Source: a virus. Taken from it: a stretch of 64,000 bases of DNA. The DNA lies in IMG/VR virus record IMGVR_UViG_3300027790_000002; one strand, given 5' to 3'. Shown here in pieces: positions 1 through 64,000 of this stretch. The notes beneath the pieces were generated by a model, which worked only from the letters and a program-made list of their open reading frames with translations, made no database searches and was not told where the DNA came from. The position numbers and the translations under genes are program-made. Numbering within the stretch: the stretch's first letter is position 1; each line of letters starts with the position of its first letter.

Positions 1-186
1 CAGGACGAACTGGACCGCAAGGAAGCGAAACGGCTCGCGGCGGCGGAAGCCGACCGCAAGGACAAGGCCGCCCGCGAGGCGGCGGCGCAGGCGGCGGCGA
101 AAAACGACCCGGAACGCCTCGCGCAGCTTGAAAAGGAAGACGCGGAAAAGCGCGAAGCGTTCCGCAAAAAGAACAATAAAACCTAA
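1..186 (+). CDS. partial CDS (C-terminal fragment), Lys/Ala/Glu-rich coiled-coil-like tail ...EKREAFRKKNNKT*
   Basis: frame-1 open from window edge to TAA 184-186; 5' truncated so absent from ORF track. Confidence 0.35.
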   Translation, partial: QDELDRKEAKRLAAAEADRKDKAAREAAAQAAAKNDPERLAQLEKEDAEKREAFRKKNNKT

Positions 187-215
187 ATCCCAACCGAAAC
201 GGTGAAAGGCAGACC

Positions 216-764
216 ATGACCGAACAAGTAAAAATGACCATTACCGAAGCGCTTGCCGAAATCAAAACCATTGGCAAGCGCATCGCGAAAAAGCGCGATT
301 TCGTCACCAGCAATCTGGTGCTGCAGGGGGCGTTTCGCGACCCCATGGAGCGCGAGGGCGGGATGCGCAAAGCGGTGAAAGAAACGCTGCAGTCCATCGC
401 GGACCTTGAAAGCCGCGTCGTGAAAATTCGCAGCGCCATCACGCGGCAGAACGCCGCCACGCTGCTGACCATCGGCGGCGTGACCCAGACCATTGAACAA
501 TGGCTCATCTGGCGCCGGGAAATCTCCGAAGGTCAGGGCGCGTTCTGGCGCACCATGACCAAATCGATTGAGAACGTGCGGCAGGACGTGTCGCGCAAAG
601 GGTTCACCTTGGTGGATAAGGAAACGCCGCAGGAACCGCATGAGGTCACCTTCATGGTGTCGCCGCTGGAAGTGGCCAACATTGTGGACGCCCACGAATT
701 GACGCTTGGCGAACTGGACGGCAAGCTGTCGCTTCTGAACGCCACCACTTTTATTGAGTTTTAA
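216..764 (+). CDS. hypothetical phage protein (182 aa)
   Basis: ORF track; RBS-like GGTGAAAGG upstream; no recognisable domain. Confidence 0.5.
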   Translation: MTEQVKMTITEALAEIKTIGKRIAKKRDFVTSNLVLQGAFRDPMEREGGMRKAVKETLQSIADLESRVVKIRSAITRQNAATLLTIGGVTQTIEQWLIWRREISEGQGAFWRTMTKSIENVRQDVSRKGFTLVDKETPQEPHEVTFMVSPLEVANIVDAHELTLGELDGKLSLLNATTFIEF

Positions 765-806
765 CCGAATAGCTTGTGCAGCGAAGTGAGAGAAAGGACG
801 GACATT

Positions 807-883
807 GCATCATTAGCTCAGCAGGAAAGAGCACTTGATTTTTAATCAAGGGGTCGCCGGTTCAAACCCGGTGTGACGCACCA
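807..883 (+). tRNA. tRNA-Lys(UUU)-like
   Basis: hand fold: D arm GCTC/GAGC, anticodon stem CTTGA/TCAAG loop TTTTTAA, T arm GCCGG-TTCAAAC-CCGGT, 3' GTGACGC-A-CCA; one A-C mismatch in acceptor. Confidence 0.5.
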
Positions 884-1217
884 ACAGCTAAGAAGCTTAA
901 AGGTGAACGCTCAAAAGCTCAGTATAATGAACGATGAAAGGGCAACGATGACAAGTTTATCGAAAACCCATGGTGAACCTGACGCCGCCGGAAACGGCGA
1001 ACCGTGGCGCGCCGTCTTGCGCCGTCTCAGGGTCATGGCTGCTGCACAAGCGCCATTTTTGAAGGGCAGCGGGGAACTTGGCAGACACCCCACCCGGTGA
1101 TGGTCATAGCGACCTTTGAAAGAGAAACGGGAACCAACGGAGCCGACGTCAGGTAGGCGTTAATCTCCACGCAGGGGCCGGGGCCCCGGCCCCTGCGTTT
1201 CATGAAAGGGAAAGACA

Positions 1218-1499
1218 ATGCAAATCTGGAAATACAGCCTGAACCTCACCGAAGGGGCGCAGCGCGATTTTGAAATGCCCGAAGGCGCGTCGTTTCTGCA
1301 CGCCCACCGCCAGAACGGCGCCGTCGCGCTGTGGTTCATGGTGGACCCGCAGGCGGAAAAGGAAACCCGGTCGTTCGCCCTTATCGGCACCGGCCACAAT
1401 GTGCCGGACGAACTCGCGCCTTATTATCTGGGCACGACGCATTTTGAAGACTTGGGGCTGGTCCTGCACGTCTTTGAAACGACCGGCGCAGCAGGATAA
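1218..1499 (+). CDS. hypothetical phage protein (93 aa), directly precedes ASCH gene
   Basis: ORF track; strong SD AAAGGGAAAG; stop overlaps start of next gene (TAATG). Confidence 0.55.
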   Translation: MQIWKYSLNLTEGAQRDFEMPEGASFLHAHRQNGAVALWFMVDPQAEKETRSFALIGTGHNVPDELAPYYLGTTHFEDLGLVLHVFETTGAAG

Positions 1500-2071
1500 T
1501 GAAAAAAGCGCGCGGCATCATCATGTCGCCGGCCATGGCCAAAGCGGTGTGGGACGGGCGAAAGACCCAGACCCGCCGTCTGGCTTCAAGTAAATTCATG
1601 GCCAGCGTGAAACCGGGCGACGCCCTTTATGTGCGCGAACGCTTCCGGCTCGAGGTCCAGTTTGACGACCTGCCGCCCAACTATCTGCTGTCAACCGGCT
1701 ATAAATCGACGCCGGTCTGGTACGGCGCCGATGGCGAGCCGCCCTCGCGCAGCCCGTGGGACCGCCCTTACGGCAAGCTGCGCCCATCCATTCACATGCC
1801 GCGCTGGGCAGGGCGCATGATGCTGCACGTCACAGAAGTCCGCACCGAAATGCTTCATGCCATCACCGAAGCCGACGCGAAAGCCGAAGGCGCGCAGCGC
1901 GTGCCGGAAATTGGAAACTCCTACCGCGCCGGGTTTCGGGACATCTGGGACGGGCTGCATGGGGCGAAGCCGGACGCCTGCTGGACGGCGAACCCCGACG
2001 TCATCGCCCTGACCTTCCGCGTCGAGAAAATCACCAAGCAAAGCCTTACAGGAGGCCACCGTGAAAACTGA
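1499..2071 (+). CDS. ASCH-domain protein
   Basis: N-terminal IIMSPAMAKAVWDGRKTQTRR matches ASCH-family core motif. Confidence 0.7.
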   Translation: MKKARGIIMSPAMAKAVWDGRKTQTRRLASSKFMASVKPGDALYVRERFRLEVQFDDLPPNYLLSTGYKSTPVWYGADGEPPSRSPWDRPYGKLRPSIHMPRWAGRMMLHVTEVRTEMLHAITEADAKAEGAQRVPEIGNSYRAGFRDIWDGLHGAKPDACWTANPDVIALTFRVEKITKQSLTGGHREN

Positions 2072-2453
2072 ACCGGACAGCCAACTGCTGCCGCTGGCGG
2101 CCCAGATTGTCGCCGCCTATGTGGCGGGGCCAAACAAACTGCCGGCGGAGAAAATCGGCGACACACTCGCCATGGTGCATGAGGCGTTGCAGGGACTGGC
2201 GCAAGGCGCGCCGGTCGTCAACCGCGAGCCTGCCGTTCCCATCGCCAAGTCCGTGACACCCAACGCCATCATTTGCCTTGAAGACGGCAAGAAACTTAAA
2301 ATGCTGAAACGCTATCTGCGCACGCATTTCGATTTGAGCCCGGAAGAATACCGCCGGAAATGGGGGCTGCCGGCGGATTATCCGATGACGGCGCCGAGTT
2401 ACGCCGAACACAGGTCCAAGTTGGCGAAGCAAACCGGCTTGGGCAAACGATAG
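2061..2453 (+). CDS. mucR: Ros/MucR-family transcriptional regulator homolog, degenerate zinc finger (CLEDG...THF)
   Basis: GTG start with CAGGAGG SD; C-terminal IICLEDGKKLKMLKRYLRTHFDLSPEEYRRKWGLPADYPMTAPSYAEHRSKLAKQTGLGKR aligns with Ros/MucR DNA-binding domain; DIVAAYV N-terminal motif. Confidence 0.75.
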   Translation: MKTEPDSQLLPLAAQIVAAYVAGPNKLPAEKIGDTLAMVHEALQGLAQGAPVVNREPAVPIAKSVTPNAIICLEDGKKLKMLKRYLRTHFDLSPEEYRRKWGLPADYPMTAPSYAEHRSKLAKQTGLGKR

Positions 2454-2462
2454 GAGGCCGCC

Positions 2463-2645
2463 ATGCGTGTTGTTTCAAAAGTCTGGGACTGGGTGAAGGG
2501 CGCCGCCAGCGCCTTGGCCGCGACAGTCTGCAGGCCTTGTTCCATCTGCCGGGAAATCCACTGGAAAGCGCCGTGGTCGGCGCAGACCCGTTGCGGCTAT
2601 TGCGAGTTCGCGCTGCAGTCGCTGCGCGACGAAAACGGGGGCTGA
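2463..2645 (+). CDS. small Cys-rich (CxxC...CxxC) protein, hypothetical
   Basis: ORF track, SD GGAGG upstream. Confidence 0.35.
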   Translation: MRVVSKVWDWVKGAASALAATVCRPCSICREIHWKAPWSAQTRCGYCEFALQSLRDENGG

Positions 2646-2646
2646 T

Positions 2647-2838
2647 ATGAAATTGACGCGCATCCGAAATGTGGGCCGCTTTATAAACCCTGAAACCGGG
2701 CGCGCTGTAAACGTGAAGCGAGGCACGCGCGCTGGCCGCAACACCGACCATCTTTTCTATTTGCAAAGCGGGCGGCGCGTATATATCGGCGACGCGACCT
2801 TTAAGCTTTGGAAGCGTGGCGAGGAAACGAAAGCATGA
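2647..2838 (+). CDS. hypothetical small protein (63 aa)
   Basis: ORF track only. Confidence 0.3.
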   Translation: MKLTRIRNVGRFINPETGRAVNVKRGTRAGRNTDHLFYLQSGRRVYIGDATFKLWKRGEETKA

Positions 2839-3791
2839 CCGGCATTGAATGGACCGACAGGACTTGGAATCCGATAGCGGGGTGTTCCGTGTACGCCGCA
2901 GGCTGCACCAACTGCTACGCCATGCTGCTGGCCGGCACAAGATTGAAACACCATCCGCTTTATGAAGGGCTGACCGATGACACCAAGGCCGGCCCAGTGT
3001 TCAACGGCAAGCTGCGCGCCGCGCCCGACGGTCACCCGGTCTGGACATGGCCGCTGCGCACCCTCACACGCTTTGAGGCGCAGCACGGCCGGCGCCCGCG
3101 CGTCTTTGTCGGCGACATGTCGGATTTGTTTCACAAAGACCGCGACCCGCGCATTATTAGCAAGACTTTTGCGGTAATTGCGCGCGCTTCGCATATTGAC
3201 TTTCAAGTGCTGACAAAGCGCAGCGATGTTTTACTTGACTACATAACCGGGACGGCGGCGGCGGATCTCGCTCGGCAACTTTACAACCTCAACAAATTGA
3301 TTGAGAGCGGCGGCGCACAAGGGCGCGGACTAGATCAATGGCCGCTTCCGAACGTCTGGCTGGGCGTCAGCGTCGAAAATCAGGCCGCCGCCGAGGCGCG
3401 CATTCCGAATTTATTGGCGACGCCGGCGGCGCTGCGCTTCCTGTCGGTCGAACCGCTGCTGGAGTCCGTTGATTTGCAGCGCCTGAAAGTCGGGGAAGGC
3501 AAGGGCGCGGGACCGTTGGCGGGATACGATGTCCGGCTCAACTTAAACAGCCTGGCGGGCGCCGAAAGCATCAAGCTGCCGGCCATTGACTGGGTTATTG
3601 CCGGGCATGAAAGCGGCGCCAAGGCGCGGGCCGGGCAGGCGCAATGGGTCCGCGATGTCATGCTGCAATGCAAAGACGCCGGCACGCCGTTTTTCGCCAA
3701 ACAGCTGTGCATTCATGGCCGGAAAATGCCCATGACGGTGTGGCCGGAAGACTTGAAAGTGCGGCAGTTTCCACCATCGCCCATGCAGTAG
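2835..3791 (+). CDS. phage Gp37/Gp68 family protein (DUF5131)
   Basis: IEWTDRTWNPIAGCSVYAAGCTNCYAM is the family N-terminal Cys motif; start moved to ATG 2835 behind GAGGAAACGAAAGC. Confidence 0.75.
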   Translation: MTGIEWTDRTWNPIAGCSVYAAGCTNCYAMLLAGTRLKHHPLYEGLTDDTKAGPVFNGKLRAAPDGHPVWTWPLRTLTRFEAQHGRRPRVFVGDMSDLFHKDRDPRIISKTFAVIARASHIDFQVLTKRSDVLLDYITGTAAADLARQLYNLNKLIESGGAQGRGLDQWPLPNVWLGVSVENQAAAEARIPNLLATPAALRFLSVEPLLESVDLQRLKVGEGKGAGPLAGYDVRLNLNSLAGAESIKLPAIDWVIAGHESGAKARAGQAQWVRDVMLQCKDAGTPFFAKQLCIHGRKMPMTVWPEDLKVRQFPPSPMQ

Positions 3792-3796
3792 GCGGC

Positions 3797-4063
3797 ATGA
3801 ACGAACGCGCGGAAAAGATAAACCGGCTGGGCATGTCAATTGCGACATGGCTTAACGGACAGGACATCGACAATGGCGATGTGCCGGACGTTCTGGCGGT
3901 GCTTTATGTCAATTACCTGTTTCGCGTGTTTCGCGATGCCGGACCGGAAGCGGTCGCGGAAATAGACGCGCGTTTTAGAACCATTTGCGGCAACGGGTTA
4001 AAGGCCGCGCTTGAGGGCAGGCTACCGGTTGAACCGCTGCCGAAGCCGGGAAAGGGAAGCTGA
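3797..4063 (+). CDS. hypothetical protein (88 aa)
   Basis: internal ATG of ORF 3644..4063 after stop of previous gene; upstream part of that ORF overlaps DUF5131 gene out of frame. Confidence 0.4.
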   Translation: MNERAEKINRLGMSIATWLNGQDIDNGDVPDVLAVLYVNYLFRVFRDAGPEAVAEIDARFRTICGNGLKAALEGRLPVEPLPKPGKGS

Positions 4064-4066
4064 CCC

Positions 4067-4624
4067 ATGAGCGACGATTTGGCGGAAACCCTCAAACCCT
4101 TACAGCAGCTGCCGGACTTGGTGGGCCGGTTGCGCGACGACGGGCTGCCGGACATCTGCAGCGAGGCGGCCAACGAAATTGAGGAATTGCAGGGCTGCTT
4201 CGATATCCGCTGGAAAGCCGATATGCGCGCCATCAAGATGTGGCAGGCGGCGCACCCCGGTAGCGAAAACATCTGGCCGGACCATGCGGAAATGGTCCTG
4301 TGGCTCATGGAACAACTGACAGGCAAAGGAGAAAGCATGGCCTTCAAACCTCTTTACGACCAAGTGCTGGTGAAACTGGAACCGAACAAAAGGGTGACCG
4401 ACGGTGGCATCATCATTCCCGAAGGGGCGCAGGAACAGCCGCAGATTGCGGAAGTGCTGGCCGTCGGGCCGGGCGCACTCAACAGCAAGGGCGTGCGCGC
4501 CCCCATGTCCGTGGCGGTCGGGGACTGGGTTCTTATCAACAAATGGGCCGGCAACGAACTGACCGTGGACGGCGTAAAGGCGCATATTCTGCGCGAGTAT
4601 GACATCATGGGCGTAATCGACTAG
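4067..4624 (+). CDS. groES: GroES (Cpn10) co-chaperonin homolog; 95-aa GroES domain 4337..4624 with in-frame 90-aa N-terminal extension
   Basis: MAFKPLYDQVLVKLEPNKRVTDGGIIIPEGAQEQPQIAEVLAVGPG...VGDWVLINKWAGNELTVDGVKAHILREYDIMGVID aligns along full GroES; strong SD AAAGGAGAAAGC before internal ATG 4337. Confidence 0.75.
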   Translation: MSDDLAETLKPLQQLPDLVGRLRDDGLPDICSEAANEIEELQGCFDIRWKADMRAIKMWQAAHPGSENIWPDHAEMVLWLMEQLTGKGESMAFKPLYDQVLVKLEPNKRVTDGGIIIPEGAQEQPQIAEVLAVGPGALNSKGVRAPMSVAVGDWVLINKWAGNELTVDGVKAHILREYDIMGVID

Positions 4625-4647
4625 CCCGCAACAGAAGGAAAAAGAAC

Positions 4648-5703
4648 ATGAACAAAAACGTGCTGGGCCTGCCAGTGAAATGCGCAGTGACCGGGTTCAA
4701 GGGCACCGCCACTGAACGGGTCACCTATCTGAATGGCTGCATTCAGTACCGCGTGACACCGAAGGCGAAAAAGGGAAAGCCCTATCCCAGCGAAACCTTT
4801 ATTGACGAAGGCCAGCTGCAGGTGCGCAAGAGCGGCGCCGCCATAGCGCCGGTCCCGCTGGCGGTTCCCGCCGTATGCCTTCGGCTGGGCGAGGATTCCC
4901 GCGCCGGCGCGACCTTTGAACAGGCAAACGCCATCCGCACCCAGCTGGCCGCGCGGCGCGGCATGCACTGGGCGGCGATCGCTGACGACCTGACCGATGA
5001 AATGAACGCCGCGCGCCGGGCCGACAGCCGTTTGCGCCGCCAGCGCCGCAAACGCCAGCGCAAAGTGATGGCGCGCTCCGCTGTAGCTGCCAGCCGGATT
5101 GTCGGCGATGAAACGGCGCGGCTTTATGTGCGCGGCGACAGCATCACCCTGACCGGGCGGCGGTTCGGGTTTCGCATCCGGAAGGGCTCGCTTTGGGCTC
5201 ATGGCCACGGCGCCATGGAAATCGACCTGACCGACCCCGCCGGCGACCGGCTGTGCAGCCTTTGCGTTTACGCCGACAACGCCCCGTCGCTGGACCAGCT
5301 TTCAACGCTCGCCCTTTATGTGATGGCCGGCGATGAAGAGTCCTATATTGAGGCGGCCAATCTTTTTAATGTGGCCGCCGCCGCGTTTGCCTACCCACCG
5401 CTGCGCGAGCTCCAACCCCGCGAAATTGACCGGCTGGAACAGCGCGAGCGCGCCCTGCAGGCCATCGGCGACCCGCTCGATATGCGTTTGAGCCGCCAGC
5501 GCTGGCTGTCCTATCGGTCACGCCGGCGCCGCAACCTTGGCGCCGGTGAAATTCACCCGCCTTGGGCTCGGGTCGCTGTTGAAGACTTCTCCCGCGAACA
5601 TGTTGAGGATGTCACGCGGCTGGCGTTCCGCACGTTGCTGCCGGTCGCCCGGCATCTGGGCGAGGCCGGCCGCGAAAGCCAAGGCGCTATAGGAGTGTTT
5701 TAG
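4648..5703 (+). CDS. hypothetical protein (351 aa), Arg-rich central region
   Basis: ORF track; SD GAAGGAAAAAG. Confidence 0.45.
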   Translation: MNKNVLGLPVKCAVTGFKGTATERVTYLNGCIQYRVTPKAKKGKPYPSETFIDEGQLQVRKSGAAIAPVPLAVPAVCLRLGEDSRAGATFEQANAIRTQLAARRGMHWAAIADDLTDEMNAARRADSRLRRQRRKRQRKVMARSAVAASRIVGDETARLYVRGDSITLTGRRFGFRIRKGSLWAHGHGAMEIDLTDPAGDRLCSLCVYADNAPSLDQLSTLALYVMAGDEESYIEAANLFNVAAAAFAYPPLRELQPREIDRLEQRERALQAIGDPLDMRLSRQRWLSYRSRRRRNLGAGEIHPPWARVAVEDFSREHVEDVTRLAFRTLLPVARHLGEAGRESQGAIGVF

Positions 5704-5741
5704 TGGGGTTGCATCAAGTTCTGGCAAGGAAGGTTAACGGC

Positions 5742-5918
5742 ATGATTGACGCCCTCGCGGGCGCCTATGTGGTGGCGCTGGCGGACGCCATCGCCGACGA
5801 TATAGAAGACCGGGCGCGCGACCTGCCGCTGGCGGAGGAAGCCTACGCCAGAATCCATGCCGATGCCTGGCGGCTTGCCGGAAAGCGTGTCGCCAGCCAG
5901 AAGGCGCGACAGTCATGA
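5742..5918 (+). CDS. hypothetical small protein
   Basis: ATG 5742 preceded by AAGGAAGG; tail of ORF 5703..5918. Confidence 0.3.
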   Translation: MIDALAGAYVVALADAIADDIEDRARDLPLAEEAYARIHADAWRLAGKRVASQKARQS

Positions 5919-6091
5919 CCCGCCAGCAGGACATTCCGAGCCTTTTGGCCTTTGCGGCGCGCATTGTGGAGCGCTACGGCGAACGCTACCTGCCGATTTT
6001 CGACCGTCTGGACGCCGAAAATGAAGCGCAGGAATCACGGGCCGCCCGGCTGGAAAAAGCGAAAAAAATAGCGGCGGCGTCGAAAAAATGA
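5915..6091 (+). CDS. hypothetical small protein (58 aa)
   Basis: ATGA overlap with previous stop; below ORF-track cutoff. Confidence 0.3.
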   Translation: MTRQQDIPSLLAFAARIVERYGERYLPIFDRLDAENEAQESRAARLEKAKKIAAASKK

Positions 6092-6171
6092 CTTGACGCT
6101 GGGGGTTATATGTCCCATATTAGGGACATGGAACGGCGCAGGGCCGAACCGGAATTGGAGACAGACCAATG
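6091..6171 (+). promoter_or_regulatory. repeat cassette copy 1: TTGACG -35, 17-bp spacer, palindrome ATGTCCCatattaGGGACAT, conserved leader, GGAG SD, ATG
   Basis: near-identical to the 4 other copies; ends exactly at start codon 6169. Confidence 0.6.
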
Positions 6172-6297
6172 CAAAGCGACCTCATCAAACCCAGCCTTAA
6201 AACCGACTCCTTTGATGAAATGCTGCACAAGTGCGCCGCGCTTGAATTTCTCATAAAGTCCGCCAGATATTTTGTCGCGCAAGGTCTTACAGTTTAG
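6169..6297 (+). CDS. cassette-driven ORF 1 (42 aa), hypothetical
   Basis: ATG is last 3 nt of cassette copy 1. Confidence 0.35.
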   Translation: MQSDLIKPSLKTDSFDEMLHKCAALEFLIKSARYFVAQGLTV

Positions 6298-6320
6298 GTC
6301 GATTTTTTCAAAAAAACGAC

Positions 6321-6399
6321 TTGACCTTTTTGCGCGATTGTCCCACATTAGTGACATGGAACGGCGCAGGGCCGAACCGGAATTGGAGACAGACCAATG
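6321..6399 (+). promoter_or_regulatory. repeat cassette copy 2 (palindrome half-site variant GTGACAT)
   Basis: TTGACC -35 at 6321; same leader and SD; ATG 6397. Confidence 0.6.
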
Positions 6400-6597
6400 T
6401 ACGATTATACCACCATTTACATTAAAGAAGCCGGACGCACCACCGAAGTCATGCGCTACACTAAAGGCGACATGGAGGAAGTCTTCAATGAAGACGAACG
6501 CGCCCGCCTCGCGAAAGGCAAGGTGATTTGGCGCGGCAATTGCAGCTATGTGAGCGGCGACGCGCTCGCTGAAATCGCTTTTGCAGACGCGAAATAA
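6397..6597 (+). CDS. cassette-driven ORF 2 (66 aa), hypothetical
   Basis: ORF track; ATG fused to cassette copy 2. Confidence 0.45.
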   Translation: MYDYTTIYIKEAGRTTEVMRYTKGDMEEVFNEDERARLAKGKVIWRGNCSYVSGDALAEIAFADAK

Positions 6598-6607
6598 GGG
6601 GGCGGAC

Positions 6608-6793
6608 ATGGCTGTTAAACTGACCAAGAAAGTGGAAAAGCTGCTGACCGAAATTGCTGTAAAGCATTTCAATGTTGAAACGCTGGAAACCCGACGCAGC
6701 GACTCGCTTGATTTTTACGACTGCGCCGTGTGGTCCATGCGCGAAGCGCTGGCCGAAGCTTACGAAGCTGGGAAAAAGGCGGCGCAGAAATGA
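6608..6793 (+). CDS. hypothetical small protein (61 aa)
   Basis: ATG 6608 behind AAGGGGGCGGAC; internal start of ORF 6581..6793. Confidence 0.4.
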   Translation: MAVKLTKKVEKLLTEIAVKHFNVETLETRRSDSLDFYDCAVWSMREALAEAYEAGKKAAQK

Positions 6794-6862
6794 CCGCTTA
6801 TCCCCTCAAACGTCTGCTGGACCTTATCAGCAAAGCCATAGCGTCAATGAAAGGGAATTGAA

Positions 6863-7726
6863 ATGAAACGGTTAGAAAATCTTGGGTTTGCAGAAATCCA
6901 AACCGGGGGCGGCTGCACCGCCTTGGCCAAGCCATATTGCGGCGGTCATCTTCTGGTGACGAATAATGACGCCATGGCGCCGGAAAAAACAGACAGGCTT
7001 TTTGCCCTGTGGCGCGAAGACGAAAACGGCGAAGTGATCGAAAAAGAAACCGACGGTTTTTATTCAAGCGACAGGCTGTTTGCGCGCATCGCTTTTTATG
7101 AGAAAGCCGAAAAACTGGCGCGGGAGTTCGCCAAGGTGGTTGAAACCGCCGCCGACCTTGGCAATCTGGACGGCGTCAGTTTTCAGCAGATTTTGGAGCG
7201 CAACCGCGCGGACGCGCCGGGCGTGTGTTCGCTGCATGACGTTTGCGACGCCAACATGCTAATGCACGAAGCATGGATGAATCTATTTGCGCCAAAAGAG
7301 CCCGACGTTAGCAAAAATGCCGATTCCGAATTGTGGGACATCGCGTGGAGCGTCGCCAAACAAACCGACTTTTTCACAAAGGAGGAACCTGTAACGGGCG
7401 CGGACAATTCGCTGCCGCCGCGCTGCACTTATCCCGCCTGCAAGTGCATTGTATCGACCAGCACCAGCCAGCCCGTGCCGGTTTGTCCGCTGGGGCTGCC
7501 GAAAGGCTTAGAGGACAAAGCGCAGCAAGAATTTGACGCGGCGTGGGACGCCTTGGAAGAGCAAGGAAAATGCGACTCGCGCGGCGGCATGGAGTATCTA
7601 AGGGTGCTTGAAGAATGGGCCGGTTATTGCCGCCCGATGACGGTGGCGCAATTCATTGAAGCCAGCGCCAATATTCTGCCAGACGAAACGGTCACCGCCG
7701 CCGCCAAGCGTCTCGGCATTCACTAA
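6863..7726 (+). CDS. hypothetical protein (287 aa), Cys-containing
   Basis: ORF track; ATGAAAGGGAA start-associated motif 16 nt upstream. Confidence 0.5.
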   Translation: MKRLENLGFAEIQTGGGCTALAKPYCGGHLLVTNNDAMAPEKTDRLFALWREDENGEVIEKETDGFYSSDRLFARIAFYEKAEKLAREFAKVVETAADLGNLDGVSFQQILERNRADAPGVCSLHDVCDANMLMHEAWMNLFAPKEPDVSKNADSELWDIAWSVAKQTDFFTKEEPVTGADNSLPPRCTYPACKCIVSTSTSQPVPVCPLGLPKGLEDKAQQEFDAAWDALEEQGKCDSRGGMEYLRVLEEWAGYCRPMTVAQFIEASANILPDETVTAAAKRLGIH

Positions 7727-7740
7727 GAGAAAGGCAAATC

Positions 7741-7986
7741 ATGACGCCCAAACAGTTCACCGATTTTGGCGTGGCGCTATATGGCGAAACCAGCTGGAAA
7801 CAGCAGCTGGCGCTGGACCTCGCCATCAACCGCCGCACGGTCGGGCGCTACGCCAACGGCCAGTGGCCCATTCCAGAAGGCGTCGCCGCCGACCTTATCA
7901 ACCTTGCCGGGAAGCGCGCCGAAGCGCTCACAAGGCTGCTGGGCCGCGCGCAAAATAAAGTGAAAAAATCGACCATGGCCGCTTGA
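7741..7986 (+). CDS. putative HTH DNA-binding protein (81 aa)
   Basis: QQLALDLAINRRTVGRYANGQ resembles Cro/CI-type helix-turn-helix; SD GAGAAAGG. Confidence 0.4.
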   Translation: MTPKQFTDFGVALYGETSWKQQLALDLAINRRTVGRYANGQWPIPEGVAADLINLAGKRAEALTRLLGRAQNKVKKSTMAA

Positions 7987-8061
7987 CATTCCGGCGGCTA
8001 TGTCCCACATTAGGGACATGGAACGGCGCAGGGCCGAACCGAAATTGGAGACAGACCAATG
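7983..8061 (+). promoter_or_regulatory. repeat cassette copy 3
   Basis: TTGACA -35 at 7983; perfect palindrome ATGTCCCacattaGGGACAT; ATG 8059. Confidence 0.6.
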
Positions 8062-8355
8062 ACCCAGCAATTTGAAACCGGAAAAACCTACACCTGCCGC
8101 AGCGTCTGCGACGCAGACTGCGTGTGGACCTTCACCGTGGAGCGCCGCACGGCCAAAACCGTGCATTTCCGCAATCATGAAACCGGCAACGTCCACACCT
8201 GCCGCCCGGCGACGGTCGGCGGTGAGGAAGTCGCCAAGCCGCTGGGCAATTATTCCATGTGCCCGGTGCTGCGCGCCAGCAGCGAACGCGCGCCGACGGC
8301 GCAAGCCTTCAACAGCCAAGGCCGTGAACTCACGGTCACCATTCCCCAAGACTGA
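8059..8355 (+). CDS. cassette-driven ORF 3 (98 aa), Cys/His-rich
   Basis: ORF track; ATG fused to cassette copy 3; followed by 11-bp GC hairpin 8361-8389. Confidence 0.5.
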   Translation: MTQQFETGKTYTCRSVCDADCVWTFTVERRTAKTVHFRNHETGNVHTCRPATVGGEEVAKPLGNYSMCPVLRASSERAPTAQAFNSQGRELTVTIPQD

Positions 8356-8418
8356 AACCAGCGGCGCCGGGGATTGAGCCCGGCGCCGCCAGCTGCCTAA
8401 GCCATGAAAGGGTATCCC

Positions 8419-8940
8419 ATGACAGACCAACACAAACCTGAAATCACGCTAAAGTCAATCAAGCTGCATGAGGGGTTGAGCGAAGAAACCCCGGCATACA
8501 CCGCCACGCTGTGCGTGGACGGCAAGCCTTTTTGTCTGGTGTCGAACGCCGGGCACGGCGGCGGCGACGATTACCACCCGCTGAAAAACAGCAAGACGCC
8601 CCACAATGTCCTGTGGGACCAAATCAAGGCGCTGGACGAACGCATCGCCGACACCTATCCAAAGACTTCCTATGGCGAGGGCGACGAAAAGACAGAACTC
8701 GACGAAACGCTGGAATGCCTGTGCCACGGGCTGGCGTGGCGCGATGCGGACTTCAAACGCTTCAAGCGCATGCTGTCCCGCAAAATCGTCTTTATCAAAA
8801 ACGGCGGCGTGTTCACCATCAACCGGAAATGGGACTCGGCGCTGCTGCCTGCTTTTACGGAAAAGCACCCCACCGCCGAATTGCTCAACACCATGGCGCC
8901 GGACGCCGCCTTTGAAAAAGTGGCGGCGTTGGAATCATGA
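8419..8940 (+). CDS. hypothetical protein (~173 aa)
   Basis: ORF 8404..8940; start set to second ATG by analogy with ATGAAAGGG motif placement at three other genes. Confidence 0.45.
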   Translation: MTDQHKPEITLKSIKLHEGLSEETPAYTATLCVDGKPFCLVSNAGHGGGDDYHPLKNSKTPHNVLWDQIKALDERIADTYPKTSYGEGDEKTELDETLECLCHGLAWRDADFKRFKRMLSRKIVFIKNGGVFTINRKWDSALLPAFTEKHPTAELLNTMAPDAAFEKVAALES

Positions 8941-9188
8941 ACGTGCAAATTCACCTTGGCGGGGAAAACGGCGCCACACATACAGTCACTTACGATGACG
9001 GTCGAAAGCTGCACCTTGTTCCCTGCAACAGCCATGAACAGGCCCGCACTTTCGTTAAGGGCATAGAAGCCGGATACGCCGCCGCCTGCCTTCGGATTGC
9101 GGACGGAAAGCCAGACGTTTTTGATGCGACCAACGCCCAACGGAACGAAAAGGAACTTGAAGATGGGAACGAAAAACAACCCCGGTAA
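8937..9188 (+). CDS. hypothetical protein (83 aa)
   Basis: ATGA overlap with previous gene. Confidence 0.4.
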   Translation: MNVQIHLGGENGATHTVTYDDGRKLHLVPCNSHEQARTFVKGIEAGYAAACLRIADGKPDVFDATNAQRNEKELEDGNEKQPR

Positions 9189-9699
9189 ATTCGACTGCTA
9201 TCACGCGGCGGAGCCGGACGAACCAATGTTTGTTCTGCTGGCGCGCGACCCGCAGGCGCCAAACCTTGTGCGCGAATGGGCGAACCTTCGCCGCCTCTTG
9301 GACCTCAAAAACGAAGACGCGGCGAAGGTGGAGGAAGCGACCATGTGCGCCGACGCCATGGAGGCGTGGTTCAGGGAACACAGGCCCGACAAACTGAAAG
9401 AATGGAAAAACGAAATGCTGGCCGGGTTTTCCGACCGCAAACCGACCAGCGAATGGAACGAATACACTCATGAACTGACCGATGACGAGGGGCGTATCAA
9501 CGAACAGGCGCTGGTGACCGCCGTGCAGGTTTATGTGGCGCAGCAATATATGTGCCGCGCCAGCATCGCCGCCATTGCGCGCGTGTTCAACATCACGCCG
9601 GCGCTCGCCATCGCCGCCGTCAGGGGCCATTACCTTGGCTTTGTCGGCGGCGATGAAAGCGACCCGGTGAATTGCATTGCAGAATATGACGGAGAATAG
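9163..9699 (+). CDS. hypothetical protein (~178 aa)
   Basis: ORF 9097..9699; internal ATG 9163 behind AAGGAACTTGAAG. Confidence 0.4.
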   Translation: MGTKNNPGKFDCYHAAEPDEPMFVLLARDPQAPNLVREWANLRRLLDLKNEDAAKVEEATMCADAMEAWFREHRPDKLKEWKNEMLAGFSDRKPTSEWNEYTHELTDDEGRINEQALVTAVQVYVAQQYMCRASIAAIARVFNITPALAIAAVRGHYLGFVGGDESDPVNCIAEYDGE

Positions 9700-9702
9700 C
9701 CC

Positions 9703-9921
9703 ATGTTTCTGGTTATTGTGAACGGGCGCAAATGCGCGCTCGTGGAACGCCGCGAGACGGCGGACCAGTTGAAAGCCACCGCCGAAAAACTGGCGGCCCT
9801 GTTCAATGGCGCCGCGCCGGCGGTGGAGGTCGAAAACATGCCGCCGCTGGTGATGGGTGGCGGCGACGCCGCCGAACACCAAGCGCTCATGGCCATGATG
9901 ACCGCCCTACGCGACGGTTGA
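9703..9921 (+). CDS. hypothetical protein (72 aa)
   Basis: ORF track. Confidence 0.35.
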   Translation: MFLVIVNGRKCALVERRETADQLKATAEKLAALFNGAAPAVEVENMPPLVMGGGDAAEHQALMAMMTALRDG

Positions 9922-9974
9922 GAGCAGCCCCGAACCGGCCTAGCGTTTTGCTTTCACCATGAAAGGGAAACACT

Positions 9975-10607
9975 ATGGCCAATCTGTCTGTTTATGCCGG
10001 CGAGCCGGTTCAGCCCAGCCACCTTGCGGGCGACCTGCGTCATTTCAACATTACTCTTGAAGCCGCCAAGTCGTTTGGCATGCACATAGCCAAGGCCGCC
10101 GATGACCCGCGCAGTGTCGTCATGGTAGCTTTCCGCTACCCAAACGGTGACTCGCACACGGAGCGGCAAAAACCCTATTGCCTTGCCGGCGACCGCCCGA
10201 AAACAGCGGACGATGTGTCTGGCTGGTTCATTCAGACCGAAGCCGGCCATTTCGTCCCAACGCTTATTGAAGTGCCGGCGGGCAATCACCTTTATGAAAT
10301 CGATATTGCGTACACTGACGGAACTGGCGAAAGGGTCCGGGCGCAAATCAATGTCGGGCAAAGCAACTGGGTTTCGCCGCCTGCGGAAGATGAACCCATA
10401 CCTGCCTACTTCCCGCTGGACCTTCCGGTTTATATGTATGTGTCAGTGCATCCGACCGTGCGCGGCATTCCGGTGGACAAGGTGCAGGCGTTCTTGGAGG
10501 AATTGCGGACGCTTTACCGGGCATATGAATATGTGCCGCCGCAAACCACCGATGACGAAGGCGCAGACAATGACAACGGCGCCGACGCCGGCGACGGCAG
10601 CGCTTAA
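9975..10607 (+). CDS. hypothetical protein (210 aa), acidic C-terminus
   Basis: ORF track; ATGAAAGGGAA motif 16 nt upstream; GC hairpin 10624-10652 downstream. Confidence 0.45.
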   Translation: MANLSVYAGEPVQPSHLAGDLRHFNITLEAAKSFGMHIAKAADDPRSVVMVAFRYPNGDSHTERQKPYCLAGDRPKTADDVSGWFIQTEAGHFVPTLIEVPAGNHLYEIDIAYTDGTGERVRAQINVGQSNWVSPPAEDEPIPAYFPLDLPVYMYVSVHPTVRGIPVDKVQAFLEELRTLYRAYEYVPPQTTDDEGADNDNGADAGDGSA

Positions 10608-10719
10608 AACTTTGTTGACAAGCCAGGCGGCGCGGTTTAACCACGCCGCCTGAACGCTAGAGGCAATTATGTTTGCGCGCCTGGACATTCGAGAGATTGG
10701 CGAACCACACCCAGCAAGG

Positions 10720-10796
10720 CAGGGTGTGGCGCAGTCGGTCAGCGCGCTCGCCTCGGAAGCGAGAAGCCGCGGGTTCGAGTCCCGCCACCCTGACCA
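10720..10796 (+). tRNA. tRNA-Pro(CGG)
   Basis: acceptor CAGGGTG/CACCCTG, D GCGC/GCGC, anticodon stem CTCGC/GCGAG loop CTCGGAA, T GCGGG-TTCGAGT-CCCGC, A-CCA. Confidence 0.75.
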
Positions 10797-10833
10797 AATC
10801 CGAAAACAGACCACGACACGGCGCTAAATTTTA

Positions 10834-10911
10834 GCCGCCGTAGCTCAGTTGGTCAGAGCGCCGTCCTTGTAAGCCGGAAGTAGCGGGTTCGAATCCACGC
10901 CGGCGGCACCA
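10834..10911 (+). tRNA. tRNA-Thr(UGU), T stem with bulged A
   Basis: acceptor GCCGCCG/CGGCGGC, loop CTTGTAA, T loop TTCGAAT, A-CCA; one mismatch in anticodon stem. Confidence 0.6.
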
Positions 10912-10973
10912 AAATCCAGAAAGTCAGTACGATGAACAAGCGAAGGGAACACCGAGATATTAGCGCCTGACAA

Positions 10974-11049
10974 GGCGCGATGGTGTCATGGGTTAACATG
11001 GTTGACTGTCCATCAACAGCAACGGGTTCGAGTCCCGTTCGCGCCGCCA
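10974..11049 (+). tRNA. tRNA-Asp(GUC)
   Basis: acceptor GGCGCGA/TCGCGCC, anticodon stem GTTGA/TCAAC loop CTGTCCA, T ACGGG-TTCGAGT-CCCGT, G-CCA. Confidence 0.7.
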
Positions 11050-11064
11050 GTGCAGCAGGGCTTG

Positions 11065-11139
11065 CCCGGCGTAGCTCAGCGGTAGAGCGTCCGGCTGATA
11101 ACCGGAAGGGCGCGGGTTCAAATCCCGCCGCCGGCACCA
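11065..11139 (+). tRNA. tRNA-Ile(GAU)
   Basis: D GCTC-AGCGGTA-GAGC, anticodon stem TCCGG/CCGGA loop CTGATAA, T GCGGG-TTCAAAT-CCCGC, A-CCA; apparent C1-C72 mismatch. Confidence 0.65.
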
Positions 11140-11167
11140 GTTTTCGACAGCAACGCGCCTGAATTGT

Positions 11168-11242
11168 TGGCGCGTAGCTTAGTGGTAGAGCACTTGAATT
11201 TGACTCAAGGGGTCGGCGGTTCGAATCCTCCCGCGCCATCCA
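11168..11242 (+). tRNA. tRNA-Gln(UUG)
   Basis: U1-A72 first pair (GlnRS-type), anticodon stem CTTGA/TCAAG loop ATTTGAC, T loop TTCGAAT, T-CCA. Confidence 0.7.
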
Positions 11243-11308
11243 ACCCTTAAAGGTGAAAAAAATGAGACGACATCACGGGACTTTTCGAGAGCGCAGCGCG
11301 TAAACCGC

Positions 11309-11384
11309 GCAGCCTTCGTCTAGCGGTCTAGGATTCCGGCCTTTCAAGCCGGCGACGCCGGTTCAAATCCGGTAGGCTGCACCA
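11309..11384 (+). tRNA. tRNA-Glu(UUC)
   Basis: acceptor GCAGCCT/AGGCTGC, anticodon stem CCGGC/GCCGG loop CTTTCAA, T GCCGG-TTCAAAT-CCGGT, A-CCA. Confidence 0.75.
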
Positions 11385-11385
11385 T

Positions 11386-11462
11386 CCCGAAGTCGTCTAA
11401 CTGGTCAGGACGCTTGATTGTGGATCAGGAAATTACGGGTTCGAGTCCCTGCTTCGGGACCA
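11386..11462 (+). tRNA. tRNA-His(GUG), alphaproteobacterial type (A73, U at -1, no G-1)
   Basis: acceptor CCCGAAG/CTTCGGG, anticodon stem CTTGA/TCAGG loop TTGTGGA, T loop TTCGAGT, A-CCA. Confidence 0.65.
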
Positions 11463-11559
11463 AACAGAGAACGGTGTAAAAAATGTACGAAGTGTACGGA
11501 ACGTACAAACCGAAACGGAAACGGAACGCTTAGCGCAAGCCAGGCGGGCGTGCGCTTAT

Positions 11560-11637
11560 GGGCGCGCCGCCGTCTGGGAATGGCCACCGGCTTTTAACCG
11601 GTCACCTTGTCGGGTTCGAATCCCACCGCGCTCACCA
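11560..11637 (+). tRNA. tRNA-Lys(UUU)
   Basis: anticodon stem ACCGG/CCGGT loop CTTTTAA, T loop TTCGAAT with bulged C in 5' strand, 3' CGCGCTC-A-CCA. Confidence 0.6.
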
Positions 11638-11699
11638 CCTATTTGTTGGAGTCAACCAAATGGCTAAATTCAGGCGACGGCGACGCAACAGACTGAACT

Positions 11700-11775
11700 G
11701 TGCGCGTAGCTCAATGGACAGAGCCGCCGGCTTCTAACCGGCTCAATGCGGGTTCGACTCCTGCCGCGCACGCCA
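11700..11775 (+). tRNA. tRNA-Arg(UCU)
   Basis: acceptor GTGCGCG/CGCGCAC, D GCTC/GAGC, anticodon stem GCCGG/CCGGC loop CTTCTAA, T GCGGG-TTCGACT-CCTGC, G-CCA. Confidence 0.75.
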
Positions 11776-11778
11776 TGC

Positions 11779-11855
11779 AGCCCCGTGGCGCAATGGACTA
11801 GCGCAGCAGATTACGAATCTGAAGGTTCCGGGTTCGAGTCCCGGCGGGGCCGCCA
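11779..11855 (+). tRNA. tRNA-Arg(ACG)
   Basis: D GCGC-AATGGACTA-GCGC, loop TTACGAA, T CCGGG-TTCGAGT-CCCGG, 3' CGGGGCC-G-CCA; apparent A1-C72. Confidence 0.65.
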
Positions 11856-11862
11856 ATTTCAA

Positions 11863-11938
11863 GCGCGGCTACCTTAATGGACAGAGGGCCGGCTTCCGAA
11901 GCCGGAATGTCGGGGTTCGACTCCCCGGCCGCGCGCCA
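11863..11938 (+). tRNA. tRNA-Arg(CCG)
   Basis: acceptor GCGCGGC/GCCGCGC, anticodon stem CCGGC/GCCGG loop TTCCGAA, T CGGGG-TTCGACT-CCCCG, G-CCA. Confidence 0.75.
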
Positions 11939-11965
11939 TGTCATCATGGCATTTTCAGCGTCCTC

Positions 11966-12202
11966 TTATTTCGCGGCTTTCGGGCCGCAGGCTTTAGTGC
12001 GTTTCGCATCGTTCAGGGCCGCGTCAAGCGACAGCGCCGCGTTGCGAATGTGATCGTCGATCTCCGGCTCTGATAAATCGACGTTGCCGTTCAGGCCCCG
12101 AAGCTGTCGGGAATATTTTTCGATCCGGAGCAGCATTTTTTCAGCCGAAACATTCACTTGGCGGGTCCTTTCATTTAGCGTTCCGCCGGTCGATAGCGGC
12201 AA
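11966..12202 (-). CDS. hypothetical small protein (78 aa), last gene of minus-strand moron operon
   Basis: ORF track; ends ...KAAK* followed by conserved junction GAGGACGCTGAAAATG with no downstream ORF. Confidence 0.4.
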   Translation of the reverse strand: MPLSTGGTLNERTRQVNVSAEKMLLRIEKYSRQLRGLNGNVDLSEPEIDDHIRNAALSLDAALNDAKRTKACGPKAAK

Positions 12203-12401
12203 CCGCTTTCGCGATCCGCTTAACTAGGGAGTCACTGGCTTTGACGCGGGGGCATTTCATCGCCTCTGGCTTTTCGTTTCCAATAGGCCAGTATGCGACC
12301 TTATGAGCATCCCAAACCGGGAGCCGTCGCGAGACTGAAATAATGTGGCCGCCATGCTCAAAGCGGAGGTCGCCGCGCTTGCTCAATCCATAATCAGCCA
12401 T
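12171..12401 (-). CDS. hypothetical small protein (76 aa)
   Basis: ORF track; overlaps neighbours by a few codons. Confidence 0.4.
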   Translation of the reverse strand: MADYGLSKRGDLRFEHGGHIISVSRRLPVWDAHKVAYWPIGNEKPEAMKCPRVKASDSLVKRIAKAVAAIDRRNAK

Positions 12402-12669
12402 CGGCCGGTCCTCTTATTTCGGGTGGCGTCGGCGCGTTCATCCAATGTGTCGCAATCCCGTCGCCGCCGTCGTCTTCTGAATCGAATCTCACCGGCAAAA
12501 TGTTTCCATGGCGGTCAACCATGGCCTGACGATCTTCGTCGAACCAGCAATCAATGTAGCGCTCGCCGCGCAAATAATCTGCGCTAACGACGGCCCAGAC
12601 ATCAACCTTTTGTCGGTTTCTGGGGACGGTTGAAATCGGCTTCCATACGCTCACTTCGCGGGTCCTCAA
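12394..12669 (-). CDS. hypothetical small protein, DUF551-like (WKPIS...)
   Basis: ORF track; probable TTG/GTG start after GAGGAC SD. Confidence 0.4.
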   Translation of the reverse strand: MRTREVSVWKPISTVPRNRQKVDVWAVVSADYLRGERYIDCWFDEDRQAMVDRHGNILPVRFDSEDDGGDGIATHWMNAPTPPEIRGPADG

Positions 12670-12920
12670 AATACGTCGTCTTCGAGCGGTTCATATTCGG
12701 GAGGATCTGCCAAGATCGCCGCTTCGATCTTCGTCCATTCGTCGTCGGTGAGGCTTTCGCCTTCGGGCAGTCCGTAAACCGTTTTTTCAAATTCGATCTC
12801 GACCGGATCGCCGGGCATCCAGCAACCGCCCGCGAAGTAGTCTCCGCCGCCGCCATTTAGCCGATAGCAGACCATGACTTCTGTCCCGTCGGCGCGCGTA
12901 AAGTCATGATTGAATGACAT
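12666..12920 (-). CDS. hypothetical small protein (84 aa)
   Basis: ATG 12920 preceded by conserved TAATAAGAGGACGCTGAAAAATG junction. Confidence 0.45.
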   Translation of the reverse strand: MSFNHDFTRADGTEVMVCYRLNGGGGDYFAGGCWMPGDPVEIEFEKTVYGLPEGESLTDDEWTKIEAAILADPPEYEPLEDDVF

Positions 12921-12937
12921 TTTTCAGCGTCCTCTTA

Positions 12938-13234
12938 TTACGCGGCCTTGTCGGCCTGTTTTGGTTTCGCATCTGGAAACCAGCTTTCGAGATCGTCGAG
13001 CGCCCATTTCAGGCCGGTGATCTTACCGCTCACGCTGGATCGGCGAGCCGCGTCAAAGCTGCACTCTGGAATTTGATTCAGGGCTTGCGTCTGATTGTCG
13101 ATGAGGTTGCGCAGCCTGTCGCCAAGACGACCGGCGCGCTCGGCAATCTCGGCTTTGAACTGCGCCGTCACTGCCGCCTTCGCTTGGCGCTCGATGTCGC
13201 GCTCGCGGGGCGTATAGAGAGATTCATCAAGCAT
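12938..13234 (-). CDS. hypothetical small protein (98 aa)
   Basis: ATG 13234 preceded by TAAGGACGCTGAAAATG junction. Confidence 0.45.
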   Translation of the reverse strand: MLDESLYTPRERDIERQAKAAVTAQFKAEIAERAGRLGDRLRNLIDNQTQALNQIPECSFDAARRSSVSGKITGLKWALDDLESWFPDAKPKQADKAA

Positions 13235-13304
13235 TTTCAGCGTCCTTAGATTTGCAGCCGCGCGACGCGGCCGTCGGGGTGACGTTCATTTTATTGGTCC
13301 TTTC

Positions 13305-13884
13305 CTCACGCCTTCCGGCCGAGCTTTCGCGCGGCGGCCTTCCGGCTGATTGTTGCTTCCGAGACTTTCCACTTGCGCGCCATCTGCGGGATGCTGATCG
13401 CGTCGTCTTTCCAGTCCCGATCAAACTGCGCCCATGCGGCGCGATCAAGGTCGGCGAGGGCCTTCGGGCGCCCGCCGGGGTTTTTCTTGTGCTTCTCCGA
13501 GCCGCGCGCGTTCGCCGTCTGCGCCTGGCGCTTGTCGCGCGTCAGCGCCTTCGCAATCTTGGCATGGCTTTCGTCGGCGGTGAAATTCTCGGCCATATCA
13601 ATCACATAAACGCTGGCGCGCTGGTCCGTCACGGCGGCGAGAACGCTGAACAAGTCGCCCGCATTCGCCGCAAGGTGGAGCGGTGACAACACGCACAATT
13701 CGTCGCCGGGCCGCAGGATGGCGATCAGGTCGGCGCGTTCCGGGCGCGGGTCTTCGTCCGGGCGCGGTTTCCGCTTCCAGACCTTCTCCGCGATGATCTT
13801 GGCCGCGCCGACATCGGCGAGGGCTTCGCGCTGTTCCTCGACGGAAGCGCCCGCCTTGATCTTGGCCACATATCCAAATCGCAT
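13305..13884 (-). CDS. serine-recombinase (resolvase/invertase) family protein, N-terminal catalytic motif degenerate, C-terminal HTH
   Basis: MRFGY... start; GDELCVLSPLHL...DLFSVLAAV resembles resolvase core; ISIPQMARKWKVSEATISRKAAARKLG is the resolvase-type HTH; canonical RVST-xx-Q serine not evident. Confidence 0.5.
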
Positions 13885-14070
13885 AATTCACGCCTGCAAA
13901 ACTAGAACAGCTATTGACTTTTGACAAGAGGTTTTGATAAGAGGTTAAGAAGCGGGGTTTTGACGCTTATGCGCCGATTCCGCCGATGTCTTCAGGAACT
14001 ACCGCGCAGGGGTGCGCAAGCGCGGCGCCGCCCGCAAGGATAACCAAGGCGACACCCCACAGGAGGCAGG

Positions 14071-14280
14071 ATGTATCTCGAAGTTGACCATCTCCACACG
14101 AACCGCGAGGGCATGGGGTTTTGTTGTCCCCATTGCCTGCAAATGGGTTTTGATGGCCGCGCTGACAGTGACGAATGGCAAGAGGTCAAGTGCTCAGAAT
14201 GCGGTGAGCCTTTTGCAATTCGCGGCGTCGTCACCGTCGAAGGGCAGAGCGGTGTCATTAACGACCGCATAGAAGATTAG
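14071..14280 (+). CDS. small zinc-ribbon-like protein (CCPHC...CSEC)
   Basis: ORF track; SD AGGAGG. Confidence 0.35.
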   Translation: MYLEVDHLHTNREGMGFCCPHCLQMGFDGRADSDEWQEVKCSECGEPFAIRGVVTVEGQSGVINDRIED

Positions 14281-14389
14281 TCACGAGAGGCACCTTAAAG
14301 TCTTTTGTTGACGGCGCCGCGCTTTGGCCGTAGGTCGGCGCCATGACCCCAGCCGCTTCCCATAACCGATATCGCCGCCCGTAGGTTCC

Positions 14390-14476
14390 GGGCGAGTATG
14401 CAAGCGGTCGAAGCGAGCGGGCTGTAACCCCGCACATTGGAAACGTCGGGGGTTCGAATCCACCCCTCGCCCACCA
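14390..14476 (+). tRNA. tRNA-Tyr(GUA), class II (long variable arm)
   Basis: acceptor GGGCGAG/CTCGCCC, anticodon stem GCGGG/CCCGC loop CTGTAAC, T loop TTCGAAT (3' strand CC-A-CCC bulge), A-CCA; 87 nt. Confidence 0.65.
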
Positions 14477-14662
14477 TCTGCAAATTCAGGATATTTTATT
14501 CAAATCTTATTCACGGTTGACAGTGTCAACGGCGCGCGCCTAGATGGTCCTTGATTTGCACCGCCGCAGGAAGTCCGCCTGCGGAATGACACGGCCAACG
14601 GGAGTAAGGACACATGAAAAACGGTCTGAACATCGCGATATTATGGCGACTCTCGAATTTTG

Positions 14663-14739
14663 GCGCGTGTAGCTCAGTCGGTAGAGCCGCCTCCTCATAA
14701 GAGGTAGGGTCGCAAGTTCAAGTCTTGCCACGCGCACCA
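14663..14739 (+). tRNA. tRNA-Met(CAU), elongator or Ile2-type (no GGG/CCC in anticodon stem)
   Basis: acceptor GCGCGTG/CACGCGC, D GCTC/GAGC, loop CTCATAA, T GCAAG-TTCAAGT-CTTGC, A-CCA. Confidence 0.7.
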
Positions 14740-14741
14740 AT

Positions 14742-14816
14742 AGCGGTGTCCGTCTAATGGTAAGACAGCAGTCTCCAAAACTGAAAATGTGGGTTCGATT
14801 CCCGCCGCCGCTGCCA
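14742..14816 (+). tRNA. tRNA-Trp(CCA)
   Basis: loop CTCCAAA, T GTGGG-TTCGATT-CCCGC, 3' CGCCGCT-G-CCA. Confidence 0.65.
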
Positions 14817-14819
14817 AAT

Positions 14820-14900
14820 CCCCCCGTGGGCAAATTTTGGTAAAGTCACCGGTCTTAAAAACCGGCAGCGTTGCGGGTTCGAGTCCCGCCGGGGGGACCA
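14820..14900 (+). tRNA. tRNA-Leu(UAA)-like, atypical: class-II-type D arm but short (7 nt) variable loop
   Basis: acceptor CCCCCCG/CGGGGGG, D GGC-AAATTTTGGTAAA-GTC, anticodon stem CCGGT/ACCGG loop CTTAAAA, T GCGGG-TTCGAGT-CCCGC, A73-CCA; 81 nt. Confidence 0.55.
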
Positions 14901-14907
14901 ACCACAA

Positions 14908-14984
14908 GGGCTCGTAGCTCAGCCTGGGAGAGCAACGGTTTTGCACGCCGCAGGTCGTCAGTTCAAATCTGACCGGGTCCACCA
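14908..14984 (+). tRNA. tRNA-Ala(UGC)
   Basis: G3-U70 wobble identity pair present; GCTCAGCCTGGGAGAGC D arm; loop TTTGCAC; T GTCAG-TTCAAAT-CTGAC; A-CCA. Confidence 0.75.
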
Positions 14985-14989
14985 GCAAC

Positions 14990-15069
14990 GCCTCGCTGGG
15001 CAAATTTTGGTAAAGTCGTCTGATTTAGGATCAGAAGTTTTCCCGGTTCGAGTCCGGGGCGGGGCACCA
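14990..15069 (+). tRNA. tRNA-Leu(UAG)-like, atypical (same D arm as 14820 tRNA, 6-nt variable loop)
   Basis: D GGC-AAATTTTGGTAAA-GTC identical 22-nt to other Leu-like; anticodon stem TCTGA/TCAGA loop TTTAGGA; T CCCGG-TTCGAGT-CCGGG; A-CCA. Confidence 0.55.
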
Positions 15070-15145
15070 CAAAACAGCGCGGCAAGATCCCGCGCAATGA
15101 AAGGTTAGAACGATGCCAGACGATTCAAGTTCGTCCAGCGAGAAA

Positions 15146-15231
15146 GGAAGGGTGGCAGAGCGGTAATGCAGCGGCTTGCTAAGCCGTAGGGCCTCATGGT
15201 TCCGCCGGTTCGACTCCGGCCCCTTCCGCCA
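15146..15231 (+). tRNA. tRNA-Ser(GCU), class II
   Basis: acceptor GGAAGGG/CCCTTCC, loop TTGCTAA, long variable arm, T GCCGG-TTCGACT-CCGGC, G-CCA. Confidence 0.7.
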
Positions 15232-15235
15232 ATTT

Positions 15236-15321
15236 GGAGGGCGCCGCTCGATGGTAGGCAACCGGTCCCGAAAACCGGGGTGGCGTTCGCGTCAGTGGTT
15301 CGACTCCGCCGCCCTCCGCCA
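15236..15321 (+). tRNA. tRNA-Ser(CGA), class II, apparent C33
   Basis: acceptor GGAGGGC/GCCCTCC, anticodon stem CCGGT/ACCGG loop CCCGAAA (cf E. coli serU CTCGAAA), T loop TTCGACT, G-CCA. Confidence 0.6.
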
Positions 15322-15396
15322 AATTCAGAACCTTTTGAGGTCGGCTGGCCAACGGGCTGCAGACTGAAACGCCCGGGCCTTCCTCAAAGGGTTTGC

Positions 15397-15471
15397 CGCG
15401 CGGTAGCTCAGCGGTAGAGCGCCGGTTTGAAGGGCCGGGCGTCGTGGGTTCAATCCCCACCCGCGCAACCA
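15397..15471 (+). tRNA. tRNA-Phe(GAA)
   Basis: D GCTC-AGCGGTA-GAGC, loop TTGAAGG, T GTGGG-TTCAATC-CCCAC, 3' CCGCGCA-A-CCA; apparent C1-A72. Confidence 0.65.
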
Positions 15472-15514
15472 TGTTAATTTTCGCCCCCTCATTTGAGGGC
15501 GAAAAAATGAACAC

Positions 15515-15590
15515 AGGGGCGTAGCTCAGTGCGAAGAGCGGCTGTTTTACACACAGCGGGTCGCGGGTTCGATTCCTGCCGCCCCCACCA
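15515..15590 (+). tRNA. tRNA-Val(UAC)
   Basis: anticodon stem GCTGT/ACAGC loop TTTACAC, T GCGGG-TTCGATT-CCTGC, 3' CGCCCCC-A-CCA. Confidence 0.7.
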
Positions 15591-15595
15591 GTTTC

Positions 15596-15668
15596 GCGGG
15601 CTTCCTCCAGGTGAGGTAAGGGCCTTCCAAGCCCCCACGGTCGGGTTCGAGTCCCACAGTCCGCTCCA
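15596..15668 (+). tRNA. tRNA-Gly(UCC)
   Basis: U73 discriminator and TCCA end typical of Gly; loop CTTCCAA; T loop TTCGAGT with bulged C. Confidence 0.65.
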
Positions 15669-15673
15669 GTTTT

Positions 15674-15750
15674 TGGGATAGGGCCCCGCTGGTAGGGGCG
15701 CATGGCTGTTAACCATGTCGCTGCAGGTTCGAGTCCTGCTATCCCAGCCA
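15674..15750 (+). tRNA. tRNA-Asn(GUU)
   Basis: acceptor TGGGATA/TATCCCA, anticodon stem CATGG/CCATG loop CTGTTAA, T GCAGG-TTCGAGT-CCTGC, G-CCA. Confidence 0.7.
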
Positions 15751-15751
15751 G

Positions 15752-15825
15752 GCGCGGGTGTCCGAGTGGCAAGGAGCCGGATTGCAACCCCGGTTAGAGC
15801 GGTTCGATTCCGCTCCCGCGCTCCA
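15752..15825 (+). tRNA. tRNA-Cys(GCA)
   Basis: acceptor GCGCGGG/CCCGCGC, loop TTGCAAC, T AGCGG-TTCGATT-CCGCT, U73-CCA as in Cys. Confidence 0.7.
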
Positions 15826-15881
15826 AACATCTTTCCTCAGCCGCCGAACACCTGAATAAAAGCGGGCGCAAGGAGTCCGCC

Positions 15882-16061
15882 ATGCCCGCAGTCGATTACA
15901 TCGCAAACCAGCACGAGCCGCGCTACGCTCAGGCCATCCGCCATGCTTATGGGACATGGGGCAAGGTCATATCGGTGAACGCCAAAGGCAAGAACCTGTT
16001 AAAATTCGGGCGCACCATTGTGGCGGCGTGTTTGGCTGGACCAACGGGGCGTTGGCGCTGA
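15882..16061 (+). CDS. hypothetical small protein (59 aa)
   Basis: ATG behind AGGAGTCCGCC; below ORF-track cutoff. Confidence 0.3.
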   Translation: MPAVDYIANQHEPRYAQAIRHAYGTWGKVISVNAKGKNLLKFGRTIVAACLAGPTGRWR

Positions 16062-16065
16062 CGAT

Positions 16066-16515
16066 GCAATGACGCAGAAACCCTTGCTGGCGGCCTATCT
16101 CGCCGCCGCCGATTTTGAGCATGCTTTCAGGGCGTTGCTGCTGCAGCACGCACAGCACCTTTTCCCGAATATCAGCATCGTTATAACGCTGACGGTTTAC
16201 GCGATGGCCAACGGCGTAAAGACGCCGGCGGACCTCAAACGCTGGCGCGCCTGCACCGGCGCCAACGCCAATTATTCCTGTATGCAGTCCGTCAAAGCCG
16301 GCTTTATCACGATGTGCGACAACCCGGATGATGCCCGCTCAAAGCGGCTGATTTTGACCGAACAGGGGCATCTGCTGGCTGACCATTTGCGGGGCGTAAC
16401 GGACAAGCAATTCACGATGCTGGAAAAATTCACGCCGGCGATGGCGCATTTGCCTGACATCACCAAGCTGCTGCGGGAAATGGTCGATTACAAAATGCCG
16501 ATGGAATGGCGCTAG
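16066..16515 (+). CDS. putative MarR-like winged-helix regulator
   Basis: internal ATG of ORF 16018..16515; SKRLILTEQGHLLADHLRGVTDKQF resembles MarR wHTH. Confidence 0.4.
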   Translation, partial: AMTQKPLLAAYLAAADFEHAFRALLLQHAQHLFPNISIVITLTVYAMANGVKTPADLKRWRACTGANANYSCMQSVKAGFITMCDNPDDARSKRLILTEQGHLLADHLRGVTDKQFTMLEKFTPAMAHLPDITKLLREMVDYKMPMEWR

Positions 16516-17897
16516 TTAAACACGACGTCGCTGAACGGCAACGCGATTTTCTGCAGCTGGGCCGCCTTCCATTCCATGCTGACTCCACCGCCATATTGCG
16601 GCCGTTTGACCGCGTGGCCCATGAACTCCGCCCGTAATTCTGCGTCCAATCCTGCCTCCTTCATGCGGTCTTCAAAGGAATGGCGCAGCGAATAGACCAC
16701 ATGGGCGCCGGACGGCATGAGGCCGCGGTCACGCATTTCTGACAGCAGCAGGTCGGACAGTTCCTTTTCGTTTTCCCGCCAGGCGGGAAACCCTTGCGGG
16801 TTCCGGCGCATCGCCGCCAGCGATACGCCGACCAGCGGGACGCGGCGCGCCGAGCTCCGCGTCTTGATTTCCCGGCCTTCGCGCGGGCGAATGTCCAGAT
16901 AAGGGGCCCAACCGTCCGGTTTTTCGCCGCCGGCGTCCAGTTTTATGGCCTCACTGTTCAGATTGGCGACTTCGCCGGGCCGCGCGCCGGTTTCAATCAG
17001 AATTAACAGGATGTCGCGGGCCTGTGCGTCCATGCCGGCAAGCGCCCCGGGCGCAAGGATCCTGTCGCGAATCCATGCGGTCGGAAAGGGCGGGCGGCGC
17101 TGCTGCTGGCCGCCCTTGAATTTCAGCCCGTCAAACGGGTTGCCGCCGTCATAATCCGGCGCGGTCCATGCCATATATTCGCGGAACAGCTGGCGCATGT
17201 TGCCGAGATCCCGCGCCGCAGTCGCCGGTGTGATTTGCCCGGCGTCGATACGCGCTTGCAGCCAGCGGTGGAACTGGCGGCCGTCGGTGCGTGTGACCGC
17301 GCCCAGGCCTTTGTCCTCGCCTATCGCTTTCAGGAAATTGTTAACCGCCCGCGTCTTCACCTGCCGCCATTTGCGGTATTGTTTCGGGCTTTTTGAGCGG
17401 CGTTGCCCCGCCTCGATTTCTTCCAGATACAGCCGAAACGCCGACCGCACGCTATCGGAAAGCGCCGGCGCGCCGCCCAAGAGCGCCTCCACCATATCCG
17501 CTGGCGGCAGCCCGTCACGGGGGCTGGTGGCGTGGGCGCGCAGGGCGTCCAGCCGCGCCAGCAGCCCCTCGAGCGGGCCGGCGGCGATGTCTTCGGCGTC
17601 CTGATACTCAAACCCCAGCGCCAGCGCCCGCTGCGCCGCCGCCTCGCGCGAGGCCCGGGCGATTGCCGCAGGGCCTGCGTCCAGACCGGCCCAGTAGGCG
17701 TCGTCGGCGGCTTCCAGTTCGTCGCGCATGGTGCGGGCGCGCGTAACGTCGGCGGTGCCAAGCCCGCAGCGAATGAGCGGCGCGCGTTCGTCCAGCAGCG
17801 CCAGGCGCGCCGGCACGCGACGCCTGTAGAACCAGCGGCCTTTTCGGCGCTGCAAATATCGGTTGGGGTCCGTCATCACCGCCGGCGGCTTCGCCAT
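16512..17897 (-). CDS. int: tyrosine recombinase / phage integrase
   Basis: C-terminal VYSLRHSFEDRM...MGHAVK...Y matches R-HxxR-Y catalytic box; convergent with MarR-like gene. Confidence 0.85.
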   Translation of the reverse strand: MAKPPAVMTDPNRYLQRRKGRWFYRRRVPARLALLDERAPLIRCGLGTADVTRARTMRDELEAADDAYWAGLDAGPAAIARASREAAAQRALALGFEYQDAEDIAAGPLEGLLARLDALRAHATSPRDGLPPADMVEALLGGAPALSDSVRSAFRLYLEEIEAGQRRSKSPKQYRKWRQVKTRAVNNFLKAIGEDKGLGAVTRTDGRQFHRWLQARIDAGQITPATAARDLGNMRQLFREYMAWTAPDYDGGNPFDGLKFKGGQQQRRPPFPTAWIRDRILAPGALAGMDAQARDILLILIETGARPGEVANLNSEAIKLDAGGEKPDGWAPYLDIRPREGREIKTRSSARRVPLVGVSLAAMRRNPQGFPAWRENEKELSDLLLSEMRDRGLMPSGAHVVYSLRHSFEDRMKEAGLDAELRAEFMGHAVKRPQYGGGVSMEWKAAQLQKIALPFSDVVFN

Positions 17898-17970
17898 TCA
17901 TGAACCACCGCGAAGCCCGCAAAGACGCCGACCACGGCAATGAAAGCCAAGAGGATGCCTTCAACCGGAC

Positions 17971-18387
17971 TCATGCGGGCTCCACCGGCGTGATTTCCCG
18001 CAACAGGCGGCGCAACAGGGCGCCAGCGCCGCGGTCGTCTGGGTCTGACATTTCAAGCCGCCGGATTATTTCGATGGCCACCGATGTGGGCAGCACGGTG
18101 AGGTCCGCTTCGGCGCAGACGCTGTAAGGCGACGGCACGGCGCTGCGGGCGTTCATGCGCCTTTCTTCCTTGGTCTGCGCGCGCACCGCCACATCGATAG
18201 GCGCGGCGCACGCAATGAAATGGCCCAGCCCGTCCCGGGCTTTCCGGTGGCAGTGTTCGTCAAAATCGGATTGCGCCGCGTGCATCGCGCTGAATTGCTC
18301 AACATGCCGGCAGCGCCCCGACCGGACCACCTGCGCCAGCTGCTTGTCCGTCATCTGAAAGGCGTCGTTAACCGTGTAATTTTCCAT
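17971..18387 (-). CDS. hypothetical protein (~138 aa)
   Basis: C-terminal in-frame part of ORF 17971..18873 starting MENYTVNDAFQM; TAATG overlap with upstream ATPase gene; rest of that 300-aa ORF is low-complexity. Confidence 0.4.
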   Translation of the reverse strand: MENYTVNDAFQMTDKQLAQVVRSGRCRHVEQFSAMHAAQSDFDEHCHRKARDGLGHFIACAAPIDVAVRAQTKEERRMNARSAVPSPYSVCAEADLTVLPTSVAIEIIRRLEMSDPDDRGAGALLRRLLREITPVEPA

Positions 18388-20171
18388 TAAAACTGCTCCG
18401 CCAGCACTTCGGCCAGATAATAGAGGTCGCCGGTTTTCTCGATAAGGCCGTTGGCTTTCAGCCGCGACAGATACTGGCCGAAGGTGCCGCCGGTCGGTTC
18501 GAGCTCCACCGCCTTGGCGATGTCCTGCCGCGACAGCGACCCGGCCGGGTTGGCGAGAAACACGTCCAGCATGCGCGAGGGGCCCGCGCCCAGCGCCTGT
18601 TTCCATTTTTGAATGGGGTCGTCGGTGGCGATGGTCCCGGCTGGCAGGGCCGCCAGTCCAAGCGCGCTGGCGCGCCACAAATTGCCGTCCTGTTCCACAT
18701 AGCCGGCGGTTTTCAGGCGCGATTTGTATTGCCCCCATGTGCCGCCACTGCGTTTCAGGCCGGCAAGCGTCGCCCATTGCGCATCGGTGAACGCCGCCGG
18801 GTGGCGGTCCACCAGCACCTGCAGGGGCTTTCGTTCTGCGCCCAGCGGATTGCGCACACCGTCCGGTTGACAAACCGGGGCCTTTTTCTGATTTGGTTGC
18901 GACGCTTGGCGCGCAACCGGAGCGGGTGTTGGCGGCAAGCCTTTCGCCTCGCGCACTTCCTCCACCGCCAGCATGCGTGCCTGCAGGGCGTTTTCGTAAA
19001 TGCAGCCCAGCGTGACTTTGGCGTCCGCCAGCCCCTGCGACAGACCGTCCAGCACCTGCATGGCGCTTTTGGCGGCCTGCGCCTCGCTGTCCTGCAACTT
19101 CGCCAGCATCGCCTTTGCGCCGGCGTCATAGCCCTGTGCGTAACCCGCTGTTTTAGACGCCAGCCGCTGCGTTTCGATTTCGTCATTGGTGGCTTGCGCC
19201 ACTTCATTTTGCGCCAGCTTGCCTTCCAGTTCCCGAATGCGCGCCTGCAGCCGCTTGGGGTCGCTGGCTTCGGCTGCGGCCTCAATTTCCGGCAGGGCTT
19301 TTTGCATGGCGTCCACGAAGCCGGTGGCGTCCACCGGTTTCGCCGGCGCCGCGTCCGGGTCGCCGCGCATCACCCGGCGGTCCGGGTGCAGCGAGCGCTT
19401 GGCCTGAATTTCGACCAGCTCCGCCCTGTCCGTCTGACCCAGCCAGCAATAGGCCTGCCCGGTCGGCAGGGTGGAGAGTGTGCGCACCAAATCCTTGCCG
19501 CCAGCAACGCCGCCCACGTCCAGCCATTTGCTCAGGGCTTCCAGCGAGTTTTTGCCTTTCTGGCGGTGCAATATCAGATTGTCGCACAGTTCCAGCACGG
19601 CCTTGTTCACTTCGGCGGCGCGCTGGTTAATCAGGGTGAAGCCCAGCCGGTTATTGCCGCCCATCCGCGCCAGCTTTTCGATTTCCGCGTAGACGGCGCC
19701 GACGTCGCTGGTGACCCGCTGCGGGCAGAACTCAGCCGCTTCCTCGAGGAAGATGTGGCGCAGCCCGTGGGCCTTGTTCTCATGCAGCAGGACTTTGACG
19801 CAGTCCCGCACGATGCGTTTCCAGTCGGCTTTGGACAGGTCGATGTGGAAAAGGTCGATGACCAGCGAGACGCCTTCCGCCATGGCGGCGCGCACGATCG
19901 CCGGGGCTGTGGCCGGGGTCAGCGGCAAGTCCCCGTCGACGCCGCCGGCGACCACCACCGGGTAGCCGCGCGCGCCCCGCCCGCCGCCAGGCACACGCAG
20001 GAAGCGCCAGACCCCGACCGGGTCGAACGCGACAAACGGTATGCCGGCGTCGTAAAGCTGTTCGGCCAACAGCGTGGCGGTGTAGGTCTTGCCGCTGTCG
20101 CGAATGCCCAGCACGGCCGCGCCGCGGCTGCCATAATCAAGCGGGTCTATTTTCAGCGATCCCAGCTTCAT
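18387..20171 (-). CDS. P-loop NTPase (HerA/FtsK/DUF87-like) with two C-terminal winged-helix-like repeats
   Basis: Walker A GIRDSGKTYTA, Walker B-like IFLEEA; C-terminal tandem repeats LxGLKRSGGTWGQYKSRLKTAGYVEQDG / VELEPTGGTFGQYLSRLKANGLIEKTG; start set to MKLGSL (ATGA overlap with upstream gene). Confidence 0.55.
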   Translation of the reverse strand: MKLGSLKIDPLDYGSRGAAVLGIRDSGKTYTATLLAEQLYDAGIPFVAFDPVGVWRFLRVPGGGRGARGYPVVVAGGVDGDLPLTPATAPAIVRAAMAEGVSLVIDLFHIDLSKADWKRIVRDCVKVLLHENKAHGLRHIFLEEAAEFCPQRVTSDVGAVYAEIEKLARMGGNNRLGFTLINQRAAEVNKAVLELCDNLILHRQKGKNSLEALSKWLDVGGVAGGKDLVRTLSTLPTGQAYCWLGQTDRAELVEIQAKRSLHPDRRVMRGDPDAAPAKPVDATGFVDAMQKALPEIEAAAEASDPKRLQARIRELEGKLAQNEVAQATNDEIETQRLASKTAGYAQGYDAGAKAMLAKLQDSEAQAAKSAMQVLDGLSQGLADAKVTLGCIYENALQARMLAVEEVREAKGLPPTPAPVARQASQPNQKKAPVCQPDGVRNPLGAERKPLQVLVDRHPAAFTDAQWATLAGLKRSGGTWGQYKSRLKTAGYVEQDGNLWRASALGLAALPAGTIATDDPIQKWKQALGAGPSRMLDVFLANPAGSLSRQDIAKAVELEPTGGTFGQYLSRLKANGLIEKTGDLYYLAEVLAEQF

Positions 20172-20731
20172 AGCTTCGTTTCCTGCGTCGGCTGGGTTTC
20201 GTCGAAATGCCTTTGACAATCGGCCTGCGCCAATGCGATGTCTTCGCGTTCTTTACCGACCAACACCACATCTTTCCCCGGCGCTGTCGGCACAAATTGG
20301 CCGCGATAGCTTCGACCGCCCATTGATGAAATATCGCTGCGGGCCACAATCTCGTAGCGCCCACCCACGGGAAGATTGGCAAAAATGCCGTCCGCGTCCA
20401 TGACCCATGTCAGCTGGAAATTCGGCGGGTTCTTAATCAAGACCACGCCGGATTCAACCCGCAGCCCCAGCTTTTGCAGCAGTTGGTCGGCGTCGGAGTT
20501 GTAATCGTAAAGCGCGTCACTGGTGAAGCTGCCGTCGCCCGGCGCAGCAGGCGACCCGTCACGGTTAAGTTCGCCGGTGATTTCCAGCGCCGCCGCTTCC
20601 AAATCGTGCATGAGCCGGCAGTATTTCTCGGCAAGCGCCATGAGCCCAATCAGCTGCAGGCGTTCATTTTCCGTTATCGTTGTTCTTTTCGTCTTTTCCA
20701 TTGTCAGCCTTAATGTTTTCGGTGAGATCAT
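20168..20731 (-). CDS. hypothetical protein (187 aa)
   Basis: ORF track. Confidence 0.45.
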   Translation of the reverse strand: MISPKTLRLTMEKTKRTTITENERLQLIGLMALAEKYCRLMHDLEAAALEITGELNRDGSPAAPGDGSFTSDALYDYNSDADQLLQKLGLRVESGVVLIKNPPNFQLTWVMDADGIFANLPVGGRYEIVARSDISSMGGRSYRGQFVPTAPGKDVVLVGKEREDIALAQADCQRHFDETQPTQETKL

Positions 20732-20957
20732 GCGCCGCAGCCATTATCGCCATGATGGCGCCGCCTTCGGCGTTCGTCGCTTTGCACAGTGAAATGGCCC
20801 CCTCGACAGGGTTGGCGGTTTTAATGCGTACCATTTCGGCGCGCAGCATATCCTTGAAACCGCCGACAATGCGGTCATATTCCTTGCCCCATAACGCCCG
20901 CATGGCGTCGCGGACTTCCACCAGCCGCCGGGCGAGTTCAATGGCGCTGGCGGTCAT
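20664..20957 (-). CDS. hypothetical protein (~97 aa)
   Basis: internal ATG (MTASAIEL) with ATGA overlap to upstream gene. Confidence 0.35.
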   Translation of the reverse strand: MTASAIELARRLVEVRDAMRALWGKEYDRIVGGFKDMLRAEMVRIKTANPVEGAISLCKATNAEGGAIMAIMAAAHDLTENIKADNGKDEKNNDNGK

Positions 20958-21184
20958 GTGATGCTGACCTTGGCCGAAATAAGCGCCAGAATGAAAAACG
21001 CCCTGCCCCAGATATAGGCGCCGTTCCAACAGCAGATTGACGCCGGCGCGAACAGACCGCCGAAAATCAGCACCGCCACAAACGCCTTGGGCCAATTGTC
21101 CTGTTTCTTTTCAGCCATCGCTAAAAATCCAATCCATTCCGCCGCCACAAAATGGCGTTGCGGGTTTGAATACAGCCGCCGCAA
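20954..21184 (-). CDS. small membrane protein, two predicted TM helices
   Basis: hydrophobic stretches KAFVAVLIFGGLFAPASICCW and AYIWGRAFFILALISAKV; alternative start 21118. Confidence 0.35.
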   Translation of the reverse strand: MRRLYSNPQRHFVAAEWIGFLAMAEKKQDNWPKAFVAVLIFGGLFAPASICCWNGAYIWGRAFFILALISAKVSIT

Positions 21185-21238
21185 GATGCGCGAACTTGAC
21201 CTCGATTATGTCGCCGACAGCGGGCTGTTTTTGCGTTC

Positions 21239-21865
21239 TCATGCTTGCTGGCTTTCTGGTTTTTCCACCTCTAGGTCCAGACGCCCAGCCAGCACGGCGT
21301 CAATGACCTTGGCCATATCGCTGCCAGGCGCCGTTTCATTCGCGCGAATGTCAGTTATCAGCCAGCGACCCTCCGGCAGCGGATAGTGCATAACGTCTGG
21401 GCGCCCATATCCAAAGCTGCAGCTGACCGAGTTCTGGTTTATGTAAACCGTCGATTTCCAAGAAAAGACTGCATGCGGAAGGCCGGCGCGGTCCGCCGCA
21501 ATGGCAAGTGTTTGGCAGGGATTGTAATCGGTCGAAAGATAGCATTCCAAACTATATGTCGGTTCAAATCGCAGTTCTCGGTCGCCCCAAAATTCTGCGC
21601 GGTCTGCCTCGCTCATAGGCTCGCCTTCGTGGTCACGGCTATATTTCAAAATAGCGATTAGTTCGGTCCTGAATTTCTCCACCGCTGCCGGGAAATCCTC
21701 GACTTTTTCCAATGCGGCTTTCAGGTTCATGGCGGCCAGCCCTTCGGTCATAACACCCTGAATACTGTTGTCCCCATTGTCGTATTGCGTGCTTTGTATG
21801 GCACGCGCCCAGATTTCTGCGGCGCGTTCGATTAGGCGGTCATCAATCTGCTTTTTATCTCTCAT
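21239..21865 (-). CDS. hypothetical protein (208 aa)
   Basis: ORF track. Confidence 0.45.
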   Translation of the reverse strand: MRDKKQIDDRLIERAAEIWARAIQSTQYDNGDNSIQGVMTEGLAAMNLKAALEKVEDFPAAVEKFRTELIAILKYSRDHEGEPMSEADRAEFWGDRELRFEPTYSLECYLSTDYNPCQTLAIAADRAGLPHAVFSWKSTVYINQNSVSCSFGYGRPDVMHYPLPEGRWLITDIRANETAPGSDMAKVIDAVLAGRLDLEVEKPESQQA

Positions 21866-22377
21866 GGTCTTCCCTCATACGGTTGCGGTTCCAGTGACTT
21901 AGGCAAATAAAGCGGGTGGGCCGGGTGGCCTTTTTCCGACACGCGCAGGGCTTTAGGTTTCAGGTGGCCAATCCACCCCAGCACGGTTTTGTCTTGATCC
22001 ATAAAGGCGCCGTGGTTGCCCCATGCGCAAATGATGGCGCCTTTGACGCCGTAGGCTTCCCAGCCGTGAATGGCGTAGTCGGCGGCTTCCTCAATATAGC
22101 GGGCGTTTTCCGGGCCCACGGGATCCTGCGCGGCTTTCATGTCGGCGGGGCTGGTGGCGCGGAACGCAAAAAGATTGGTGACAATCAGCTCGCCGAAGCC
22201 CCACGCTTGCGCGTAACCGATGCACCGGCGAATGGTGGGGTCGTCTTGGCGCGCATCGGCGGTGGACGGGTTCAGCATGATGAAATTCACGCAGCCCGCC
22301 GACAGGCCCACATTGCGCTGCAGCCGGTAGCGATAGCGACCGCAGGACGATATGACGGCGTCATCGGCCAGCATCAA
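21862..22377 (-). CDS. DUF1643-family protein
   Basis: RYRYRLQR...VNFIMLNPSTAD...DDPTIRRC...NLFAFR...AWGNHG...HPLY matches the DUF1643 conserved blocks. Confidence 0.65.
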   Translation of the reverse strand: MMLADDAVISSCGRYRYRLQRNVGLSAGCVNFIMLNPSTADARQDDPTIRRCIGYAQAWGFGELIVTNLFAFRATSPADMKAAQDPVGPENARYIEEAADYAIHGWEAYGVKGAIICAWGNHGAFMDQDKTVLGWIGHLKPKALRVSEKGHPAHPLYLPKSLEPQPYEGRP

Positions 22378-22805
22378 GCCGCCGCCAGCCGGTAATTGAT
22401 TTCGTCCGTCAACCCGCGAACGTGGAACTGGTTGCGCACCACAATATTGTTTTCGGCGTCGTTAAGGGGTCTGTCCTTGGCGTCTGTTTCGGCGAAAACC
22501 CGCGAATTGATGTCGAGAAGTTCGGCGCGGCGCGCGTACAGCGCCTCCATGCTCATGCGCGCGCATTGATCGGCCCAGCCGCCGTAAACCGAATAATTGA
22601 CCGGGTGCGCCGCAGGCGCCGGCGCGGCTGGAAATCTGGCCTGCCCGTCAGAGTCGTGCCGGCGCATCCCGGCGTTCCGGTTAATCGACGCTGCAGCGCC
22701 AGTAATCGCAGCGCTGGAAGCGGCGCGCGCGGCGGTTGTCATGGCAAGGGCCGCAGCAGCCATGGGAATCACAATCATGGTTTTTTGTCCTTTGTTATGC
22801 CACAA
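22374..22805 (-). CDS. putative secreted protein (signal-peptide-like N-terminus)
   Basis: MIVIPMAAAALAMTTAARAASS hydrophobic leader. Confidence 0.4.
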   Translation of the reverse strand: MWHNKGQKTMIVIPMAAAALAMTTAARAASSAAITGAAASINRNAGMRRHDSDGQARFPAAPAPAAHPVNYSVYGGWADQCARMSMEALYARRAELLDINSRVFAETDAKDRPLNDAENNIVVRNQFHVRGLTDEINYRLAAA

Positions 22806-23128
22806 TACGGCGCTCGTTCAGCGATGGCCCGAAGCTTTGCCTCTTCGGCGGACAGCCATTCGGTAAGCCGCGACAGCTCCGCTTCAACAAAGGGCCGGGC
22901 CGCGTCCAGTGGTATGCTCATATGCGCCGCCGTTTGGTGAATCGCGCCCTGCTGAATCTTCAATTCAGCCCGGGCGTGGTCTCGATATTGGTTTTCAGCT
23001 GAAAGCGTATGCAAGGCGCCGACCAGCAGCGATTTTTGGTGGAGTTTCAACAGGTAGTCTTCGAGACGTTCCTGCAGCGCGAAAGCGTGTTTTTGTTCTT
23101 CGGTCTTGGGGGTATCGGTCACAGCCAC
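22775..23128 (-). CDS. hypothetical protein (117 aa)
   Basis: ORF track. Confidence 0.35.
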   Translation of the reverse strand: MAVTDTPKTEEQKHAFALQERLEDYLLKLHQKSLLVGALHTLSAENQYRDHARAELKIQQGAIHQTAAHMSIPLDAARPFVEAELSRLTEWLSAEEAKLRAIAERAPYCGITKDKKP

Positions 23129-23472
23129 GCCTCCGCTTCGCGGCGGTCGGCTTCGCGTTTAAGGGTGCGCGCCACCAGCGCCGAACAGGCCCCGTTCGCG
23201 ACTTGTTCGGCTTCCGGCCATTTCAGCTGGGCGTTGGCGCCGCGATGCACCCGGACCCGCCGCCCGGTGGGCAGGTGTTCGGCTTCGGTCGCTGTCACCA
23301 GCCAGTCGTCGGGTTCGGTCTTGATGCTTTCGACCATGCCCCGCACATAGGGGCTGTCGCATTTTTCCCCGGTGAGTTCCACCAAGCCGATAATGACGGC
23401 GAGGGCCACTGCGATAACAAACAGGATGCGCAGCATTACTGGCACTCCCCTTTTTCCTTGAGGTTTTCCCAA
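23119..23472 (-). CDS. membrane-anchored protein (N-terminal TM)
   Basis: MLRILFVIAVALAVIIGLV helix. Confidence 0.4.
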   Translation of the reverse strand: MGKPQGKRGVPVMLRILFVIAVALAVIIGLVELTGEKCDSPYVRGMVESIKTEPDDWLVTATEAEHLPTGRRVRVHRGANAQLKWPEAEQVANGACSALVARTLKREADRREAEAWL

Positions 23473-23795
23473 AGGGTCAGCTGCTGTTGCTTGCCGCTTT
23501 CCCGGGTGATTTCGATTAGCACTTCGTCGCCGGTGGCCGGGCGCTCGCCACGGCAGAAAGCTGTCAGCTGATAGCCGCAGCTATGCTTGCCGTCGGCGCC
23601 TAGACCGCAGCGGAAACAATAACCGTAATAGTGGCAGGCGACCGTGGTCTGGCCTTCGTTTCGCGAAATCTCCCGGCGCTCCACCACAGGGTCGCGCAGG
23701 CTCCAAAACAGGTATCCAATCGCCCAGGCTAACGCCGCGCCGGTGATAACCAGCAGCGCGATGCGGACATAACGGGCTTTACGGGCATGAGTCAT
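23436..23795 (-). CDS. membrane-anchored Cys-rich protein
   Basis: IALLVITGAALAWAIGYLFW helix then CHYYGYCFRCG..C. Confidence 0.4.
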   Translation of the reverse strand: MTHARKARYVRIALLVITGAALAWAIGYLFWSLRDPVVERREISRNEGQTTVACHYYGYCFRCGLGADGKHSCGYQLTAFCRGERPATGDEVLIEITRESGKQQQLTLWENLKEKGECQ

Positions 23796-24054
23796 GCGTT
23801 AACCCCTTGTGGCGACTTAGGCCATTCCGCTGTGGCACCGTTCGCCTTATTTGTCCATTGCGGAATTACGCGACTTTTGGCAGCTTGTTCCAAGAAACGG
23901 GTCAGGCCGCTTTCCTACCGGACGCACTAACCCTGCGTCCTGCGGTTTCTTTCCACAGCGCGTCGCACCGTCAAGTCAAGGGGTTTCCGGCGCATGACTC
24001 ACCGGTTGAAAGCATGGCGGTGTCGCCTTCAAAACGCAAAGGAGTGTCCCATTT

Positions 24055-24283
24055 CATGCTGATTTCAGGTCTCATCGCCGCCGCCGCCGTCGGCGCAAAC
24101 GCCGCTACCGGACACCCCTTGCCGGCTCTTATGCTAGCCGCCGCCATCGGCCTGGGCGTCGCTTCATGGGGTGAAGGCGTGAGGGCGGCCCCTATCGAAC
24201 AATGCCGCATGTGCGGCGATTGGCACTGGAAACAGACCGGCCCGCAATGCGGCTGCGGTCGATTTGAGGAAGACACGGAATGA
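24055..24283 (+). CDS. small membrane / Cys-cluster protein (75 aa)
   Basis: ATG behind AAAGGAG; tail of ORF 23807..24283. Confidence 0.35.
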
Positions 24284-25071
24284 TTTCACCGCACCTTTTT
24301 TTCGCCCCTTTCGCTTTCATCCTTTCGGCCTGCAGCCGCGCGCCGGCGGCCGAAGACATGCCACAGGCCGCGCAGGCGCAGCAGGAGGAAGACATGGACG
24401 CCGCCGAATATACGGACGAAGAATACGAAGCCCTGCTGGCCGGGTTTGAAAAGGACGCCAACGCGCAGGGATACATGGAACTGCTAAAGCAGGATGGGTT
24501 ATACGCCGACTTTGTCGCCGACCATCGCGCCGACGTGGAAGGCTTCGCCTATTCGTTTCAGCGGCACGGGGATTTTGTCGCCATCTTTCTCGAGCGCCGC
24601 GGCAAAAAGTTTTCCACCACGCTGAACCTTGGAAAGACGCGCGCCATAACCCTGCACGATGGCGAGCCGGCAGACATGGAGGGGAAAATCAAATTTAGCG
24701 TGGTCCAGCGGGACTTGCGCAACGATTTCTATTTTAGGGACAGCTGGAACGGCCCGGCGCCGGAACGGCTGCCGCGCCCACGGCCCAGCGTTGTCTATCA
24801 AGTTAAAATGTTCACGCCCCACCGACAGGAAGAATCGGCAAACCGCCTTATGCACATCGACTCCGGGGAGTCTGGGCTTACCTTTTACAATAATGAATAT
24901 TACCAGCGCGAGCCTTGGGAAAAGTCGGTGGTCGGCGCCGCCCGGCGACCGACCGACGACCACATTGATTTTGAGGGGGTCGGCGCAACACTCTGGACGC
25001 CGCAGGGCGTCGGGCCGAAGGTGTTGGCGGCGCTGCAGCGAGAGATTGCACAGGGCTGGGAAAAAGACTGA
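24280..25071 (+). CDS. putative lipoprotein (263 aa)
   Basis: N-terminal FAFILSAC lipobox-like signal. Confidence 0.5.
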   Translation: MISPHLFFAPFAFILSACSRAPAAEDMPQAAQAQQEEDMDAAEYTDEEYEALLAGFEKDANAQGYMELLKQDGLYADFVADHRADVEGFAYSFQRHGDFVAIFLERRGKKFSTTLNLGKTRAITLHDGEPADMEGKIKFSVVQRDLRNDFYFRDSWNGPAPERLPRPRPSVVYQVKMFTPHRQEESANRLMHIDSGESGLTFYNNEYYQREPWEKSVVGAARRPTDDHIDFEGVGATLWTPQGVGPKVLAALQREIAQGWEKD

Positions 25072-25085
25072 ACGCGAGGCAACCA

Positions 25086-25376
25086 TGACCACCAGACGGC
25101 AATTCCTCTTGGGCGCGGCGGCTGTAGCGATCGCGCCGGCCAAGATGCAGAACCCGATTCCGATTTCTGACGAGGTCCATGTCATTGGCGCCGACTGGGT
25201 CACCACCAAAAGCTTTTCAGCGTTTAGCGTGCGGGCGCGCCGGTCTGATGGCTTCTGGGTGGAAATCAGGCGGTTCGATGTCAGCGAAGTCCCGCGGCGC
25301 TTTAGCGTGCCGGCGGACCTGATCGGCGATGTGCAGACATTTCGCATGCTCCCGAACGGGCGCAAAAGCTCTTAAA
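25086..25376 (+). CDS. small Tat-signal protein (96 aa)
   Basis: MTTRRQFLLGAAAVAIAPA twin-arginine motif; is the in-frame tail of ORF 24659..25375. Confidence 0.45.
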
Positions 25377-25411
25377 AACGCCTGAACGCGTCTAATTGCT
25401 CCCGTGCGGGA

Positions 25412-25790
25412 ACTGAAAACGGGGCGCGCCGAAGCGCCGCCCCGTCCCGGTCTTCTGTTGCCAGGCGACCAAACCCCGTGAAATTACGCCGCGAGGCGCT
25501 GTTCCACAAAATTGCCGTTATCGTTGGCAGTTCTTAAAGTCGGCTTATACGCGGCCAACCGGCGTTCTCAGCTTTCGTTTCACCGTCTGTCGAACCCAAA
25601 TCGGCCCCATCAAGAACGCATCCCAAGGCGGGTTTGGCGCAGGGCATTTTCAACCCATCCACCCGCGGGGCAGGACCGACAAGCGGCGCCGCCACCCCAG
25701 ATGCGCTCTTGGTGGAGCCGGCGGGAATTGAACCCGCGTCCAGTCCAGCTACGCCAAAGCGTCAGCGAGCGCGGCGGAAGGGTAGCATCG
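25412..25790 (-). ncRNA. ssrA: tmRNA (ssrA), two-piece circularly permuted alphaproteobacterial type; tag ANDNGNFVEQRLAA
   Basis: minus strand GGACGCGGGTTCAATTCCCGCCGGCTCCACCA (25738-25707) nearly identical to the E. coli tmRNA 3' T-arm/acceptor, but no 5' acceptor partner upstream; downstream at 25528-25484 reads GCC AAC GAT AAC GGC AAT TTT GTG GAA CAG CGC CTC GCG GCG TAA; ~380 nt precursor size fits two-piece ssrA. Confidence 0.7.
25419..25459. terminator. GC-rich hairpin, candidate bidirectional intrinsic terminator
   Basis: ACGGGGCG...CGCCCCGT stem followed by TCTTCTGTT on plus and GTTTT on minus; sits between Tat-protein gene and tmRNA 3' end. Confidence 0.5.
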
Positions 25791-25831
25791 AATTTTTCAC
25801 GAAAAAAGGTCTGTTTTCGTGAAATTCGGAC

Positions 25832-25910
25832 TTGACCTTTCCGGCTAAATGTCCCACATTAGGGACATGGAACGGCGCAGGGCCGAACCGAAATTGGAGA
25901 CAGACCAATG
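25832..25910 (+). promoter_or_regulatory. repeat cassette copy 4
   Basis: TTGACC -35, perfect palindrome, ATG 25908; divergent from tmRNA gene. Confidence 0.6.
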
Positions 25911-26138
25911 ACAGACATCGCCAAAATCAGCGCTATTGGCCGCAGCACGAAAAAAGAAAAAGACGGCACCTACACCTACCGCGTTTATGCGGTGATAGAG
26001 GGCCAGCCGACAGAGACGCTGGCCATGTGCAAAGATCTGCCGACCCGCGCCATGGCGACTGACCGCGCCAAAAAATGGACCCTTTACTATCGCCGCCAGC
26101 GCACGGCGACGCTGAACAAAACCCGGCGCGGGGCATAG
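25908..26138 (+). CDS. cassette-driven ORF 4 (76 aa), basic protein
   Basis: ORF track. Confidence 0.45.
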   Translation: MTDIAKISAIGRSTKKEKDGTYTYRVYAVIEGQPTETLAMCKDLPTRAMATDRAKKWTLYYRRQRTATLNKTRRGA

Positions 26139-26168
26139 GGCCGCGCGAAACTTGGCAAGGAGGCCACA

Positions 26169-26366
26169 ATGACCACGGAAACCAAAACTGCACCGACCTC
26201 GCATCGCGGCCCCTGCGCAGTCCCCTGCGAATGCGGCGGGACAATGCGCGGGGAAGGCGAAATCGCCACGGGCGAACCTTTGCCGCATTATACACCGGAG
26301 CCGGGCGAAGTGCTGCGGTTTCATTGGTTGGAATGCGACAAATGCGGCGGCGTTCAGGTTTCGTAA
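26169..26366 (+). CDS. small zinc-ribbon-like protein (65 aa)
   Basis: SD AAGGAGG; CxC...CxxC. Confidence 0.4.
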   Translation: MTTETKTAPTSHRGPCAVPCECGGTMRGEGEIATGEPLPHYTPEPGEVLRFHWLECDKCGGVQVS

Positions 26367-26377
26367 GGAGGCGGGCA

Positions 26378-26548
26378 TGCGCAGAATTGACATATTCAAA
26401 CGGCTGGCGGGCGGTGCCGATGGCGAACGCCTCGCCACGGTGGAAGCGCGCACCCAGCGCGAGGCCAAGATCGCCGTTGCGCAAAAACTGCAAAACGAAG
26501 GCAAGGGCTATGGGCCCAGTGATCTGAACGCGCGCTGGGCTTGTTAAT
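26378..26548 (+). CDS. hypothetical small protein (56 aa)
   Basis: SD TAAGGAGG; below ORF-track cutoff. Confidence 0.3.
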
Positions 26549-26722
26549 TTTTTTGACCGAAAATGAGGGGAAAAATCAAAGGCTTATCCCCATGCGGAAT
26601 TGAACGGGAATAATTTGGGGAATATTTTGTGCGGGAAAGTTAGCGATTGCACGGTTCGGCAAATCGCCATTTAGTGGCGGGGCGTTCGGGGATTGGTCGT
26701 TTCCGAACTGCCATACGGCCTT

Positions 26723-27247
26723 TCAATGAGAAACCCCAGCCCTGCCCGGTGCTGGGGTTTTTTCTTCAAGCGGTAATTCAGGGCCCGACGCCGCCAGCAG
26801 GTCCGCGCACCATTTGCATATACGCTCGGCGCAGCGGTTCGTTTGGCCATCCCATTCCCCGGGATAGTCTTGCCCGTCGCCGCGGCCCTCGCTGTGGAAA
26901 CTCATCTGGCCGGCGCTAATATCCACATACAGCACGTCGGCGTGGTAGTTTCTCTTGGGGTCTTTTTTCCATCCCCAGACAATCCCCAGCGCTTCCCCAT
27001 GCTGTTGCAGGATCTTGCACAGGTTTTCCATGGCCCAGTTTTTGCGGCCATAGGCCATGCCTTTGAAGGATCCGCGCCCGGGCGCGCGGCCCCGATATTG
27101 CTTGGCGCGCTCGCTTGATTTCTGGGCCCGGAACAGATTGACCGCAACCGCGCCGGCTGGGCCCAGCGCTTCCAGCCGGTCATAAAGCGCCTTGGTCTGG
27201 GCGCCGTCGCTGCCCATGTAAACGCGGTAAATCTCAGCCAAGTTCAC
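26723..27247 (-). CDS. hypothetical protein (174 aa)
   Basis: ORF track; C-terminus runs through terminator hairpin so 3' end uncertain. Confidence 0.4.
   Translation of the reverse strand: MNLAEIYRVYMGSDGAQTKALYDRLEALGPAGAVAVNLFRAQKSSERAKQYRGRAPGRGSFKGMAYGRKNWAMENLCKILQQHGEALGIVWGWKKDPKRNYHADVLYVDISAGQMSFHSEGRGDGQDYPGEWDGQTNRCAERICKWCADLLAASGPELPLEEKTPAPGRAGVSH
26734..26766 (+). terminator. rho-independent terminator
   Basis: CCCCAGC-N10-GCTGGGG hairpin followed by TTTTTTCTT. Confidence 0.6.
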
Positions 27248-27414
27248 GGCGGTTGCCCCTGCATAAATGCGCGGCGGGCGCTAGGCGCGCACATGGCTAA
27301 AGTGCTGCGGTTGAGCGTCCCCGGCGGCCGACAGGCCCGCCGCGACCCGAACCAAGGGCTATGCCGCAAGGTCCAGAAGCCTTAGCAAAACCTGTTCGGG
27401 GTGTGGGTAAAGAG

Positions 27415-27491
27415 TGGGTGCGGGAGGGGGATTTGAACCCCCGACCTCTTGGTTATGAGCCAAGCGCGCTACCGGACTGCGCCATCCACGC
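27415..27491 (-). tRNA. tRNA-Met(CAU)-like
   Basis: minus strand: D GCGC-AGTCCGGTA-GCGC, anticodon stem CTTGG/CCAAG loop CTCATAA, T GGGGG-TTCAAAT-CCCCC, 3' TCCCGCA-C-CCA; acceptor needs one bulged U. Confidence 0.55.
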
Positions 27492-27634
27492 ATCAACGGC
27501 GCCGGGCATGGCAGACCGGGTGCGCAATGTCAAGTTTGCGAAAAGCGCCGAACGCGCTTAGCGGTCGATTGTCCGGCGTGACATTGTAGCGTAGCGGTCG
27601 GCGGGCGTTGCTTATCATCGCCGACCCGCTGCAC

Positions 27635-27979
27635 TTAATCCGAAAAGAAACCGGGCGGCCACGGCGGCAGGCCGACAACCTTGCCGGCATAGGAATGGGT
27701 GCAGTCGCTGCAAAATCGCAGTTGACCGTCCTGCAGAAAATAATGGCAGCAATAGGGTAGTGCTTTGCCATCTGGACCAAGTTTCCACTCACCGGTCCAT
27801 TTGCCGTTTTCCACCACAATCTGTTTACCGGTGATTTTGACGCTGGGCGCGAATGTCGGCTTGTCTCGATCGCCGTTGAATTTCCAGCGGTCGCCTATCC
27901 AATGCGGCTCAACGCAGGCCGGGCACCAATGCGTGTATCCGTCGGTGGCGCGGCGCAGATATGGACCGAAAGCGCCCAC
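27635..27979 (-). CDS. Cys-rich hypothetical protein (114 aa)
   Basis: ORF track; overlapping ORF 27493..27819 judged less likely. Confidence 0.4.
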   Translation of the reverse strand: MGAFGPYLRRATDGYTHWCPACVEPHWIGDRWKFNGDRDKPTFAPSVKITGKQIVVENGKWTGEWKLGPDGKALPYCCHYFLQDGQLRFCSDCTHSYAGKVVGLPPWPPGFFSD

Positions 27980-28221
27980 TACGCGAAGCGGATAATCAGC
28001 GCCGCAATGATAATTGCCGCCGCCAGCTTCATGCAGGCATAGTTAAATTCAAGCTGCTTTTTCGTCATAGCTCGCCCCATTCTCGCGGGGGAATGTAGAG
28101 CGCGCCAAGTATACTTGAAAATAGTAGGCCCCCGCCTTAGCAACCGGGTCATGAATCCGGTCCCAGACAGGGGCCATTTCGCTTACAGTATAAGTGTGTC
28201 TGCCGAAGCTTTGCGCAGACG

Positions 28222-28524
28222 CTAAACCGGGTTCGTCGGCGGGTCAACATCCACGCAGGCGAATAGCCAGCGGTTATTGTTTCGGCGGATTGTTTCGTAT
28301 TGGTCCGGGTAATTCTTTTGCAAATCGTCCCAGAATTTTGCCCATTCCGCGCCGCCGCGATCGCCTGGCGCATTCACCGGCTCATAAAGCGTGCAGAATG
28401 TGGACGGGGCGAGCTCCACCGCCGGCGGCGATGCTTTCGGAAACCATTCAAAGTGACTACAGGCGGCCAGCGTCAGGGTCGCTGTCAGCAATATCGTCAG
28501 CCTTTTGAGCGCGGGCGATTTCAT
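28222..28524 (-). CDS. putative o-spanin (outer-membrane lipoprotein) of lysis cassette
   Basis: signal LTATLTLAAC lipobox; overlaps upstream i-spanin-like gene. Confidence 0.45.
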   Translation of the reverse strand: MKSPALKRLTILLTATLTLAACSHFEWFPKASPPAVELAPSTFCTLYEPVNAPGDRGGAEWAKFWDDLQKNYPDQYETIRRNNNRWLFACVDVDPPTNPV

Positions 28525-28657
28525 CGGCGGTCGCCTTTCCCAGCTGTTTGATTCGGTCCGTCGCCAAGGTAAAGCGCGCGGCGTTGTTTTCAGCGCGCGC
28601 TTTCATGAAAAGCTGGGCGAGACTTAAAATCGCGCCCAGCAGGGACATCCACGTCAC
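28457..28657 (-). CDS. putative i-spanin (N-terminal TM + coiled coil)
   Basis: MTWMSLLGAILSLAQLF helix; overlapping arrangement with lipoprotein gene as in Rz/Rz1. Confidence 0.4.
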   Translation of the reverse strand: MTWMSLLGAILSLAQLFMKARAENNAARFTLATDRIKQLGKATADEIARAQKADDIADSDPDAGRL

Positions 28658-28669
28658 GGACGGCGCGCC

Positions 28670-28924
28670 TTATGCCGGGTCGTCGCTGGCGGGTGTGTCG
28701 GTAGCGGTATCGTCGCCGAAGCCTTCAACGAAGGCGTCGACCACTTCCACAAGATCGTCGTCGAAAGTCGGGTCGGTGCCAGCCACGGCGTCATTCAGTT
28801 TGCCGCGCAGCTTCGTGCCGAGTTCCTTGGCTTTGGTTTTCCCGAGCCCCTTAAGCGTGCCGACCAGAATGTCGATAACTTCATCCATTTTTGCTTTCTC
28901 CTTGCAAGGTAGCGAATGAGGCAA
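28670..28924 (-). CDS. hypothetical acidic protein (84 aa)
   Basis: ORF track. Confidence 0.35.
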   Translation of the reverse strand: MPHSLPCKEKAKMDEVIDILVGTLKGLGKTKAKELGTKLRGKLNDAVAGTDPTFDDDLVEVVDAFVEGFGDDTATDTPASDDPA

Positions 28925-28961
28925 GGAGTCTGCGTCGGTTCAAGGCGTCTTGATTTAGCGG

Positions 28962-29270
28962 CTAGGGATTGGTCCGCATGTGCAATGGCTTGAACGCCTG
29001 CGTCGTCGGGTTCTCGCTCGCCCGGCCGCCCCGTATGGCCAGTCCGTCATCGACATGCCAAACGATGACATTCAGCACCGCAAGGATGAATACGGCGCTG
29101 GCCAGCGCGGGTTCTGTCTCAACCACCAGAATGACCATGGCGAGAAAAACCAGCATGCGCACCAAGTGCAGCAACTTTATCGCAAAGCACCGTTCGTTGT
29201 GCCGCACCCGCATGTGCTTCCATGCTGCGAAAACATAAGCCAGTGCGATAATTGCGCCCAGAATTTCCAT
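28962..29270 (-). CDS. holin-like membrane protein (3 predicted TM)
   Basis: hydrophobic segments ILGAIIALAYVFAAW, MLVFLAMVILVV, VFILAVLNVIVW; adjacent to endolysin. Confidence 0.45.
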   Translation of the reverse strand: MEILGAIIALAYVFAAWKHMRVRHNERCFAIKLLHLVRMLVFLAMVILVVETEPALASAVFILAVLNVIVWHVDDGLAIRGGRASENPTTQAFKPLHMRTNP

Positions 29271-29272
29271 AT

Positions 29273-29722
29273 TTACCTCCGGCGTTTTCTGCCGAAAAAA
29301 TGCCCGCCAAACTGAATGGCCACGCGCATGAAAATACCGATAAGCAAGCCGCCGCCAATGTGGGCGCCGACTGCTGTTCTGTAATTTCCGTCCATGCCTT
29401 TCGCTTCCAGTTGAGCAAGGGCCGTGTCGCCAATTGGCCCGCCAAACGCCACCCCCAGCACAAACGCCAACACCACAGTAATAAGAAAATCCCGCGCGGC
29501 GCCGGTGCCGGTTGTTTGCCTGTCATAAAGCATGCCGATAACCCCAGCGAGGCCGGACGCCACAAGCAGGATTAAAGTTGCGTCATGGTCAACATGCGCC
29601 GCCGCGCCGGCGGCGCTTGCCGCTGCTGCAGATGCCAACAGGGAGATTTTTGTTAACATTTCGGCCCCGCCGTTTTTATTGCGCTCGAAAGCATGAGCGC
29701 CCCCTAGCGTTTGATTTGGCAC
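29273..29722 (-). CDS. multi-TM membrane protein, possible second holin/antiholin
   Basis: several Gly/Ala-rich hydrophobic helices; likely start MLTKISLL. Confidence 0.4.
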   Translation of the reverse strand: MPNQTLGGAHAFERNKNGGAEMLTKISLLASAAAASAAGAAAHVDHDATLILLVASGLAGVIGMLYDRQTTGTGAARDFLITVVLAFVLGVAFGGPIGDTALAQLEAKGMDGNYRTAVGAHIGGGLLIGIFMRVAIQFGGHFFGRKRRR

Positions 29723-30237
29723 ATGACACGCGAAAAAAGCGGCTGTTCGGGCGCAGGTCTTACATTTGACTCATGGTGCGGTTTAGCATGGTCGTCGTTA
29801 ACCGGCGTTAAGAACAAAGCTCGCTCTGCGGCACGTCGCCTGGTCAGGCCCAAAACCTCGCGCAAAACGCCAGCGACAGTGGCCTTGTTCCACCACGTCA
29901 GCGCATCGGCGGCGCCGGCGCGGTCGCCGCGGTTCAACCGTTTCAACGCGGTGGATGTTCGCAACCCGCCGGTGTTGAACTCAAACGACACCAGCGCGTC
30001 AAATTCGTTTTGGTTCATCGGGACCGCGACCGCGTTTTCGACGGTGTCTTCGCGGGCCACAAGATCCTGCCGCAGCAGGTCTTCGGCGTCGCGCTCGCTT
30101 ATCATCATGCCGGGGCGAACATCGGGGCCTGTGTGGCCGTATCCGATTGTCCAAATCCCGGCAATGTCTTGGTAGGCGGTGAGCTCCAACCCTTCATAGG
30201 TCTTGATTAGTTCAATGCCGTTTTCTGATGTGCGCAT
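29704..30237 (-). CDS. endolysin, GH24 (T4/lambda-type) lysozyme
   Basis: IELIKTYEGLELTAYQDIAGIWTIGYGHT is the GH24 catalytic E-D-T region. Confidence 0.85.
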   Translation of the reverse strand: MRTSENGIELIKTYEGLELTAYQDIAGIWTIGYGHTGPDVRPGMMISERDAEDLLRQDLVAREDTVENAVAVPMNQNEFDALVSFEFNTGGLRTSTALKRLNRGDRAGAADALTWWNKATVAGVLREVLGLTRRRAAERALFLTPVNDDHAKPHHESNVRPAPEQPLFSRVMCQIKR

Positions 30238-30240
30238 CGC

Positions 30241-32370
30241 CTACTCCCGTGGGTTCGTAAGCGTCGCCTTAATCTGCCAAAGGTTCGTGCCTGACCTTGT
30301 GGTGGAAAATTCGAGATCGTCAGAGTTGGCTTGCCAGTCACAAGAAAACGCGCCTTGTGACGCATAACTGTTGAACCCGAAAATATAGGTGCCACTTAAA
30401 ACTGAAACCTGTTCAGTGCAGAAATCGGTGGACGAACCCCGCAAGGCTTCGAGCGTCCACACGCCGTCCGCCCATCCATCCATGCCGGCCAAGCCAGCAG
30501 ACGTGAAAGTCGCGGAAGGAACCGAAATATAAGTGTCGCCGGCAGGGTCGGACGTCAGCCTGCCGCCATTATAGGTGATGCGATAGTCACCGGCCGCCGG
30601 CAGCGCGTCTGATAGAGGCACGTTTCTGACAACAACAGTGCCGTCCTGATTTACTTTCAGGTGTTCCGTGCCGTTGATGCTGAAATCGACAAAGATAGAA
30701 CCGCCCGAAGGGTCGCTGCCCGACGTGGTGCGGGCGTCAAAACGCAGTCCCTTGCCGTTCGCGTCCGGCGACAGACCGCGAATAAAGTTGCCGCTGGTGC
30801 TGGACTCAATCTGCGCGTATTGCTCCGGCACGTTGCGGCGGAATACAGTGATGGTGTCGCCGCCGACCCGCAATTCGTCGCCGTCAAAATCGATATAGCT
30901 GTTGGCGATTTCGCCGGAATAATCCGTGTTGACCGTATAGAAGCTGTTAAACAACGCCTTAACTGCGGTTTGCGACGCGGTGTCGTCATAGATGCCAACA
31001 TCGACGTTCACGAAGTCATTGTCGGTGATGACGTTGCGCAGCGCGTTGAAAGTTTCCTCGTTTGCGCCGCCCGAGTCGAACGTCCAGTTAGCTATTGTAA
31101 CGCCACGCGTTGTTCCCTGTGCATAAGTGCGTTGTTCGCAAACATTGTCGGAAACATGAACTCGCGTTGTTCCCAACAGGTTGATGCAGGGCCATACTCC
31201 CGCTTCGCCGTTCACGTCATGAATCTGGTTTCCTGCGACCAAGGTTGCGGCGGTAATGGCGCGAAGCTCAATAGCGCGCGTCAGCATTCTATAACATTTG
31301 TTATCGACGACCTGCATTTCTGGCGGCGGTTTAATCTGCACACCGGCAGAAGCCGCTTCTACGCCTTTAATGCAGGTATGCCCGTCGAGCGCCACGTTGT
31401 CGGCAATGGTGTATTCCTTGCCCTGACGGCGCACGCTGATGGCGCCGGAATTGTACTGAAAGATGTTTCCAGAAATGACGGTACTTCCGCCGTCATCAGT
31501 ACCGGAAGCGCCGCCACCGCCAGTCGCATAAATGCCCTCATCGTCACAGCCAAGGAAAACGCTGTTGGTGACGCGAGTTTTGTAGTTGTCGGAAAGACCA
31601 AGGCAGGTGTCGCCGAAACCGTCCGTGTAATCAGTGCCCGCATCAAATCGCAGATTATCGATAAGAACTTCACCCCAGCGCTGCACGCTAAGGCCGGACC
31701 CTTGATTGGTGCCAATGCCATCCCATTCGAACTCGGTCATGTCGAAACCGGCGCCGCCATTGCCGCGAATGCTTAGCTTATGGTCGCGGGTCGCGCCGTC
31801 CAGACGCAAGATTTCAGCGCCCGTATCAGTGATGCCTTTGAAAGTCGCACCGGCGGTTAGTTCAATGCAGAGGTCGCCGTCGAAGACGATATCCAGCGCA
31901 GAGCCGACGCCGACCAGATAAGTTTTTTCGGTGGCGAATGCACATGCCTGTAATTCTTTCGACGCTAGCAGCCAGTCCTCAATGATTGCGGCGTCGTCTG
32001 TCGGCGTGATGTCGTCGCCGTCGCCGGCGGCGCCGCACCAGTCGATGTCGATTTCATTCAGGATTTCGTAAGCTTCGCGAACGAACCCGTCATCGCCGCC
32101 CGCAGGGTCGGCGATGTAAACGCAGGCCGCAGTGTCTGCCGTTTTCAGCGCGGAAATATCGGCGCGGTATTTGAACGCGCCGCCCAGTTCAGAGTCGTTA
32201 ATGAAAATCGTGTTGCTTTCGGAAAACGCATCGAAGTTGGTCAGCGCCTCCACGTCGGCGACGCTGTCAAAAGTGATTGTTTGCGTCGAAAGAACCTGCG
32301 CATGAGACTGCCCGGCGATCATCGCCGCCGATGCGAACAGGGAAAACAGAAAGAGTTTAAGCGCTTTCAT
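30241..32370 (-). CDS. secreted right-handed beta-helix (pectate-lyase-fold) protein; possible tailspike/depolymerase
   Basis: cleavable-looking signal MKALKLFLFSLFASAAMIAGQSHA; repeated NxxxGxxI/V beta-helix rungs. Confidence 0.5.
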   Translation of the reverse strand: MKALKLFLFSLFASAAMIAGQSHAQVLSTQTITFDSVADVEALTNFDAFSESNTIFINDSELGGAFKYRADISALKTADTAACVYIADPAGGDDGFVREAYEILNEIDIDWCGAAGDGDDITPTDDAAIIEDWLLASKELQACAFATEKTYLVGVGSALDIVFDGDLCIELTAGATFKGITDTGAEILRLDGATRDHKLSIRGNGGAGFDMTEFEWDGIGTNQGSGLSVQRWGEVLIDNLRFDAGTDYTDGFGDTCLGLSDNYKTRVTNSVFLGCDDEGIYATGGGGASGTDDGGSTVISGNIFQYNSGAISVRRQGKEYTIADNVALDGHTCIKGVEAASAGVQIKPPPEMQVVDNKCYRMLTRAIELRAITAATLVAGNQIHDVNGEAGVWPCINLLGTTRVHVSDNVCEQRTYAQGTTRGVTIANWTFDSGGANEETFNALRNVITDNDFVNVDVGIYDDTASQTAVKALFNSFYTVNTDYSGEIANSYIDFDGDELRVGGDTITVFRRNVPEQYAQIESSTSGNFIRGLSPDANGKGLRFDARTTSGSDPSGGSIFVDFSINGTEHLKVNQDGTVVVRNVPLSDALPAAGDYRITYNGGRLTSDPAGDTYISVPSATFTSAGLAGMDGWADGVWTLEALRGSSTDFCTEQVSVLSGTYIFGFNSYASQGAFSCDWQANSDDLEFSTTRSGTNLWQIKATLTNPRE

Positions 32371-32377
32371 GGGTCAC

Positions 32378-34117
32378 CTATGCCGGAATGATGTCGTTAA
32401 AGCCTGACTGGTCGTCTTCCGGGCGCCAGCGGCTGTTGGTTGCAGACCCCAGGGCCCTGTAGTGGCGGTCAATGGGTGGATTTACGGCGTGATTTTTTAC
32501 CTTGACAATCTTGCCCTCATATTTCCCGGCGGTGTTAATGGCGTTGGCGATTGCTTCCAGCGCGACGACGGTGGTTTCCGGCGGCGCCGCAGACAGGGCG
32601 CCGCCTGCAGGGAAATTCACGCCGTTGCGGTTCTGCAGAACAAGCGTCGGATTGGTCGCGGTGAGCGTTAAAGGATTTCCGCCAAGGTTGATTTTTGCGC
32701 CGTCATGCAAAACCTGCACGTCCGCATCGCCGCGTATCAGCAACACCGGGTCGTTTTCCGCGAGCGTGACATCGTCAATGGCGCCGCCGCCGTTCACGAT
32801 AATGACCGGGCGCTTGAAGGCGTCAACGACATATGCGCCTGACCCGCCTGTGGCTACGGTCGCCGTGGTGAGTGCGACGCCCAGCAGGAAGCGCCCCGCT
32901 TCCGACCACGCCGCGCCGCCGGCGTGAAAATCCGGCTTAATGATAAATTGGCCGTCATGCGTCGCGCTGGACCCGGAACTCCAATAATACCAGAATGGCG
33001 TCACGTCGCCGGCGGCGTCGCGGCCCAGCACCAGCGCGCGTTCGTTATCGTCCCAGCCGTCCGGCGTCAGGGCCTGTACGCCGGCGAGATTGGCAACCAT
33101 GGCGCGGAACAAATCGGTGTCGGCAAAGATCGCTTCGACAAGCCCGCGGTCGCCATCGTTCAGCCACCACCGATTGTCGGCGGTGACGCGCGCAAAAGCG
33201 CCGGCGGGAATGACGCCCTTCGTCGCCTTCACTGGGGGAACGACAGGTTTTAGCAATTGGACTTGGTCGTCATCGTCGCCGTAGCTGCGGGCCCGCATAA
33301 AGGGCACTTCACCGACTTGCCTATCACGCATGATAGCCAGCAAATCCGTGTAGGCTTTGCCGTCATTGCCGCGCAGGGCCTGCAGGCCCATCCATGCGTC
33401 CTCTGCGCCGACCGCGCCCTTGGCCAGTGCGTGCAGCTTCGCGTAGGCGTCGCCACCCGCGTCGGCGAATATCCCGAAACTTTCCCTGATAAACTGGGCC
33501 TGAACTTCCAAATCCTGACGAATGAGCCGCCCGGGCAGCGTTACAAGCTGGTGATAGTTCACGCCGTCTGGCGATGTGGAATCGCCGGCGGCATATTGAA
33601 AAAGCCCGCCAGCGCCGGTCCCGGCCGTGTCGCCGCCGCCATTCGCGATGTAAAGCGAATCAACAGCAAAGACGAACGCCTCGTCTTCAAGTTCGCCCAG
33701 CTGCTGTATCGCTTTGACGGTCGGGAAAAAGACCGACGCGCGCACGCTGTCTGCGTTGCCGAAACTGCCGTCGCGCAACACGATTGGTGTAGACCGCGAA
33801 TCAATGACCGAGCCGCCAATGACGGCGCCCACGGTGCTAATCGCGGATTGCGTGTTCAGCGGGCCATATTCGCCCGAGCGCGCATTGCTGTCGACTACCT
33901 CAACCTCGGTTAGCTGACCGCCGCCGGCAAGCTGATACCAGGCGCGATGCCAGACAGCGTCGTTTGCCGCATCTCGCACATGCAGCAGGACTTCGTCCGG
34001 GTTCGCCTTAATCTGGTAAGGTTCGCGATATGGGGGGACCGCGACCAGGCTGCTTAGGTCGCCGTTCGCGGCGCGCGTGGCGCTGAATTTTACGAAATCG
34101 ACTAGACCGTCAGCCAT
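32378..34117 (-). CDS. tail fiber / host-specificity-like protein (579 aa)
   Basis: position distal to tape measure; Gly-rich repeats. Confidence 0.4.
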   Translation of the reverse strand: MADGLVDFVKFSATRAANGDLSSLVAVPPYREPYQIKANPDEVLLHVRDAANDAVWHRAWYQLAGGGQLTEVEVVDSNARSGEYGPLNTQSAISTVGAVIGGSVIDSRSTPIVLRDGSFGNADSVRASVFFPTVKAIQQLGELEDEAFVFAVDSLYIANGGGDTAGTGAGGLFQYAAGDSTSPDGVNYHQLVTLPGRLIRQDLEVQAQFIRESFGIFADAGGDAYAKLHALAKGAVGAEDAWMGLQALRGNDGKAYTDLLAIMRDRQVGEVPFMRARSYGDDDDQVQLLKPVVPPVKATKGVIPAGAFARVTADNRWWLNDGDRGLVEAIFADTDLFRAMVANLAGVQALTPDGWDDNERALVLGRDAAGDVTPFWYYWSSGSSATHDGQFIIKPDFHAGGAAWSEAGRFLLGVALTTATVATGGSGAYVVDAFKRPVIIVNGGGAIDDVTLAENDPVLLIRGDADVQVLHDGAKINLGGNPLTLTATNPTLVLQNRNGVNFPAGGALSAAPPETTVVALEAIANAINTAGKYEGKIVKVKNHAVNPPIDRHYRALGSATNSRWRPEDDQSGFNDIIPA

Positions 34118-34180
34118 CGCGGAACCTCAAAAAGCGGTAGTTTTCCGCAACACAATGCCCGTAATCACGGCTGCTTGATT

Positions 34181-34999
34181 TTAGAACCCGAGCCAGTCTT
34201 CGCGCAGAGAAAACGCCCACTGGTTGGCGTTAAAGCGCCCCCGCGAGAAGTCCCCAAGTTCCCTGAACCGGCCAATAAAACCGGTGTGCGGCACGGACAG
34301 GCGCGGGAAGTAAATGACCTGGTGTTCGTCGGAAACGAATTGCTGAATGGTTTCCAGCGTCGGCCGTTCGCTGTCGCGTATTACGGTGAAGTCCGGGCGC
34401 CATTCCCGAATCCGGTGCTTTAGTTCGTCCCTGTCCCAACGGAACGGCACGCCCCATTTATGGTTGTAAAGGAACTGGTGGATGGGTCCGGCCCATACGC
34501 GGCCAATGTCGAAAACATCGGAAGGCGCCGCAGGCGGGGCTGCAAGCGTTACGGTCATATCCAGCCGGACCACCGGTGTGGCCACCTCAATTGGCAGGGT
34601 TGGCGGACAATGAAAGCCTAACTGCGGGTCGATATTCGACGCATAAGTCTGGTCGAACAGGTCGCCAGCGGTTAGCGCGTCGCTGCCGAGCCGCCAGCGC
34701 ACGGTGTCAGTGGGCGAAATGGCCGGCGTGAAGTCGATATCGCGCGCGTCATCGCGCCGTTCTGGAATGACAAAGGCCAGCACCGCGTTTGAAAAGTCGC
34801 GGGCTGTGCTGAAAATGGCGGTGAGCGTGGCGGCGCCGCCGGTGGAGGCCAAATCATTGGCGCGCCAGGCAAGGCCCATTTCTGGGACAACGACGTCGGT
34901 TACGGGCATGAGCGCGGCCTCTGCGGTCGCTGTAATCGCAACCCCGGGCTGGTCCATATAGTTAATGCCGCCAATTGCGGCTCTGAATGTCGCTGCCAT
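34181..34999 (-). CDS. tail protein (272 aa)
   Basis: position in tail module. Confidence 0.4.
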   Translation of the reverse strand: MAATFRAAIGGINYMDQPGVAITATAEAALMPVTDVVVPEMGLAWRANDLASTGGAATLTAIFSTARDFSNAVLAFVIPERRDDARDIDFTPAISPTDTVRWRLGSDALTAGDLFDQTYASNIDPQLGFHCPPTLPIEVATPVVRLDMTVTLAAPPAAPSDVFDIGRVWAGPIHQFLYNHKWGVPFRWDRDELKHRIREWRPDFTVIRDSERPTLETIQQFVSDEHQVIYFPRLSVPHTGFIGRFRELGDFSRGRFNANQWAFSLREDWLGF

Positions 35000-35007
35000 G
35001 TTCCGAC

Positions 35008-36696
35008 CTAAATCCTGTTTGCCGACCCGATGACGCGCAGCAATCCCTGTTCGTTGTCGCGCTCGCTAATTTCTTCAATGATGAATGGCGGGCCGCCAGC
35101 GCCGTACCGGTTGGCGGTGAAAGAGACGATGTCGCCTAAATCGTAATCTGCCGCAAAGCGCCCGGCATCCACCGTGAAGATGTCGCGTTCGACACCGTCC
35201 ATTTCGACGGCGGCGCGGCCACGCTGTTCGGCCAATGACTGTTGGGTTAGCAGGCTGTAAATCGGAACGGCGGGGCGCGCGCTTGGGAAAAAGGCCGCCG
35301 CCAGACCGTTGCCAATGGTGATGTACTGGCCGGCGCTCAGATACTGGTCGCGGTTCGGCGCCACTTCCGAAACCTCATCGTCTGACATCACGGTCCAGTT
35401 CGTTTTGTACCAGACGGTCTGCTCGGAAATCGGCGAATTTTCGTTGTGTTCTTTGCGTATGTCTTCGCTTTTCACCAGAATCGGCGCGGGCGCGGAATAG
35501 TTTTCTGGCGCGGCGTATGTGGTGAAACCGTATAGACCGCTGCGGCGGCGGCCGTAAAAGGCGGAAGCGGATTCCGCAATCAGGTCCAGAACATCGGCGC
35601 AGCTTGGCGTGCTGGTTCCCGTTGCATAATTCGCCTCATAGTTCGGCATTTGATAGGTGCCGGACCGGTCAAACTCACCCGCCGGCAGCCGCGCGCGCAC
35701 CCGCAGAATATACTCGGCCATAAGCGGCAGCGTGTTGATATAGACGCCGTTCCAGACATAACCGTTGGCGTCGAAAGTGACACGGCCCACCGGGTCCGCC
35801 CACAGGCGGAAAAGACCCAGCGCATTACAGGTCACGGCCTCGCCCGTGCCGAGCGAATAAGACACCAGCGCGTTCAAGTCTGGCACATCCGCCACAATCG
35901 TATATGGCAGCGCGCGGTCGCGAATTTCAGTGATGCCGAGAAGCGGCCCGAGTCCGGCCTGCCAGACACGGAACGCTTTCAAAATCAGGCGCGGCGTGAC
36001 ATTGAACGCCGGGCCGAAAACATCCGGCACGGGCAGTCCCGCCAGTTCCGGGTCGCCGCCAAGGCCGCCGCGGCCATCGTAATAGTCGAGAGCAAGCGAC
36101 CCATCGACAATGGAAACGTCGCCCTGCAATTCGAGCCGGACGCGGTCGCGGGTGCCTTCAAACGAAAAGCCGCGCACCGAAAGCCGCGTCCTGAAACTGT
36201 CAAGATAAGAACGGCGCGGACCGTGGCGAATAAGGGTCGGCAGGCCGTCGGCGGAGCGCGACGCCGCCAGATAGTCCAGTTTGCCGTCCCTGTTCGCCAG
36301 TTCCACATAACCCGTAGTTGTCTGCACCTGCCGCCGCCCGCCGCGCAGCGACGCGGTTCTGGTCACATTCAGCGCGGACAACAGGCGGGGCCGATACGAC
36401 ACATTTGTGATGCGCGGGTCGTCGGGTTTGGAAATCCATGTGTGGTCGGAGAACCGAAGCGTTTCCACAGCGCCAAGCGCGATGCCGCCAGGCGGCAAAT
36501 CGGCCAGCACCGGGTCGGCCAGAATTTGAATAGGCGCCTCGATGTCCGCAGCCGAGCCCTTATTGCGCACGTCGATATCGGCCAGAAACACGCCGTCGCG
36601 ACCCGACCGCACAAATTCAGAGTATGGCGTGCCAACCGTCGGCGGCGGGCCGTCGGCGAATACCGGTTCGCCCAGAATGCCAATACCCGGACCCAT
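35008..36696 (-). CDS. distal tail / baseplate-hub-like protein (562 aa)
   Basis: immediately downstream of tape measure with ATGA overlap. Confidence 0.45.
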   Translation of the reverse strand: MGPGIGILGEPVFADGPPPTVGTPYSEFVRSGRDGVFLADIDVRNKGSAADIEAPIQILADPVLADLPPGGIALGAVETLRFSDHTWISKPDDPRITNVSYRPRLLSALNVTRTASLRGGRRQVQTTTGYVELANRDGKLDYLAASRSADGLPTLIRHGPRRSYLDSFRTRLSVRGFSFEGTRDRVRLELQGDVSIVDGSLALDYYDGRGGLGGDPELAGLPVPDVFGPAFNVTPRLILKAFRVWQAGLGPLLGITEIRDRALPYTIVADVPDLNALVSYSLGTGEAVTCNALGLFRLWADPVGRVTFDANGYVWNGVYINTLPLMAEYILRVRARLPAGEFDRSGTYQMPNYEANYATGTSTPSCADVLDLIAESASAFYGRRRSGLYGFTTYAAPENYSAPAPILVKSEDIRKEHNENSPISEQTVWYKTNWTVMSDDEVSEVAPNRDQYLSAGQYITIGNGLAAAFFPSARPAVPIYSLLTQQSLAEQRGRAAVEMDGVERDIFTVDAGRFAADYDLGDIVSFTANRYGAGGPPFIIEEISERDNEQGLLRVIGSANRI

Positions 36697-39600
36697 TACA
36701 CAGCCTGCGATTCTTGCTGCTGGAAGTATTTATCGAAGCGACGGCGCAGCAGCGTGATTTCAGTTTCCATGCGGGTGGTCGCGCGCGCCTGGTCGCGTAT
36801 AGCTTCCGACAGCACGGAAATCTGGGTCGATTGTGCGGAACGGTTGTCGTTGGCGATTTGCTGGACCGCCAGCGCCGTGGACGCCTGCTGGTCGTTTGTC
36901 AGGTCCGGCGTCGAAATTGACGGCGCCGGGGCGCGCAACAGCGTTTCAATCTGCGCCTGCTGGCGCAGTTCTGTCTCCCGCTGAATGGCCGCCATGAGCG
37001 CCGACACATCGCCGCCGGCAAGGTCGCTGGTGTTGCCGGTGTTGAAATTAAACAGACGCGCCAGCGCGTTTGCATTGCTTTCCAGCTGCGCTTCCTGCAG
37101 CGCGACCAGTTCGGTGGTCAGGGCTTTGACCAGTTCGTTGCCCTCGCCCAGCAGGGCGTTTTGGTCGCGCAGATAGTCGAGCGCCGGCGCTTGGTTGTCG
37201 AGCGCGGCGAGGATGTTTTGCAGCGTTCCTTCGGACGCTTCGGCCGCCGCAGCGCGGGCGTTCGCGGCCTCTTCAAAACTCAGGCCTGCAGCCTTAGCCG
37301 CTTCTAGGCCGCTGGTGATGTTTTCAAAAATCGGTGCGAATTGCGAGCCTGTGCCCAGCACTTCGCTGGCAAGCTGAATGGTGTCCTCACCAAGCTGGCC
37401 AAGGCGGCGCCCGGCTTCGGTATCGCCGCCAAGAAACGCCTGCAGGGTGCTTTGGAACTCGCCTTGCGCGGCCCGCAATTGCTCAGCCGGCGTTTCCGGC
37501 GAAAAGCGGCGGCGAATGCTGTCGAGCGATGCGCCTATGCCTTCGCGGATTTGCCTAAATTCTTCGGCTGCCTCGCGTTCAGCCGCCGCGTGTTCGGCAA
37601 TGGCGTCGATATCGGATTGCAGAGCCTGGCTAAGTTCAAAACCAACCACGGCAATACGGCCGCCGAAATCTTCGATAAGGCCCAGCGCGTCGCCAAGCTT
37701 CACCTTGTCATCGTCAGACAGGCCCGTGAGGAAATTTCTGCGTTCCGCATTGTTGAGGCGTTCGACCCCCGCGACATTCGCGCCCAGCGTTTGCGCGGTT
37801 TGCACGCGCAACTGCTGTTGTTCCAACAAGGCATTAAACTGCGCCAGCGCCGGGTTTGTCGCCTGCAGCAGCTGCTGGGCGACTTGCGTGTTGAAATCCC
37901 CGGCCAGCTGTTGGCGAGCATCCTCCACCTGCCGGACCAACAGCGTGGGGTCGGCGCCAAGTTCCGCGATTTGGTCGGCGTAGCGCTGCAGGGCTTCGGC
38001 AGCGGCGGCCAACGCTTCCGGCGTGCCGGTCGCGGCCTCCACAAAGGCTTTCCATTCCGCCGTGTTGAGCGCTACGGCTTTCGAGAGCCGGTCCTGTTCG
38101 TCGGCGGCGTCCTTGCTGACCGCACGCACCTGTTCAAAGCGGTCGCCCTGCGCCTGAATTAAGTCGAGCGCCGCCGCCACCTGCGGTTTTTCGAGTTCCA
38201 GCAATTGGCGGTCTAGGCTTTTATCGAGCTCAGACGCCAGCGACTGGCGCGCGCTTTCGAGCGAAGCCGCCAACGCGCCGGCGCTTACACCGAACTCGCC
38301 AGATTTGTCGCTCAACGCTTGCAAGGCTTCGGCGGCGGCCTTGAAGGCTTCCGGCGATTCGCTGGCTTCCTGTACGAATTGCTGCCATTCGGCGCTGTTC
38401 AGTTCCGACACGGCGGCAAGCCGAGCCTGCGCGGCGGCTTCGTTGCTGTCGCCGGCGGCTTTCAGGGCCGCGTTGATGTCTTTCGCGTCCTGCAGCCGGG
38501 CGGTCTGCTGTTTTACCAACTCTTGCGCCGCCGCTTCGAGCGGCGAGGTCAGTTCCAGCAGCTGGCGTTCGATGCTGCGGTCAAACGCGCTGCCAACAGC
38601 TTGAATTGCTTTGCGTTCCTGCGCAGCCAAGCCTGACAGCGAACCTGTCAGCTGGCCTGCGCCGGCGCGCGCGCGGTCGAAAGCGTCGGCGACCGTGTCC
38701 AGCGCCTGGCGGAACTCAGAAACAGGCGCCGCGTCAAAGTCCAGCACTGATTTGAGGCTGCCGAGCGTTTCGACGATGTCTTCAATAGGCGCGTCGGCGG
38801 CGGCCAGCGCCTGCGCCAACGCGGCAAGGTCTTTGTTGCCGCCTTTGATGTCCGCGCCGGTAAGCGCCAGCTTGATGCCAGCCTCCACTGCGGCGGCGGC
38901 GCCGGCTTCGGTGTTCTCAAAGTTCTGGCGATTGGCGATCGTTCCGCCCACGCCTTGGTTGCCGATTTGGATGCCATCGCGGCTGCCGGCGGCCACGTTG
39001 ATAAGGTCATCGCGAAACGCCGTGGACGCCCTGTTGCGTAATTCGCCGCCGATAATGTCCAGAACGCTGCCGACGCCGGACGAAATATTTTCGCCCACGG
39101 CCTTGGAGATTTCCAGATTTTGCAGGGATTCCGCCGACTGGTCTTTGGTCCCGGTGCCAAGAACGCGCCCCGTAGTCGGGTCGATGACAATCTGCCCGAC
39201 CTTGTTTGACGGTTTCCCACCAACCAGTGCGCCAAAAAGCTTGCCGAGCGTGGAGCCAACCACACTGCCCAGCACCGTGCCGACGCCCGGAATAATCGAC
39301 CCAAGCGTGCCGCCGATGGTCCCGCCGATGGTCGAGCCCGTGTTGCCCTTGTTTCCAAAGCCCAGCAGGCTGCCCAGCAGATTGACGCCCTGCGACACAG
39401 CAAAGCCGGTGCCCGCGCCGGCAAAACCTTTACCCACCAGCGCCTGACCTTGGCCGCCAAGGCCGAAGGTTTTCCCGACATTAACGCCAAGATTGGCAAG
39501 GCTGCGCTGGAAGCCTTGAAATGTCTGTTTAATGGCGCCGAGCGGTCCGACCAGCCCTGCTGCCGTCGCTGCAGCATTGGACCCGCCCGCCGGCAGGGCG

Positions 39601-42600
39601 ACGCCGCCAGCGCTGAACGGGCTGCCGCCCAGTATCACCTGCCCAGCTGCGGCGGCGGCATTCGACGTGATGTTGCCGCCGCTCGAAAGCGGTCCTGCAA
39701 CGCCGGAAACGCCCAAGGAGGCCAGTTGCGAAAGGGGCGAGCCACCGACGACGCCCGCCGGCGAGCCGCCGCTCAACAGGCTATAGAAGAAATTGCGGGC
39801 GACATTCGCGAGGACATTGTCGAACGCCCGGCGAAATTCGTCCTTGATAATGTCGATGGCGGAACGGCCCTCATCGGTGAAGCTGTGCCACACATCCACA
39901 AAGACGTCCGCGAAGTCGCCCGCCATGCGCTGGCGTTCCCGGTCGAGATCCCGCGCCGCGTCTTCGGCGGCCTGTTTCGCGGCATCGGCGGTTTTTTTCT
40001 CCGCCTCATAACGCGCCTCGGCGGCGCGCTGGCCGGCTTCGAGCGCCAGCGCTTCCTTGGCTTTCGCGGTCGCGGTTTCTTCGGCCAGCAGCGGATACTG
40101 GCGCTGAATGTCCAGAATTTTCGACGCCAGCCGCAGCTGTTCCTCGCTGATATTTGCCGCGTCCAGCAGGGTTTGCTGGTCTTTCAGTTCCGCGTTCAGC
40201 TTCGACAGCTGCCCGGCGGCCGTTTCGCTTTCTTTGCCGACCAAGCCTATTTTGTTCAGGAAGGCTTCAAAGCTCGCCTCGGCGCCCCTTTGCGCCGCAC
40301 GGTCCAGACTGTCGAACTGGTTGATAAGCTTTTGAAATTCGCCCCGGGCTTCCTCCAAGCTGAAGTCGCCGGCTTCCTCAATCCGTTCTTGCAAGCCCTC
40401 GAGGCGCGCCTTGAATTTGTTGATTTCGTCGCTGTTGTCGAAACTCTGGCGCACATGGTCGGCGAAACCGGTCATGGCTTCGCGGGCCGATTTTATTTTC
40501 TCGTTAACTTGGTCGAACGCCCCGGCGATGCCGCTGCGGCCGGTCAGTATGCGCTTGGCTTCCTCGACTTCCTCTTTAGAGAGCCCGACGAAGCTGCCGA
40601 ACTGTTCGGCGAATCGCTCGCGGTTGGCCCGCTGAACGCGCGCCACTTCGCGCTCGGCGGCAAGGCGCGTCGCCTCCGCCTGCAGTTGCGCCTCACGGTG
40701 AACAGAGGCGCCGACGCCGCCAAAACCGGTCGTGCCGCCAAATGAGGTCGCACCGCGTGCAGCCGCTTCGTTTTCAAGGCGGCGAAGTTCGGTCAATTCG
40801 GCAGCGGCGTTTTTCCGCAACCGTTCCAGAATATCGTTGTAGTTGCGCTCGAAGCGTTCCAGCGCTTCCTTGGACTTGTCCAGGCCGTCCTGCAGGCCTT
40901 CTGGAATTTTTGTGCCGGCATCGTCAAAGGCGTCCTGCAAAGCCCTGTCAAAGCTGCGGATTTTGGCCTTTGTCCCGTCCAGTTGGTCGCCGAACAGAAT
41001 AAGGCTGCCGACAATCGCGGCGATGGTGAACCCGATGGGATTGGCGGCGACCACCGCCGTAAGCACGCGCCAGGCTGCGGTGAGGCCGGTTACCTGCGCT
41101 GTCGCCTTGGCGAGCGACAATGCCGAAACGCCCACCAGCGCCAGCCCTGCGGCTCTGGTGGTTCGCGCAAGGCCCGCCATCTGTGCGGACATCGCCGCGA
41201 CGCCGGTGGTGGCGCTCGCGACATTCGCGCCGGTCAACAACGCCGACGCTGCAGCTGCGCCGCGGGTCGCCGCCCCGACTTTTGTCCAGGCGCTGGCGAG
41301 ATTGGCGACCGTCGCAATCTTGGTGGCGAGCGAAAAGCCCACATAAATGACCAGCGCTTTGGTCGCCGCTTCCGTGGCTGTGGTAATCGTGCCCCAATTG
41401 TCAGCCAACGCCTTGAGTGCGCCGCCGATGCCTTGGCCGATGGACTTCGCCGTTTCGCGGAAATCCTCGCTGCGGAAGGCGGCGGCCACATCGCGCATAA
41501 CGGTTTCCAGACCGTCTAGCGCGCCCGTTTGGCCAACCTGAATGAACAAGTCCTCGAGCGCGGACCGCGCCTCGCGGGCGGCCCCGGCAAGGTTGTCCGT
41601 CATCACGCCGGCGATGCGGTCGGCGGCGCCTTCGGCGTTTTCAAGTTCCCCTGTCAGCTGGCGGACCTTGCCCACATTGCTGATCAGCACTTGGAACGCG
41701 GGGCCGCCGCGTTGGCCAAATTCTTCAATGGCTTCGGAAACGCCAATGGTCTGGCCAGCCAGTTGGTCCAGAACGGTAATCAAGCCGTCGCTTTCGAGCG
41801 ACAGGCCGCCCAAGCGCTTTTCAAACTCTTTTGACGGCGCCGCCAGCCCGGTGAGAACACGGCGCAAACCGGTGCCGGCCAGTTCAGCCTGCAGGCCCGC
41901 GTCGGACAGGGCGCCGATAGCGGCGGTCGACACTTCAATTGACTGGCCGAGCCCCGACGCGATCGGAGCCACAAACTTCATGGCCTCGCCCAGCTGTTCC
42001 ACGTTGGTGTTGGCGCTGGCGGCCGCTTCCGCCAGCACATCCGCAACGCGGTTCGATTCTCCCGCAGCTTCGTTGAAGCCGGACAGAATGTTGGAGGTGA
42101 TGTCTGCGGCGCGGCCAAGATCCAGCGCGCCAGCGGCGGCCAGTTTCAGGTTGCCGTCAATCGCCGCCAGCACTTCGTTGGTGTCGAAACCGGCGCGGGC
42201 AAGGAACTCCATGCCGCTGGCCGCTTCGCGCGCCGTAAATCGGGTGTTGGCGCCGAGTTCTCGCGCCTTTTCGTTCAGGCTGTCGAATTGCGCACCAACG
42301 GCGCCAGTGATGGCCGCTACGCCGGACATTTGCTCTTGGAAGCCGGCGGCGACGCGCACCGCGTCCTGCGTGATAAAGGCGACACCCAGCGAGGCGCCAA
42401 CCGCAGCGGCGGTGCGCGCCAGGCGCTGCAGGGATCCTGTCAGGCTGTTGGTTGAGGCGGTCGCGCCCATGTTGGCGCTTTTCAGACGATCAACCCGTTG
42501 CGCTAACAGCGCCTTGGTCTTCGCAACATCCTTGTCCGTGCGCAGCCCCTTGCGCTGGGCTTCGTCCAGCCTCAGCACGTCGCGTTCATAATTCTGGACC

Positions 42601-42866
42601 GCCCGCTTCAACGGGTCGGCGCGGCGTTCGATCGCCTCCACGGATTTGCGCAGCGTGGTGCTGCCGCGCTGCGTTTTCTGGGACAGCCTTTCAACAGCGC
42701 CGGCGGCTTCCTTTAAGCTTTCGCTAAAGCTGTCGCCCAGCTTTTCGGTGGCTTTTTCCGTGCGTTTTTGTTCGGCCTGAATTTTCTTCAGGTCGCTAAT
42801 CGCCTCATCGGCGCCGCGCGAGGTATCCGCATCAATGCGGATTGAGCCAATAAGGTTTAAGTCCAT
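36696..42866 (-). CDS. tail tape measure protein (2056 aa)
   Basis: giant Ala/Leu/Gln-rich coiled-coil ORF with Gly-rich hydrophobic central block; between tail chaperone and distal tail genes. Confidence 0.85.
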   Translation of the reverse strand: MDLNLIGSIRIDADTSRGADEAISDLKKIQAEQKRTEKATEKLGDSFSESLKEAAGAVERLSQKTQRGSTTLRKSVEAIERRADPLKRAVQNYERDVLRLDEAQRKGLRTDKDVAKTKALLAQRVDRLKSANMGATASTNSLTGSLQRLARTAAAVGASLGVAFITQDAVRVAAGFQEQMSGVAAITGAVGAQFDSLNEKARELGANTRFTAREAASGMEFLARAGFDTNEVLAAIDGNLKLAAAGALDLGRAADITSNILSGFNEAAGESNRVADVLAEAAASANTNVEQLGEAMKFVAPIASGLGQSIEVSTAAIGALSDAGLQAELAGTGLRRVLTGLAAPSKEFEKRLGGLSLESDGLITVLDQLAGQTIGVSEAIEEFGQRGGPAFQVLISNVGKVRQLTGELENAEGAADRIAGVMTDNLAGAAREARSALEDLFIQVGQTGALDGLETVMRDVAAAFRSEDFRETAKSIGQGIGGALKALADNWGTITTATEAATKALVIYVGFSLATKIATVANLASAWTKVGAATRGAAAASALLTGANVASATTGVAAMSAQMAGLARTTRAAGLALVGVSALSLAKATAQVTGLTAAWRVLTAVVAANPIGFTIAAIVGSLILFGDQLDGTKAKIRSFDRALQDAFDDAGTKIPEGLQDGLDKSKEALERFERNYNDILERLRKNAAAELTELRRLENEAAARGATSFGGTTGFGGVGASVHREAQLQAEATRLAAEREVARVQRANRERFAEQFGSFVGLSKEEVEEAKRILTGRSGIAGAFDQVNEKIKSAREAMTGFADHVRQSFDNSDEINKFKARLEGLQERIEEAGDFSLEEARGEFQKLINQFDSLDRAAQRGAEASFEAFLNKIGLVGKESETAAGQLSKLNAELKDQQTLLDAANISEEQLRLASKILDIQRQYPLLAEETATAKAKEALALEAGQRAAEARYEAEKKTADAAKQAAEDAARDLDRERQRMAGDFADVFVDVWHSFTDEGRSAIDIIKDEFRRAFDNVLANVARNFFYSLLSGGSPAGVVGGSPLSQLASLGVSGVAGPLSSGGNITSNAAAAAGQVILGGSPFSAGGVALPAGGSNAAATAAGLVGPLGAIKQTFQGFQRSLANLGVNVGKTFGLGGQGQALVGKGFAGAGTGFAVSQGVNLLGSLLGFGNKGNTGSTIGGTIGGTLGSIIPGVGTVLGSVVGSTLGKLFGALVGGKPSNKVGQIVIDPTTGRVLGTGTKDQSAESLQNLEISKAVGENISSGVGSVLDIIGGELRNRASTAFRDDLINVAAGSRDGIQIGNQGVGGTIANRQNFENTEAGAAAAVEAGIKLALTGADIKGGNKDLAALAQALAAADAPIEDIVETLGSLKSVLDFDAAPVSEFRQALDTVADAFDRARAGAGQLTGSLSGLAAQERKAIQAVGSAFDRSIERQLLELTSPLEAAAQELVKQQTARLQDAKDINAALKAAGDSNEAAAQARLAAVSELNSAEWQQFVQEASESPEAFKAAAEALQALSDKSGEFGVSAGALAASLESARQSLASELDKSLDRQLLELEKPQVAAALDLIQAQGDRFEQVRAVSKDAADEQDRLSKAVALNTAEWKAFVEAATGTPEALAAAAEALQRYADQIAELGADPTLLVRQVEDARQQLAGDFNTQVAQQLLQATNPALAQFNALLEQQQLRVQTAQTLGANVAGVERLNNAERRNFLTGLSDDDKVKLGDALGLIEDFGGRIAVVGFELSQALQSDIDAIAEHAAAEREAAEEFRQIREGIGASLDSIRRRFSPETPAEQLRAAQGEFQSTLQAFLGGDTEAGRRLGQLGEDTIQLASEVLGTGSQFAPIFENITSGLEAAKAAGLSFEEAANARAAAAEASEGTLQNILAALDNQAPALDYLRDQNALLGEGNELVKALTTELVALQEAQLESNANALARLFNFNTGNTSDLAGGDVSALMAAIQRETELRQQAQIETLLRAPAPSISTPDLTNDQQASTALAVQQIANDNRSAQSTQISVLSEAIRDQARATTRMETEITLLRRRFDKYFQQQESQAV

Positions 42867-42892
42867 GGGTCGGGCTTCGCTTGCTGCGCGAA

Positions 42893-43201
42893 TTATTGCC
42901 CTTTACCCTTGCGCTTGAGCCGTGCTTCCTCTTTTCGCGCGTAGTCTTCGCGGTATATTCCGCAAAGGGTTTCACAGCACTGCGCGAACAGGTCGAACAT
43001 TTCAGGGCTGCGCCAGCGCAGCCGCCTGTAATAATAATGCCAGATAGTCTCTTCCTCGATAGCTTCGGCCACCGAAGTGCCAAAACCAATTTCGTAGTGG
43101 CGCTTGCGATGCAGCCGCAAATAGCCGTCCGCAATCCACTGCAAATCTGGCCGCAAAGTCGGCGGGGGGCTGTCGGTGTCCCACAGCCCCTCCGCTATCA
43201 A
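42893..43201 (-). CDS. hypothetical protein, possible tail assembly chaperone frameshift partner
   Basis: position between chaperone-like gene and tape measure. Confidence 0.3.
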   Translation of the reverse strand: MIAEGLWDTDSPPPTLRPDLQWIADGYLRLHRKRHYEIGFGTSVAEAIEEETIWHYYYRRLRWRSPEMFDLFAQCCETLCGIYREDYARKEEARLKRKGKGQ

Positions 43202-43227
43202 TTCGCGAATAAAGGAAGACGCGCCGT

Positions 43228-43662
43228 CTAGTTCAGCGCGATACCATTCAACAAGTTTTTTTCCGCTTCTTCGTCGTAAGTCGCTTTGATTTTGTTCACT
43301 TTGGTGATTGCGTTGTAGATGGCAGTCACAAAGCTTTCAAAGCGCGGATCGTCGATAATTTTAGCGGCAGTTTCGGGAGAATACGGCACCAGATTGCCGC
43401 CGATTTTCAGATTTTCCCAGCCCAGCAGCGCTGCCTTGGCCTTTTCCAGCGTTTCGTAATCTTCGCGGTCGCTTCGGTATTGCGGGTCCGACATGTAGGC
43501 CGGCTCTCGCTCGCGTGTCAGCTTGGCGTTCAGTTCGCGCAGTGTAGACGCAGAAGCGCCAAGCACCAGCAGTTTGAGGTCGCCGGTTTTGTCGTTAATG
43601 TTTTCGATCCAAGCGCCGTTTTCCTGCGCAGTCGGGTCAACAGAAACGTCGAAAAGTTCCAT
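43228..43662 (-). CDS. tail assembly chaperone-like protein
   Basis: acidic 144-aa protein between major tail and tape measure genes. Confidence 0.4.
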   Translation of the reverse strand: MELFDVSVDPTAQENGAWIENINDKTGDLKLLVLGASASTLRELNAKLTREREPAYMSDPQYRSDREDYETLEKAKAALLGWENLKIGGNLVPYSPETAAKIIDDPRFESFVTAIYNAITKVNKIKATYDEEAEKNLLNGIALN

Positions 43663-43743
43663 AAGATAAGTCTCCGCCTTGAATTGAAAACCAAAAATGG
43701 CTCAATTCAAGGCGGCTTGACTTAACGCTACCGCAAGAAAAAT

Positions 43744-45252
43744 CTAGCAGAGGTTCGGCCAACCTTCCGCCCAGCGGAAACGGTGAACGGCGAAGAAATT
43801 CACCAGATTGCCGGCGGCGATTCCGGCGTCGTCAGCGGTCGCTTTCGAGCCGAAATTCAGCGTGATGTTCTGGCCGATGCCCGGCAGATTGATGTCGTTC
43901 TGCAGGAACTGCTGGCGCGGCGCTTCAAAAACATAGGCGCCAGTGCCGGCCTGCATTACGCGGGCAAAGTCGAGTTTGGTTGCGTTCGCAAAGGGCGCAT
44001 AAATCGTGTCATCACGGAAATGCGCCTCGCCGTTCAGACGGAACACCTGCGTGGACCGGTCCATGGCGTCGAAACCAAAGCAGCCCTCAATGTCGATGGG
44101 GACCAGCGTCGGCGAGATTTCCATTTGCGACGAACGCACGGCCATGTTCTTGGTCTTGTAGACCCCGTCAGCATACAGGCGCTGACCGGCAAGACCGGCT
44201 ACCATCGCCGGATATAGCGGCGGCGAAATCGGGCCGCCCGCCTGGGCGGAAATGTCCGTGGCGTTGTCTTCAAAGTCGAGCCCGTCGAGCTCAACAGTCA
44301 TGATGAAATCGCCGCGGGCCTGACCGGCCAGCTGCAGGCGCGAGGTGTACATGCCTTGGTGCCCGCGCCAAAAAAAGTCCGAATCGCGCCGGATCTTCGC
44401 AAGCCAATACATCGTGAGCGGATTGTTGGCCGGCAGGCAGACTTCCGACATGAACAGGTAAATGGTTTTTGTGGCGCCGGCGTCGTCAGCCCAGCCAACA
44501 GGCGTGCGGTCCGGGGAAATCACACCATTGGCAAGATCACTGTCCGGTCCAATGCGGATGGCGTCATTGACCGCCGCTGTCGCAAATTTGCTGACCGTGG
44601 CGTCGCCGCCCACTTTCAGCCACTGGCCGACATACATGCCGGCGGCCTCAAAATCGAAATTGGCGGTGGAAACGATGTCGCCGCCAGAAATGGCGAAGTC
44701 GCCGGCGGCGCCGTAAACGCCGACCTTTTCAAGCGCAGCGCCGACCGGGGGCGTTGCTTCGTCAACCAAGCCGTTCTGCGTCACCAGCGACGTAGCGCCT
44801 GTCGTTGCCTGCGCAAGTTTCAGACCGTTATTGCCCGCATTAGTAAAGCCCACAGCGCGCACAAGGTCATATTGCGCGAAGTCGGCGGCCTCATCCGTCA
44901 CCGTGTAGGTGTCGGTGGCTGCGGCGACGCCGGTAATCATCTGCGTGCCGCCGCCATATGCGTTTGTGCGGCGTGTCAGTTCGATGAACCGGCCAAACAT
45001 GGCCGACTCAATCATGCTGTCGTAAACATACGGGCGGAATTTGCGGACGAACTGCAGCCCGGTGTCTTTGGCGACTTGGTCTTCTTCGGTGTCAAAGAAG
45101 TCGTCGCGCGCTTCGCCGGACGGCGAAAACTGATAGGTCGCCGTCGGGTCTGCCGACTGGAACGGGAACTTGGTTAACGGCGCTGTCGCGGCAAGCGTTT
45201 TGGGGCTTGACTCGATGCCGTAGAAAATCGCGGAACCGTCAACTGCTGCCAT
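43744..45252 (-). CDS. major tail protein (502 aa)
   Basis: position; size suggests tube protein with C-terminal extension. Confidence 0.45.
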   Translation of the reverse strand: MAAVDGSAIFYGIESSPKTLAATAPLTKFPFQSADPTATYQFSPSGEARDDFFDTEEDQVAKDTGLQFVRKFRPYVYDSMIESAMFGRFIELTRRTNAYGGGTQMITGVAAATDTYTVTDEAADFAQYDLVRAVGFTNAGNNGLKLAQATTGATSLVTQNGLVDEATPPVGAALEKVGVYGAAGDFAISGGDIVSTANFDFEAAGMYVGQWLKVGGDATVSKFATAAVNDAIRIGPDSDLANGVISPDRTPVGWADDAGATKTIYLFMSEVCLPANNPLTMYWLAKIRRDSDFFWRGHQGMYTSRLQLAGQARGDFIMTVELDGLDFEDNATDISAQAGGPISPPLYPAMVAGLAGQRLYADGVYKTKNMAVRSSQMEISPTLVPIDIEGCFGFDAMDRSTQVFRLNGEAHFRDDTIYAPFANATKLDFARVMQAGTGAYVFEAPRQQFLQNDINLPGIGQNITLNFGSKATADDAGIAAGNLVNFFAVHRFRWAEGWPNLC

Positions 45253-45264
45253 GATCGCATCTCC

Positions 45265-45705
45265 TTACCGGTTCGCAAATTCATATCTGTATTCAATAGA
45301 CCTTGAGATGCCGCGAAACAGGCCATCGCCTTCCGCATCAACGAATGGCGCAAGCCCGCCCATAAAATAGACGTTATCGATTTGCCTGCCTATGAAGAGA
45401 TTGGCGACCACTGACATGATGCCGCGCGCCACTTGCATATTTTTTGTTTTTGCAATGAAGACATGAATCTGAAATGCGCCCATGCCGTCCCAAGCGTTGT
45501 TTCCGAAATTGCCATATTCGTCCTTGTTCAGACTATGCCCCGGAAACTCCACCTCCACAAAATTGGTCGATGCGGTACGCGGCTGGCGAACATTCGCCGG
45601 GTCGTCCAAATCCCTGAATGTCGCCGTGCCCACGGAAAGCTCGTCAATAAGCACCTGCTTAACGCGGCTGGGGACATAGTCTTCGTCGTATGTTTCAAGC
45701 GTCAT
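45265..45705 (-). CDS. tail-completion / neck protein (146 aa)
   Basis: position in head-tail joining block. Confidence 0.35.
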   Translation of the reverse strand: MTLETYDEDYVPSRVKQVLIDELSVGTATFRDLDDPANVRQPRTASTNFVEVEFPGHSLNKDEYGNFGNNAWDGMGAFQIHVFIAKTKNMQVARGIMSVVANLFIGRQIDNVYFMGGLAPFVDAEGDGLFRGISRSIEYRYEFANR

Positions 45706-46367
45706 TTCGGGTCCGCCGTAATGGTGGGCCAGCGGCGTATGCGATTGATAGCCACTTGCCCTTTGTGTCTTGTTCCATGGTCCAGAATGAGCGCCTCCAG
45801 TCCGGGCACCGTTTCGTAACTGAACTGCAAATAAAATAGATTGCTGTACCGCTTTTTGATTTGCGGCAGCACCAGCGCCTCAAGCCAGCCGTTCGGGCGC
45901 GACTTGGAAAGCCCTGCAGCGATTTTCCGGGCATACGGCACGGTGTTGACCCAGCTTATTGGCGAAACCCCGTCATATTCGGTCGCCAGCGGGTTTACGC
46001 GCTTGCCATTGACAATGACCGCCCAGCTTTCCGCGTAGGTCATTGTGGGGTCTTTGTCGTTGGCGCCGCTCCGCGGGCTTACCATTTTCAGCAGCTGCGA
46101 CGTCCATTGGATAATGTCGCTGCCAAACTCAAAGTCCAGCACGGCATGGTTTTCCATGTCACGCACGGCTTTGCCAACGATTCCGTCAACGCTCAGCGTT
46201 TCGCCTGGCGCATAGCCCAGCACCTGCCGGTTCTGTTCGCGGGCGCGGTCGAAAATCTGGTCGGCGGCGACTTCCAAGAGATCCCGCTCATATTCTGTGA
46301 CCGTGGCGATCGCCAACGTGATTTGTTCGTCAAAAGCCTTGAATTTTGCGGAGCGGCGACCGGCCAT
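45702..46367 (-). CDS. head-tail joining protein (221 aa)
   Basis: position; 4-nt overlaps. Confidence 0.35.
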   Translation of the reverse strand: MAGRRSAKFKAFDEQITLAIATVTEYERDLLEVAADQIFDRAREQNRQVLGYAPGETLSVDGIVGKAVRDMENHAVLDFEFGSDIIQWTSQLLKMVSPRSGANDKDPTMTYAESWAVIVNGKRVNPLATEYDGVSPISWVNTVPYARKIAAGLSKSRPNGWLEALVLPQIKKRYSNLFYLQFSYETVPGLEALILDHGTRHKGQVAINRIRRWPTITADPK

Positions 46368-46369
46368 GG

Positions 46370-46813
46370 CTACACCCGCGAATAAGGTGCGCCCTGCCAG
46401 ACCAGCTCGTAACGCACGGGCAAGCCTTCATGGTAAGCCGGCACGGCGTGTTCAATAATCCCGCTGAACTCCGGGCAATCAAAGGTGTCGTATCGCTGCG
46501 GCCCCTGCGGATCCAGAAACCCGACCTCGGCCCAGTCGAGCGCGGAAATAAACATTTTGCCAATGATGGCCTGGTCAGCGGCCGCGACGATTTCCGTTCC
46601 CTCAATTGGCGGGATATACGCTTTGACCGCGCGCGACGGCTCGCCAGCCCGCGCATAGGTGACGTTGCCGCCGCGTTTTTGCACCCAGCGTTTAGCCTGC
46701 TTGTGCCATTTGCTGGTGTATGTCGGCGCCGCGATAATGGCGACGCTGGCGAAGTCTCCGTCCAGATCGCCGCCAAAGATGTAATCGTCGTATGGCGAAG
46801 CTCCCAGCAACAT
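46370..46813 (-). CDS. head-tail joining protein (147 aa)
   Basis: position. Confidence 0.35.
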   Translation of the reverse strand: MLLGASPYDDYIFGGDLDGDFASVAIIAAPTYTSKWHKQAKRWVQKRGGNVTYARAGEPSRAVKAYIPPIEGTEIVAAADQAIIGKMFISALDWAEVGFLDPQGPQRYDTFDCPEFSGIIEHAVPAYHEGLPVRYELVWQGAPYSRV

Positions 46814-47508
46814 TAGATTAGCCTCACATGTTCGCTAAGATAGCTGACCGCTTCGGCAGGTATGCCGCCATAGCGGCTGGTGTCAGACCAGCGCTTCGAT
46901 AGGGTGCCCAAATCGTCGGCAGTGTCGGTTTCCGCAATTAGGCCGAACTCCTCGCGCGACTGGCTGCCGTAAAGCTGCTGTGCAATGATAATGACGCCGC
47001 GCGCAATATCGGTCGGCATCGCCGGACCGGTCGGCGGTGAGGCTTCCGCCGCCTGCACGGGCGACACATAACCGGCGGCCATAGTGACTTCGATAACCGC
47101 GCCGGCGCGCCAATAGCGTTCGGTGGCCGTTGGCAAATAACTGATAATGCCGATGGGCTGAATAAACAGGTCGGCCAAATCGACGGCGACGCCGTCCACC
47201 GTTACGCCCGTAACCTCCACCGGCGACAGCGACAGGTAAAGTTCTTTGTAGCGCGGCGCGTAAGGGTCCGCTTGGATAATGATTTGCTCAACAACGGTTT
47301 GTCTGGCGAAGGTCGCGGGTGCGGCCTCCACCGTTCTGACATCGCAGTATTTTGAAGCTATGTCCGACGCCTGCAGCAGCAGTTCGTTCAAATCATCGGT
47401 GGTGACCGAAGAAAGGGACTCCGCCTTACTTGCCTTTGCCGCCGTTACCAGTTGGCGGTTTGGGTGACTTGTCGTCGGCGCCAGTCTTAATTGCCGTCTT
47501 ATCAGCAT
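46813..47508 (-). CDS. head-tail connector-like protein (231 aa)
   Basis: position. Confidence 0.35.
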   Translation of the reverse strand: MLIRRQLRLAPTTSHPNRQLVTAAKASKAESLSSVTTDDLNELLLQASDIASKYCDVRTVEAAPATFARQTVVEQIIIQADPYAPRYKELYLSLSPVEVTGVTVDGVAVDLADLFIQPIGIISYLPTATERYWRAGAVIEVTMAAGYVSPVQAAEASPPTGPAMPTDIARGVIIIAQQLYGSQSREEFGLIAETDTADDLGTLSKRWSDTSRYGGIPAEAVSYLSEHVRLI

Positions 47509-47734
47509 CGTCCGCCTTCGCTTCCGCAGGTTCTGTGACGGCTGCGGCCTTCACTTCTGCGTCGCGTTCTGACGCCAGAACCGCCTTGCCGCGAACAATC
47601 CAAAAGTTTGCGCTGGCTTCCGGCAGTTCAACGGCCTTTGTTTCATCCGCCTTGTACGTTTTGACAATTTCGCGGTTATCGTCTTCGACGTGGGCGTCAA
47701 AGAGGAAATAAACGCTGACCTTTTTTTCTGCCAT
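47426..47734 (-). CDS. hypothetical structural protein (102 aa), Lys/Ala-rich tail
   Basis: ORF track. Confidence 0.3.
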   Translation of the reverse strand: MAEKKVSVYFLFDAHVEDDNREIVKTYKADETKAVELPEASANFWIVRGKAVLASERDAEVKAAAVTEPAEAKADDADKTAIKTGADDKSPKPPTGNGGKGK

Positions 47735-47773
47735 GTTTCCCTCGCAATAAGCGGTAAAAAATCAGCCGCCGGA

Positions 47774-48208
47774 TTAAGGGCGCACCGACACGGTTTGCAC
47801 GACAGTCGCTTTGTTGCGCGAAACGCCCGGGATAACCTCAAACGGTTCGTAGCCCAGAAGCAATGCGGAAAGAAGCGTGGCGCCGCCAGCTGCATCGACC
47901 ATGCGGATGTGCGTCTTGCCTTGCGGAATGGCGCGCTGGCGCAGTTCGATAGTCGCCTGCTTGCTGGACGCGCTCGCCTGCGCAATCGTCACAAGCGCAT
48001 GGTCCGTAATGTCAACCGGATTGTCGCCGGCGACGTTGTCCGCAGCCTGCAGTTTGAAATCGACATCGCCGCCCGCGCCTGCGCCAGTCATGAGAATGGC
48101 CAAGAACTTGGCGTGGTCCTTTGCGGCAACCCATGCGCCGTTGCCGCCAGTGCCGGACGCCGGGTCAAGAGCGTCCAAAATGGAGATGTTTTCCAGTGGC
48201 ATGTGCAT
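47774..48208 (-). CDS. head decoration/accessory capsid protein candidate (144 aa)
   Basis: immediately downstream of major capsid gene. Confidence 0.35.
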   Translation of the reverse strand: MHMPLENISILDALDPASGTGGNGAWVAAKDHAKFLAILMTGAGAGGDVDFKLQAADNVAGDNPVDITDHALVTIAQASASSKQATIELRQRAIPQGKTHIRMVDAAGGATLLSALLLGYEPFEVIPGVSRNKATVVQTVSVRP

Positions 48209-48265
48209 AGTCTTGGCTCCTCTTGACCAAGCGCGCCGCGCCTAATGGCGCGGCAGGCTTAAAAA

Positions 48266-49813
48266 TTACGCACGCTGCGCGACTGCGGCGGCGAAGCTGC
48301 GCGCCGTCGCGCTGTTTGGTTCGGTAATCGGCTGGCCCCATTTCGGGCGGCCGCCGACGTAAATGATGAAGCGGAATACGCCTTTGTCCTGCAGGAACTG
48401 GGCGTGAATGGAGAAATCCGACCGCAGGTTTTCGCCAAACACAATCAGGTATTTGGAGAAGTCGATAGCGGCAAGGTCGCCCACATCGCCGAGCGCTTTT
48501 GCGTGCGGCGTGTAGATGACTTCACGGCCTTTGAGGACCATGTGCGGCGCAGTCGCCATGGAATTGCCCGGCAGATAAATCGGGCGGTTGTCGGCGCCGA
48601 CCATTTCTTCGAGTTCCGGCTCCACGTCGGAGTTCGCAACCCACTTGAATGCCGGATTGGTGCGGCATTGCGCATGCACAAGGTTGTGCGCGCCGTTCAC
48701 GTTCTTGCGCACCACAGTCGCGGCCGTCTGACCGGATTCCTTGGCGCGAATCGCGAGAGCGCCGGAACGGTAAATGCCAAGCGGCTTGCCGATGCCGTCG
48801 CCATCAAGAATGACGCGGTTCAGTTCTTCGGCAATGTTGGCCGGAGCGCTGGTGCGGATAAGCTGTTCCATTTGCGACGAATTGCGCAGCACTTCATGAG
48901 TCGCGCGCACCGCAATGGCGTATTTGTGAAGGTCCGTTTGCATTTTGGTGAGGTTCGGCTGCGATAGCGGAATCGTGTCGCCCTCATCCAACCATGTGCC
49001 TGTCACGCCGTCGGTATTTTTCCATGGCTCGTCTTCGTCCAAGAACCAGACATAACGGTCCGATTTGGAGTCCCAGCGCGAGCAAAGGCCAACAAGATTG
49101 GCCGAACCGTCAACCTTTTTCTTGATGTCATTTGCGATGTCAGGCGGAATCGGGAAAGCGCCGTCTTCACCAAACGACGCATTGGCGTCCATGCGCTTTT
49201 GCATCTGCAGGAGGCAGTTGCGGAGTTTGTCGGACTGGAAACCGCCGGCGGCTGCGCGCACATCTTCCATGAAGTGCGAACCGCTGTTGAAACCGAGCAT
49301 GCCCGGCGCGATGCGCAGCGGTTGAACGTCAGTACGCTGACGCGATGAACGGCGGTCGCTGTTGGTCGGCGGGCTGCGGCGCGACGCGCGGCGCTGGCGG
49401 GCCGTCTGCACCGGTTCGTCGTCATCGTCGATGGTATCGTCATCGTCGGACGGTTCCGGGTCGCTCAGACGCGCGTTCGGTTCGGAGTCGGCGCGAAGCT
49501 GGTCAATGTGTTCCTGCCGGCGCTCAATGTCGCGGGTCAGGCGCTTAATTTCAGCTTGGTTTTCCTTGACGGTTTTGTCTTCGTCATCGCTTGCGTCGCG
49601 CTTTTCGTCGTCAATCTTGGCGAAAATCGTGGCGTTTTCTTCGGTAAGATGCGCGATGTCTTCGCGCATTTCCCGAATGCGAGTTTCCTGCCCCGCGATT
49701 TCTTCGCTGTCGGTTTCGGCATCGCCCTCCATTCGGACAATGGCGCCGAGGGCAACCAGCGACGCAAAGTGCGCCTCAAGGTTTGCAAAAACATTAAGTT
49801 TACGCTTTGTCAT
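48266..49813 (-). CDS. major capsid protein, HK97 fold, with N-terminal coiled-coil scaffold/delta domain
   Basis: N-terminal 170 aa charged coiled coil, C-terminal region typical HK97-family; follows prohead protease. Confidence 0.8.
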   Translation of the reverse strand: MTKRKLNVFANLEAHFASLVALGAIVRMEGDAETDSEEIAGQETRIREMREDIAHLTEENATIFAKIDDEKRDASDDEDKTVKENQAEIKRLTRDIERRQEHIDQLRADSEPNARLSDPEPSDDDDTIDDDDEPVQTARQRRASRRSPPTNSDRRSSRQRTDVQPLRIAPGMLGFNSGSHFMEDVRAAAGGFQSDKLRNCLLQMQKRMDANASFGEDGAFPIPPDIANDIKKKVDGSANLVGLCSRWDSKSDRYVWFLDEDEPWKNTDGVTGTWLDEGDTIPLSQPNLTKMQTDLHKYAIAVRATHEVLRNSSQMEQLIRTSAPANIAEELNRVILDGDGIGKPLGIYRSGALAIRAKESGQTAATVVRKNVNGAHNLVHAQCRTNPAFKWVANSDVEPELEEMVGADNRPIYLPGNSMATAPHMVLKGREVIYTPHAKALGDVGDLAAIDFSKYLIVFGENLRSDFSIHAQFLQDKGVFRFIIYVGGRPKWGQPITEPNSATARSFAAAVAQRA

Positions 49814-49878
49814 TGAAACCGCTCCTCTGGCGCGTCGTCTTCTGCGCCAAGGGTTAGAGCGGTTTCCGAACCCTTGAA

Positions 49879-50649
49879 CTAAAGCGCCGCAGTTTTCAGG
49901 TCCAGGATTTCCTGCTGCCTGCGAAGGTTCGACAATTTCGGTCTTTCAGGGTCATGCGGCCGCATCATTTGCGCCGCACGTTGCTGGTGCATCTGGCGCA
50001 AATCGTCAAAGTCCGCGACGCGGTAGCGTTCGTTTTCGGCCTTGATTTCATCGTCTTTGTTGAGGCGACCTGTGGCGAATCCCTTGCTGATAGCCTGCGA
50101 CGCCGACATTTCAGTTTCGGCGGTCAGCATTGACAGGATTTCCTTTGCGCTCAGCTTTTTCGCCTGCTGGCGGTAAAGCTCAACAAAGTCGTCGGTCATG
50201 CTTTTGAGGTCTTCCGCGACCTTGTAGAAAATATCGTCGTTGCCGGCGGCGACGGCCCACGGCTTATGAATAAACAGCCTTGAAGCGGTGCCCATCAAGA
50301 TTTCATCGCCAGCCATAGCAACCACCGACGCAGCCGAGCCGGCCAGCCCATGCACTTCCGTGCGCACATGCGCGTCGTGCTGCACCAGCAAATTGTAGAT
50401 GGCCGCCCCGTCGAAAGCGCTACCGCCCGGCGAATTGATTTTCACCACAATTTCGTCGATGTCGCCGGCGGAGGCCAGTTGCGGTGCAAATCTCGCAACA
50501 TCGAACCCAAGCCAGTCGATGAAATCAAAGATGTGAACGACCAGCTGCTTGCCGGACTTTTTCATGTGCGGCGCTGTGGATGACGAGGCTTGGTCCGCCT
50601 TCGTCTTCCTCATCTGACGGTTCGGAACTTGGATTTGCTGTTTCGCCAT
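49879..50649 (-). CDS. prohead protease, ClpP/S14 family
   Basis: INSPGGSAFDGAAIYNLL...VHGLAGSAASVVAMAGDEILM matches ClpP-type Ser-His region. Confidence 0.8.
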   Translation of the reverse strand: MAKQQIQVPNRQMRKTKADQASSSTAPHMKKSGKQLVVHIFDFIDWLGFDVARFAPQLASAGDIDEIVVKINSPGGSAFDGAAIYNLLVQHDAHVRTEVHGLAGSAASVVAMAGDEILMGTASRLFIHKPWAVAAGNDDIFYKVAEDLKSMTDDFVELYRQQAKKLSAKEILSMLTAETEMSASQAISKGFATGRLNKDDEIKAENERYRVADFDDLRQMHQQRAAQMMRPHDPERPKLSNLRRQQEILDLKTAAL

Positions 50650-51976
50650 TTTCTTCTCCGACTTTTTCCCATGTGGTCATGCCCTGCTGCACGACGAATT
50701 TCTTACCAAAGCCGCCTGGTTGCGGATCTTCACCGCGGCGGGTGCGGGCCTCATCCGGGCAGCTCTGGCCACTGTGAATGCGCATGCTTTCCGCTTCCGC
50801 GACCGACTTGGCGTCGCCTTCGCGCAGCCAATCAAGGTCAAATCTGCATTCAAGGCTAGATTGAGCCCCCAGCACCTTGTAATTCAATTCTTCACGGATC
50901 CTTTGGGCCCACGGCGTGACCGCGTCCCGCACAAACTCGATGCCTTGGTGTTCGATGTTGTTGTTGGTCGAACGCAGCAGGTGCTGAACCTTGTGAGGCG
51001 GCACGCGGAAAAACCGGCAGATTTCCTCAATTAAGTGCTGTTCGGTTTGGATAAACTGGGCTTTGTCAGGCTCGATTCCCATCGGTTTGTAATCAAACTG
51101 GTCCGGCATCACATAGGTGCCATGGGCGCGACGGGCGCCGGCGAATTGGCCGCGCAAGGCCCCGGCGTATTTTTCCGCGTTCTCAAGGCCGATGCGTTCT
51201 TTCGGGAGGAAAACGCCGCCAAAATTGGTGCCGTTCCGGTAGAACGCCGAGCCGAAATCCCTTGTGGCGACCGCCCGGCTCAGAACGTCCCGGGCGAACT
51301 CAACCACGCTGCAGGTGTTTTCACCGTCTAGGGCAAAACCCCGAATAAAGAACATGTCCTCGTGGTGAATATAGGCGTCTTCACTGGTGTAGTTATGGAC
51401 GCGAAACCACAGCTCTTTTGTTTCCGGGTGCCGTTCGCGGCAGATGCGGTCGTAGTGAATTGGATAAAGCGCAACAGCGCGGCCGCGCCCATCCCGCACA
51501 ATTTCGGCAAAGCCGCCCTTACCCAAAAGGGCGTTGACGCAAATCGTCATGATGAAATCAAAAGCGGTTTGCTCAGGGTTCGGGCGATCATTCAGCAGCT
51601 TGTGGTAACGCCCGAAAAGCTGGACCTTGTTCTTTTCTTCGTCGCGCGTGAACACCTGCAGATTGCTGGCGGCGATCGCTTCCGAAATCGCCATGATGCA
51701 AGCCCAGACCGTGGAAAGGGAAAGCGCCACATATTCGTCGACATAGACGTCGTCATCCGCCGGAAATCCCCAAAACAGGCTGCCCCGCGGCTGCGCCGGG
51801 TTTATCTGGCGATTGCCGGCGCCGGCGAAGGTGAACCGCATTTGCGGGTCGGGCAAGGCAAACGACACGCTGGCGGGCGCAACGGCATAGGGCTGCGAAT
51901 AGGCCGGCGCGGGTTCCGGCGTCGGGGCTGGCGTCATGAACGCTTGGAAGCGTTGAAGCAATGTCGGTCCGGCCAT
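50525..51976 (-). CDS. portal protein (HK97-type)
   Basis: size and position between TerL and protease; overlaps protease gene start. Confidence 0.7.
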   Translation of the reverse strand: MAGPTLLQRFQAFMTPAPTPEPAPAYSQPYAVAPASVSFALPDPQMRFTFAGAGNRQINPAQPRGSLFWGFPADDDVYVDEYVALSLSTVWACIMAISEAIAASNLQVFTRDEEKNKVQLFGRYHKLLNDRPNPEQTAFDFIMTICVNALLGKGGFAEIVRDGRGRAVALYPIHYDRICRERHPETKELWFRVHNYTSEDAYIHHEDMFFIRGFALDGENTCSVVEFARDVLSRAVATRDFGSAFYRNGTNFGGVFLPKERIGLENAEKYAGALRGQFAGARRAHGTYVMPDQFDYKPMGIEPDKAQFIQTEQHLIEEICRFFRVPPHKVQHLLRSTNNNIEHQGIEFVRDAVTPWAQRIREELNYKVLGAQSSLECRFDLDWLREGDAKSVAEAESMRIHSGQSCPDEARTRRGEDPQPGGFGKKFVVQQGMTTWEKVGEENGETANPSSEPSDEEDEGGPSLVIHSAAHEKVRQAAGRSHL

Positions 51977-51977
51977 G

Positions 51978-53690
51978 TTAAACCTTCACTATTCCGGGCT
52001 CGAACGGCAGGGGCGCCACCTGCATGCGCCCATACGCCATTAACATAGCCACGGGCCCGTCGATTTTGTTCTCATAAACGCCGTTTGCTTTCGCAGGGTA
52101 GTCCAAGTCATCACGGGTTGTTGTCTTGCGCACCACGTTTGAAATCATCCACGTCATGACCTGGTTGTCATCATGAGTGACTTTGCCCTCCACGACTAGC
52201 CCGTCGCAGGTTTTCATGGGCTCGCTCATGTAAGCCGCCTTGTTCGGAAACTCCGCAAGCAGCGGCATGAGCTCCGGGTTCAGCTGCACCAGCTGCACAA
52301 ATGCAATCGAGTGGGATTTATCGAACGCGACTTCGCGGACTTGGTGAATTTTCCGCCAGCGTTTTATATCGTCCACCACTTCCTGCACATCAACCATGGC
52401 CCCGTCTGTCAGGTGGATATGACCGCTTTCCGCCCACACGGCCATATCGGAGTCAAGGTCATAAAGGTCGTCCAGCGTCCGCTTGGGCAAATAGAATTTA
52501 GGGATAATATGAAAGCCGCCATTTGGCTTGGGAAACAGGCGCAAGGCGACAGTGAGGTCGCGCCAGCCCGAAAGGTCAACGCCAATATAACATTCATTGC
52601 CGTGCCAGTATTCCTCGGCGCGTTCCGCTTCCGGCGCCGCTGATTTAATCCATGCCTCCACATCAAAATAGGATTCTTCGGAACCCTGCCAGATATTCAA
52701 GTGTTTGATTTTGAACCGGGACGCTTTACGAACCGACGCCACGGCGGCCTGCTGGTCTGACTGCAGCTGCGCTTTTGGAAAAATCGACCCATAGCCCGGA
52801 TTTGCTTTGGCGAGCGATTCCTCTGTTTTCCAGTCGTCACCATCGTCGATGGTGAAAATCATGATGAACCAGTCTGGCCGTTTCAACACGCCCAGCAGCG
52901 CCTTTTCGGCGTCTTTCACATAGCGATAGCACGGCCCCTCAATGTTTATGCCGGCAGTCGTTGTCACCAGAATTAGCGGCTGCATGCGCGAAATCATGCC
53001 GGTTTTCATGGTGTCAAACTGGGCGTCGGTAGCGTGTTCATGGTATTCGTCGCAGCAATATAGATGCGGGTCGCCGCCGTCTTCCGGGTTCCCAATAAGC
53101 TTTTCCATTTTCGACATTGTCGCTTCGACGGAAATGTTTTCCGCCTCCACCTTCACATGGAAGTGGTCTTTTATGTGCGGGTTGAGAGCCAGCATTCGCT
53201 TGGCCGCTTTGAAAATGTAGTTGGCCTGGCGCTCGTTTCGCCCGCCGCAATAGACCTCTGCGGCGTCTTCGCCGTCAGCCAGCAACGCATAAAGAGCGAG
53301 CGCCGCAGCAAATTCGGACTTGCCGTTCTTTCTTGGAACAAACAAAAGGGCTTCGCGATAGCGGCGAAACCCTGACTCTTTGCTGACCCAACCGAAAAGG
53401 TTGATGACGACGAAAGTTTGCCACGGCTGCAGCACCAGCTTTGGCCGTTCATGTCTTTTGAATTTGCCTTTGACTTTCGTCAGCGGCATTTGTTCAATGA
53501 AAAACGCCGCCTTTTCCGCCGCTTCCAAGTCCAGTTCGTATGGGAAGTCCGGGTCGGAAATCTTCTCGATGTCATCAAGGAAACGCTGACACTGCAGCTT
53601 TATCCAGCGGCTGGCTGGTATTTCCCCGTCAACTACGCCCAGCGCGTAATAAGCAGCCTCCTCATAATATTGACGCTGTGCTGCCGCCAT
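51978..53690 (-). CDS. terL: terminase large subunit
   Basis: ATPase N-domain then CCDEYHEH...ILVTTTAG nuclease-type motifs. Confidence 0.85.
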   Translation of the reverse strand: MAAAQRQYYEEAAYYALGVVDGEIPASRWIKLQCQRFLDDIEKISDPDFPYELDLEAAEKAAFFIEQMPLTKVKGKFKRHERPKLVLQPWQTFVVINLFGWVSKESGFRRYREALLFVPRKNGKSEFAAALALYALLADGEDAAEVYCGGRNERQANYIFKAAKRMLALNPHIKDHFHVKVEAENISVEATMSKMEKLIGNPEDGGDPHLYCCDEYHEHATDAQFDTMKTGMISRMQPLILVTTTAGINIEGPCYRYVKDAEKALLGVLKRPDWFIMIFTIDDGDDWKTEESLAKANPGYGSIFPKAQLQSDQQAAVASVRKASRFKIKHLNIWQGSEESYFDVEAWIKSAAPEAERAEEYWHGNECYIGVDLSGWRDLTVALRLFPKPNGGFHIIPKFYLPKRTLDDLYDLDSDMAVWAESGHIHLTDGAMVDVQEVVDDIKRWRKIHQVREVAFDKSHSIAFVQLVQLNPELMPLLAEFPNKAAYMSEPMKTCDGLVVEGKVTHDDNQVMTWMISNVVRKTTTRDDLDYPAKANGVYENKIDGPVAMLMAYGRMQVAPLPFEPGIVKV

Positions 53691-53693
53691 TCA

Positions 53694-54200
53694 TTAAGCC
53701 GCTCCATCATTCGGGAACAGGTCAGAAAACGGATTGACGTTGTCGCCGCCGTTGCCGGCGGAAATCCGGCTGCGCGAACTGGGCGTGCCGCCAAACTCAG
53801 TGGCCAGCGATTTGTAAAGTTCCATGGCCTTGTTCGCTGTTCCCACCAGCGGGCTTTGGATTTTGTTGCCGTTGGTGGTGCCGACCATAAGGCCGTAATG
53901 GTTCTGGTCTTTTTCGCGATACTTCAAAAGCGCCGCCTCGGCATCCTGCCAGCGACCGTATGCCGTGCAAAGCGCGCTGAACGCCCCGCCGTCGATTTCG
54001 GTCAAAATCTGCAGCTTTGAAAGCTTTGGCGCGAGTAAATTCCAATGCGCCAAGGCGCGCGGGTGGTTCGCGACCGATTCCGCAGCTTCCGGCAGAACAA
54101 GGTCGGGCTTAGGCTCGTTTTCGTTTGTCGGCCTTTTGCCTGGATTGCCGCGCACTAGCTTTAGATGGCTGGGCAGCGGCTTTCGTCCGGGTGTCGCCAT
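53694..54200 (-). CDS. terS: terminase small subunit (P27 family)
   Basis: N-terminal GRKPLPSHLKLVRGNPGKRP matches P27-family signature. Confidence 0.7.
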   Translation of the reverse strand: MATPGRKPLPSHLKLVRGNPGKRPTNENEPKPDLVLPEAAESVANHPRALAHWNLLAPKLSKLQILTEIDGGAFSALCTAYGRWQDAEAALLKYREKDQNHYGLMVGTTNGNKIQSPLVGTANKAMELYKSLATEFGGTPSSRSRISAGNGGDNVNPFSDLFPNDGAA

Positions 54201-55527
54201 TTTCTGCTAACTCCTGACTGTCTGCGGATCCTGCGCCCTCTTCAATCTTGGCAGTTCCTTCCGCTTTCTTGAAATCAATTTCATTGTAGCGCTTGCCATC
54301 TGATTCGCGGATAGCGTCTTTGCCGGTATGGTCTTGCCAGCGGCGAATAGCGACATCGACGAATTTTGGCGAAAGTTCGCACACAAACGCCCGGCGGCCT
54401 GTCCGTTCACACGCAATAATCGTCGAACCGCTGCCGCCGAAAGGGTCGCATACCGTCGCGGCGAAGTCGTTTACGTTAATGATTTTCTCGAGTAGCGCGA
54501 CCGGTTTTTCTGTTGGGTGGTTTTTGTTGCCGCTGCGCTGTTCGGTAATCACATTGCCTTGCGCGCTTTTCGGGTCAAACGGCTGCTTTACCTTTGTGGC
54601 CGCCATCACCAATTCGTGCTGCATGCGCCAGCCGCGGCCCATGCCCGGCGTGCCCTTATTCCAGACCACCATATTGCGGACGCCGTAGCCGCAACTTTCG
54701 ACGCTTTCAAAAAGGTGATTCCACATGCGCCAGTCGGTGAATATGTAAACGCCGCCGGCTTTGAACCGCTGCAGAATGCGCTCAATCAGTGTTTGGTAGC
54801 CCTTGCTGGAAAGCGTGTCGTTCGCGATTGTCTCATCGCCGCGCGTGCCAATTGAGCCGCTGCCCTTTCCAGCTTCCTGAAAGCCGCCGGAACAGTAGGG
54901 CGGGTCCGTAAGCATGATGTGCGGCCCTTCGCCGGCCAGCAGTTTTTTAACCACCGCCTCGTCGGTGCTGTCGCCGCAGGCGAGGCGGTGGTCGCCTAAA
55001 ATCCAAATGTCGCCTGGCTGGCTGGTCGGGTAAACTGGCGGCGCCGGCACTTCGTCCGGGTCCGTCTTTCCTTTTTCATCTTCGCCGGCAAGGTAGCCTT
55101 TCAGTTCGTTATCGCCGAAGCCGATAAGCGGCAACTCGAAATCCAGCGCCTGCAATTCCTGCAGTTCGAGCGCCAGCATTTCTTCATTCCAGCCGGCGTT
55201 TAGCGCCAACTGGTTGTCGGCAATGATAAACGCCCGGCACTGGGCGTCGGTCCAACCTTCCGCAATGGTTACGGGTACTTTGTCGATTCCAAGGTAACGC
55301 AGCGCCATAACCCGGCCATGCCCGGCGATGATGGTATTATCCGGCTTAATCAAAACGGTGCCGACAAAGCCCCATTCTTTGAACCCGGCCGCCAGTTGGG
55401 CGATTTGCGCGTCGTCATGGGTGCGCGCATTTCGCGCGTATGGCAGCAGTTCGTTGATAGCGCGCCATTCCTTGGCGTCGGTCAAAAACTGAATGGTGGC
55501 CGGTGTGCGTAGCTGTTTCTTAGTCAT
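54109..55527 (-). CDS. ParB-like nuclease domain fused to DNA methyltransferase (DPPY, N6A/N4C class)
   Basis: ParB box TIIAGHGRVMALRYLG; MTase motifs IMLTDPPY and DPFGGSGST; start set to MTKKQL to reduce overlap with terS. Confidence 0.8.
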   Translation of the reverse strand: MTKKQLRTPATIQFLTDAKEWRAINELLPYARNARTHDDAQIAQLAAGFKEWGFVGTVLIKPDNTIIAGHGRVMALRYLGIDKVPVTIAEGWTDAQCRAFIIADNQLALNAGWNEEMLALELQELQALDFELPLIGFGDNELKGYLAGEDEKGKTDPDEVPAPPVYPTSQPGDIWILGDHRLACGDSTDEAVVKKLLAGEGPHIMLTDPPYCSGGFQEAGKGSGSIGTRGDETIANDTLSSKGYQTLIERILQRFKAGGVYIFTDWRMWNHLFESVESCGYGVRNMVVWNKGTPGMGRGWRMQHELVMAATKVKQPFDPKSAQGNVITEQRSGNKNHPTEKPVALLEKIINVNDFAATVCDPFGGSGSTIIACERTGRRAFVCELSPKFVDVAIRRWQDHTGKDAIRESDGKRYNEIDFKKAEGTAKIEEGAGSADSQELAENGDTRTKAAAQPSKASARQSRQKADKRKRA

Positions 55528-55751
55528 GTAGGGCCCTCCGGGGCTGTGGTTGGCGACCCACGGCGACGGCGGGCGCCCGACCCCCGGCCCGGCCCGACCC
55601 CCGGTCGTTAATTTGCGCAATTAAAAGTTTGTGACCCCTGCGCGGTCCCCCCCCTAGGCGGTGAGGATTTGACCCCACCCCCACCGTTGCGCGTAGGCCA
55701 CACTGTCTCGAAATGGACACGGTTGGGACGCGCCCCACGCTGCCGCAGGGG

Positions 55752-56159
55752 TCAGCGGGGCGACGGCGGGGTGCGCACGGGGTTGCCGAAGCCGCCCTCG
55801 TACTTGGCAGCAATCTTGCTGTTGCAGCGCCGACTGGCCGGGCGCCAGTTGGTGACATCCCAGAAAAGCCGCAGGGCTTCCGCCAGCGTCTTGGCGAGCC
55901 GCGGCGCTTTGAAGTGGTGGACCATGTTCGCACGCTGGCCACAGCCGCAAAAACACAGCTCATTGCCCGGGATAGCGAGGAAGGCCGCGCCTTCGTCTTT
56001 CCAGCGCTTGCTGCGGTACTGGGCGCGCAGCGGGTCATTCCTGCGCCGGCGGTCGGCTGCCTGTTTGTCCGCTTTGCGTTTTCTGTCGCGTTCGCTTTTG
56101 ATGCCGTGCGGAAAGGGATTGTGACGGCGCGGCAGCTCGCCCATGTCATGCCGCCCCAT
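55752..56159 (-). CDS. HNH endonuclease
   Basis: CFCGCGQ...HH...N...RRCN Cys/His box; classic position next to terminase. Confidence 0.75.
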   Translation of the reverse strand: MGRHDMGELPRRHNPFPHGIKSERDRKRKADKQAADRRRRNDPLRAQYRSKRWKDEGAAFLAIPGNELCFCGCGQRANMVHHFKAPRLAKTLAEALRLFWDVTNWRPASRRCNSKIAAKYEGGFGNPVRTPPSPR

Positions 56160-56445
56160 CCTCGCCCGCGCTGTCTTGCTGCGGCGGGGCTGGCGGGCGT
56201 TTGCACGGGGCGGGCCGCCACAGGTCCACGCCCGATTGCTTCATCACCTGCACCATGCCCTTGGAGCGAAGCATGGACAGCACGCGGTCGACGCCTTCCG
56301 GCTGGGCGGCCAGCGCCTTGGCGATGTTCTTTGACGGCGTCCAGTGGTTCTTGTTCAGGAAGGCGTACACGGCGGCCTCATTGCCTGAAAGGCTGGCGAC
56401 CAGTTCGGCGCGTTCCTCAACCGTCTGCAGGTTTGCCCCGGTCAT
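56146..56445 (-). CDS. winged-helix-like small protein
   Basis: ORF track. Confidence 0.35.
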   Translation of the reverse strand: MTGANLQTVEERAELVASLSGNEAAVYAFLNKNHWTPSKNIAKALAAQPEGVDRVLSMLRSKGMVQVMKQSGVDLWRPAPCKRPPAPPQQDSAGEDGAA

Positions 56446-57332
56446 GCGGCCCTCGCTTCCTGAAATTCGTCCCAGAGCGCTTGCGCCGCTTCCTCAAGGC
56501 CGTTGAACAGCCGGTCCCAGTGTTGCTCTTCACGCCAGTCGGTCACGCGCTGCGCAATGCGGCTGACCGCGCTCGATTCCAGACCGAACGGCGCGGCGCA
56601 GCGTGGCTGCGAAATGCCGAGGCCAATGTGCAGGACGTACAGCGCCGCCGACCGGGCATCGCGAGCGATAACGCGCGCTTGCCCCTTCATGTTGTCGGCG
56701 TCCCACATGTCGGCGAAGTTCGCGCCGAATGAGCCGCCCACCATACAGGCCACAGCCACAACGGCAGGCTCTGCAGACGGGGCCACAGCGCGGGCCCTTG
56801 CATCCCCAAACAGCAGGTCAAAGCGCTGCCTGGCTGTCTCAATAAGGGTTTCCTCGTCATCGACAGCGCCCCCCGTATTGGCCACACGCTCATGCACAGC
56901 GCCCCCTGACGCCAGCTTACGCCGCAGGGTGCTGGCGTCGCTGCGCCGCATTTCGGGGTTGATTTCGCCGCTTTCCACACAGGCGTCGAACTGGTCCAGC
57001 GTAAGGCTGGTCAGCTGCACAAGCGTGCTGTAGGCGTTCGGCAGGCTGGGCAGCAATTCCGCAACGTGTTGCGGATTTCCCAAGCGTTCATGGCTGGCAA
57101 TCGCCATCATGTTTTGCGCGCTGCGCTCGCTGAACCGCAAAACGCCCTGATCGAAAAGGCGGCCCCACTCGCCATGGGGCAGGGCCTTTTTCGCTTCCAG
57201 CAAGTGCCGGCCCGTTTCGATGACGGCAAGAACGGAACAGCCATAACAGTGGTTTATGGCCTTGGCCCATTCGTTGCCGTCCGACGGGTCTTTGACCACA
57301 GGCACGGCGTCCTGCAACACAACTGCCGTCAT
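56442..57332 (-). CDS. DUF3102-family phage protein
   Basis: N-terminal region matches DUF3102-type helical domain. Confidence 0.45.
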   Translation of the reverse strand: MTAVVLQDAVPVVKDPSDGNEWAKAINHCYGCSVLAVIETGRHLLEAKKALPHGEWGRLFDQGVLRFSERSAQNMMAIASHERLGNPQHVAELLPSLPNAYSTLVQLTSLTLDQFDACVESGEINPEMRRSDASTLRRKLASGGAVHERVANTGGAVDDEETLIETARQRFDLLFGDARARAVAPSAEPAVVAVACMVGGSFGANFADMWDADNMKGQARVIARDARSAALYVLHIGLGISQPRCAAPFGLESSAVSRIAQRVTDWREEQHWDRLFNGLEEAAQALWDEFQEARAA

Positions 57333-57336
57333 GGGG

Positions 57337-57684
57337 CTATTCGGCGGCGATGGTGACCGGCGCCACGCCAGCCCCGGCGACTACTGCCGACAGCGCGCCT
57401 TGGCGCGTGCGGCGAATGGTGACCGCGATAACGACTTCGCGTTTTTCCGCAACCGCTTTGGCGGCTTCGGCGTCAACAGCGGCGATGGCTTCGTTGATTT
57501 TCTTGCGCGCCGACGTGCTGAATTTTCCGAAAAGGTCGCCCTCTTGGGTCAACACATCGGAAGCCGCCGGCGTGTCGGCGGGCGCTGTTTCCGTCGGCAC
57601 GGTTTCTGCTGCGGTTTCCTGCGCCGGCGTGTCGGCGGCGTCGCCGATGTCACTGTTGCGCGTCGAAAAGCGGTCCTTAGCCAT
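57337..57684 (-). CDS. hypothetical protein (start likely MAKDRF)
   Basis: C-terminal half of ORF 57337..57906. Confidence 0.35.
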   Translation of the reverse strand: MAKDRFSTRNSDIGDAADTPAQETAAETVPTETAPADTPAASDVLTQEGDLFGKFSTSARKKINEAIAAVDAEAAKAVAEKREVVIAVTIRRTRQGALSAVVAGAGVAPVTIAAE

Positions 57685-58306
57685 GCGGGTCTCCCGTTGT
57701 TTCGTTTTCCAAATCAAGGTGCGCCAATTCAAGCCGCCTTGACTCAAGGGCCCCGTGGTCGAGCGCTGGCCGCGCCGGGTCGAAAATATCAGGCGCATGT
57801 GCCCGCGCGAGCTCGCGCAGGTTTTCGATATTGGCAAACGCCTGCCAGTCATAAGTGAGGGTTTTTGTGTGTCGTTTCCCTTTCGATATGAGGCATGAAA
57901 CGACATTGCGGTCCGGCAGTCGCTGGGCGCAGGCCCAAACGCCGACCTGCGTGGTTATCGGCACGGCTTGCGGCATCCACAGCACAGGCCGCCCATGCAC
58001 TACATTGAAGGCGAGCGCCACGCGGCCTGCGTAAAACAGCAGCTGCAGAATCAGCAAAGCGCTATCGACCGGCGCCGCCATGCGGCGGGCCAACATGCCG
58101 GCGGTGATGCCGGGCGAGCGGCCGAGCATGCCAAGCGCTGTTTTGTTGATGGGCAGGTCCACATGCGCCAGACCAAGCCGCTGCAGCTTGCTGCGCAGCG
58201 CGCCGTCGGTCATGGCCCACAGCGCGCCGTCGGCGTTCTGCACTTCGGCGGGATCTCCGCAGTAGCGCTCGAAATAGTCGGACAGAGTGCGGGCGTTCCA
58301 ACTCAC
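57677..58306 (-). CDS. hypothetical protein (209 aa)
   Basis: ORF track. Confidence 0.4.
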   Translation of the reverse strand: MSWNARTLSDYFERYCGDPAEVQNADGALWAMTDGALRSKLQRLGLAHVDLPINKTALGMLGRSPGITAGMLARRMAAPVDSALLILQLLFYAGRVALAFNVVHGRPVLWMPQAVPITTQVGVWACAQRLPDRNVVSCLISKGKRHTKTLTYDWQAFANIENLRELARAHAPDIFDPARPALDHGALESRRLELAHLDLENETTGDPHG

Positions 58307-58389
58307 CGGCTCTTAACCTCGCTTAACGCAAGGTTAAAATCGCCTGTGTCGCCGCAATGGTCAATCGGGGGCCAAAGCCCCCGCTTTCC

Positions 58390-58702
58390 TTACAGGTGGG
58401 TGTCCAGCCCCGTAACTTCGGTAAAGATGCGCTGCAGGTCTTCGGCGTAGGCGCCAGCGGTTTCGTTCAGTTTGTGCATGCCAAAATTGGCGCCGCGTCC
58501 CAGTTTCCAGAACTCCACCGTGTAAGTGTCGTCACCGCGCAGCGCAATAACGCAGTGGGTGGCCTTCGCCTTGTTGCGGCGCACCTGAAAACTCAGGCCG
58601 TCGCCGCGATTAACGAAACTGTGCGAACCGGTCATGGCGGTGAATTTGTTGCCGCCAAGCTGCTGCAGTATGGTGCGGGCGATTTGTGTGTCGTTGCTCA
58701 TT
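58390..58702 (-). CDS. hypothetical protein (104 aa)
   Basis: ATG 58702 behind GAGGGGGGGG SD; the longer ORF 58390..59058 runs antisense through the repeat cassette. Confidence 0.4.
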
Positions 58703-58714
58703 TTCGCCCCCCCC

Positions 58715-58942
58715 TCAATATGCGTGAAATTCGTTGAAATAGACGCCAATCGGGCTGCCGCTCGAAGGGCGTTCACTGCGGATAGCGTCCACATGCACAT
58801 GATAGCGCTCGCCATCTTCGTCCACAAATTCAACCAGCCCGTTTTTGTCCACGTTCGTGACAGTTCCCTCAACCGTAGGGAACATGGCGCCGTAGTTGGC
58901 ATAGAGTTTGAAGCCGCAAAGTTCTTTAGGGTTGGCAAGCAT
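58715..58942 (-). CDS. cassette-driven ORF 5 (75 aa)
   Basis: ATG fused to minus-strand cassette copy 5. Confidence 0.45.
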   Translation of the reverse strand: MLANPKELCGFKLYANYGAMFPTVEGTVTNVDKNGLVEFVDEDGERYHVHVDAIRSERPSSGSPIGVYFNEFHAY

Positions 58943-59019
58943 TGGTCTGTCTCCAATTCCGGTTCGGCCCTGCGCCGTTCCATGTCCCTAATGTGGGACA
59001 TTTGCCGGGAATTGTCAAG
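58940..59019 (-). promoter_or_regulatory. repeat cassette copy 5 (minus strand)
   Basis: reverse complement gives TTGACA-N17-palindrome-leader-GGAG-ATG identical to plus-strand copies. Confidence 0.6.
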
Positions 59020-59635
59020 CGCCAATTTCGATTTTTTCATCGAATTTGGTGGCCTCATTTCCCCAGCTATCCCAGCCCGGACGCGACTGCCGGCTGAACA
59101 GGTCGGCGCGGCGCATGGCCGTGGGCGGCGTCAGGCGTTCCGCCACCGCATAGGCTTCGTCCGGCTTGCGGCTGTGTTCGCGCGCTGGCGCGGTGATGAC
59201 GCTGCGCACATTCGCCGGCGACGGCGTCGGCGGGTTGCCGACCACGCCGATAAGGAAAGGCTCGTTGCTGCTGCGCAGCCAGTAGCCGGTGCCAAAAAAC
59301 GGCTTGCCGGTCGCCGTCGTCTTCACCCATGTGCCGGCGGTCACAAAGCGAAAGCCCCAGGCGTCCATGACCTCAAACGCTTCGCGCAGCATTGGATTGG
59401 TGGCCCATAGGAACAGGACGCAATCGCGCCCGGCCAGCTGGTTGACAGGCAGCGCCTTGATGTCTTCCAGCGGCATGCAGTCATATTTGGCGCTGGCGTT
59501 CTTGAGTTCGCCCTTTTTCGACCAGTTGTCGAACTTCCACGCCGGGTCGGCCATTATCATGCCGTATTGCATCATGGGCATGGAACCGAACGGCCACTCG
59601 TCACGCACCGTTTGCCACCGCCGCGAAATCCACAA
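59015..59635 (-). CDS. MT-A70-family N6-adenine DNA methyltransferase
   Basis: IMADPAWKF (DPPW motif), LFLWAT, C-terminal EHSRKP. Confidence 0.8.
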   Translation of the reverse strand: MWISRRWQTVRDEWPFGSMPMMQYGMIMADPAWKFDNWSKKGELKNASAKYDCMPLEDIKALPVNQLAGRDCVLFLWATNPMLREAFEVMDAWGFRFVTAGTWVKTTATGKPFFGTGYWLRSSNEPFLIGVVGNPPTPSPANVRSVITAPAREHSRKPDEAYAVAERLTPPTAMRRADLFSRQSRPGWDSWGNEATKFDEKIEIGA

Positions 59636-60068
59636 CGCTGTCCTTGCGCCGTATCGGCAGCGTCATGCGAATTTGAAACCTGTATTCCGCCTCTTCATAT
59701 TCCGGTATTGTGACGATAGGCGCGTCGTCAAACCGCTGCTGGCGCCATTCGGCGACAATAAGCGGGTGCGCAATAATGCTGGCCTTTGGCGTTTTCGGGC
59801 ACAGCAACAGCGCCGCCGGCACGCGCGGCTTTTCCTGTGCGCCATACCGTTTCAGCAGCTTTTTGTGCAGGCGCTTTGACCGGTAAGGCGATGGCTTGAA
59901 ATAATACCCGCCGCTGACGGTGGCGTGCGGACTCTCAACAACCGGAATGCCGGCGAAACGGGCCATCGGCGCGCCCATGTTCCACGGCGGGTCTGTCAGC
60001 ATCGGGTTGGTCATGGCTTCGCCTTTCGTTGGCTTCAAGTTCTCGCCTGATTTCCGGGTGCATGCCAA
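59601..60068 (-). CDS. DPPW-motif protein, possible second/truncated methyltransferase
   Basis: MLTDPPWNMG; overlaps both neighbours, start uncertain. Confidence 0.3.
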   Translation of the reverse strand: MACTRKSGENLKPTKGEAMTNPMLTDPPWNMGAPMARFAGIPVVESPHATVSGGYYFKPSPYRSKRLHKKLLKRYGAQEKPRVPAALLLCPKTPKASIIAHPLIVAEWRQQRFDDAPIVTIPEYEEAEYRFQIRMTLPIRRKDSVVDFAAVANGA

Positions 60069-60270
60069 GCAAGGCGACGACGATTTGGCCCGCCGTCATC
60101 TGGCCGCTGCGTAGCATGTCGAGAATTTCGCCGGCGCTGTATTTCACCGGCGCGTAATTCAGGCACTGCCGGACTTCATGGGGCAGTTGGTCGAACGCCT
60201 TAACGTCCCGATCGGTGTTGATGCGAAGGTCGCGCCCCTCCACATAATCGCCGCCGTTGTAACGCGTCAT
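59935..60270 (-). CDS. hypothetical protein (conflicts with 59601..60068 over 134 nt)
   Basis: ORF track; N-terminal two thirds look protein-like, C-terminus low complexity. Confidence 0.3.
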   Translation of the reverse strand: MTRYNGGDYVEGRDLRINTDRDVKAFDQLPHEVRQCLNYAPVKYSAGEILDMLRSGQMTAGQIVVALLGMHPEIRRELEANERRSHDQPDADRPAVEHGRADGPFRRHSGC

Positions 60271-61982
60271 GTGGCCCTCGCCAGATACATTTCCGCCAGT
60301 TTCTTGATGCGCGACTCGTCCCGCGTGACCGGCGCCAGCGACTTGCCCGGGTCCACAATGCCGCGCGCCTGGTCTGTCTTCACGCCCAGCAGTTCAATCA
60401 TGGCCGGGTCGCTGCCGCCGTCGGCATGCAAAACGTGCATGGTGACAGCTTTCTCTTGTCCCCAGCGCCGCAAACGGCCCGCCAACTGTTTATGAACCTG
60501 CGGCGACCAGTCGAGTTCGCCCAGCACAAGGTCGCTGCAGACATGCTGCAGCTTGTCCAGACCGGCGCCGGACCGCAGCGATATGAGCATCACCCGCGAT
60601 GACCCTTCCACAAAGGCGCGCTTGCTCTTGCGCTTGCGGCCGGGGCTTTCGCTGCCGGAATACATCACCGGGTCGTACCGCGCCAGGCGCGCCATGAGGA
60701 TGTCGTACACGTCGCGGTGCCAGACGCCCACCAGCACCTTTTCCGTTTCCTGCAGCAGCATTTCGACATAGGCGGCCACATGGCGGGCTTTGGCGACGCC
60801 GGTCACCTGCCGCAGCTTCATGTCGAGTTCGCGCGCGGCCTGTCCGCGTTCGGTGAAGCTGCCGCGCAGCACCTGCTGGGCGAGCGCCACCATGAGCGTG
60901 CGGGCGTCTTCCTCCACATCGGCGTCGTAGGGAATTTCGACCGGCAGCGTGTTGAGCGGCGGCATTTCCTTGCCGACTTCCTCATCGTCTTCGGTGCGCC
61001 GCAGCGTCAGGTTCTGGTCAGCGAGATACGCGCCCAGCGCGTCCGGGTCATTCACCGTCTTGCCGCCAATGTCGCACCATTCAATGGCGAACTCTTCCCA
61101 GCTGCCAAGCGCGCCGGGCTCTATGAAATTCATGACGTTCCACATTTCCGCGCCGTAATTGTAAACCGGCGTGGCGGTCAGCCCCATGCGGAACTCGGCC
61201 AGGTTGGCGAACATCGACCCGGCCTGCCCTTTGTTTGTCCCTCGCCCGTGCCGGTATTCCTGCACTTCGTCCATTATGAAGCTGCGGAACATGCCGGTCG
61301 CAGCCACATCGACCCAGCCGGCAATATTTGAATATCTGAATATGTAGATGTCCGCTTCCGGCAGGTCATACGGCTTGGTGCCCTTGATGACGTGCGCGCG
61401 CAAATGCGTGAACGGCTCCACATATTCCTCAACCCACTGTTCGGCCAAGTGCGCCTGCACCACCACCGCCGCCGGCAGCGGCGCGCCTTTCGATGTCAGG
61501 GCCGCGAGCGCGGAAATCGTCTTGCCCAGCCCCACGTCGTCCAGCAGCAGCAGCCTGCCATAGCAAAGCCCAAGCGAGGCCGCGCGCTGCTGAAAGCGCC
61601 ACGGGGCCTCGCCTTCCCTGAAACCGTGATGGCCCGTCGGCTTCCAGTCCGGCAGCAGGATGCGGCCGGCTTCGGCCTGCAGGCGGTGCATGGCGGCCTC
61701 GCCTTCGGACAGCCGGCGCAGATAGTCCGGAGCGGCGCGAAGCGGGAACCGCTGCATGAACCAGTTGAGGTCGGCGCACATGTCCCGGGTGTCGGACACG
61801 CACAAGAGGCCGCCGAGGCCCTGTGCGATGCGTGGAAACATGCGCTTGAACTTGATGGCGGCGTGGGGCTCCAAGTCTTCAATGCCCCACATGCGGGCGT
61901 TTTCATCGTACAGCAGCTTGCCGTAGGTCCGGCTTAAATCCCCGCCGCCCGCTCCATGATTGCCCGCTTCAAACGGCGCCAT
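60267..61982 (-). CDS. SNF2-family DNA helicase
   Basis: motif I LLLDDVGLGKT, motif II FIMDEVQEY, helicase-C block GAGLDKLQHVCSDLVLGELDWSPQ. Confidence 0.85.
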   Translation of the reverse strand: MAPFEAGNHGAGGGDLSRTYGKLLYDENARMWGIEDLEPHAAIKFKRMFPRIAQGLGGLLCVSDTRDMCADLNWFMQRFPLRAAPDYLRRLSEGEAAMHRLQAEAGRILLPDWKPTGHHGFREGEAPWRFQQRAASLGLCYGRLLLLDDVGLGKTISALAALTSKGAPLPAAVVVQAHLAEQWVEEYVEPFTHLRAHVIKGTKPYDLPEADIYIFRYSNIAGWVDVAATGMFRSFIMDEVQEYRHGRGTNKGQAGSMFANLAEFRMGLTATPVYNYGAEMWNVMNFIEPGALGSWEEFAIEWCDIGGKTVNDPDALGAYLADQNLTLRRTEDDEEVGKEMPPLNTLPVEIPYDADVEEDARTLMVALAQQVLRGSFTERGQAARELDMKLRQVTGVAKARHVAAYVEMLLQETEKVLVGVWHRDVYDILMARLARYDPVMYSGSESPGRKRKSKRAFVEGSSRVMLISLRSGAGLDKLQHVCSDLVLGELDWSPQVHKQLAGRLRRWGQEKAVTMHVLHADGGSDPAMIELLGVKTDQARGIVDPGKSLAPVTRDESRIKKLAEMYLARAT

Positions 61983-62188
61983 AACCGGTATGTCCCCTTA
62001 CAGCCCTTGCCATAACGCCGACCGCGCCGGCGCGCCCTGTGATATGCGCGGCGCATGCGCTTGGGCGCCAAGGCCCAGTGCATGCCGCAAATCCATTCAT
62101 CGTCGCCGGACGCAAGGCGCCCGGCCCCTATGGTGCGCCGGCAGAACGGCACGCAGCAATTCACGCGCTGTTCGCCGGCGCTGTCCAT
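61934..62188 (-). CDS. small Cys-rich basic protein (84 aa)
   Basis: ORF track; CCVPFC...CGMHW. Confidence 0.35.
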   Translation of the reverse strand: MDSAGEQRVNCCVPFCRRTIGAGRLASGDDEWICGMHWALAPKRMRRAYHRARRRGRRYGKGCKGTYRLWRRLKRAIMERAAGI

Positions 62189-62197
62189 GGGGTGAAG

Positions 62198-63061
62198 TTA
62201 CTGCCCTGTGGGTATCTGCATGAAGGGCACGGCGGCGCCGGGCACCTGCGTGGTGGGCAGCTTGCCGTCCCACTTCTCCGCCGCCACCAGCGCGACCAAG
62301 TCGGGATTGTCGCGCAGGGCCTGACCGCGCGCTTCAATCGCCGCCGCTTCGGCTTCCCCGGCGAGGCGCACGCGCTCCGCTTCGGCCTGCGCCTGCACGA
62401 CCTTGATGTCAGCCTGCAGCTTTTCGCGTTCAAGGTTCTGCTGGACCTTTTCAACCTCCACCTGCGCTTTCATCCGGTCTTCCACGGATTGTTCGTAGGC
62501 GTCGGAAAAAGCGATGTCCTGCACTTGCACGCTTTCGATAAGCACGGGGCCGGTAATGCTCCTTATAAGTTCGTCCAAATCAGCGTTGAACTTCGCGCGT
62601 TCCTGAATGGCGGTGACCGCATTGTATTGGCCAAAAATGGTTTTAAGCCCTTCAAGCGCCTTTGGTGTCACCACCGAGTCCGCGTAACCTTCGACATCCT
62701 TGTATTCGCCATAAAGCATGATGACAGACGCTTGGTCGGACAATGCCTTAAAGCAGATTTTCATTTGCAGCATGGCGGGCTGCTGGTCTTTGGAATACGC
62801 CTGCAGCGAGTTTTTCCCGTCCCATTCCTTGCATTTGACGCGCACGGATACGCTGCGCGCGCTTTCCATGAACGGCACTTTCCAGTGAAGGCCGGGGCCG
62901 GTTACTTCCTTGGCCGCGCCCCATTCAAGAACTACGGCGCGCTCGCCTTCGTCCACGGTGTAGAACGACCCGAATATGGTCATGGCCCCGACTATCAGGA
63001 CCACGCCGGCGGCGATGCTAGCTATCAGCTTTGTCGGTGTCATCGTCTTTGGTTTCTCCAT
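62198..63061 (-). CDS. SPFH / band-7 (prohibitin/HflC-like) protein with N-terminal TM anchor
   Basis: LIASIAAGVVLIVGAMTIF helix; YTVDEGERAVVLEWG band-7 start; long Ala/Glu/Gln coiled coil at C-terminus. Confidence 0.8.
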   Translation of the reverse strand: MEKPKTMTPTKLIASIAAGVVLIVGAMTIFGSFYTVDEGERAVVLEWGAAKEVTGPGLHWKVPFMESARSVSVRVKCKEWDGKNSLQAYSKDQQPAMLQMKICFKALSDQASVIMLYGEYKDVEGYADSVVTPKALEGLKTIFGQYNAVTAIQERAKFNADLDELIRSITGPVLIESVQVQDIAFSDAYEQSVEDRMKAQVEVEKVQQNLEREKLQADIKVVQAQAEAERVRLAGEAEAAAIEARGQALRDNPDLVALVAAEKWDGKLPTTQVPGAAVPFMQIPTGQ

Positions 63062-63163
63062 TAGGCGGCAATTGCAGCCGCACGTTGCTGATTAGATAAA
63101 ACACACTGAACGCCAGCAGGCTCAGCAACACCGACCCGCCGACCAACGCCAGAATTTTCATGA
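63062..63163 (-). CDS. 33-aa single-TM peptide upstream of SPFH gene
   Basis: MKILALVGGSVLLSLLAFSVFYLISNVRLQLPP; TAATG overlap with SPFH start. Confidence 0.3.
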
Positions 63164-63173
63164 CAAGACTCCC

Positions 63174-63545
63174 TTATTCCTGCTTACGCTCGCGCTGCCC
63201 CAGACTGCCGGCCTGCCGCAGCGCGATTTCTTCGGCAAACTTAAGCCGCGCCCGCAACGACTGCGCGTCGGGGGCGATGCCGCAGCGCGTCAATTCTTCA
63301 TATAGGCGCTCGGCTTCCTCGTTTCCAATGACCGGAAACAGAGCCTCGTCATCGGTCAGCAGCGGCGACACGGCCTCATATTCTGGCAACACTTCGCCAG
63401 GCTGCAGAGTCATTAACTGGCGCGAGCCGTGGCGGTCCTTGCGGTAAATGACCAGCTGTAGCCGGCAAGTGTCGAACGCCACACGCCGGAACGGGAAAAT
63501 CACCAGCTTGGCGCTGGCGTCGTCAAATTGCACAGCGTCCGTCAT
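63174..63545 (-). CDS. hypothetical protein (123 aa)
   Basis: ORF track. Confidence 0.4.
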   Translation of the reverse strand: MTDAVQFDDASAKLVIFPFRRVAFDTCRLQLVIYRKDRHGSRQLMTLQPGEVLPEYEAVSPLLTDDEALFPVIGNEEAERLYEELTRCGIAPDAQSLRARLKFAEEIALRQAGSLGQRERKQE

Positions 63546-63560
63546 AACGGTTTCCTTTCA

Positions 63561-63956
63561 TCAAAAGCCATAAGAGCGCAGGCGCCGGGCGTCGGCTTCC
63601 AGCCGCACGCAATAACCGTGCGTTTTCAGATCTCGCTGCCAGTAAAGGGCATACCCGCACAGGCGCTGATTGCCGTCTTTCTGTTCGGTCCAGCCGTTTT
63701 CACGGGCCCACGCCGTGCGGTCCGCTAGTTGCTTTTTTCTCAGGCCGAGGTTTCCCGGCATGTCAGCAAGCTTGCCATTGTCGCCATATTGCGTCGCAAC
63801 GTCGGCGGCCAGCACGTCGATATGTTCGCATTCCGTGACATATTCAAAGGCGGCGCAGCGCACGCCGGCGCAGACCCGTTCAGGGGCGATGCCGTAAGGG
63901 CACAGTTCACACGCCTTGTTGTTGATAATCTGAATGGGTTTGCAAAGTCTGTTCAT
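63561..63956 (-). CDS. Cys-rich hypothetical protein (131 aa)
   Basis: ORF track. Confidence 0.4.
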   Translation of the reverse strand: MNRLCKPIQIINNKACELCPYGIAPERVCAGVRCAAFEYVTECEHIDVLAADVATQYGDNGKLADMPGNLGLRKKQLADRTAWARENGWTEQKDGNQRLCGYALYWQRDLKTHGYCVRLEADARRLRSYGF

Positions 63957-64000
63957 AGATGCGCCAGTCCCGGTGAAACATAATAAAGCGGCGTGCCGTC
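63953..64000 (-). CDS. partial CDS (C-terminal end ...YYVSPGLAHL*), start beyond window
   Basis: open minus-strand frame to window edge. Confidence 0.3.
   Translation of the reverse strand, partial: DGTPLYYVSPGLAHL

Follow-up and report, generated by a model that had tools for sequence, protein, structure and literature searches.

A phage-encoded MucR homolog whose metal-site residues are typical of its cellular lineage

Introduction

Does a MucR-type regulator carried by a phage depart from its cellular relatives at the positions that form the zinc site of Ros, and what might such a protein do to the regulation of its host? The question is raised by an open reading frame (ORF) in a 64,000-nucleotide stretch of viral DNA (IMG/VR record IMGVR_UViG_3300027790_000002; hereafter the window), described from the sequence alone as a phage-encoded Ros/MucR homolog with altered zinc-finger ligands. 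In alphaproteobacteria, MucR fills the role that H-NS has elsewhere and is a regulator of the cell cycle as well; to our knowledge, little is known of how MucR silencing is relieved, apart from the action of c-di-GMP.

Phage-encoded MucRs are already known, and their genes have been taken as evidence of phage-mediated transfer (PMC7710501, PMC5463345). A 2020 review counted five bacteriophage MucR entries and ascribed some MucR duplications to such transfer (PMC7710501), while the relation of MucR to phage-derived genes was described as unexplored in a 2022 review (PMC9779718); we found no functional study of any phage-encoded MucR in the literature. Here, we report that the phage MucR gene is real but largely ordinary, with metal-site residues that are commonplace among its relatives, and that it carries three individually rare features, namely a threonine at position 35, an extra loop residue (P24) and a missing polybasic tail.

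Materials and methods

Homologs were gathered in four samples, 383 in all, and aligned to the family profile: the 119 nearest homologs, with identities of 61-69%, 150 sequences each representing a cluster at 50% identity, 34 IMG/VR loci and 80 metagenome loci. The mapping of metal-site ligands rests on an alignment to the Ros structure 2JSP; a full-length Ros sequence served exploratory alignments only. N-terminal positions were mapped onto Brucella MucR via motif spacing, column statistics and published data (PMC6250670). Upstream context was read from locus L001, derived from a 73.9-kb contig, in which the window starts at position 7941.

Results

An intact MucR gene among phage genes

The gene and its immediate neighbours are laid out as follows:

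1499-2071, + strand: upstream overlapping gene, 190 aa, phrog_874, function unknown
2050-2055, + strand: Shine-Dalgarno sequence AGGAGG, 5 nt upstream of the GTG start of the MucR ORF
2061-2453, + strand: MucR-family ORF, 130 aa plus TAG stop, GTG start, full-length Ros/MucR protein
2436-2453, + strand: MucR C-terminus (...GLGKR-stop), ending 2 residues after the conserved GLG motif
2463-2645, + strand: downstream small ORF, 60 aa, Cys-rich, beginning 10 nt past the MucR stop
2808-3791: DUF5131/phrog_2045 gene, after the 60-aa Cys-rich ORF

The MucR ORF begins within the upstream ORF, the two sharing 11 nt, an arrangement indicative of translational coupling, and its stop codon lies inside the ribosome-binding site (TAGGAGG) of the next ORF. 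Metagenome gene callers predicted an identical 130-aa product on two contigs, one of 73.9 kb from an ENA metagenome and the other from Logan. The two contigs with the gene show no difference across the 14,088 bases compared.

The protein matches the Pfam family PF05443 (ROS_MUCR) with E=1.6e-43 and 148.1 bits, against a cut-off of 25.4 bits, over profile positions 2-123 of 123, and phmmer aligns it to Ros87 (PDB 2JSP) with E=2.9e-26; the family assignment made from the sequence alone is thus confirmed. No model in NCBIfam or PHROGs matched the protein.

The claim that the gene belongs to a phage holds as well. Among the products of the window are a tape measure protein of 2,056 aa, a major head protein and a head maturation protease, as well as a minor tail protein, a tyrosine integrase and a helicase, and the genes flanking MucR fall into the PHROG families phrog_874, phrog_3848, phrog_2045 (DUF5131) and phrog_3188 (GroES-like). 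The MucR gene is therefore located in phage DNA, co-oriented and coupled with phage genes, within a rightward operon in which small genes of early or accessory type are closely packed. Given its integrase, encoded about 14 kb from MucR on the opposite strand, the phage is probably temperate. Just upstream of the window, locus L001 carries a divergent leftward block encoding GapR-like, GcrA-like and HTH_36/DnaA_N proteins together with two DNA methyltransferases. A megablast search of window positions 1-25000 against GenBank phages gave no match, nor did a host search with the major head protein in genome contigs, and a pattern scan of IMG/VR for relatives of the upstream 190-aa gene found none.

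Relatives and probable origin

The best identity to the phage MucR is 69% in the protein database, 59% in IMG/VR and 60% in metagenome contigs; the searches of these three sources thus yielded no close ortholog for a comparison of Thr35, the loop and the short tail, and the protein appears as a rather isolated member of the phage-encoded MucRs, with no ortholog above 69% identity. The named nearest homologs come from Parvularcula, Hyphococcus and Oricola. In the two neighbourhoods inspected among the nearest homologs, the MucR genes are chromosomal and surrounded by housekeeping or ordinary cellular genes, as in Hyphococcus luteus (Parvularculaceae), where the neighbours are glyA, nrdR, nusB, thiL and an SRP54-family gene.

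Chromosomal MucRs of Parvularculaceae and related marine alphaproteobacteria, such as that of H. luteus (P0015) and the metagenomic P0004, share 59-66% identity with the phage copy in full-length alignment and 61-69% in local BLASTP. These cellular proteins have the same two-domain architecture and the same C-D-Y-H-Y/F residues at the Ros zinc-site positions. They differ from the 130-aa phage copy by their length of 150-160 aa, which includes a Lys/Arg-rich tail of 20-25 residues, and by a Leu at the position equivalent to L39 of Brucella MucR, a Pro33 and the absence of a loop insertion, where the phage copy has Thr, Gly and the additional P24; they are also encoded among housekeeping genes and not among phage genes. 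Most likely, judging from these sequence relationships, the phage gene was captured from, or recently co-descended with, the MucR carried on the chromosome of a marine alphaproteobacterial lineage akin to the Parvularculaceae, and the probable host lineage of the phage is Parvularculales.

At least 34 MucR loci are present in IMG/VR, and GenBank includes MucRs of the Erythrobacter phages vB_EliS_R6L and ZS04, the Mesorhizobium phage Cp1R7A-A1 and the Citromicrobium phage vB_CbaS-RXM. Like the protein studied here, these phage MucRs are full-length homologs encoded inside blocks of small early-type phage genes. They are, however, only 38-59% identical to it, arise independently across the tree and differ among themselves in ligand pattern (CDHHY, CDYAF, SDHH and others), and Thr35 and the loop insertion are absent from all of them.

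A conserved DNA-binding domain

2235-2450, + strand: C-terminal DNA-binding domain, residues 59-130, Ros87-type beta-beta-beta-alpha-alpha fold plus C-terminal helix

[quoted passage not shown] A domain-only AlphaFold2 (AF2) model reached a pLDDT of 84.4 and retrieved 2JSP in Foldseek (E=8e-6, TM 0.66, 58% identity), one of five models being confident, whereas in the full-length model the domain was poorly predicted and gave no Foldseek match. The domain model thus predicts a Ros87-type fold for the phage protein.

Identity to the nearest homologs has a median of about 81% in this domain. All 28 of its invariant columns are kept in the phage protein, including the basic residues K83, R84, R87, R118 and K123, and over the whole alignment the protein agrees with the 119 nearest homologs at every one of the 30 invariant columns. 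The residues K63, K77, K78, K80, K83, R84, R87, R98, R99, K100, R118 and K123 occupy columns that are invariant or at least 90% conserved. As judged from the alignment, the DNA-contacting basic residues of the finger and of the stretch behind it are conserved, and only the terminal polybasic extension is missing.

The metal site follows the lineage and not Ros

2274-2330, + strand: equivalents of the Ros zinc site, C72 (2274-2276), D75 (2283-2285), Y85 (2313-2315), H89 (2325-2327) and F90 (2328-2330)

The two motifs highlighted by the sequence-only reading, CLEDG (residues 72-76, 2274-2288) and THF (residues 88-90, 2322-2330), are indeed present, and with them the replacement of the second Cys; the list of replaced ligands drawn from them was nevertheless incomplete. 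In the alignment to 2JSP, the Ros ligands C79, C82, H92 and H97 correspond to C72, D75, Y85 and F90, with H96 retained as H89. The third ligand, H92, is hence also replaced (LKRYL versus LKRHL), and three of the four ligands of the Cys2His2 site of Ros differ in the phage copy (C82D, H92Y and H97F), not two. Since the fourth ligand of Ros can be supplied by either of its neighbouring histidines (PMC11662661), the classical ligand truly missing here is the third. The protein accordingly fits neither the Ros-type set (Cys-X2-Cys-X9-His-X4-His) nor the Cys-Asp-His2 set of MucR and Ml1-3, having Tyr85 at the third position and Cys72, Asp75 and His89 as the remaining classical ligands.

Occurrence of the same residues among the homologs was as follows:

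Asp at the second ligand position (C82 of Ros): nearest 119/119; representatives 147/150; viral 34/34; metagenome 80/80
Tyr at the third ligand position (H92): nearest 116/119; representatives 47/150; viral 9/34; metagenome 45/80
Tyr or Phe at the H97 position: nearest 118/119; representatives 132/150; viral 27/34; metagenome 80/80

Replacement of the ligands had been presented as an alteration, which these counts do not bear out: Asp occupies the second position in 380/383 homologs, in line with the literature, where most homologues carry it (PMC12948726, PMC5745721), and Tyr or Phe predominates at the H97 position. Conversely, the second Cys of Ros is found in only three of the 150 representatives, and His at the position of its His97 in only ten. 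By this census, Ros is the atypical member at the metal site, the Asp and Tyr/Phe states being the family norm. The C-D-Y pattern itself is shared by 116 of the 119 closest homologs, 94 of which read CDYHY or CDYHF, so that the Cys-Asp-Tyr-His-Phe combination of the phage copy is the normal state of its lineage and not a phage-specific trait. The ligand result is therefore mainly corrective, the 'altered' ligands being the norm of the family and Ros the exception.

The third position deserves separate consideration. In the literature consulted, it is described as the conserved one for the M. loti proteins (PMC12948726), and the one proposal of a Tyr ligand, for S. meliloti MucR2 (PMC13297338), places it at the fourth position. 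Brucella MucR and Mesorhizobium Ml1-3 share the Asp at the second position with the phage copy, and the zinc-free Ml4 and Ml5 share with it an incomplete ligand set (PMC9779718, PMC11662661, PMC12948726); yet the former have His as third ligand where the phage copy has Tyr, and the latter have Ser in place of the first Cys, which the phage copy and the C-D-Y class retain. Tyr at the third position was seen in 31% of the representatives, a biased figure, as all four samples consist of relatives of the query and are not a random draw from the family. Only seven of the 47 diverse representatives of this Tyr85 class have a His at position 89 or 90; hence, the class as a whole cannot form the Cys-Asp-His2 site of Brucella MucR and Ml1-3. 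As a secondary reading, the C-D-Y class, about one-third of the sampled homologs and mostly devoid of His at the site, may represent a further metal-site solution, either zinc-free or Tyr-coordinated. We found no report on the zinc status of this class in the literature, and the question concerns a large cellular clade, not the phage gene specifically.

Rare features in the N-terminal domain and at the C-terminus

2085-2204, + strand: N-terminal domain of the oligomerisation type (residues 9-48), predicted to form a hairpin of helices 9-22 and 29-47
2154-2168, + strand: I32-G33-D34-T35-L36 at the start of helix 2, corresponding to L36-P37-x-L39-I40 of Brucella MucR

The two N-terminal helices are predicted by AF2 with pLDDT 84-90, and the conserved IVAAYV...N motif is present, its core residues I16, V17, A18, A19, Y20, V21 and N25 being kept. 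In Brucella MucR, joint replacement by Ala in L36A/L39A/I40A leaves a monomeric protein without function (PMC6250670, PMC11662661). The corresponding hydrophobic triad of the phage protein is I32/T35/L36, in which the first and third residues are conservative replacements and the middle one is Thr, the experiment covering the triple Ala mutant only. Thr at this middle position occurs in none of the 119 nearest homologs, in at most two of the 150 representatives and in none of the 34 viral or 80 metagenome loci. Gly33 stands where 90% or more of the nearest homologs have Pro, and P24, the extra residue in the loop between the helices, has a counterpart in none of the 383 homologs. N-terminal identity between the query and cellular homologs is 44%, as against 54% among the cellular homologs themselves. 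We rejected the idea that the domain is abnormally divergent as a whole, since 25 of the 119 cellular homologs deviate as much at conserved columns.

At the other end of the protein, the Lys/Arg-rich tail is almost wholly absent, 'KR' alone remaining after GLG, whereas the nearest cellular homologs have a median tail of 22 aa after this motif with a net charge of +11. Tails of at most three residues were found in 0/119 nearest homologs, 4/150 representatives, 3/34 viral and 0/79 metagenome sequences, i.e. in 3/34 viral cases versus 4/348 others, the three viral cases being close relatives, with L003 and L004 identical. Ros itself has just seven residues after GLG, so a short tail is compatible with DNA binding. 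In S. fredii MucR1, the terminal basic cluster (RRKRR) and R69 take part in c-di-GMP sensing, which relieves bridging (PMC12560781).

Discussion

On balance, we lean slightly towards viewing the protein as a host-derived nucleoid-type regulator that would bind AT-rich sites of the MucR type and modulate host MucR control in infection, possibly without bridging DNA. Family, architecture, phage context and the lineage-typical ligand pattern are established here; what the protein targets on DNA, how it oligomerises, whether it binds zinc and what it does biologically are inferred. With a DNA-binding domain so similar to those of cellular MucRs, the protein is expected at host MucR sites, where it would recognise AT-rich, TpA-containing DNA and could then, in the course of infection, alter MucR-dependent silencing, cell-cycle transcription or the way in which phage DNA is organised.

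A functional parallel may be found in S. meliloti, in which the plasmid-borne MucR2 and MucR3 bind MucR1 sites without bridging DNA, MucR2 being monomeric and MucR3 oligomerising weakly (PMC13297338). Like the phage copy, both are borne by mobile elements and combine a conserved DNA-binding domain with a Thr in the N-terminal hydrophobic triad and a non-canonical, Tyr-involving metal site. The likeness has its limits: their Thr lies at the equivalent of I40, they keep the third-ligand His and have Lys-Tyr at the fourth position, and they are longer and plasmid-borne, not phage-borne. The conserved reading head of the phage protein, its altered triad and its lost polybasic tail nevertheless resemble this pair. 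By analogy, the protein may more narrowly compete on DNA with host MucR or modulate the control that host MucR exerts, with little bridging or none, a possibility that we advance only tentatively. Mobile elements carrying a copy or an inhibitor of a host silencer have precedents in phage H-NS, plasmid Sfh/Pmr and T7 gp5.5 (PMC7710501), but these belong to unrelated protein families and the analogy is functional only.

A classical H-NS-like copy that homo-oligomerises and bridges DNA, either topping up the silencer pool ('stealth', a function of plasmid-encoded H-NS homologs) or silencing phage or host genes and so stabilising lysogeny, seems unlikely to us. It would agree with two intact domains, a confidently predicted N-terminal hairpin, the conservative retention of two of the three key hydrophobic positions (I32 and L36), the integrase of a probably temperate phage and the conserved oligomerisation and DNA-binding residues of phage MucRs noted in the 2020 review (PMC7710501). 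It sits poorly with a Thr at the L39 equivalent that is essentially never seen in the 383 homologs, with the change from Pro33 to Gly, the extra loop residue and the loss of the polybasic tail, and with a gene placed in a long early/accessory operon some 14 kb from the opposite-strand integrase. The Thr in the triad, the altered loop and the near-absent tail are why weak or no bridging is thought likelier than a bridging silencer. If the protein instead interfered through its N-terminal domain, co-assembling with host MucR and poisoning the oligomer as truncated H-NS antagonists do, the domain with its conserved core would be at hand, and hetero-oligomers of MucR paralogs have been reported in S. 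fredii (PMC12560781). We nonetheless judge this improbable, the conservation pattern being the reverse of that of a poison subunit: known examples keep the oligomerisation domain and lose DNA binding, whereas here the DNA-binding domain is 81% conserved and the N-terminal domain 44%, with changes exactly at interface or packing residues. Such a distribution is compatible with competition through the DNA-binding domain.

That the gene could be a functionless passenger, recently picked up from a host and now decaying, is very improbable in our estimation, even though the lineage is a singleton without close phage orthologs and lacks a PHROG family match. The ORF is intact, preceded by a strong ribosome-binding site and translationally coupled; it is similar to the phage genes around it in codon-position GC; the columns invariant among the nearest homologs are all retained and the domain core persists despite 31-39% amino-acid divergence from any cellular copy; and MucR homologs recur in many phages and viral contigs. 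Against the nucleoid-regulator reading that we favour count the restriction of the published mutant to a triple Ala change, the seven-residue tail of Ros, the lack of a close ortholog and the poor full-length model of the DNA-binding domain, together with two further observations. The phage has no strongly AT-rich islands that would offer themselves as MucR targets: 120-bp windows have a minimum of 39% GC, and AT-richness is likewise absent from the divergent early promoter region (L001 5783-5876). In addition, the query is no outlier in its total number of N-terminal deviations.

A more specific form of the competitor reading, which we consider rather unlikely in its full detail, would make the protein a non-bridging, possibly c-di-GMP-insensitive counter-silencer that displaces host MucR from AT-rich promoters in concert with the GapR-like and GcrA-like proteins and the methyltransferases of the phage. 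It would keep a DNA-reading surface identical to that of the host protein, have lost the bridging rings through the Leu-to-Thr change in the triad and the altered loop, and have lost as well the terminal basic cluster that senses c-di-GMP in S. fredii MucR1; host cell-cycle and nucleoid state could thereby be reprogrammed for phage replication. If true, this would be the first protein-based counter-silencer described for MucR. Should the phage copy compete with host MucR, it would provide a simple natural tool for probing MucR silencing and an example of a phage equipped with several host nucleoid and cell-cycle regulators (MucR, GapR, GcrA and methyltransferases).

Two minor observations concern other MucR-like sequences. 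A second MucR-like match in the window (12185-12328, - strand, E=0.065) was dismissed, the ORF being without family features. In other viral contigs, MucR adjoins DUF5131 (L143, L025 and L029) or a phrog_874-like gene (L024, L025 and L029), and a GapR homolog lies at most 5 kb from MucR in L007, L022 and L034; the recurrence of these associations may point to a nucleoid-protein module that is loosely conserved among phages of alphaproteobacteria.

Nucleoid and cell-cycle regulator homologs

One phage carries a set of alphaproteobacterial nucleoid and cell-cycle regulator homologs, comprising the Ros/MucR-family protein (MucR) and genes of a regulator/methyltransferase block that lies on the same contig directly upstream of the window start (positions 1-5782 of L001, the locus from the 73.9-kb metagenome contig, in which the window begins at 7941). 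An MT-A70-family gene inside the window is the third DNA methyltransferase-like gene of this contig, after the C5 and D12-class ones.

L001 5522-5782 (-), GapR-like DNA-binding protein
L001 4124-4321 (-), GcrA-like protein, 65 aa
L001 2818-4113 (-), HTH_36/DnaA_N protein
L001 648-2327 (-), C5 DNA methyltransferase
L001 1-651 (-), D12-class N6-adenine methyltransferase
window 59015-59635 (-), MT-A70-family methyltransferase (E=1.4e-36)

In other IMG/VR contigs, three kinds of gene were found no more than 5 kb from MucR homologs: GapR homologs at three loci (L007, L022 and L034), DUF5131 genes at three (L143, L025 and L029), and relatives of the 190-aa phrog_874 gene at three (L024, L025 and L029). 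These shared neighbours suggest a recurrent gene neighbourhood.

L007 5488-5709; L022 311-562; L034 2313-2543, MucR-GapR association
L143 4374-5981; L025 and L029 about 7700-9200; L024 8239-8985, DUF5131 or phrog_874-like neighbours of MucR

Close surroundings of the phage and cellular MucR genes

Directly 3' of the phage MucR gene, a 60-aa ORF (window 2463-2645, +) gave no family match and displays a CxxC...CxxC spacing (CRPCSIC...CGYC); its product may be a zinc-ribbon protein of small size whose translation is coupled to that of MucR. The most AT-rich stretch within the window (6195-6366; 39% GC over 120 bp) features a promoter-like TTGACC...CATTAG arrangement with a T/A tract upstream, making it a candidate internal promoter and, possibly, a nucleoid protein site. 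The nearest cellular mucR locus is also represented by the metagenomic copy L038, where a second ROS_MUCR fragment of 75 aa was called directly downstream of the chromosomal gene (6589-6816).

tRNA arrays, recombinases and tmRNA

The phage encodes 25 tRNA genes, most within two dense arrays; this is a very high number considering the size of the phage contig (about 74 kb). According to ARAGORN assignments, they cover 19 amino acids, with none for Gly. A serine recombinase sits between the two arrays and a tyrosine integrase directly past the second, the phage thus having two recombinases of different families.

807-883, 10720-11938 and 14390-15825 (+), tRNA genes
27415-27492 (-), tRNA gene(s)
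13306-13884 (-), serine recombinase (resolvase N-terminal domain)
16512-17897 (-), tyrosine integrase
25443-25811 (-), permuted alphaproteobacterial-type tmRNA gene

The tmRNA gene, located inside the phage, matches Rfam RF01849 (78 bits) and RF04321 (95.5 bits), and its tag peptide is ANDNGNFVEQRLAA. It could represent either a phage-borne tmRNA or the remnant of an ssrA attachment site.

Other phage-encoded proteins

4067-4624 (+), Cpn10/GroES-domain protein (residues 93-184, E=3.6e-26)
62198-63061 (-), SPFH/Band 7 domain protein (E=1.4e-24)

The former is a fusion protein, in which the domain is preceded by about 90 N-terminal residues that matched no family.

Follow-up and report, generated by a model that had tools for sequence, protein, structure and literature searches.

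Five copies of a putative promoter, palindrome and leader cassette in an alphaproteobacterial phage, with an Aca2-like protein as candidate repressor

Introduction

Promoters controlled by Aca (anti-CRISPR-associated) regulators are equipped with paired DNA and RNA motifs. The reference systems are Aca2 of Pectobacterium phage ZF40 and Aca1 of Pseudomonas phage JBD30 (PMC6765145; PMC13551039). The Aca2 operator is TTCG-N6-CGAA (IR1), and a second inverted repeat lies in the 5′ UTR (PMC6765145); the Aca1 hairpin, of about 20 nt, in which up to two unpaired bases come between a lower and an upper stem, stops about 20 nt short of the start codon (PMC13551039; PMC6765145). [quoted passage not shown]

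Two further kinds of start-proximal element have been described. In T4-like myoviruses, the promoter-early stem-loop (PeSL) comprises a stop codon in an A/T-rich stretch, a −35, a stem-loop over the −10, a Shine-Dalgarno sequence (SD) and an ATG (PMC2839356; PMC4122927). In Cluster K mycobacteriophages, the SAS is a 13-bp motif just upstream of start codons, without promoter hexamers, and the ESAS pairs two imperfect 17-bp inverted repeats across a variable spacer, with about a dozen or more sites per genome (PMC3203893).

Here, we analysed a 64,000-nucleotide stretch of viral DNA (IMG/VR record IMGVR_UViG_3300027790_000002; hereafter the window), in which five near-identical units of about 80 bp had been noticed. 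The phage is a complete 73.7-kb circle with 60% GC and an alphaproteobacterial host. It is siphovirus-type, encoding a 2,056-aa tape measure protein and an integrase-like gene; its TerL is nearest to those of Pseudomonas siphoviruses, and no close relatives by TerL were found in IMG/VR.

Results

The phage genome carries five copies of the cassette (c1 to c5), four on the plus strand and one on the minus strand, where the chance expectation is none (Table 1). All five copies named in the original prediction were recovered: the 22-nt leader core GGAACGGCGCAGGGCCGAACCG occurs exactly five times, compared to 0 in 100 shuffles, and the palindrome is found at the same five places (0 expected), with 1, 2, 0, 0 and 0 mismatches in c1 to c5, respectively. 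The remaining 9.9 kb of the phage genome, beyond the window, contain no further copy. Each copy is ordered as CTTGAC, 12-nt spacer, 20-bp palindrome, 39-nt leader and ATG, about 80 bp in total. The predicted loci were correct, with the starts of c1 to c4 placed one base off from the C of CTTGAC; the predicted 17-bp spacer holds when measured from TTGACN to the −10-like CA(C/T)ATT inside the palindrome, but not as the gap between CTTGAC and the palindrome, which is 12 nt.

Table 1 Positions of the cassette copies and associated features, numbered from the first letter of the window
Feature	Position	Strand	CTTGAC	Spacer	Palindrome	Leader	Leader core (start; extent for c5)	ATG	Description
c1	6092-6171	+	6092-6097	6098-6109	6110-6129	6130-6168	6130	6169	palindrome ATGTCCCATATTAGGGACAT
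c1 cargo	6169-6297	+							42-aa ORF; low GC (0.47), GC3 0.56
c2	6320-6399	+	6320-6325		6338-6357	6358-6396	6358	6397	degenerate palindrome TTGTCCCACATTAGTGACAT
Operon behind c2	6397-7986	+							66 aa, DUF6900 61 aa, 287-aa ORFan, 81-aa HTH; predicted to be autoregulated
Candidate repressor	7741-7986	+							81-aa four-helix HTH, last gene of the c2 operon; Aca2/YdaS/Cro-like
c3	7982-8061	+	7982-7987		8000-8019	8020-8058	8020	8059	-10-like CACATT 8006-8011; 98-aa ORF
Module absent from L127/L128, closest relative of the HTH gene	7994-9190	+							c3 palindrome and leader; ORFs of 98, 173 and 83 aa
c4	25831-25910	+	25831-25836		25849-25868	25869-25907	25869	25908	
c4 cargo	25908-26547	+							three small ORFs: 76, 65 and 56 aa
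c5	58940-59019	-	59019-59014		59001-58982	58981-58943	58981-58960	58942-58940	
c5 cargo	58715-58942; 58390-58701	-							75 aa; 103 aa

An alignment of the five copies gave a mean pairwise identity of 100% for CTTGAC, 37.5% (about random) for the spacer, which is fixed in length, 94% for the palindrome ATGTCCC-N6-GGGACAT and 98.5% for the leader up to the ATG, with values of about 32% in the 40 nt upstream of the cassette and 29.5% in the 20 nt 3′ of the ATG. Altogether, 62 bp are identical at five places in the phage genome, and the sole polymorphism in the leader is the one predicted, a G in c1, c2 and c5 and an A in c3 and c4. Each copy runs into an ATG that is preceded by a properly spaced SD, while the five fused proteins are, as had been claimed, mutually unrelated (blastp E>3 between all five). 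After the ATG the sequences are unrelated. The near-identity of the 59-bp block from palindrome to ATG (94% and 98.5% for its two parts) could stem from gene conversion and not from per-base selection.

At c1, the TGA stop (6089–6091) of an upstream 58-aa gene abuts CTTGAC, and the TGA inside cTTGAc is the stop codon of the HTH gene at c3 (7984–7986) and of the MT-A70 gene at c5. Four copies (c1, c2, c3 and c5) lie within long co-directional gene runs that leave almost no intergenic space, with c1 and c2 forming direct repeats 228 bp apart around one 42-aa ORFan. Copy c5 lies at the edge of a variable island that is flanked by the conserved genes for MT-A70 methylase and DUF3102, and c4 is located 20 nt from the 5′ end of the phage tmRNA gene, which is on the opposite strand; a divergent tmRNA promoter on the reverse strand of c4 was rejected, as no acceptable −35 was seen there. 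The cargo proteins are ORFans, with no match in Pfam, PHROG or PDB, and for the 287-aa gene between c2 and c3 there was no homologue among 5.8 billion proteins. Three of the first ORFs behind the cassettes have a GC content below that of the genome, and a terminator scan detected no plus-strand terminator-like sites at 6400–7990.

Several features of the cassette point to a promoter. CTTGAC-N17 is reportedly the Sinorhizobium-type promoter consensus, and set against the alphaproteobacterial sigma-70 class CTTGAC-N17-CTATAT, whose −10 has A2 and T6 and lies 16–18 nt 3′ of the −35 and whose transcripts begin 5–9 nt beyond the −10, CTTGAC is invariant in five of the five copies. The 40 nt upstream of the cassettes are 47–68% A+T, compared to 40% for the genome, and contain A6–7 tracts. 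Only c1 passes a strict sigma-70 scan (TTGACG-17-CATATT, with a −10 match of 4/6), a C>T change in its palindrome loop producing the −10-like CATATT; the other four copies have CACATT, which matches TATAAT at 3/6 positions, with A2 and T6 present, and fail the strict scan. The promoter claim of the original prediction is supported by this conservation pattern of an invariant −35, a spacer of fixed length and free sequence, and A-rich DNA upstream, as would be typical of a sigma-70-type promoter with a weak −10 (CA(C/T)ATT) and a start inside the putative operator and with a constrained 5′ UTR behind them. Judged from the sequence, the cassettes would be active promoters, with c3 transcription predicted to start near A8018. 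EcfG-type −35/−10 elements were rejected, there being no CGTT in the cassette, and so was an N4-type hairpin promoter, no virion RNA polymerase gene having been seen in the phage.

The perfect 7-6-7 palindrome spans about −18 to +2 of the predicted start and, within the phage genome, is confined to the cassettes. In c2, the half-site mutation that had been predicted, GTGACAT, is present, but it is not the only change, a second one giving TTGTCCC. The two changes are non-compensatory, as expected where a protein binds with graded affinity, and unlike a hairpin kept by selection. The stem of the palindrome has 7 bp, four of them G-C pairs, and no U-tract follows it; the terminator scan does not flag it. 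The palindrome is best described as a putative operator, and we infer that its ligand would be a dimeric phage repressor.

A search of IMG/VR with the bare ATGTCCC-N6-GGGACAT returned 111 matches, several of them in coding sequence, which we estimate to be no more than chance, given an assumed size of the collection. Contigs L047, L052 and L106 have the motif as a repeated regulatory site beside a gene for a 111-aa HTH protein, and L057/L086 has four copies ahead of gene starts. We considered a widespread family of TGTCCC-binding repressors and dropped the idea; the 111-aa HTH has no homologue in the phage genome and these motif-bearing contigs have no match to known phages.

Known regulatory sites were compared with the cassette as well. 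The alphaproteobacterial LexA site is GAAC-N7-GAAC, the CtrA site is TTAA-N7-TTAA and the GcrA/CcrM site is GANTC. LexA was rejected on spacing, which is N11 in the cassette and not N7, and CtrA and GcrA/CcrM were rejected since both motifs are missing. The TGT-N12-ACA motif of a P2 Ogr-type activator site is there, but its position is wrong relative to any start. Other cryptic DNA-binding proteins of the phage or the host are possible binders of the palindrome.

Two hairpins are predicted in the leader of c3. In the first (8020–8040; GG-AA-CGGC-GCAGG-GCCG-AA-CC), a 2x2 internal loop separates a lower stem of 2 bp from an upper stem of 4 bp, and 18 nt lie between the end of this hairpin and the ATG. 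The second (8044–8060; AUUGG-AGACAGA-CCAAU) covers the GG of the SD GGAG (8047–8050) and the AU of the ATG at 8059. Taken alone, the leader folds no better than shuffles (z = −1.8), and the identical copies provide no covariation behind the hairpins. The full 62-nt unit, with three hairpins, folds better than shuffles (z = −3.75), a signal that comes mostly from the palindrome itself. Rfam yielded no family for the cassette, whether at the gathering threshold or at E≤10.

The gene that closes the operon behind c2, one of two regulators suggested in the original prediction, encodes an 81-aa HTH protein of a family with 272 cluster representatives. Pfam matches within the family are to YdaS_toxin (17/37 members), Aca2_YdiL (PF08965; 10/37) and HTH_3 (8/37), while the protein itself is below every Pfam threshold. 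The best PDB match of the family profile is Aca2 (E=4.6e-6). An AlphaFold model of the protein (pLDDT 97.8), ending in one long helix, likewise has ZF40 Aca2 as its best Foldseek match in the PDB (TMq 0.73, rmsd 2.0–2.1 Å, 73/81 residues), where the small size of the protein keeps the E-values at only about 0.05. The aligned Aca2 chains are 115–124 aa long (family about 115–125), and their C-terminal dimerisation domain is missing from the 81-aa protein. In a more distant member of the family (L129), the HTH gene is preceded by CTTGAC and a different inverted repeat with a 12-bp stem. Profile, fold and a position exactly where an autorepressor would sit make this protein a candidate, and position and family are what tie it to the palindrome; we consider it the most likely repressor. 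The MucR homologue, also put forward as a binder, found no support.

We asked where else the cassette occurs. Queries with the 22-nt leader, the palindrome+GGAAC pattern, the c1 left-edge 19-mer and the whole 80-mer retrieved only chance matches in unrelated coding regions from IMG/VR, GTDB species genomes, JGI metagenomes, INPHARED and PLSDB. Among 185,579 species-representative genomes, the 22-nt leader has only three matches, all in coding sequence and due to chance. The cassette is absent from species genomes, plasmids, known phages, IMG/VR and JGI metagenomes, and so is no generic repeat of the host, which the original prediction had named as a possible counter-explanation. Independent ENA and JGI assemblies yield the same 73.7-kb circle, 100% identical, and the seven contigs carrying the phage are all 100% identical, with no recombinants among them. 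In the Logan short-read assembly of SRR5579847, contigs break inside the cassettes.

Comparison with relatives places the cassettes at indel junctions. The relative L007, whose TerL is 58% identical, is syntenic and has no cassette; its genes after MT-A70 are unrelated, and homology to its MT-A70 stops about 20 nt before the −35 of c5. L127/L128 has an HTH homologue (61% identical) with AAAAATGACTTGACGCTGGG behind it, a stretch identical in 20/20 positions to the left edge of c1 (6084–6103), and directly 3′ of this lies a homologue (69.5% aa) of the window gene at 9163–9699, leaving out the c3 module. The claim of portability thus gains support from two relatives (L007 and L127/L128) that lack the cassette and its small genes at exactly these junctions.

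Discussion

The idea of a portable cassette placing five dispersed loci under one dimeric repressor survived every computational test and is, at the level of sequence, partly supported. The explanation towards which we lean, if not strongly, is that the cassettes are promoter/operator/leader units that would let one small phage repressor control five scattered gene sets, and that they mark module swaps. Each cassette would be a promoter for host RNA polymerase of the sigma-70 type, with the alphaproteobacterial CTTGAC-N17, an upstream A-tract and a weak −10 (CA(C/T)ATT), and the 7-6-7 palindrome enclosing the −10 and the start would serve as the operator of a dimeric phage repressor, most likely the 81-aa Aca2-like HTH made from the operon behind c2. 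Since the c2 operator has two weakening mutations, the repressor would shut off c1, c3, c4 and c5 first and its own operon last. The invariant 5′ UTR of about 41 nt would fold into two hairpins, one immediately behind the start site and another, weak one that covers the Shine-Dalgarno sequence and AUG, and by analogy with Aca2 and Aca1 it may also be bound as RNA, blocking translation. As the same 62 bp recur at five loci, the cassettes would moreover act as homology patches for the gain, loss or swap of small-gene modules.

This arrangement resembles the Aca systems in having a sigma-70-type promoter (strong there, putative here) under an inverted repeat, a structured RNA motif (here predicted) right after the start, a fixed distance to the start codon, small uncharacterised genes first and a small HTH gene last in the operon, and Aca2 as the closest solved relative of the HTH by both sequence profile and fold. 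Compared to Aca2, the half-sites are ATGTCCC/GGGACAT and not TTCG/CGAA, with the same N6 spacing and position over the promoter, and the protein is shorter by the dimerisation domain. Unlike in the Aca systems, the unit occurs five times, with one copy inverted and two at distances of 18 and 51 kb, and the identity of the copies extends over the full 5′ UTR; the host is alphaproteobacterial, the DNA and RNA binding is predicted, and searches of Pfam, PHROG and PDB identified no known anti-CRISPR (acr) gene in the cassette operons.

Each ingredient has published precedent, and no general concept is changed. If the favoured explanation is true, the unchanged reuse of a single tiny repressor, operator and leader at five loci would make a compact test case, and Aca-type control by an operator plus a structured 5′ UTR would extend to a new, shorter protein family and to phages of alphaproteobacteria. 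Some ten small ORFan genes would become candidates for anti-defence or host-takeover functions, and identical regulatory cassettes at module-exchange seams would have a second independent example, beyond the T4-like phages. The 80-bp unit and its repressor could be used as a repressible expression cassette for alphaproteobacteria. A bolder reading, which we regard as doubtful, has the 81-aa protein as a minimal Aca2-like HTH acting at the DNA and RNA level over five operons, with new anti-defence or host-takeover genes as cargo and the 62-bp block as a recombination linker; this would join PeSL-like shuffling, here in a phage that is not T4-like, to a control circuit of the Aca kind. The searches found no link of the cargo genes to anti-defence.

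A different possibility, which we hold to be tenable though on the unlikely side, is a PeSL-type cassette without a dedicated repressor: a constitutive early promoter, whose stem-loop would be an attenuator or recombination homology, whose 59-bp block (20 + 39 bp) would be homogenised by gene conversion, and whose main role would be the traffic of ORFan modules in and out. The PeSL layout is matched point for point, from the stop codon in an A/T-rich stretch through the −35, the stem-loop over the −10, the SD and the ATG to the ORFans and variable regions (PMC2839356; PMC4122927). As with PeSL, we see a composite intergenic unit of roughly 100 bp in many near-identical copies per genome, which borders ORFans in variable regions and lies at indels that separate related phages (L007, L127/L128); the c1/c2 direct repeats around a single ORFan fit as well, and the spacer is diverged and the core identical, as expected if conversion tracts need flanking homology. 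However, the hairpin lacks a U-tract and so falls short of what is usually asked of a terminator, one cassette is abutted by the Aca2-like HTH gene, and the non-compensatory changes in c2 suit a protein site better than a structural hairpin. The phage also differs from the T4-like myoviruses in being siphovirus-type, with 60% GC and an integrase-like gene; it has only five copies, a stem-loop without terminator features and a long invariant leader between −10 and SD, and whereas recombination between copies is seen for PeSL, all assemblies are identical here. The two readings are largely compatible, the sole difference being whether a repressor exists.

It is improbable, in our estimate, that the palindrome serves a different regulator, either a host factor or a MucR/Ros-, GcrA-, GapR-like or unrecognised phage protein, which would tie the five operons to host physiology. 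The phage does encode MucR-, GcrA- and GapR-like proteins, and the 81-aa HTH is linked to the palindrome through position and family. GcrA acts at methylated GANTC, of which the cassette has none, and MucR and GapR have a preference for AT-rich DNA, which the palindrome is not; the near-complete absence of the leader from the species-representative genomes also speaks against a host factor.

Slightly less probable still is an intercistronic element acting as RNA, transcribed from upstream promoters, in which the three hairpins would form a processing or stabilising site or a translational operator and CTTGAC would be no promoter. The co-directional runs around c1, c2, c3 and c5 and the folding of the 62-nt unit are in line with this, as is the unrelated IMG/VR contig L057/L086, which carries a hairpin series in four copies, each ending in ATGTCCCC-N4-GGGGACAT just ahead of gene starts. 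Such an element leaves unexplained, however, the invariant CTTGAC placed exactly 12 nt from the palindrome across a random spacer and the upstream A-tracts; in addition, the folding signal is mostly the palindrome's own, and Rfam has no matching family. That the unit is a generic repeat of the host (REP or MITE-like) or an artefact of assembly, as suggested by the broken Logan contigs, has a negligible probability and is already refuted, as far as sequence data can do so, by the absence of the cassette from genomes, plasmids, known phages and viral contigs, the identity of independent ENA and JGI assemblies, and the joining of each copy to an ATG with a properly spaced SD.

Two analogies drawn in the original prediction fared differently. 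Stoperators of Cluster A mycobacteriophages are asymmetric 13-bp sites, oriented with transcription and present in 20–30 or more copies, that lie within transcription units and block elongation. One repressor (here a candidate) and many dispersed sites in a phage genome are common to both, but the palindrome is symmetric and lies over the −10 and +1 of its own promoter, so that the term stoperator-like is the wrong analogy. The comparison with start-associated sequences holds in outline, in that a conserved sequence, sometimes after inverted repeats, precedes the start codons of unrelated genes, the role of the SAS being presumed regulatory (PMC3203893); it does not extend to motif, length or the attached promoter, the 80-bp unit including a −35 and a −10-like element and differing from SAS and ESAS in sequence, length and host.

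Five cassettes share one conserved block

The repeated unit of about 80 bp, fused directly to the start codons of small ORFs, is real and was well described in the original prediction, whose positions for the five copies agree with an in-register alignment, though only to within one base (c1–c5, see Table). In all five, the order is CTTGAC, 12 nt, ATGTCCCACATTAGGGACAT, GGAACGGCGCAGGGCCGAACCG(G/A)AATTGGAGACAGACCA and ATG, with c1 and c2 lying 228 bp apart in our reading of window positions 5900–6700. Mean pairwise identity is about 32% in the 40 nt upstream, 100% in CTTGAC, 37.5% in the 12-nt spacer, 94% in the palindrome, 98.5% in the 39-nt leader and 29.5% in the 20 nt downstream of the ATG, and the five fused proteins (42, 66, 98, 76 and 75 aa) are mutually unrelated. 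There are exactly five copies of the 22-nt leader core, and the same five sites carry the 20-bp palindrome with up to two mismatches; neither occurred in 100 shuffles.

A host or generic repeat, which the prediction itself had named as the finding that would overturn it, is ruled out by the absence of the leader, the palindrome-plus-leader junction and the whole 80-mer from IMG/VR, INPHARED phages, PLSDB plasmids, 185,579 species-representative genomes and JGI metagenomes, apart from five chance matches, all within unrelated coding sequence. The near-identity of the 59-bp block from palindrome to ATG would reflect dense constraint (operator, RNA element and RBS), gene conversion between copies, or both; conversion can homogenise a shared core and not its flanks.

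Coordinates of the cassettes and of associated features
Feature	Location	Strand
Cassette c1	6092-6171	+
Cassette c2	6320-6399	+
Cassette c3	7982-8061	+
Cassette c4	25831-25910	+
Cassette c5	58940-59019	-
c2 operon	6397-7986	+
HTH gene (81 aa)	7741-7986	+
Terminator-like hairpin in c1 ORF	6228-6244	+
Predicted leader hairpin, c3	8020-8040
Permuted tmRNA	25443-25811	-
A/T-rich inverted repeat	about 25789-25830
TAAGAGGACGCTGAAAATG repeat	11949-11971, 12918-12940, 13231-13253	genes on -
tRNA genes	807-883, 10720-11938, 14390-15825, 27415-27492
GcrA/GapR/MucR-like and methyltransferase genes	L010:413-2071, window 2061-2453, L012:3850-6353, window 54109-55527, 59015-59635
Cpn10-domain protein	4067-4624
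Three-hairpin unit	L057:7040-7200, 7936-8096, 10683-10843; L086:1144-1304
Tandem operators	L047:1906-1995, L052:5638-5720, L106:5990-6070
EAL-domain-like 3' end	L127:1-130

The cassette as a probable promoter and operator with a leader

An invariant CTTGAC at a fixed distance across a near-random spacer is the pattern expected of selection on a –35 element; neither RNA structure nor recent duplication alone would yield it. TTGACN is followed after 17 nt by the –10-like CACATT (CATATT in c1). This hexamer falls within the palindrome, with the critical A2 and T6 retained; the predicted –10 is weak, because all copies other than c1 fail a strict E. coli-type promoter scan. The 40 nt upstream are A/T-rich (47–68% vs 40% for the genome), with A6–7 tracts at the positions expected from the UP-element consensus. 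Judged by these sequence features, the cassette very probably functions as a promoter, with transcription likely starting close to the 3' end of the palindrome (at A8018 in c3, for instance), which would give a 5' UTR of ~41 nt. At c3 and c5 the gene in front terminates at the TGA inside cTTGAc, and at c1 its stop codon abuts CTTGAC, leaving no spare intergenic DNA.

Counted from the inferred start, the 7-6-7 palindrome covers about –18 to +2, where a repressor classically sits to exclude RNA polymerase. Where a single half-site mutation had been reported in copy 2, the alignment has two changes, both at non-partner positions, which weaken the hairpin without compensation and fit a lower-affinity protein site. 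Relaxed searches of the genome gave no convincing extra palindrome sites (35 loose matches vs 24 expected). On balance, the sequence favours the palindrome being a repressor operator.

The leader RNA is predicted to fold into a hairpin (GG-AA-CGGC-GCAGG-GCCG-AA-CC) straight after the inferred start, and into a second, weak one (AUUGG-AGACAGA-CCAAU) that takes in part of the SD and the first two bases of the AUG. The stability of the leader alone does not differ significantly from that of shuffles (z = –1.8), five identical copies rule out a covariation test, and an Rfam search of the cassette matched no family; control at the RNA level through the leader seems rather doubtful.

An Aca2-like candidate repressor

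The c2 operon encodes the 66-aa protein, a DUF6900 protein, a 287-aa ORFan and, last, an 81-aa HTH protein, with no plus-strand terminator predicted between its genes; the HTH gene ends within the –35 of c3. An exhaustive HMMER search placed the protein in a family with 272 cluster representatives, about 70–80 aa long (consensus ...LAxxLGVxxRTVxRWAxGxxPIPxG...), with Pfam matches to YdaS_toxin (17/37), Aca2_YdiL (10/37) and HTH_3 (8/37), and the family profile had four entries of the anti-CRISPR-associated regulator Aca2 as top PDB matches (E = 4.6e-6 to 1.1e-5). The AlphaFold model of the 81-aa protein has four helices (pLDDT 97.8), and its top Foldseek match is Aca2 of phage ZF40 (TMq 0.73, rmsd 2.0–2.1 Å, 73/81 residues), whereas ordinary XRE domains align over only ~55 residues. 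Since the protein lacks the C-terminal domain of Aca2 and its presumed site is unlike TTCG-N6-CGAA, the Aca2 site (PMC6765145), we call it Aca2-like rather than an Aca2. On L129, a contig with a more distant family member, the gene is preceded by CTTGAC and a different inverted repeat (IR) with a 12-bp stem, suggesting that promoter-overlapping IRs travel with this family. That the 81-aa protein acts as repressor at the palindrome can be proposed only tentatively.

The DNA site of Aca2 is an IR over a strong sigma-70 promoter, with a second IR in the 5' UTR (PMC6765145); the protein also binds two 5'-UTR hairpins, blocking the ribosome-binding site (PMC13551039). The ~20-nt hairpin bound by Aca1 begins right after the TSS, ends ~20 nt ahead of the start codon and consists of a lower and an upper stem with up to two unpaired bases between them (PMC13551039); the predicted c3 leader hairpin matches this shape, ending 18 nt ahead of the ATG. 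Aca regions conserve the start-codon position and place up to three DNA and RNA motif pairs ahead of neighbouring operons, just one of them with the aca gene (PMC13551039), an architecture reproduced by c1, c2 and c3, to which c4 and c5 add two more, distant members.

On three IMG/VR contigs (L047, L052 and L106), three tandem ATGTCCC-N6-GGGACAT-type operators lie directly 5' of a 111-aa HTH gene; ATGTCCCAAATTAGCGACAT, one of these operators, agrees with the window palindrome at 18/20 positions. This HTH protein is homologous to no protein of the window phage.

Cassettes at module seams

Element by element, the cassette matches the promoter-early stem-loops (PeSLs) of T4-like phages, which comprise the upstream gene's stop codon in an A/T-rich stretch, –35/–10 boxes, a stem-loop that mostly overlaps the –10 or lies between the two boxes, an SD and a start codon, and which adjoin ORFans and bring about insertions, deletions and replacements (PMC2839356, PMC4122927). 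In L007, a contig of a related phage (TerL 58% identical), MT-A70, DUF3102, N6_N4 methylase, TerS, TerL and structural genes keep the same order; its interval from MT-A70 to DUF3102 holds no cassette and unrelated genes, and MT-A70 homology ends ~20 nt ahead of the –35 of c5. The HTH gene has its closest homologue (61% identical) on the related contigs L127/L128. Behind this homologue comes AAAAATGACTTGACGCTGGG, which agrees with the left edge of c1 at 20/20 positions, and then, with no palindrome or leader, directly a homologue (69.5% aa) of window gene 9163–9699, the arrangement of a relative without the core of c3 and three ORFs. Both comparisons show the cassettes at apparent module seams. 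L127 opens, as read by eye, with the 3' end of an apparent bacterial EAL-domain gene, so this relative may be a prophage or remnant in a bacterial chromosome.

The data are best read as a small regulon, in which five promoter–operator–leader cassettes would be controlled by a phage Aca2-like repressor and would double as recombination seams for ORFan modules. Precedent exists for every ingredient, in Aca control regions and PeSLs; the confidence expressed at each step (promoter, operator, repressor, RNA control, cargo) is our own estimate.

None of the cargo genes, the small ORFs fused to cassettes or behind them, matches Pfam, PHROG or PDB, and GC lies below the genome value in three of the first cargo ORFs; a role as anti-defence genes is improbable. 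The 42-aa ORF of c1 has the lowest GC (0.47) and GC3 (0.56), and 60 nt after its ATG lies a terminator-like hairpin, CAAGTGCGCCGCGCTTG, with a T-rich tail, so c1 may give a short RNA with the common leader and not a protein.

Three small leftward genes are preceded by copies of another start-associated repeat, TAAGAGGACGCTGAAAATG (stop codon, SD, start), with a different GC-rich hairpin before each copy. An unrelated high-GC viral contig that matches no known phage (IMGVR_UViG_3300031999_000048; L057/L086) has four copies of a three-hairpin unit, whose last hairpin, ATGTCCCC-N4-GGGGACAT, is followed directly by a GGAGG RBS and gene start; this unit is analogous to the window cassette in being repeated and start-proximal, with the same palindrome core.

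Phage genome and probable host

The window makes up the greater part of a phage genome of 73.7 kb, closed as a circle in several metagenome assemblies (ENA, JGI, Logan), in which all contigs of the phage are 100% identical to the window; the 9.9 kb outside the window hold no further cassette, and no close relative was found among known phages. Its genes include terminase, portal, protease, capsid, a 2,056-aa tape measure protein, an integrase-like protein, four DNA methyltransferases (C5, Dam-like D12, N6_N4 and MT-A70), a permuted alpha-type tmRNA and 25 tRNAs, unusually many for a 74-kb siphovirus-type genome, in two clusters and two singletons. An alphaproteobacterial host is suggested by the tmRNA type and by genes for GcrA-like (65 aa), GapR-like (86 aa) and MucR/Ros-like (130 aa) proteins; these proteins and the methyltransferases form a putative toolkit directed at alphaproteobacterial cell-cycle and nucleoid regulators.

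The tmRNA (RF01849, 78 bits; RF04321, 95.5 bits in Rfam; ARAGORN tag ANDNGNFVEQRLAA) has its 5' end only 20 nt from the –35 of c4, on the opposite strand, with a long A/T-rich inverted repeat in the gap. The early rightward operon encodes a 185-aa protein with a Cpn10 (GroES) domain. An inserted PF05204 homing-endonuclease domain in the TerL homologues P0006 and P0008 (914 aa; 54% identical) suggests that their terminase contains an intein.

Follow-up and report, generated by a model that had tools for sequence, protein, structure and literature searches.

A full set of tRNA genes and a permuted tmRNA in a compact, integrase-bearing phage genome

Results

Two tRNA arrays in a circular phage genome

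The window, that is, the whole stretch of 64,000 bases that was analyzed, contains 26 tRNA genes covering all 20 amino acids, together with a permuted tmRNA gene (Table 1). It is part of a metagenome-assembled tailed phage genome. Contigs of several assemblies from several samples opened the same circle at differing points, and the two ends of the ENA contig overlapped by 141 bp; the genome is therefore circular, with a length of 73,746 bp. Wherever recovered contigs and the window were compared, their sequences were 100% identical. Genes for a terminase, a portal, an HK97-type capsid protein, a 2056-residue tape measure protein, a lysozyme and an integrase were present in the window, and the arrays had phage genes on both flanks. 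No host housekeeping genes were found in the genome, and the 9,746 bases beyond the window contained no tRNA genes. The structural, lysis and integrase genes and the circular assembly bear out the original prediction that the tRNAs are phage-borne. The host is probably an alphaproteobacterium.

ARAGORN with default settings called 25 tRNAs and the two-piece tmRNA. Array 1 (10720-11938) had 11 of these tRNA genes and array 2 (14390-15825) had 12, and one tRNA-Lys and one CAU tRNA lay outside the arrays; tRNA-Gly was not among the default calls. All coordinates and anticodons that had been predicted, for 24 array genes and two elsewhere, were matched by the ARAGORN run, with tRNA-Gly needing other support. 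Most genes also scored above the covariance-model cut-off: 22 of the 25 ARAGORN tRNAs passed the gathering score of Rfam RF00005, rising to 23 with a local scan (cut-offs: 29 bits for the tRNA model in the local scan, 47 bits for the tRNA-Sec model). Three or four genes were below threshold. A CCA end was encoded and the 7-nt anticodon loop was intact in every one of the 26 genes, and the T-loop motif GGTTCRAHTCY occurred 16 times (0.27 expected by chance). Several tRNAs had 3-bp T stems, and the spacers between many array genes were just 1-7 nt. Of seven tRNAs folded as single sequences by minimum free energy, six did not form a cloverleaf.

Table 1. Positions of the tRNA genes, the tmRNA gene and neighboring features in the window
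Feature	Position	Strand	Call or evidence	Rfam score (bits)
tRNA-Lys(UUU), isolated copy	807..883	+	ARAGORN default; CCA encoded	tRNA 57.3
Putative promoter, array 1	10615..10642	+	TTGACA, 16 nt, TTAACC; by eye	
tRNA-Pro(CGG)	10720..10796	+	ARAGORN default	71.5
tRNA-Thr(UGU), T arm irregular	10834..10911	+	ARAGORN default	56.8
tRNA-Asp(GUC)	10974..11049	+	ARAGORN default	52.9
tRNA-Ile(GAU)	11065..11139	+	ARAGORN default	73.5
tRNA-Gln(UUG)	11168..11242	+	ARAGORN default	61.7
tRNA-Glu(UUC)	11309..11384	+	ARAGORN default	61.8
tRNA-His(GUG)	11386..11462	+	ARAGORN default	47.7
tRNA-Lys(UUU), second copy	11560..11637	+	ARAGORN default	best, tRNA-Sec 27.3
tRNA-Arg(UCU)	11700..11775	+	ARAGORN default	61.2
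tRNA-Arg(ACG)	11779..11855	+	ARAGORN default	56.7
tRNA-Arg(CCG)	11863..11938	+	ARAGORN default	60.5
Block of six ORFs between the arrays	11966..13884	-		
Serine recombinase or invertase, 192 residues	13306..13884	-	Pfam Resolvase; PHROG DNA invertase	
Putative promoter 5' of tRNA-Tyr	14308..14335	+	TTGACG, 16 nt, GTAGGT; by eye	
tRNA-Tyr(GUA), 14-nt variable region	14390..14476	+	ARAGORN default	tRNA 30.5 (local scan; cut-off 29)
Putative promoter, remainder of array 2	14517..14545	+	TTGACA, 17 nt, CTAGAT; pattern match	
CAU tRNA, elongator type	14663..14739	+	ARAGORN default	63.4
tRNA-Trp(CCA)	14742..14816	+	ARAGORN default	55.2
tRNA-Leu(UAA), no long variable arm	14820..14900	+	ARAGORN default	53.9
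tRNA-Ala(UGC)	14908..14984	+	ARAGORN default	58.2
tRNA-Leu(UAG), no long variable arm	14990..15069	+	ARAGORN default	48.3
tRNA-Ser(GCU), class II	15146..15231	+	ARAGORN default	60
tRNA-Ser(CGA), class II	15236..15321	+	ARAGORN default	best, tRNA-Sec 32.6
tRNA-Phe(GAA)	15397..15471	+	ARAGORN default	58.3
tRNA-Val(UAC)	15515..15590	+	ARAGORN default	59.8
tRNA-Gly(UCC), non-canonical	15596..15668	+	ARAGORN -ps only	best, tRNA-Sec 21.9
tRNA-Asn(GUU)	15674..15750	+	ARAGORN default	53.9
tRNA-Cys(GCA)	15752..15825	+	ARAGORN default	52.8
Tyrosine integrase	16512..17876	-	PHROG integrase; DUF6538	
tmRNA, permuted (two-piece), tag ANDNGNFVEQRLAA	25393..25806	-	ARAGORN	tmRNA_permuted 95.5; alpha_tmRNA 78
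CAU tRNA, initiator-like	27415..27492	-	ARAGORN default	60.7

Unusual tRNA-Gly and tRNA-Leu genes

The strangest features of the set are a tRNA-Gly that is hidden from default tools and two tRNA-Leu without a long variable arm. In the tRNA-Gly(UCC), the acceptor stem is followed after 1 nt by the D stem, which has 4 bp and a 5-nt loop; the anticodon stem has 4 bp and the T stem 3 bp, and CCA is encoded. A full-length, unannotated homologue was present in Mesorhizobium phage Cp1R7A-A1 (82% identity, E = 1e-10). Between the two copies 97.5% of the pair cells were paired, and three pairs were changed on both sides, these compensatory changes falling in the anticodon stem. The tRNA carries G1-C72, C2-G71, G3-C70, U73, C35 and C36, of which U73, G1-C72, C2-G71, C35 and C36 match the bacterial glycine identity elements (PMC9976931). 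Because of this homologue with its compensatory changes and these identity elements, we regard tRNA-Gly(UCC) as a real gene on comparative grounds, although it failed both default tools. The coverage of all 20 amino acids claimed at the outset thus holds, with glycine resting on comparative evidence.

The tRNA-Leu(UAA) has a 7-nt variable loop, a 3-bp D stem, an 11-nt D loop and A73, and the variable loop of tRNA-Leu(UAG) is 6 nt. A tRNA-Leu(CAG) of like architecture in phage vB_EliS-L02 was 80% identical to tRNA-Leu(UAG), with seven compensatory pairs and 100% of the cells paired. The two most deviant types are thus conserved, with compensatory substitutions, in unrelated phages, and the tRNA-Leu, tRNA-Gly(UCC) and tRNA-His genes of Hyphomicrobiales were clearly unlike the phage copies.

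Other tRNA genes

The tRNA-His(GUG) has T at position -1 (G-1 is not encoded), A73, C1-G72, a 9-nt D loop and a 3-bp T stem. A73 without G-1 is shared with the Brucellaceae tRNA-His that adjoins related integrases (PMC3064791). A73 of the phage tRNA-Leu likewise agrees with the leucine identity element (PMC9976931), and the identity elements of the Gly, Leu and His tRNAs are consistent with charging by host enzymes. The second tRNA-Lys(UUU) has C8, a 3-bp T stem and a 7-nt variable loop; its 3' two-thirds shared 81-84% identity with tRNA-Lys genes annotated in phages Phosso and XacN1. The tRNA-Trp was 79% identical to that of vB_EliS-L02, and the tRNA-Phe 80% identical to that of Lacusarx.

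Two genes had been listed as tRNA-Met. Both have the CAU anticodon, but they are not alike. The minus-strand gene is initiator-like, with U1-A72, G2-C71, C3-G70 and G4-C69; two of the three anticodon-stem G-C pairs are present, and the identity to E. coli metY is 76.7% (median of 4 matching places per genome). The array 2 gene (G1-C72, G27.U43), for which comparison with E. coli tRNAs gave no informative match, is of the elongator type and could be either Met or Ile2 (lysidine).

Surroundings of the arrays

Three putative promoters precede array 1, tRNA-Tyr and the remainder of array 2. The last of these resembles the rhizobial sigma-70 consensus. The proposed promoters were not among the calls of a strict sigma-70 scan. 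The block between the arrays holds five small ORFs without a family match and the serine recombinase or invertase, which alone recurred, with 77% identity, in a viral contig unrelated to the phage in other respects. The integrase gene lies 0.7 kb from the end of array 2. Its relatives (37-51% identity) were mostly from Hyphomicrobiales and nearly always lay 160-250 bp downstream of a single host tRNA-Leu, tRNA-Gly or tRNA-His gene.

Codon reading

Under strict wobble, the tRNA set reads 45 of the 61 sense codons, which make up about 75% (74.8%) of phage codon usage. The unread quarter includes the commonest codons of Gly, Ala and Thr. The set does not read GGC, which makes up 68% of Gly codons, nor GCC, ACC, GUC and CUC/CUU, and it misses three of the four codons for Pro and three of the four UCN codons for Ser. 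Phage codon usage leans to AAA, GAA, CAA, UUG, ACA, AUU and UUU. It was compared with small, GC3-filtered sets of chromosomal genes from Hyphomicrobiales, proxies whose usage may not be that of the true host. The phage set reads 69-74% of the codons in these proxy genes. Relative to them, AAA, GAA, CAA, UUG and ACA, all read by phage U34 tRNAs, were enriched in the phage, whereas CUC and GUC, both unread by the set, were depleted. The AAA share of Lys codons was 0.55 in the phage and about 0.25 in most of the proxy sets, and the phage has two copies of the tRNA for this codon. The proposed codon-usage compensation has modest and indirect support from these shifts. Two-codon boxes account for twelve of the tRNAs. 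There the host would already have the same anticodon, which fits a spare pool better than supplementation of rare codons.

Discussion

Our preferred explanation, to which we give a probability of about 0.5, is a decoding module encoded by the phage and made up of the two arrays, the two outlying tRNAs and the tmRNA. The arrays would probably have sigma-70-like promoters of their own and yield precursors with several tRNAs each, to be cut by RNase P and 3' processing enzymes of the host. Since CCA is encoded in every gene, CCA addition should not be needed, and host synthetases would charge the products. Every one of the 20 amino acids would have one or more phage tRNAs, with an initiator-like tRNA and an RNA for ribosome rescue besides, and this may allow quick translation of phage mRNAs even with a host tRNA pool that is ill-matched or running down. 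The module complements host translation and is no substitute for it. The extensive translational autonomy of the original prediction was overstated: under strict wobble a quarter of the codon usage goes unread, host synthetases, processing enzymes and ribosomes are still needed, and no synthetase, tRNA-modification or CCA-adding genes were found among the ORFs scanned.

A possible but less probable explanation is a counter-defence or insurance pool whose main purpose is to make up for host tRNAs cleaved or depleted during infection, which could be caused by anticodon nucleases (PrrC, PARIS-AriB, retron, Septu or VapC type) or by host shut-off. The deviant architectures would then be poor nuclease substrates, and the tmRNA in the module would rescue ribosomes stalled meanwhile. 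A tRNA for nearly every amino acid, even where the host has the same single anticodon, has the look of such a replacement pool, and tRNA-Lys(UUU), which is carried in two copies, is a classic nuclease target. The short-arm Leu, the Gly with its shifted D arm and the 3-bp T stems are unlike host tRNAs, and other phages share the Leu and Gly types. However, the anticodon loops look ordinary, and counter-defence alone does not predict the fit of the codons to the phage tRNAs. Counter-defence and the decoding module could both be true together. Published precedents for counter-defence appear in several reports (PMC10264068; PMC11464382; PMC11555353; PMC13096335).

It is unlikely that the set reflects tRNA-dependent lysogeny, as described in mycobacteriophages (PMC10865867), in which the integrase recombines with a host tRNA gene that is not restored, and the loss is made good by a phage tRNA of matching isotype, so that at least one phage tRNA serves lysogeny and not lytic growth. 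The host genes beside the integrase relatives are of isotypes that the phage also carries (Leu, Gly and His), and array 2 ends close to the integrase. However, those host tRNAs were called complete by ARAGORN, the region upstream of the integrase gene showed neither an attP core nor a piece of a tRNA, a search for an integrated copy of this phage found none, and such lysogeny could account for one tRNA, not 26. Non-functional arrays (chromosomal tRNA operons of the host beside a prophage, a chimeric assembly, or pseudogenes in decay that are carried neutrally) are very improbable and largely refuted: the sub-threshold scores, the missing cloverleaves and the identical contigs, which leave no population variation to show selection, would suit them, but several assemblies gave the same circle, the flanks are phage genes, CCA ends and anticodon loops are intact throughout, the weakest candidates carry compensatory substitutions relative to other phages, and the Leu, Gly(UCC) and His genes of Hyphomicrobiales differ from the phage copies.

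A decoding module of this breadth is, as originally supposed, unusual. In a 2019 survey, 228 genomes of 72-617 kb had viral tRNA clusters; all 20 isotypes were present in just eight of the clusters, and an integrase in 23 of 226 phages (PMC6409571). Among the alphaproteobacterial phages that the Lacusarx paper cites as precedents, coverage is 13-18 amino acids (PMC5648845). A tRNA array followed by a permuted tmRNA is the same pairing as in Lacusarx and vB_EliS-L02, with whose tmRNAs the phage tmRNA was aligned, and tRNA arrays with a permuted tmRNA also occur in Cp1R7A-A1 and phiCbK-like phages; the hosts of all these phages are Alphaproteobacteria. The full-set phage translation kit is thus rare but already known, and here it is found in a compact, integrase-bearing genome.

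The tRNA gene set

With default settings, ARAGORN called 25 tRNA genes in the window, along with a permuted tmRNA. All 11 genes that the original prediction placed in array 1 were called with identical anticodons, and 12 of its 13 array 2 genes were called, but the tRNA-Gly at 15596 was not. The two predicted genes outside the arrays, a tRNA-Lys(UUU) and a minus-strand gene with anticodon CAU, were also found. In a whole-window Rfam scan 22 tRNAs passed the RF00005 gathering score (29 bits), and tRNA-Tyr passed in a local scan (30.5 bits); 23 of the 26 genes scored at or above this cut-off. The three below it were the second tRNA-Lys(UUU) at 11560, the tRNA-Ser(CGA) at 15236 and the tRNA-Gly at 15596, whose best clan match was the tRNA-Sec model (27.3, 32.6 and 21.9 bits, respectively); the first two were called by default ARAGORN despite their sub-threshold scores. 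All 26 genes encode CCA at the 3' end, and the T-loop motif occurred 16 times against 0.27 expected by chance. The T stem has only 3 bp in tRNA-His, Lys 11560 and Gly 15596. Folding of single tRNAs by minimum free energy was uninformative, giving no significant z-score except for one tRNA-Leu and a cloverleaf for Lys 11560 only, and the idea of a custom covariance model was given up, since several tRNAs were out of register in the MAFFT alignment. A minus-strand Leu-CAA candidate called by ARAGORN at low threshold was rejected, as it lacked CCA and a proper T loop.

Viral tRNA clusters have been defined by at least 15 tRNA genes at a density of at least 2 per kb (Morgado and Vicente, 2019; PMC6409571). 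The two arrays form such a cluster, with 24 genes in 5,106 bp (10720-15825), or 4.7 per kb with the 2.45-kb inter-array cassette included. The whole set has 24 distinct anticodons, UUU and CAU being present in two copies each. Most four-codon boxes (Thr, Ala, Val, Gly and Leu-CUN) are served by U34 tRNAs, Pro and Ser-UCN have C34 tRNAs only, and the ACG, CCG and UCU tRNAs cover all six Arg codons. Nineteen amino acids were covered by the default calls, with Met supplied by the initiator-like CAU tRNA at 27415 and possibly by the CAU tRNA at 14663 too; Gly is added by the gene at 15596, which has a homologue with covariation and carries the glycine identity elements. The observation that all 20 amino acids are covered was thus confirmed, its Gly part on comparative evidence.

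Coordinates of features in the window and in related sequences
Feature	Coordinates	Strand	Remarks
tRNA-Lys(UUU)	807-883		outside the arrays
GroES-like protein	4067-4624	+	185 residues; C-terminal half is a Cpn10/GroES domain (Pfam E = 3.6e-26); phage co-chaperonin, extended at its N terminus
Five-copy repeat	6111-6128, 6339-6356, 8001-8018, 25850-25867	+	each inside a 60-100 bp repeat
Five-copy repeat, fifth copy	58983-59000	-	inside a 60-100 bp repeat
Leu-CAA candidate	8337-8413	-	rejected
TTGAC boxes	10615, 14308, 14517		candidate promoters
tRNA array 1	10720-11938		11 tRNA genes
Spacer ATG codons	11262, 11483, 11660, 14614, 15113, 15507	+	after a Shine-Dalgarno-like motif
Inter-array block	11966-13884	-	1.9 kb; small serine recombinase and five small ORFs without family match
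tRNA array 2	14390-15825		13 tRNA genes
Spacer hairpins	15322-15396, 15472-15514	+	array 2
tRNA-Gly(UCC)	15596-15668		non-canonical
Tyrosine integrase	16512-17876		
tmRNA	25393-25806	-	permuted, two-piece
CAU tRNA	27415-27492	-	initiator-like
GapR-like DNA-binding protein and GcrA-like protein	L113 2369-4027		L113, genome part outside the window
Two DNA methyltransferases	L113 5824-8327		
tRNA-Gly(UCC) homologue	L293 5039-5110 (MT188704.1 37168-37239)		L293, stretch of Mesorhizobium phage Cp1R7A-A1; non-canonical, no annotation in the published genome
Cp1R7A-A1 tRNA-Leu genes	L293 4790-4946		76-77 nt
Cp1R7A-A1 tRNA-Lys genes	L293 7643-7730, 7964-8051		88 nt, long variable regions

The phage genome and its likely host

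Exact-protein look-ups recovered this sequence again in JGI, ENA and Logan assemblies, where the contigs measure 73,816-73,887 bp and differ in their start positions. The ends of the ENA contig overlap by 141 bp, as judged from mapped coordinates, and one locus runs from the end of the window across to its start, which gives a circular genome of 73,746 bp (64,000 + 9,746). Over the 10-21-kb stretches that were compared, all recovered contigs matched the window at 100% identity and so gave no information on population variation. The additional 9.7 kb has genes for GapR-like and GcrA-like proteins, a replication initiator, methyltransferases and RusA, and none for tRNAs; the whole genome thus has 26 tRNA genes and one tmRNA. 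Phage genes in the window include those for the large terminase, portal, ClpP-type protease, HK97-fold capsid protein, a 2056-residue tape measure protein, lysozyme, a tyrosine integrase, a small serine recombinase and GroES-like, DUF5131 and DUF1643 proteins.

The host is probably an alphaproteobacterium, in or near Hyphomicrobiales, because of the GapR-like and GcrA-like proteins, the alpha-type two-piece tmRNA, the hosts of the integrase's relatives and the features of tRNA-His. GapR and GcrA are alphaproteobacterial chromosome and cell-cycle factors. The 54 GTDB loci with a related integrase (37-51% identity) came nearly all from Mesorhizobium, Devosia, Pelagibacterium, Brucella/Ochrobactrum, Bradyrhizobium, Martelella, Henriciella and similar genera.

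A conserved non-canonical tRNA-Gly

The tRNA-Gly at 15596, absent from the default ARAGORN calls, appeared only at a relaxed -ps threshold. On manual inspection, its 7-bp acceptor stem is perfect, with G1-C72, C2-G71 and G3-C70; U73 is the discriminator, CCA is encoded, and both the anticodon loop (CU-UCC-AA) and the T loop are canonical. It deviates in that the acceptor and D stems are a single nucleotide apart, the D stem has 4 bp and a 5-nt loop, the anticodon stem has 4 bp and the T stem consists of three G-C pairs only. BLAST found one full-length homologue, in Mesorhizobium phage Cp1R7A-A1 (82% identity, E = 1e-10), which ARAGORN does not call even with -ps. The bacterial glycine identity set (U73, G1-C72, C2-G71, C35 and C36; PMC9976931) is complete in both genes, and both start a few nucleotides past the CCA of the preceding tRNA. 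The Cp1R7A-A1 copy has a 4-bp T stem and the T-loop TTTGATT.

When the two copies were compared, 97.5% of the pair cells were paired. In the anticodon stem two pairs had both members replaced (G:C by C:G and G:C by A:U), in the D stem one pair went from C:G to U:G, and the D-loop and T-loop positions equivalent to G19:C56 were altered jointly to A:U. Sliding the 3' partners by 1-3 columns left zero compensatory pairs. The shuffle control, which is weak with two sequences only, reached the observed value in 60 of 500 shuffles. We accepted the overall pattern as pointing to a structured RNA under selection, and Gly was therefore taken as covered, by a non-canonical tRNA. Default tRNA finders and GenBank annotation overlook this conserved gene, which turns 19 of 20 amino acids into 20 of 20 here and adds one gene to Cp1R7A-A1.

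Short-arm tRNA-Leu, tRNA-His and the CAU tRNAs

The two tRNA-Leu genes (81 and 80 nt) have variable loops of 7 and 6 nt, respectively, and so lack the long arm of class II tRNAs, while the tRNA-Leu genes of Hyphomicrobiales genomes are ordinary class II genes of 83-86 nt. They have A73 and an identical 20-nt D-arm stretch. The tRNA-Leu(UAG) is 80% identical to the tRNA-Leu(CAG) of Erythrobacter phage vB_EliS-L02 (OL955261), with seven compensatory pairs in the acceptor and anticodon stems and 100% of cells paired; the D stem and T arm are unchanged between them, as are the D and variable loops for the most part. The observed values were reached in 4 of 500 shuffles. A search of IMG/VR with a 17-mer of the Leu D arm gave 46 matches, none of them within a tRNA. 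The long arm of tRNA-Leu is described as universal except in animal mitochondria, and E. coli LeuRS requires A73 and the tertiary contacts between D loop and T loop, the arm being dispensable (PMC9976931). It is therefore plausible that the host charges the short-arm phage tRNA-Leu. The short-arm genes of this phage and vB_EliS-L02 are an exception to the long-arm rule.

The tRNA-His has T at -1, without an encoded G-1, and A73 as discriminator, both of which were also found in the tRNA-His of Brucellaceae adjoining related integrases. The alphaproteobacterial tRNA-His class without G-1 has no encoded G-1, A73, G1.U72 (U72 being a major identity element) and a 9-nt D loop (PMC3064791). The phage gene has the 9-nt D loop, but C1-G72 instead of G1.U72, and its membership of this class is therefore only partial. 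The CAU tRNA at 27415 was most similar to the E. coli initiator metY, with G2-C71, C3-G70 and G4-C69 common to both. Bacterial initiators have a C1xA72 mismatch and three consecutive G-C pairs in the anticodon stem, whereas this gene has a U1-A72 pair and two of the three G-C pairs, which makes it initiator-like rather than a proven initiator. The elongator-type CAU tRNA at 14663 could belong to Met or Ile2; BLAST against E. coli genomes returned only a weak tRNA-Arg match.

The tmRNA and features around the arrays

The tmRNA scored 78 bits against RF01849 (cut-off 50) and 95.5 bits against RF04321 (cut-off 47). It is of the alpha type, with the tag ANDNGNFVEQRLAA. Sphingobium phage Lacusarx (KY629563; tag ANDNDVVTAEVRLAA) and vB_EliS-L02 (tag VNDNDVVVARDEVRLAA) also have permuted tmRNAs, whose tags likewise end in RLAA. 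The nucleotide stretch GCGCCTCGCGGCGTAA is identical in this phage and Lacusarx and differs by one base in vB_EliS-L02. This suggests a phage lineage of tmRNA genes. A BLAST search of the phage collection with the tmRNA gave no close relative, the matches extending over about 40 nt only.

A repeat present in five copies carries the palindrome TGTCCC-N6-GGGACA. Of the three aligned copies that include the upstream flank, two have GCTTGACA before the palindrome; in all five copies a conserved leader ending in GGAGACAGACCAATG lies downstream of it. The repeat looks like a promoter, operator and ribosome-binding unit for several operons. One copy stands back-to-back with the tmRNA gene, and the tRNA arrays have none. 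Within the arrays, six of the eight long spacers have an ATG after a Shine-Dalgarno-like motif; shuffles averaged 1.6, and six was reached in 11 of 2000. The resulting ORFs have 5-28 codons, and four extend into the next tRNA gene. Two spacers of array 2 contain strong hairpins (aaccttttgagg...cctcaaagggtt, and cgccccctcatttgagggcg flanked by T and A runs), which could be processing or termination signals. The recombinase of the inter-array block recurs alone, at 77% identity, in an unrelated IMG/VR contig, where it is the only part in common with the window; a mobile cassette may therefore have split a formerly single array.

Codon usage and the function of the tRNA pool

The 48 phage ORFs used for codon counts contain 14,957 codons, of which the set reads 74.8% under strict wobble rules, corresponding to 45 of the 61 sense codons. 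The unread codons are GGC and GGU (77% of Gly codons), GCC and GCU, ACC and ACU, GUC and GUU, CUC and CUU, CCA, CCC and CCU, and UCA, UCC and UCU. Coverage would be much higher on the assumption that U34 tRNAs read whole four-codon boxes. No synthetase, modification enzyme or CCA-adding enzyme was found among the ORFs scanned. The set supplements the host and is no independent translation system, and the extensive translational autonomy proposed in the original prediction was not supported in that form.

Phage codon usage was compared with that of host proxies, which are small, GC3-filtered sets of chromosomal ORFs flanking related integrases in Hyphomicrobiales and Hyphomonadaceae.

Codon shares in the phage and in the host proxies
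Measure	Phage	Proxies
AAA share of Lys	0.55	0.24-0.27; Henriciella/Marinicaulis proxy 0.51
GAA share of Glu	0.71	0.38-0.66
CAA share of Gln	0.32	0.09-0.28
UUG share of Leu	0.14	0.05-0.10
ACA share of Thr	0.14	0.05-0.12
CUC share of Leu	0.12	0.26-0.33
GUC share of Val	0.34	0.42-0.51
Fraction of codons readable by phage set	0.748	0.69-0.74

U34 tRNAs of the phage decode the codons in which it is enriched, with two copies of the tRNA for AAA, and the depleted CUC and GUC are unreadable by the phage set. This pattern fits codon matching with a modest effect. The proposed codon-usage compensation was modestly supported, in that enriched codons are matched and CUC and GUC depleted, with proxies standing in for the host; the interpretation offered for the tRNA set was thus partly supported.

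The best-supported reading is that the phage supplies its own tRNA pool. The pool would be transcribed from its own promoters, for which TTGAC boxes are candidates, and host enzymes would process and charge the tRNAs, so that translation of phage mRNA would stay up and go faster. The main rival, which is compatible with a self-supplied pool, is that the tRNAs would be a spare pool against tRNA-cleaving defences or host shut-off. It fits the design of one tRNA per amino acid, the doubled tRNA-Lys(UUU), the conserved deviant architectures and the tmRNA, and PMC10264068, PMC11464382 and PMC11555353 provide precedents.

The presence of an integrase gene indicates that the phage is probably temperate, and tRNA-dependent lysogeny could explain one tRNA gene, the integrase clade being one that adjoins tRNA genes (PMC10865867). 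Such lysogeny would involve an attB within a host tRNA gene that integration leaves unrestored, together with a phage tRNA for the same amino acid. Relatives of the integrase do sit beside tRNA genes, but attP was not located, and no tRNA fragment was found upstream of the integrase gene. No integrated copy of the phage was found in GTDB genomes, IMG/VR or JGI contigs. The prophages and islands with a related tyrosine integrase (more than 130 loci examined), whose hosts are nearly all Alphaproteobacteria, have no tRNA or one tRNA-Met of their own besides the flanking host tRNA, and no array. The circular genome led us to reject a host-chromosome origin of the arrays. Together with the encoded CCA ends and the covariation, it effectively rules out this origin as well as an assembly artefact or decaying pseudogenes.

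Beyond the self-supplied pool, we consider it conceivable, though unlikely, that the deviant tRNAs are a pool traded among unrelated alphaproteobacterial phages rather than copies of host tRNAs, and kept since they can still be charged by host synthetases yet escape recognition by host tRNA-targeting nucleases or modification-dependent defences. Examples would be the short-arm tRNA-Leu, the tRNA-Gly with shifted D arm missed by gene finders, and the tRNAs with 3-bp T stems. If so, phage tRNA repertoires would be systematically under-counted. The current explanations of why phages carry tRNAs (codon matching, counter-defence and support of lysogeny) differ in their predictions for a probably temperate phage, and a 73.7-kb genome with an integrase, 26 tRNAs for 20 amino acids, an initiator-like tRNA and a tmRNA is a convenient system for this question.

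Comparison with known phages

No phage in the INPHARED collection was close at the DNA level, and the large terminase was about 40% identical to its best matches, from Pseudomonas and Moraxella phages. Scanning IMG/VR with the recombinase, large terminase, integrase, a 594-residue protein and the DUF5131 protein gave about 107 loci without arrays by ARAGORN. Scanning JGI metagenome contigs and GTDB with the integrase likewise revealed no array in the 84 loci put through ARAGORN; GTDB had no match to the recombinase. The more than 230 loci with the integrase, 594-residue or DUF5131 protein in common had 0-3 tRNAs each and no array. The 210-residue protein immediately upstream of array 1 matched itself alone among 5.8 billion proteins.

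Lacusarx and vB_EliS-L02 are siphoviruses of Alphaproteobacteria. They have 24 and 32 tRNAs, respectively, in one-strand arrays followed by the permuted tmRNA. The Lacusarx array likewise begins with Pro(CGG) and has a tyrosine recombinase gene close by, and vB_EliS-L02 shares the short-arm tRNA-Leu. However, their genomes are larger (130 and 150 kb vs 73.7 kb), their array gene order differs, their structural genes are unrelated, and the tadA and rtcB genes near their arrays have no counterpart found here. Lacusarx was virulent when tested, and its tRNAs cover 18 amino acids, without Met and Tyr; the phiCbK-like phages are a further precedent for the module (PMC5648845). Cp1R7A-A1 (MT188704; 131 kb) has 26 ARAGORN-called tRNAs in about 7 kb, and no tmRNA was called within the stretch examined. 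Its tRNA-Lys and tRNA-Leu genes seem to have exchanged the lengths usual for class I and class II.

A survey reported 228 viral genomes with tRNA clusters, ranging in size from 72 to 617 kb, with all 20 isotypes in eight clusters and an integrase in 23 of 226 phages, and included the phiCbK-like Caulobacter phage group and a Mycobacterium phage group with a serine integrase (PMC6409571). Both 20-isotype sets and integrase-bearing clusters are therefore already in this survey. The present genome lies at the bottom of its size range and in both minorities, and adds the initiator-like tRNA and the permuted tmRNA. What is new is a compact, integrase-bearing genome, not a new kind of system, since the module has clear precedents in alphaproteobacterial phages; the hidden tRNA-Gly and the tRNA-Leu without long arm, the latter type also present in vB_EliS-L02, deserve attention of their own.
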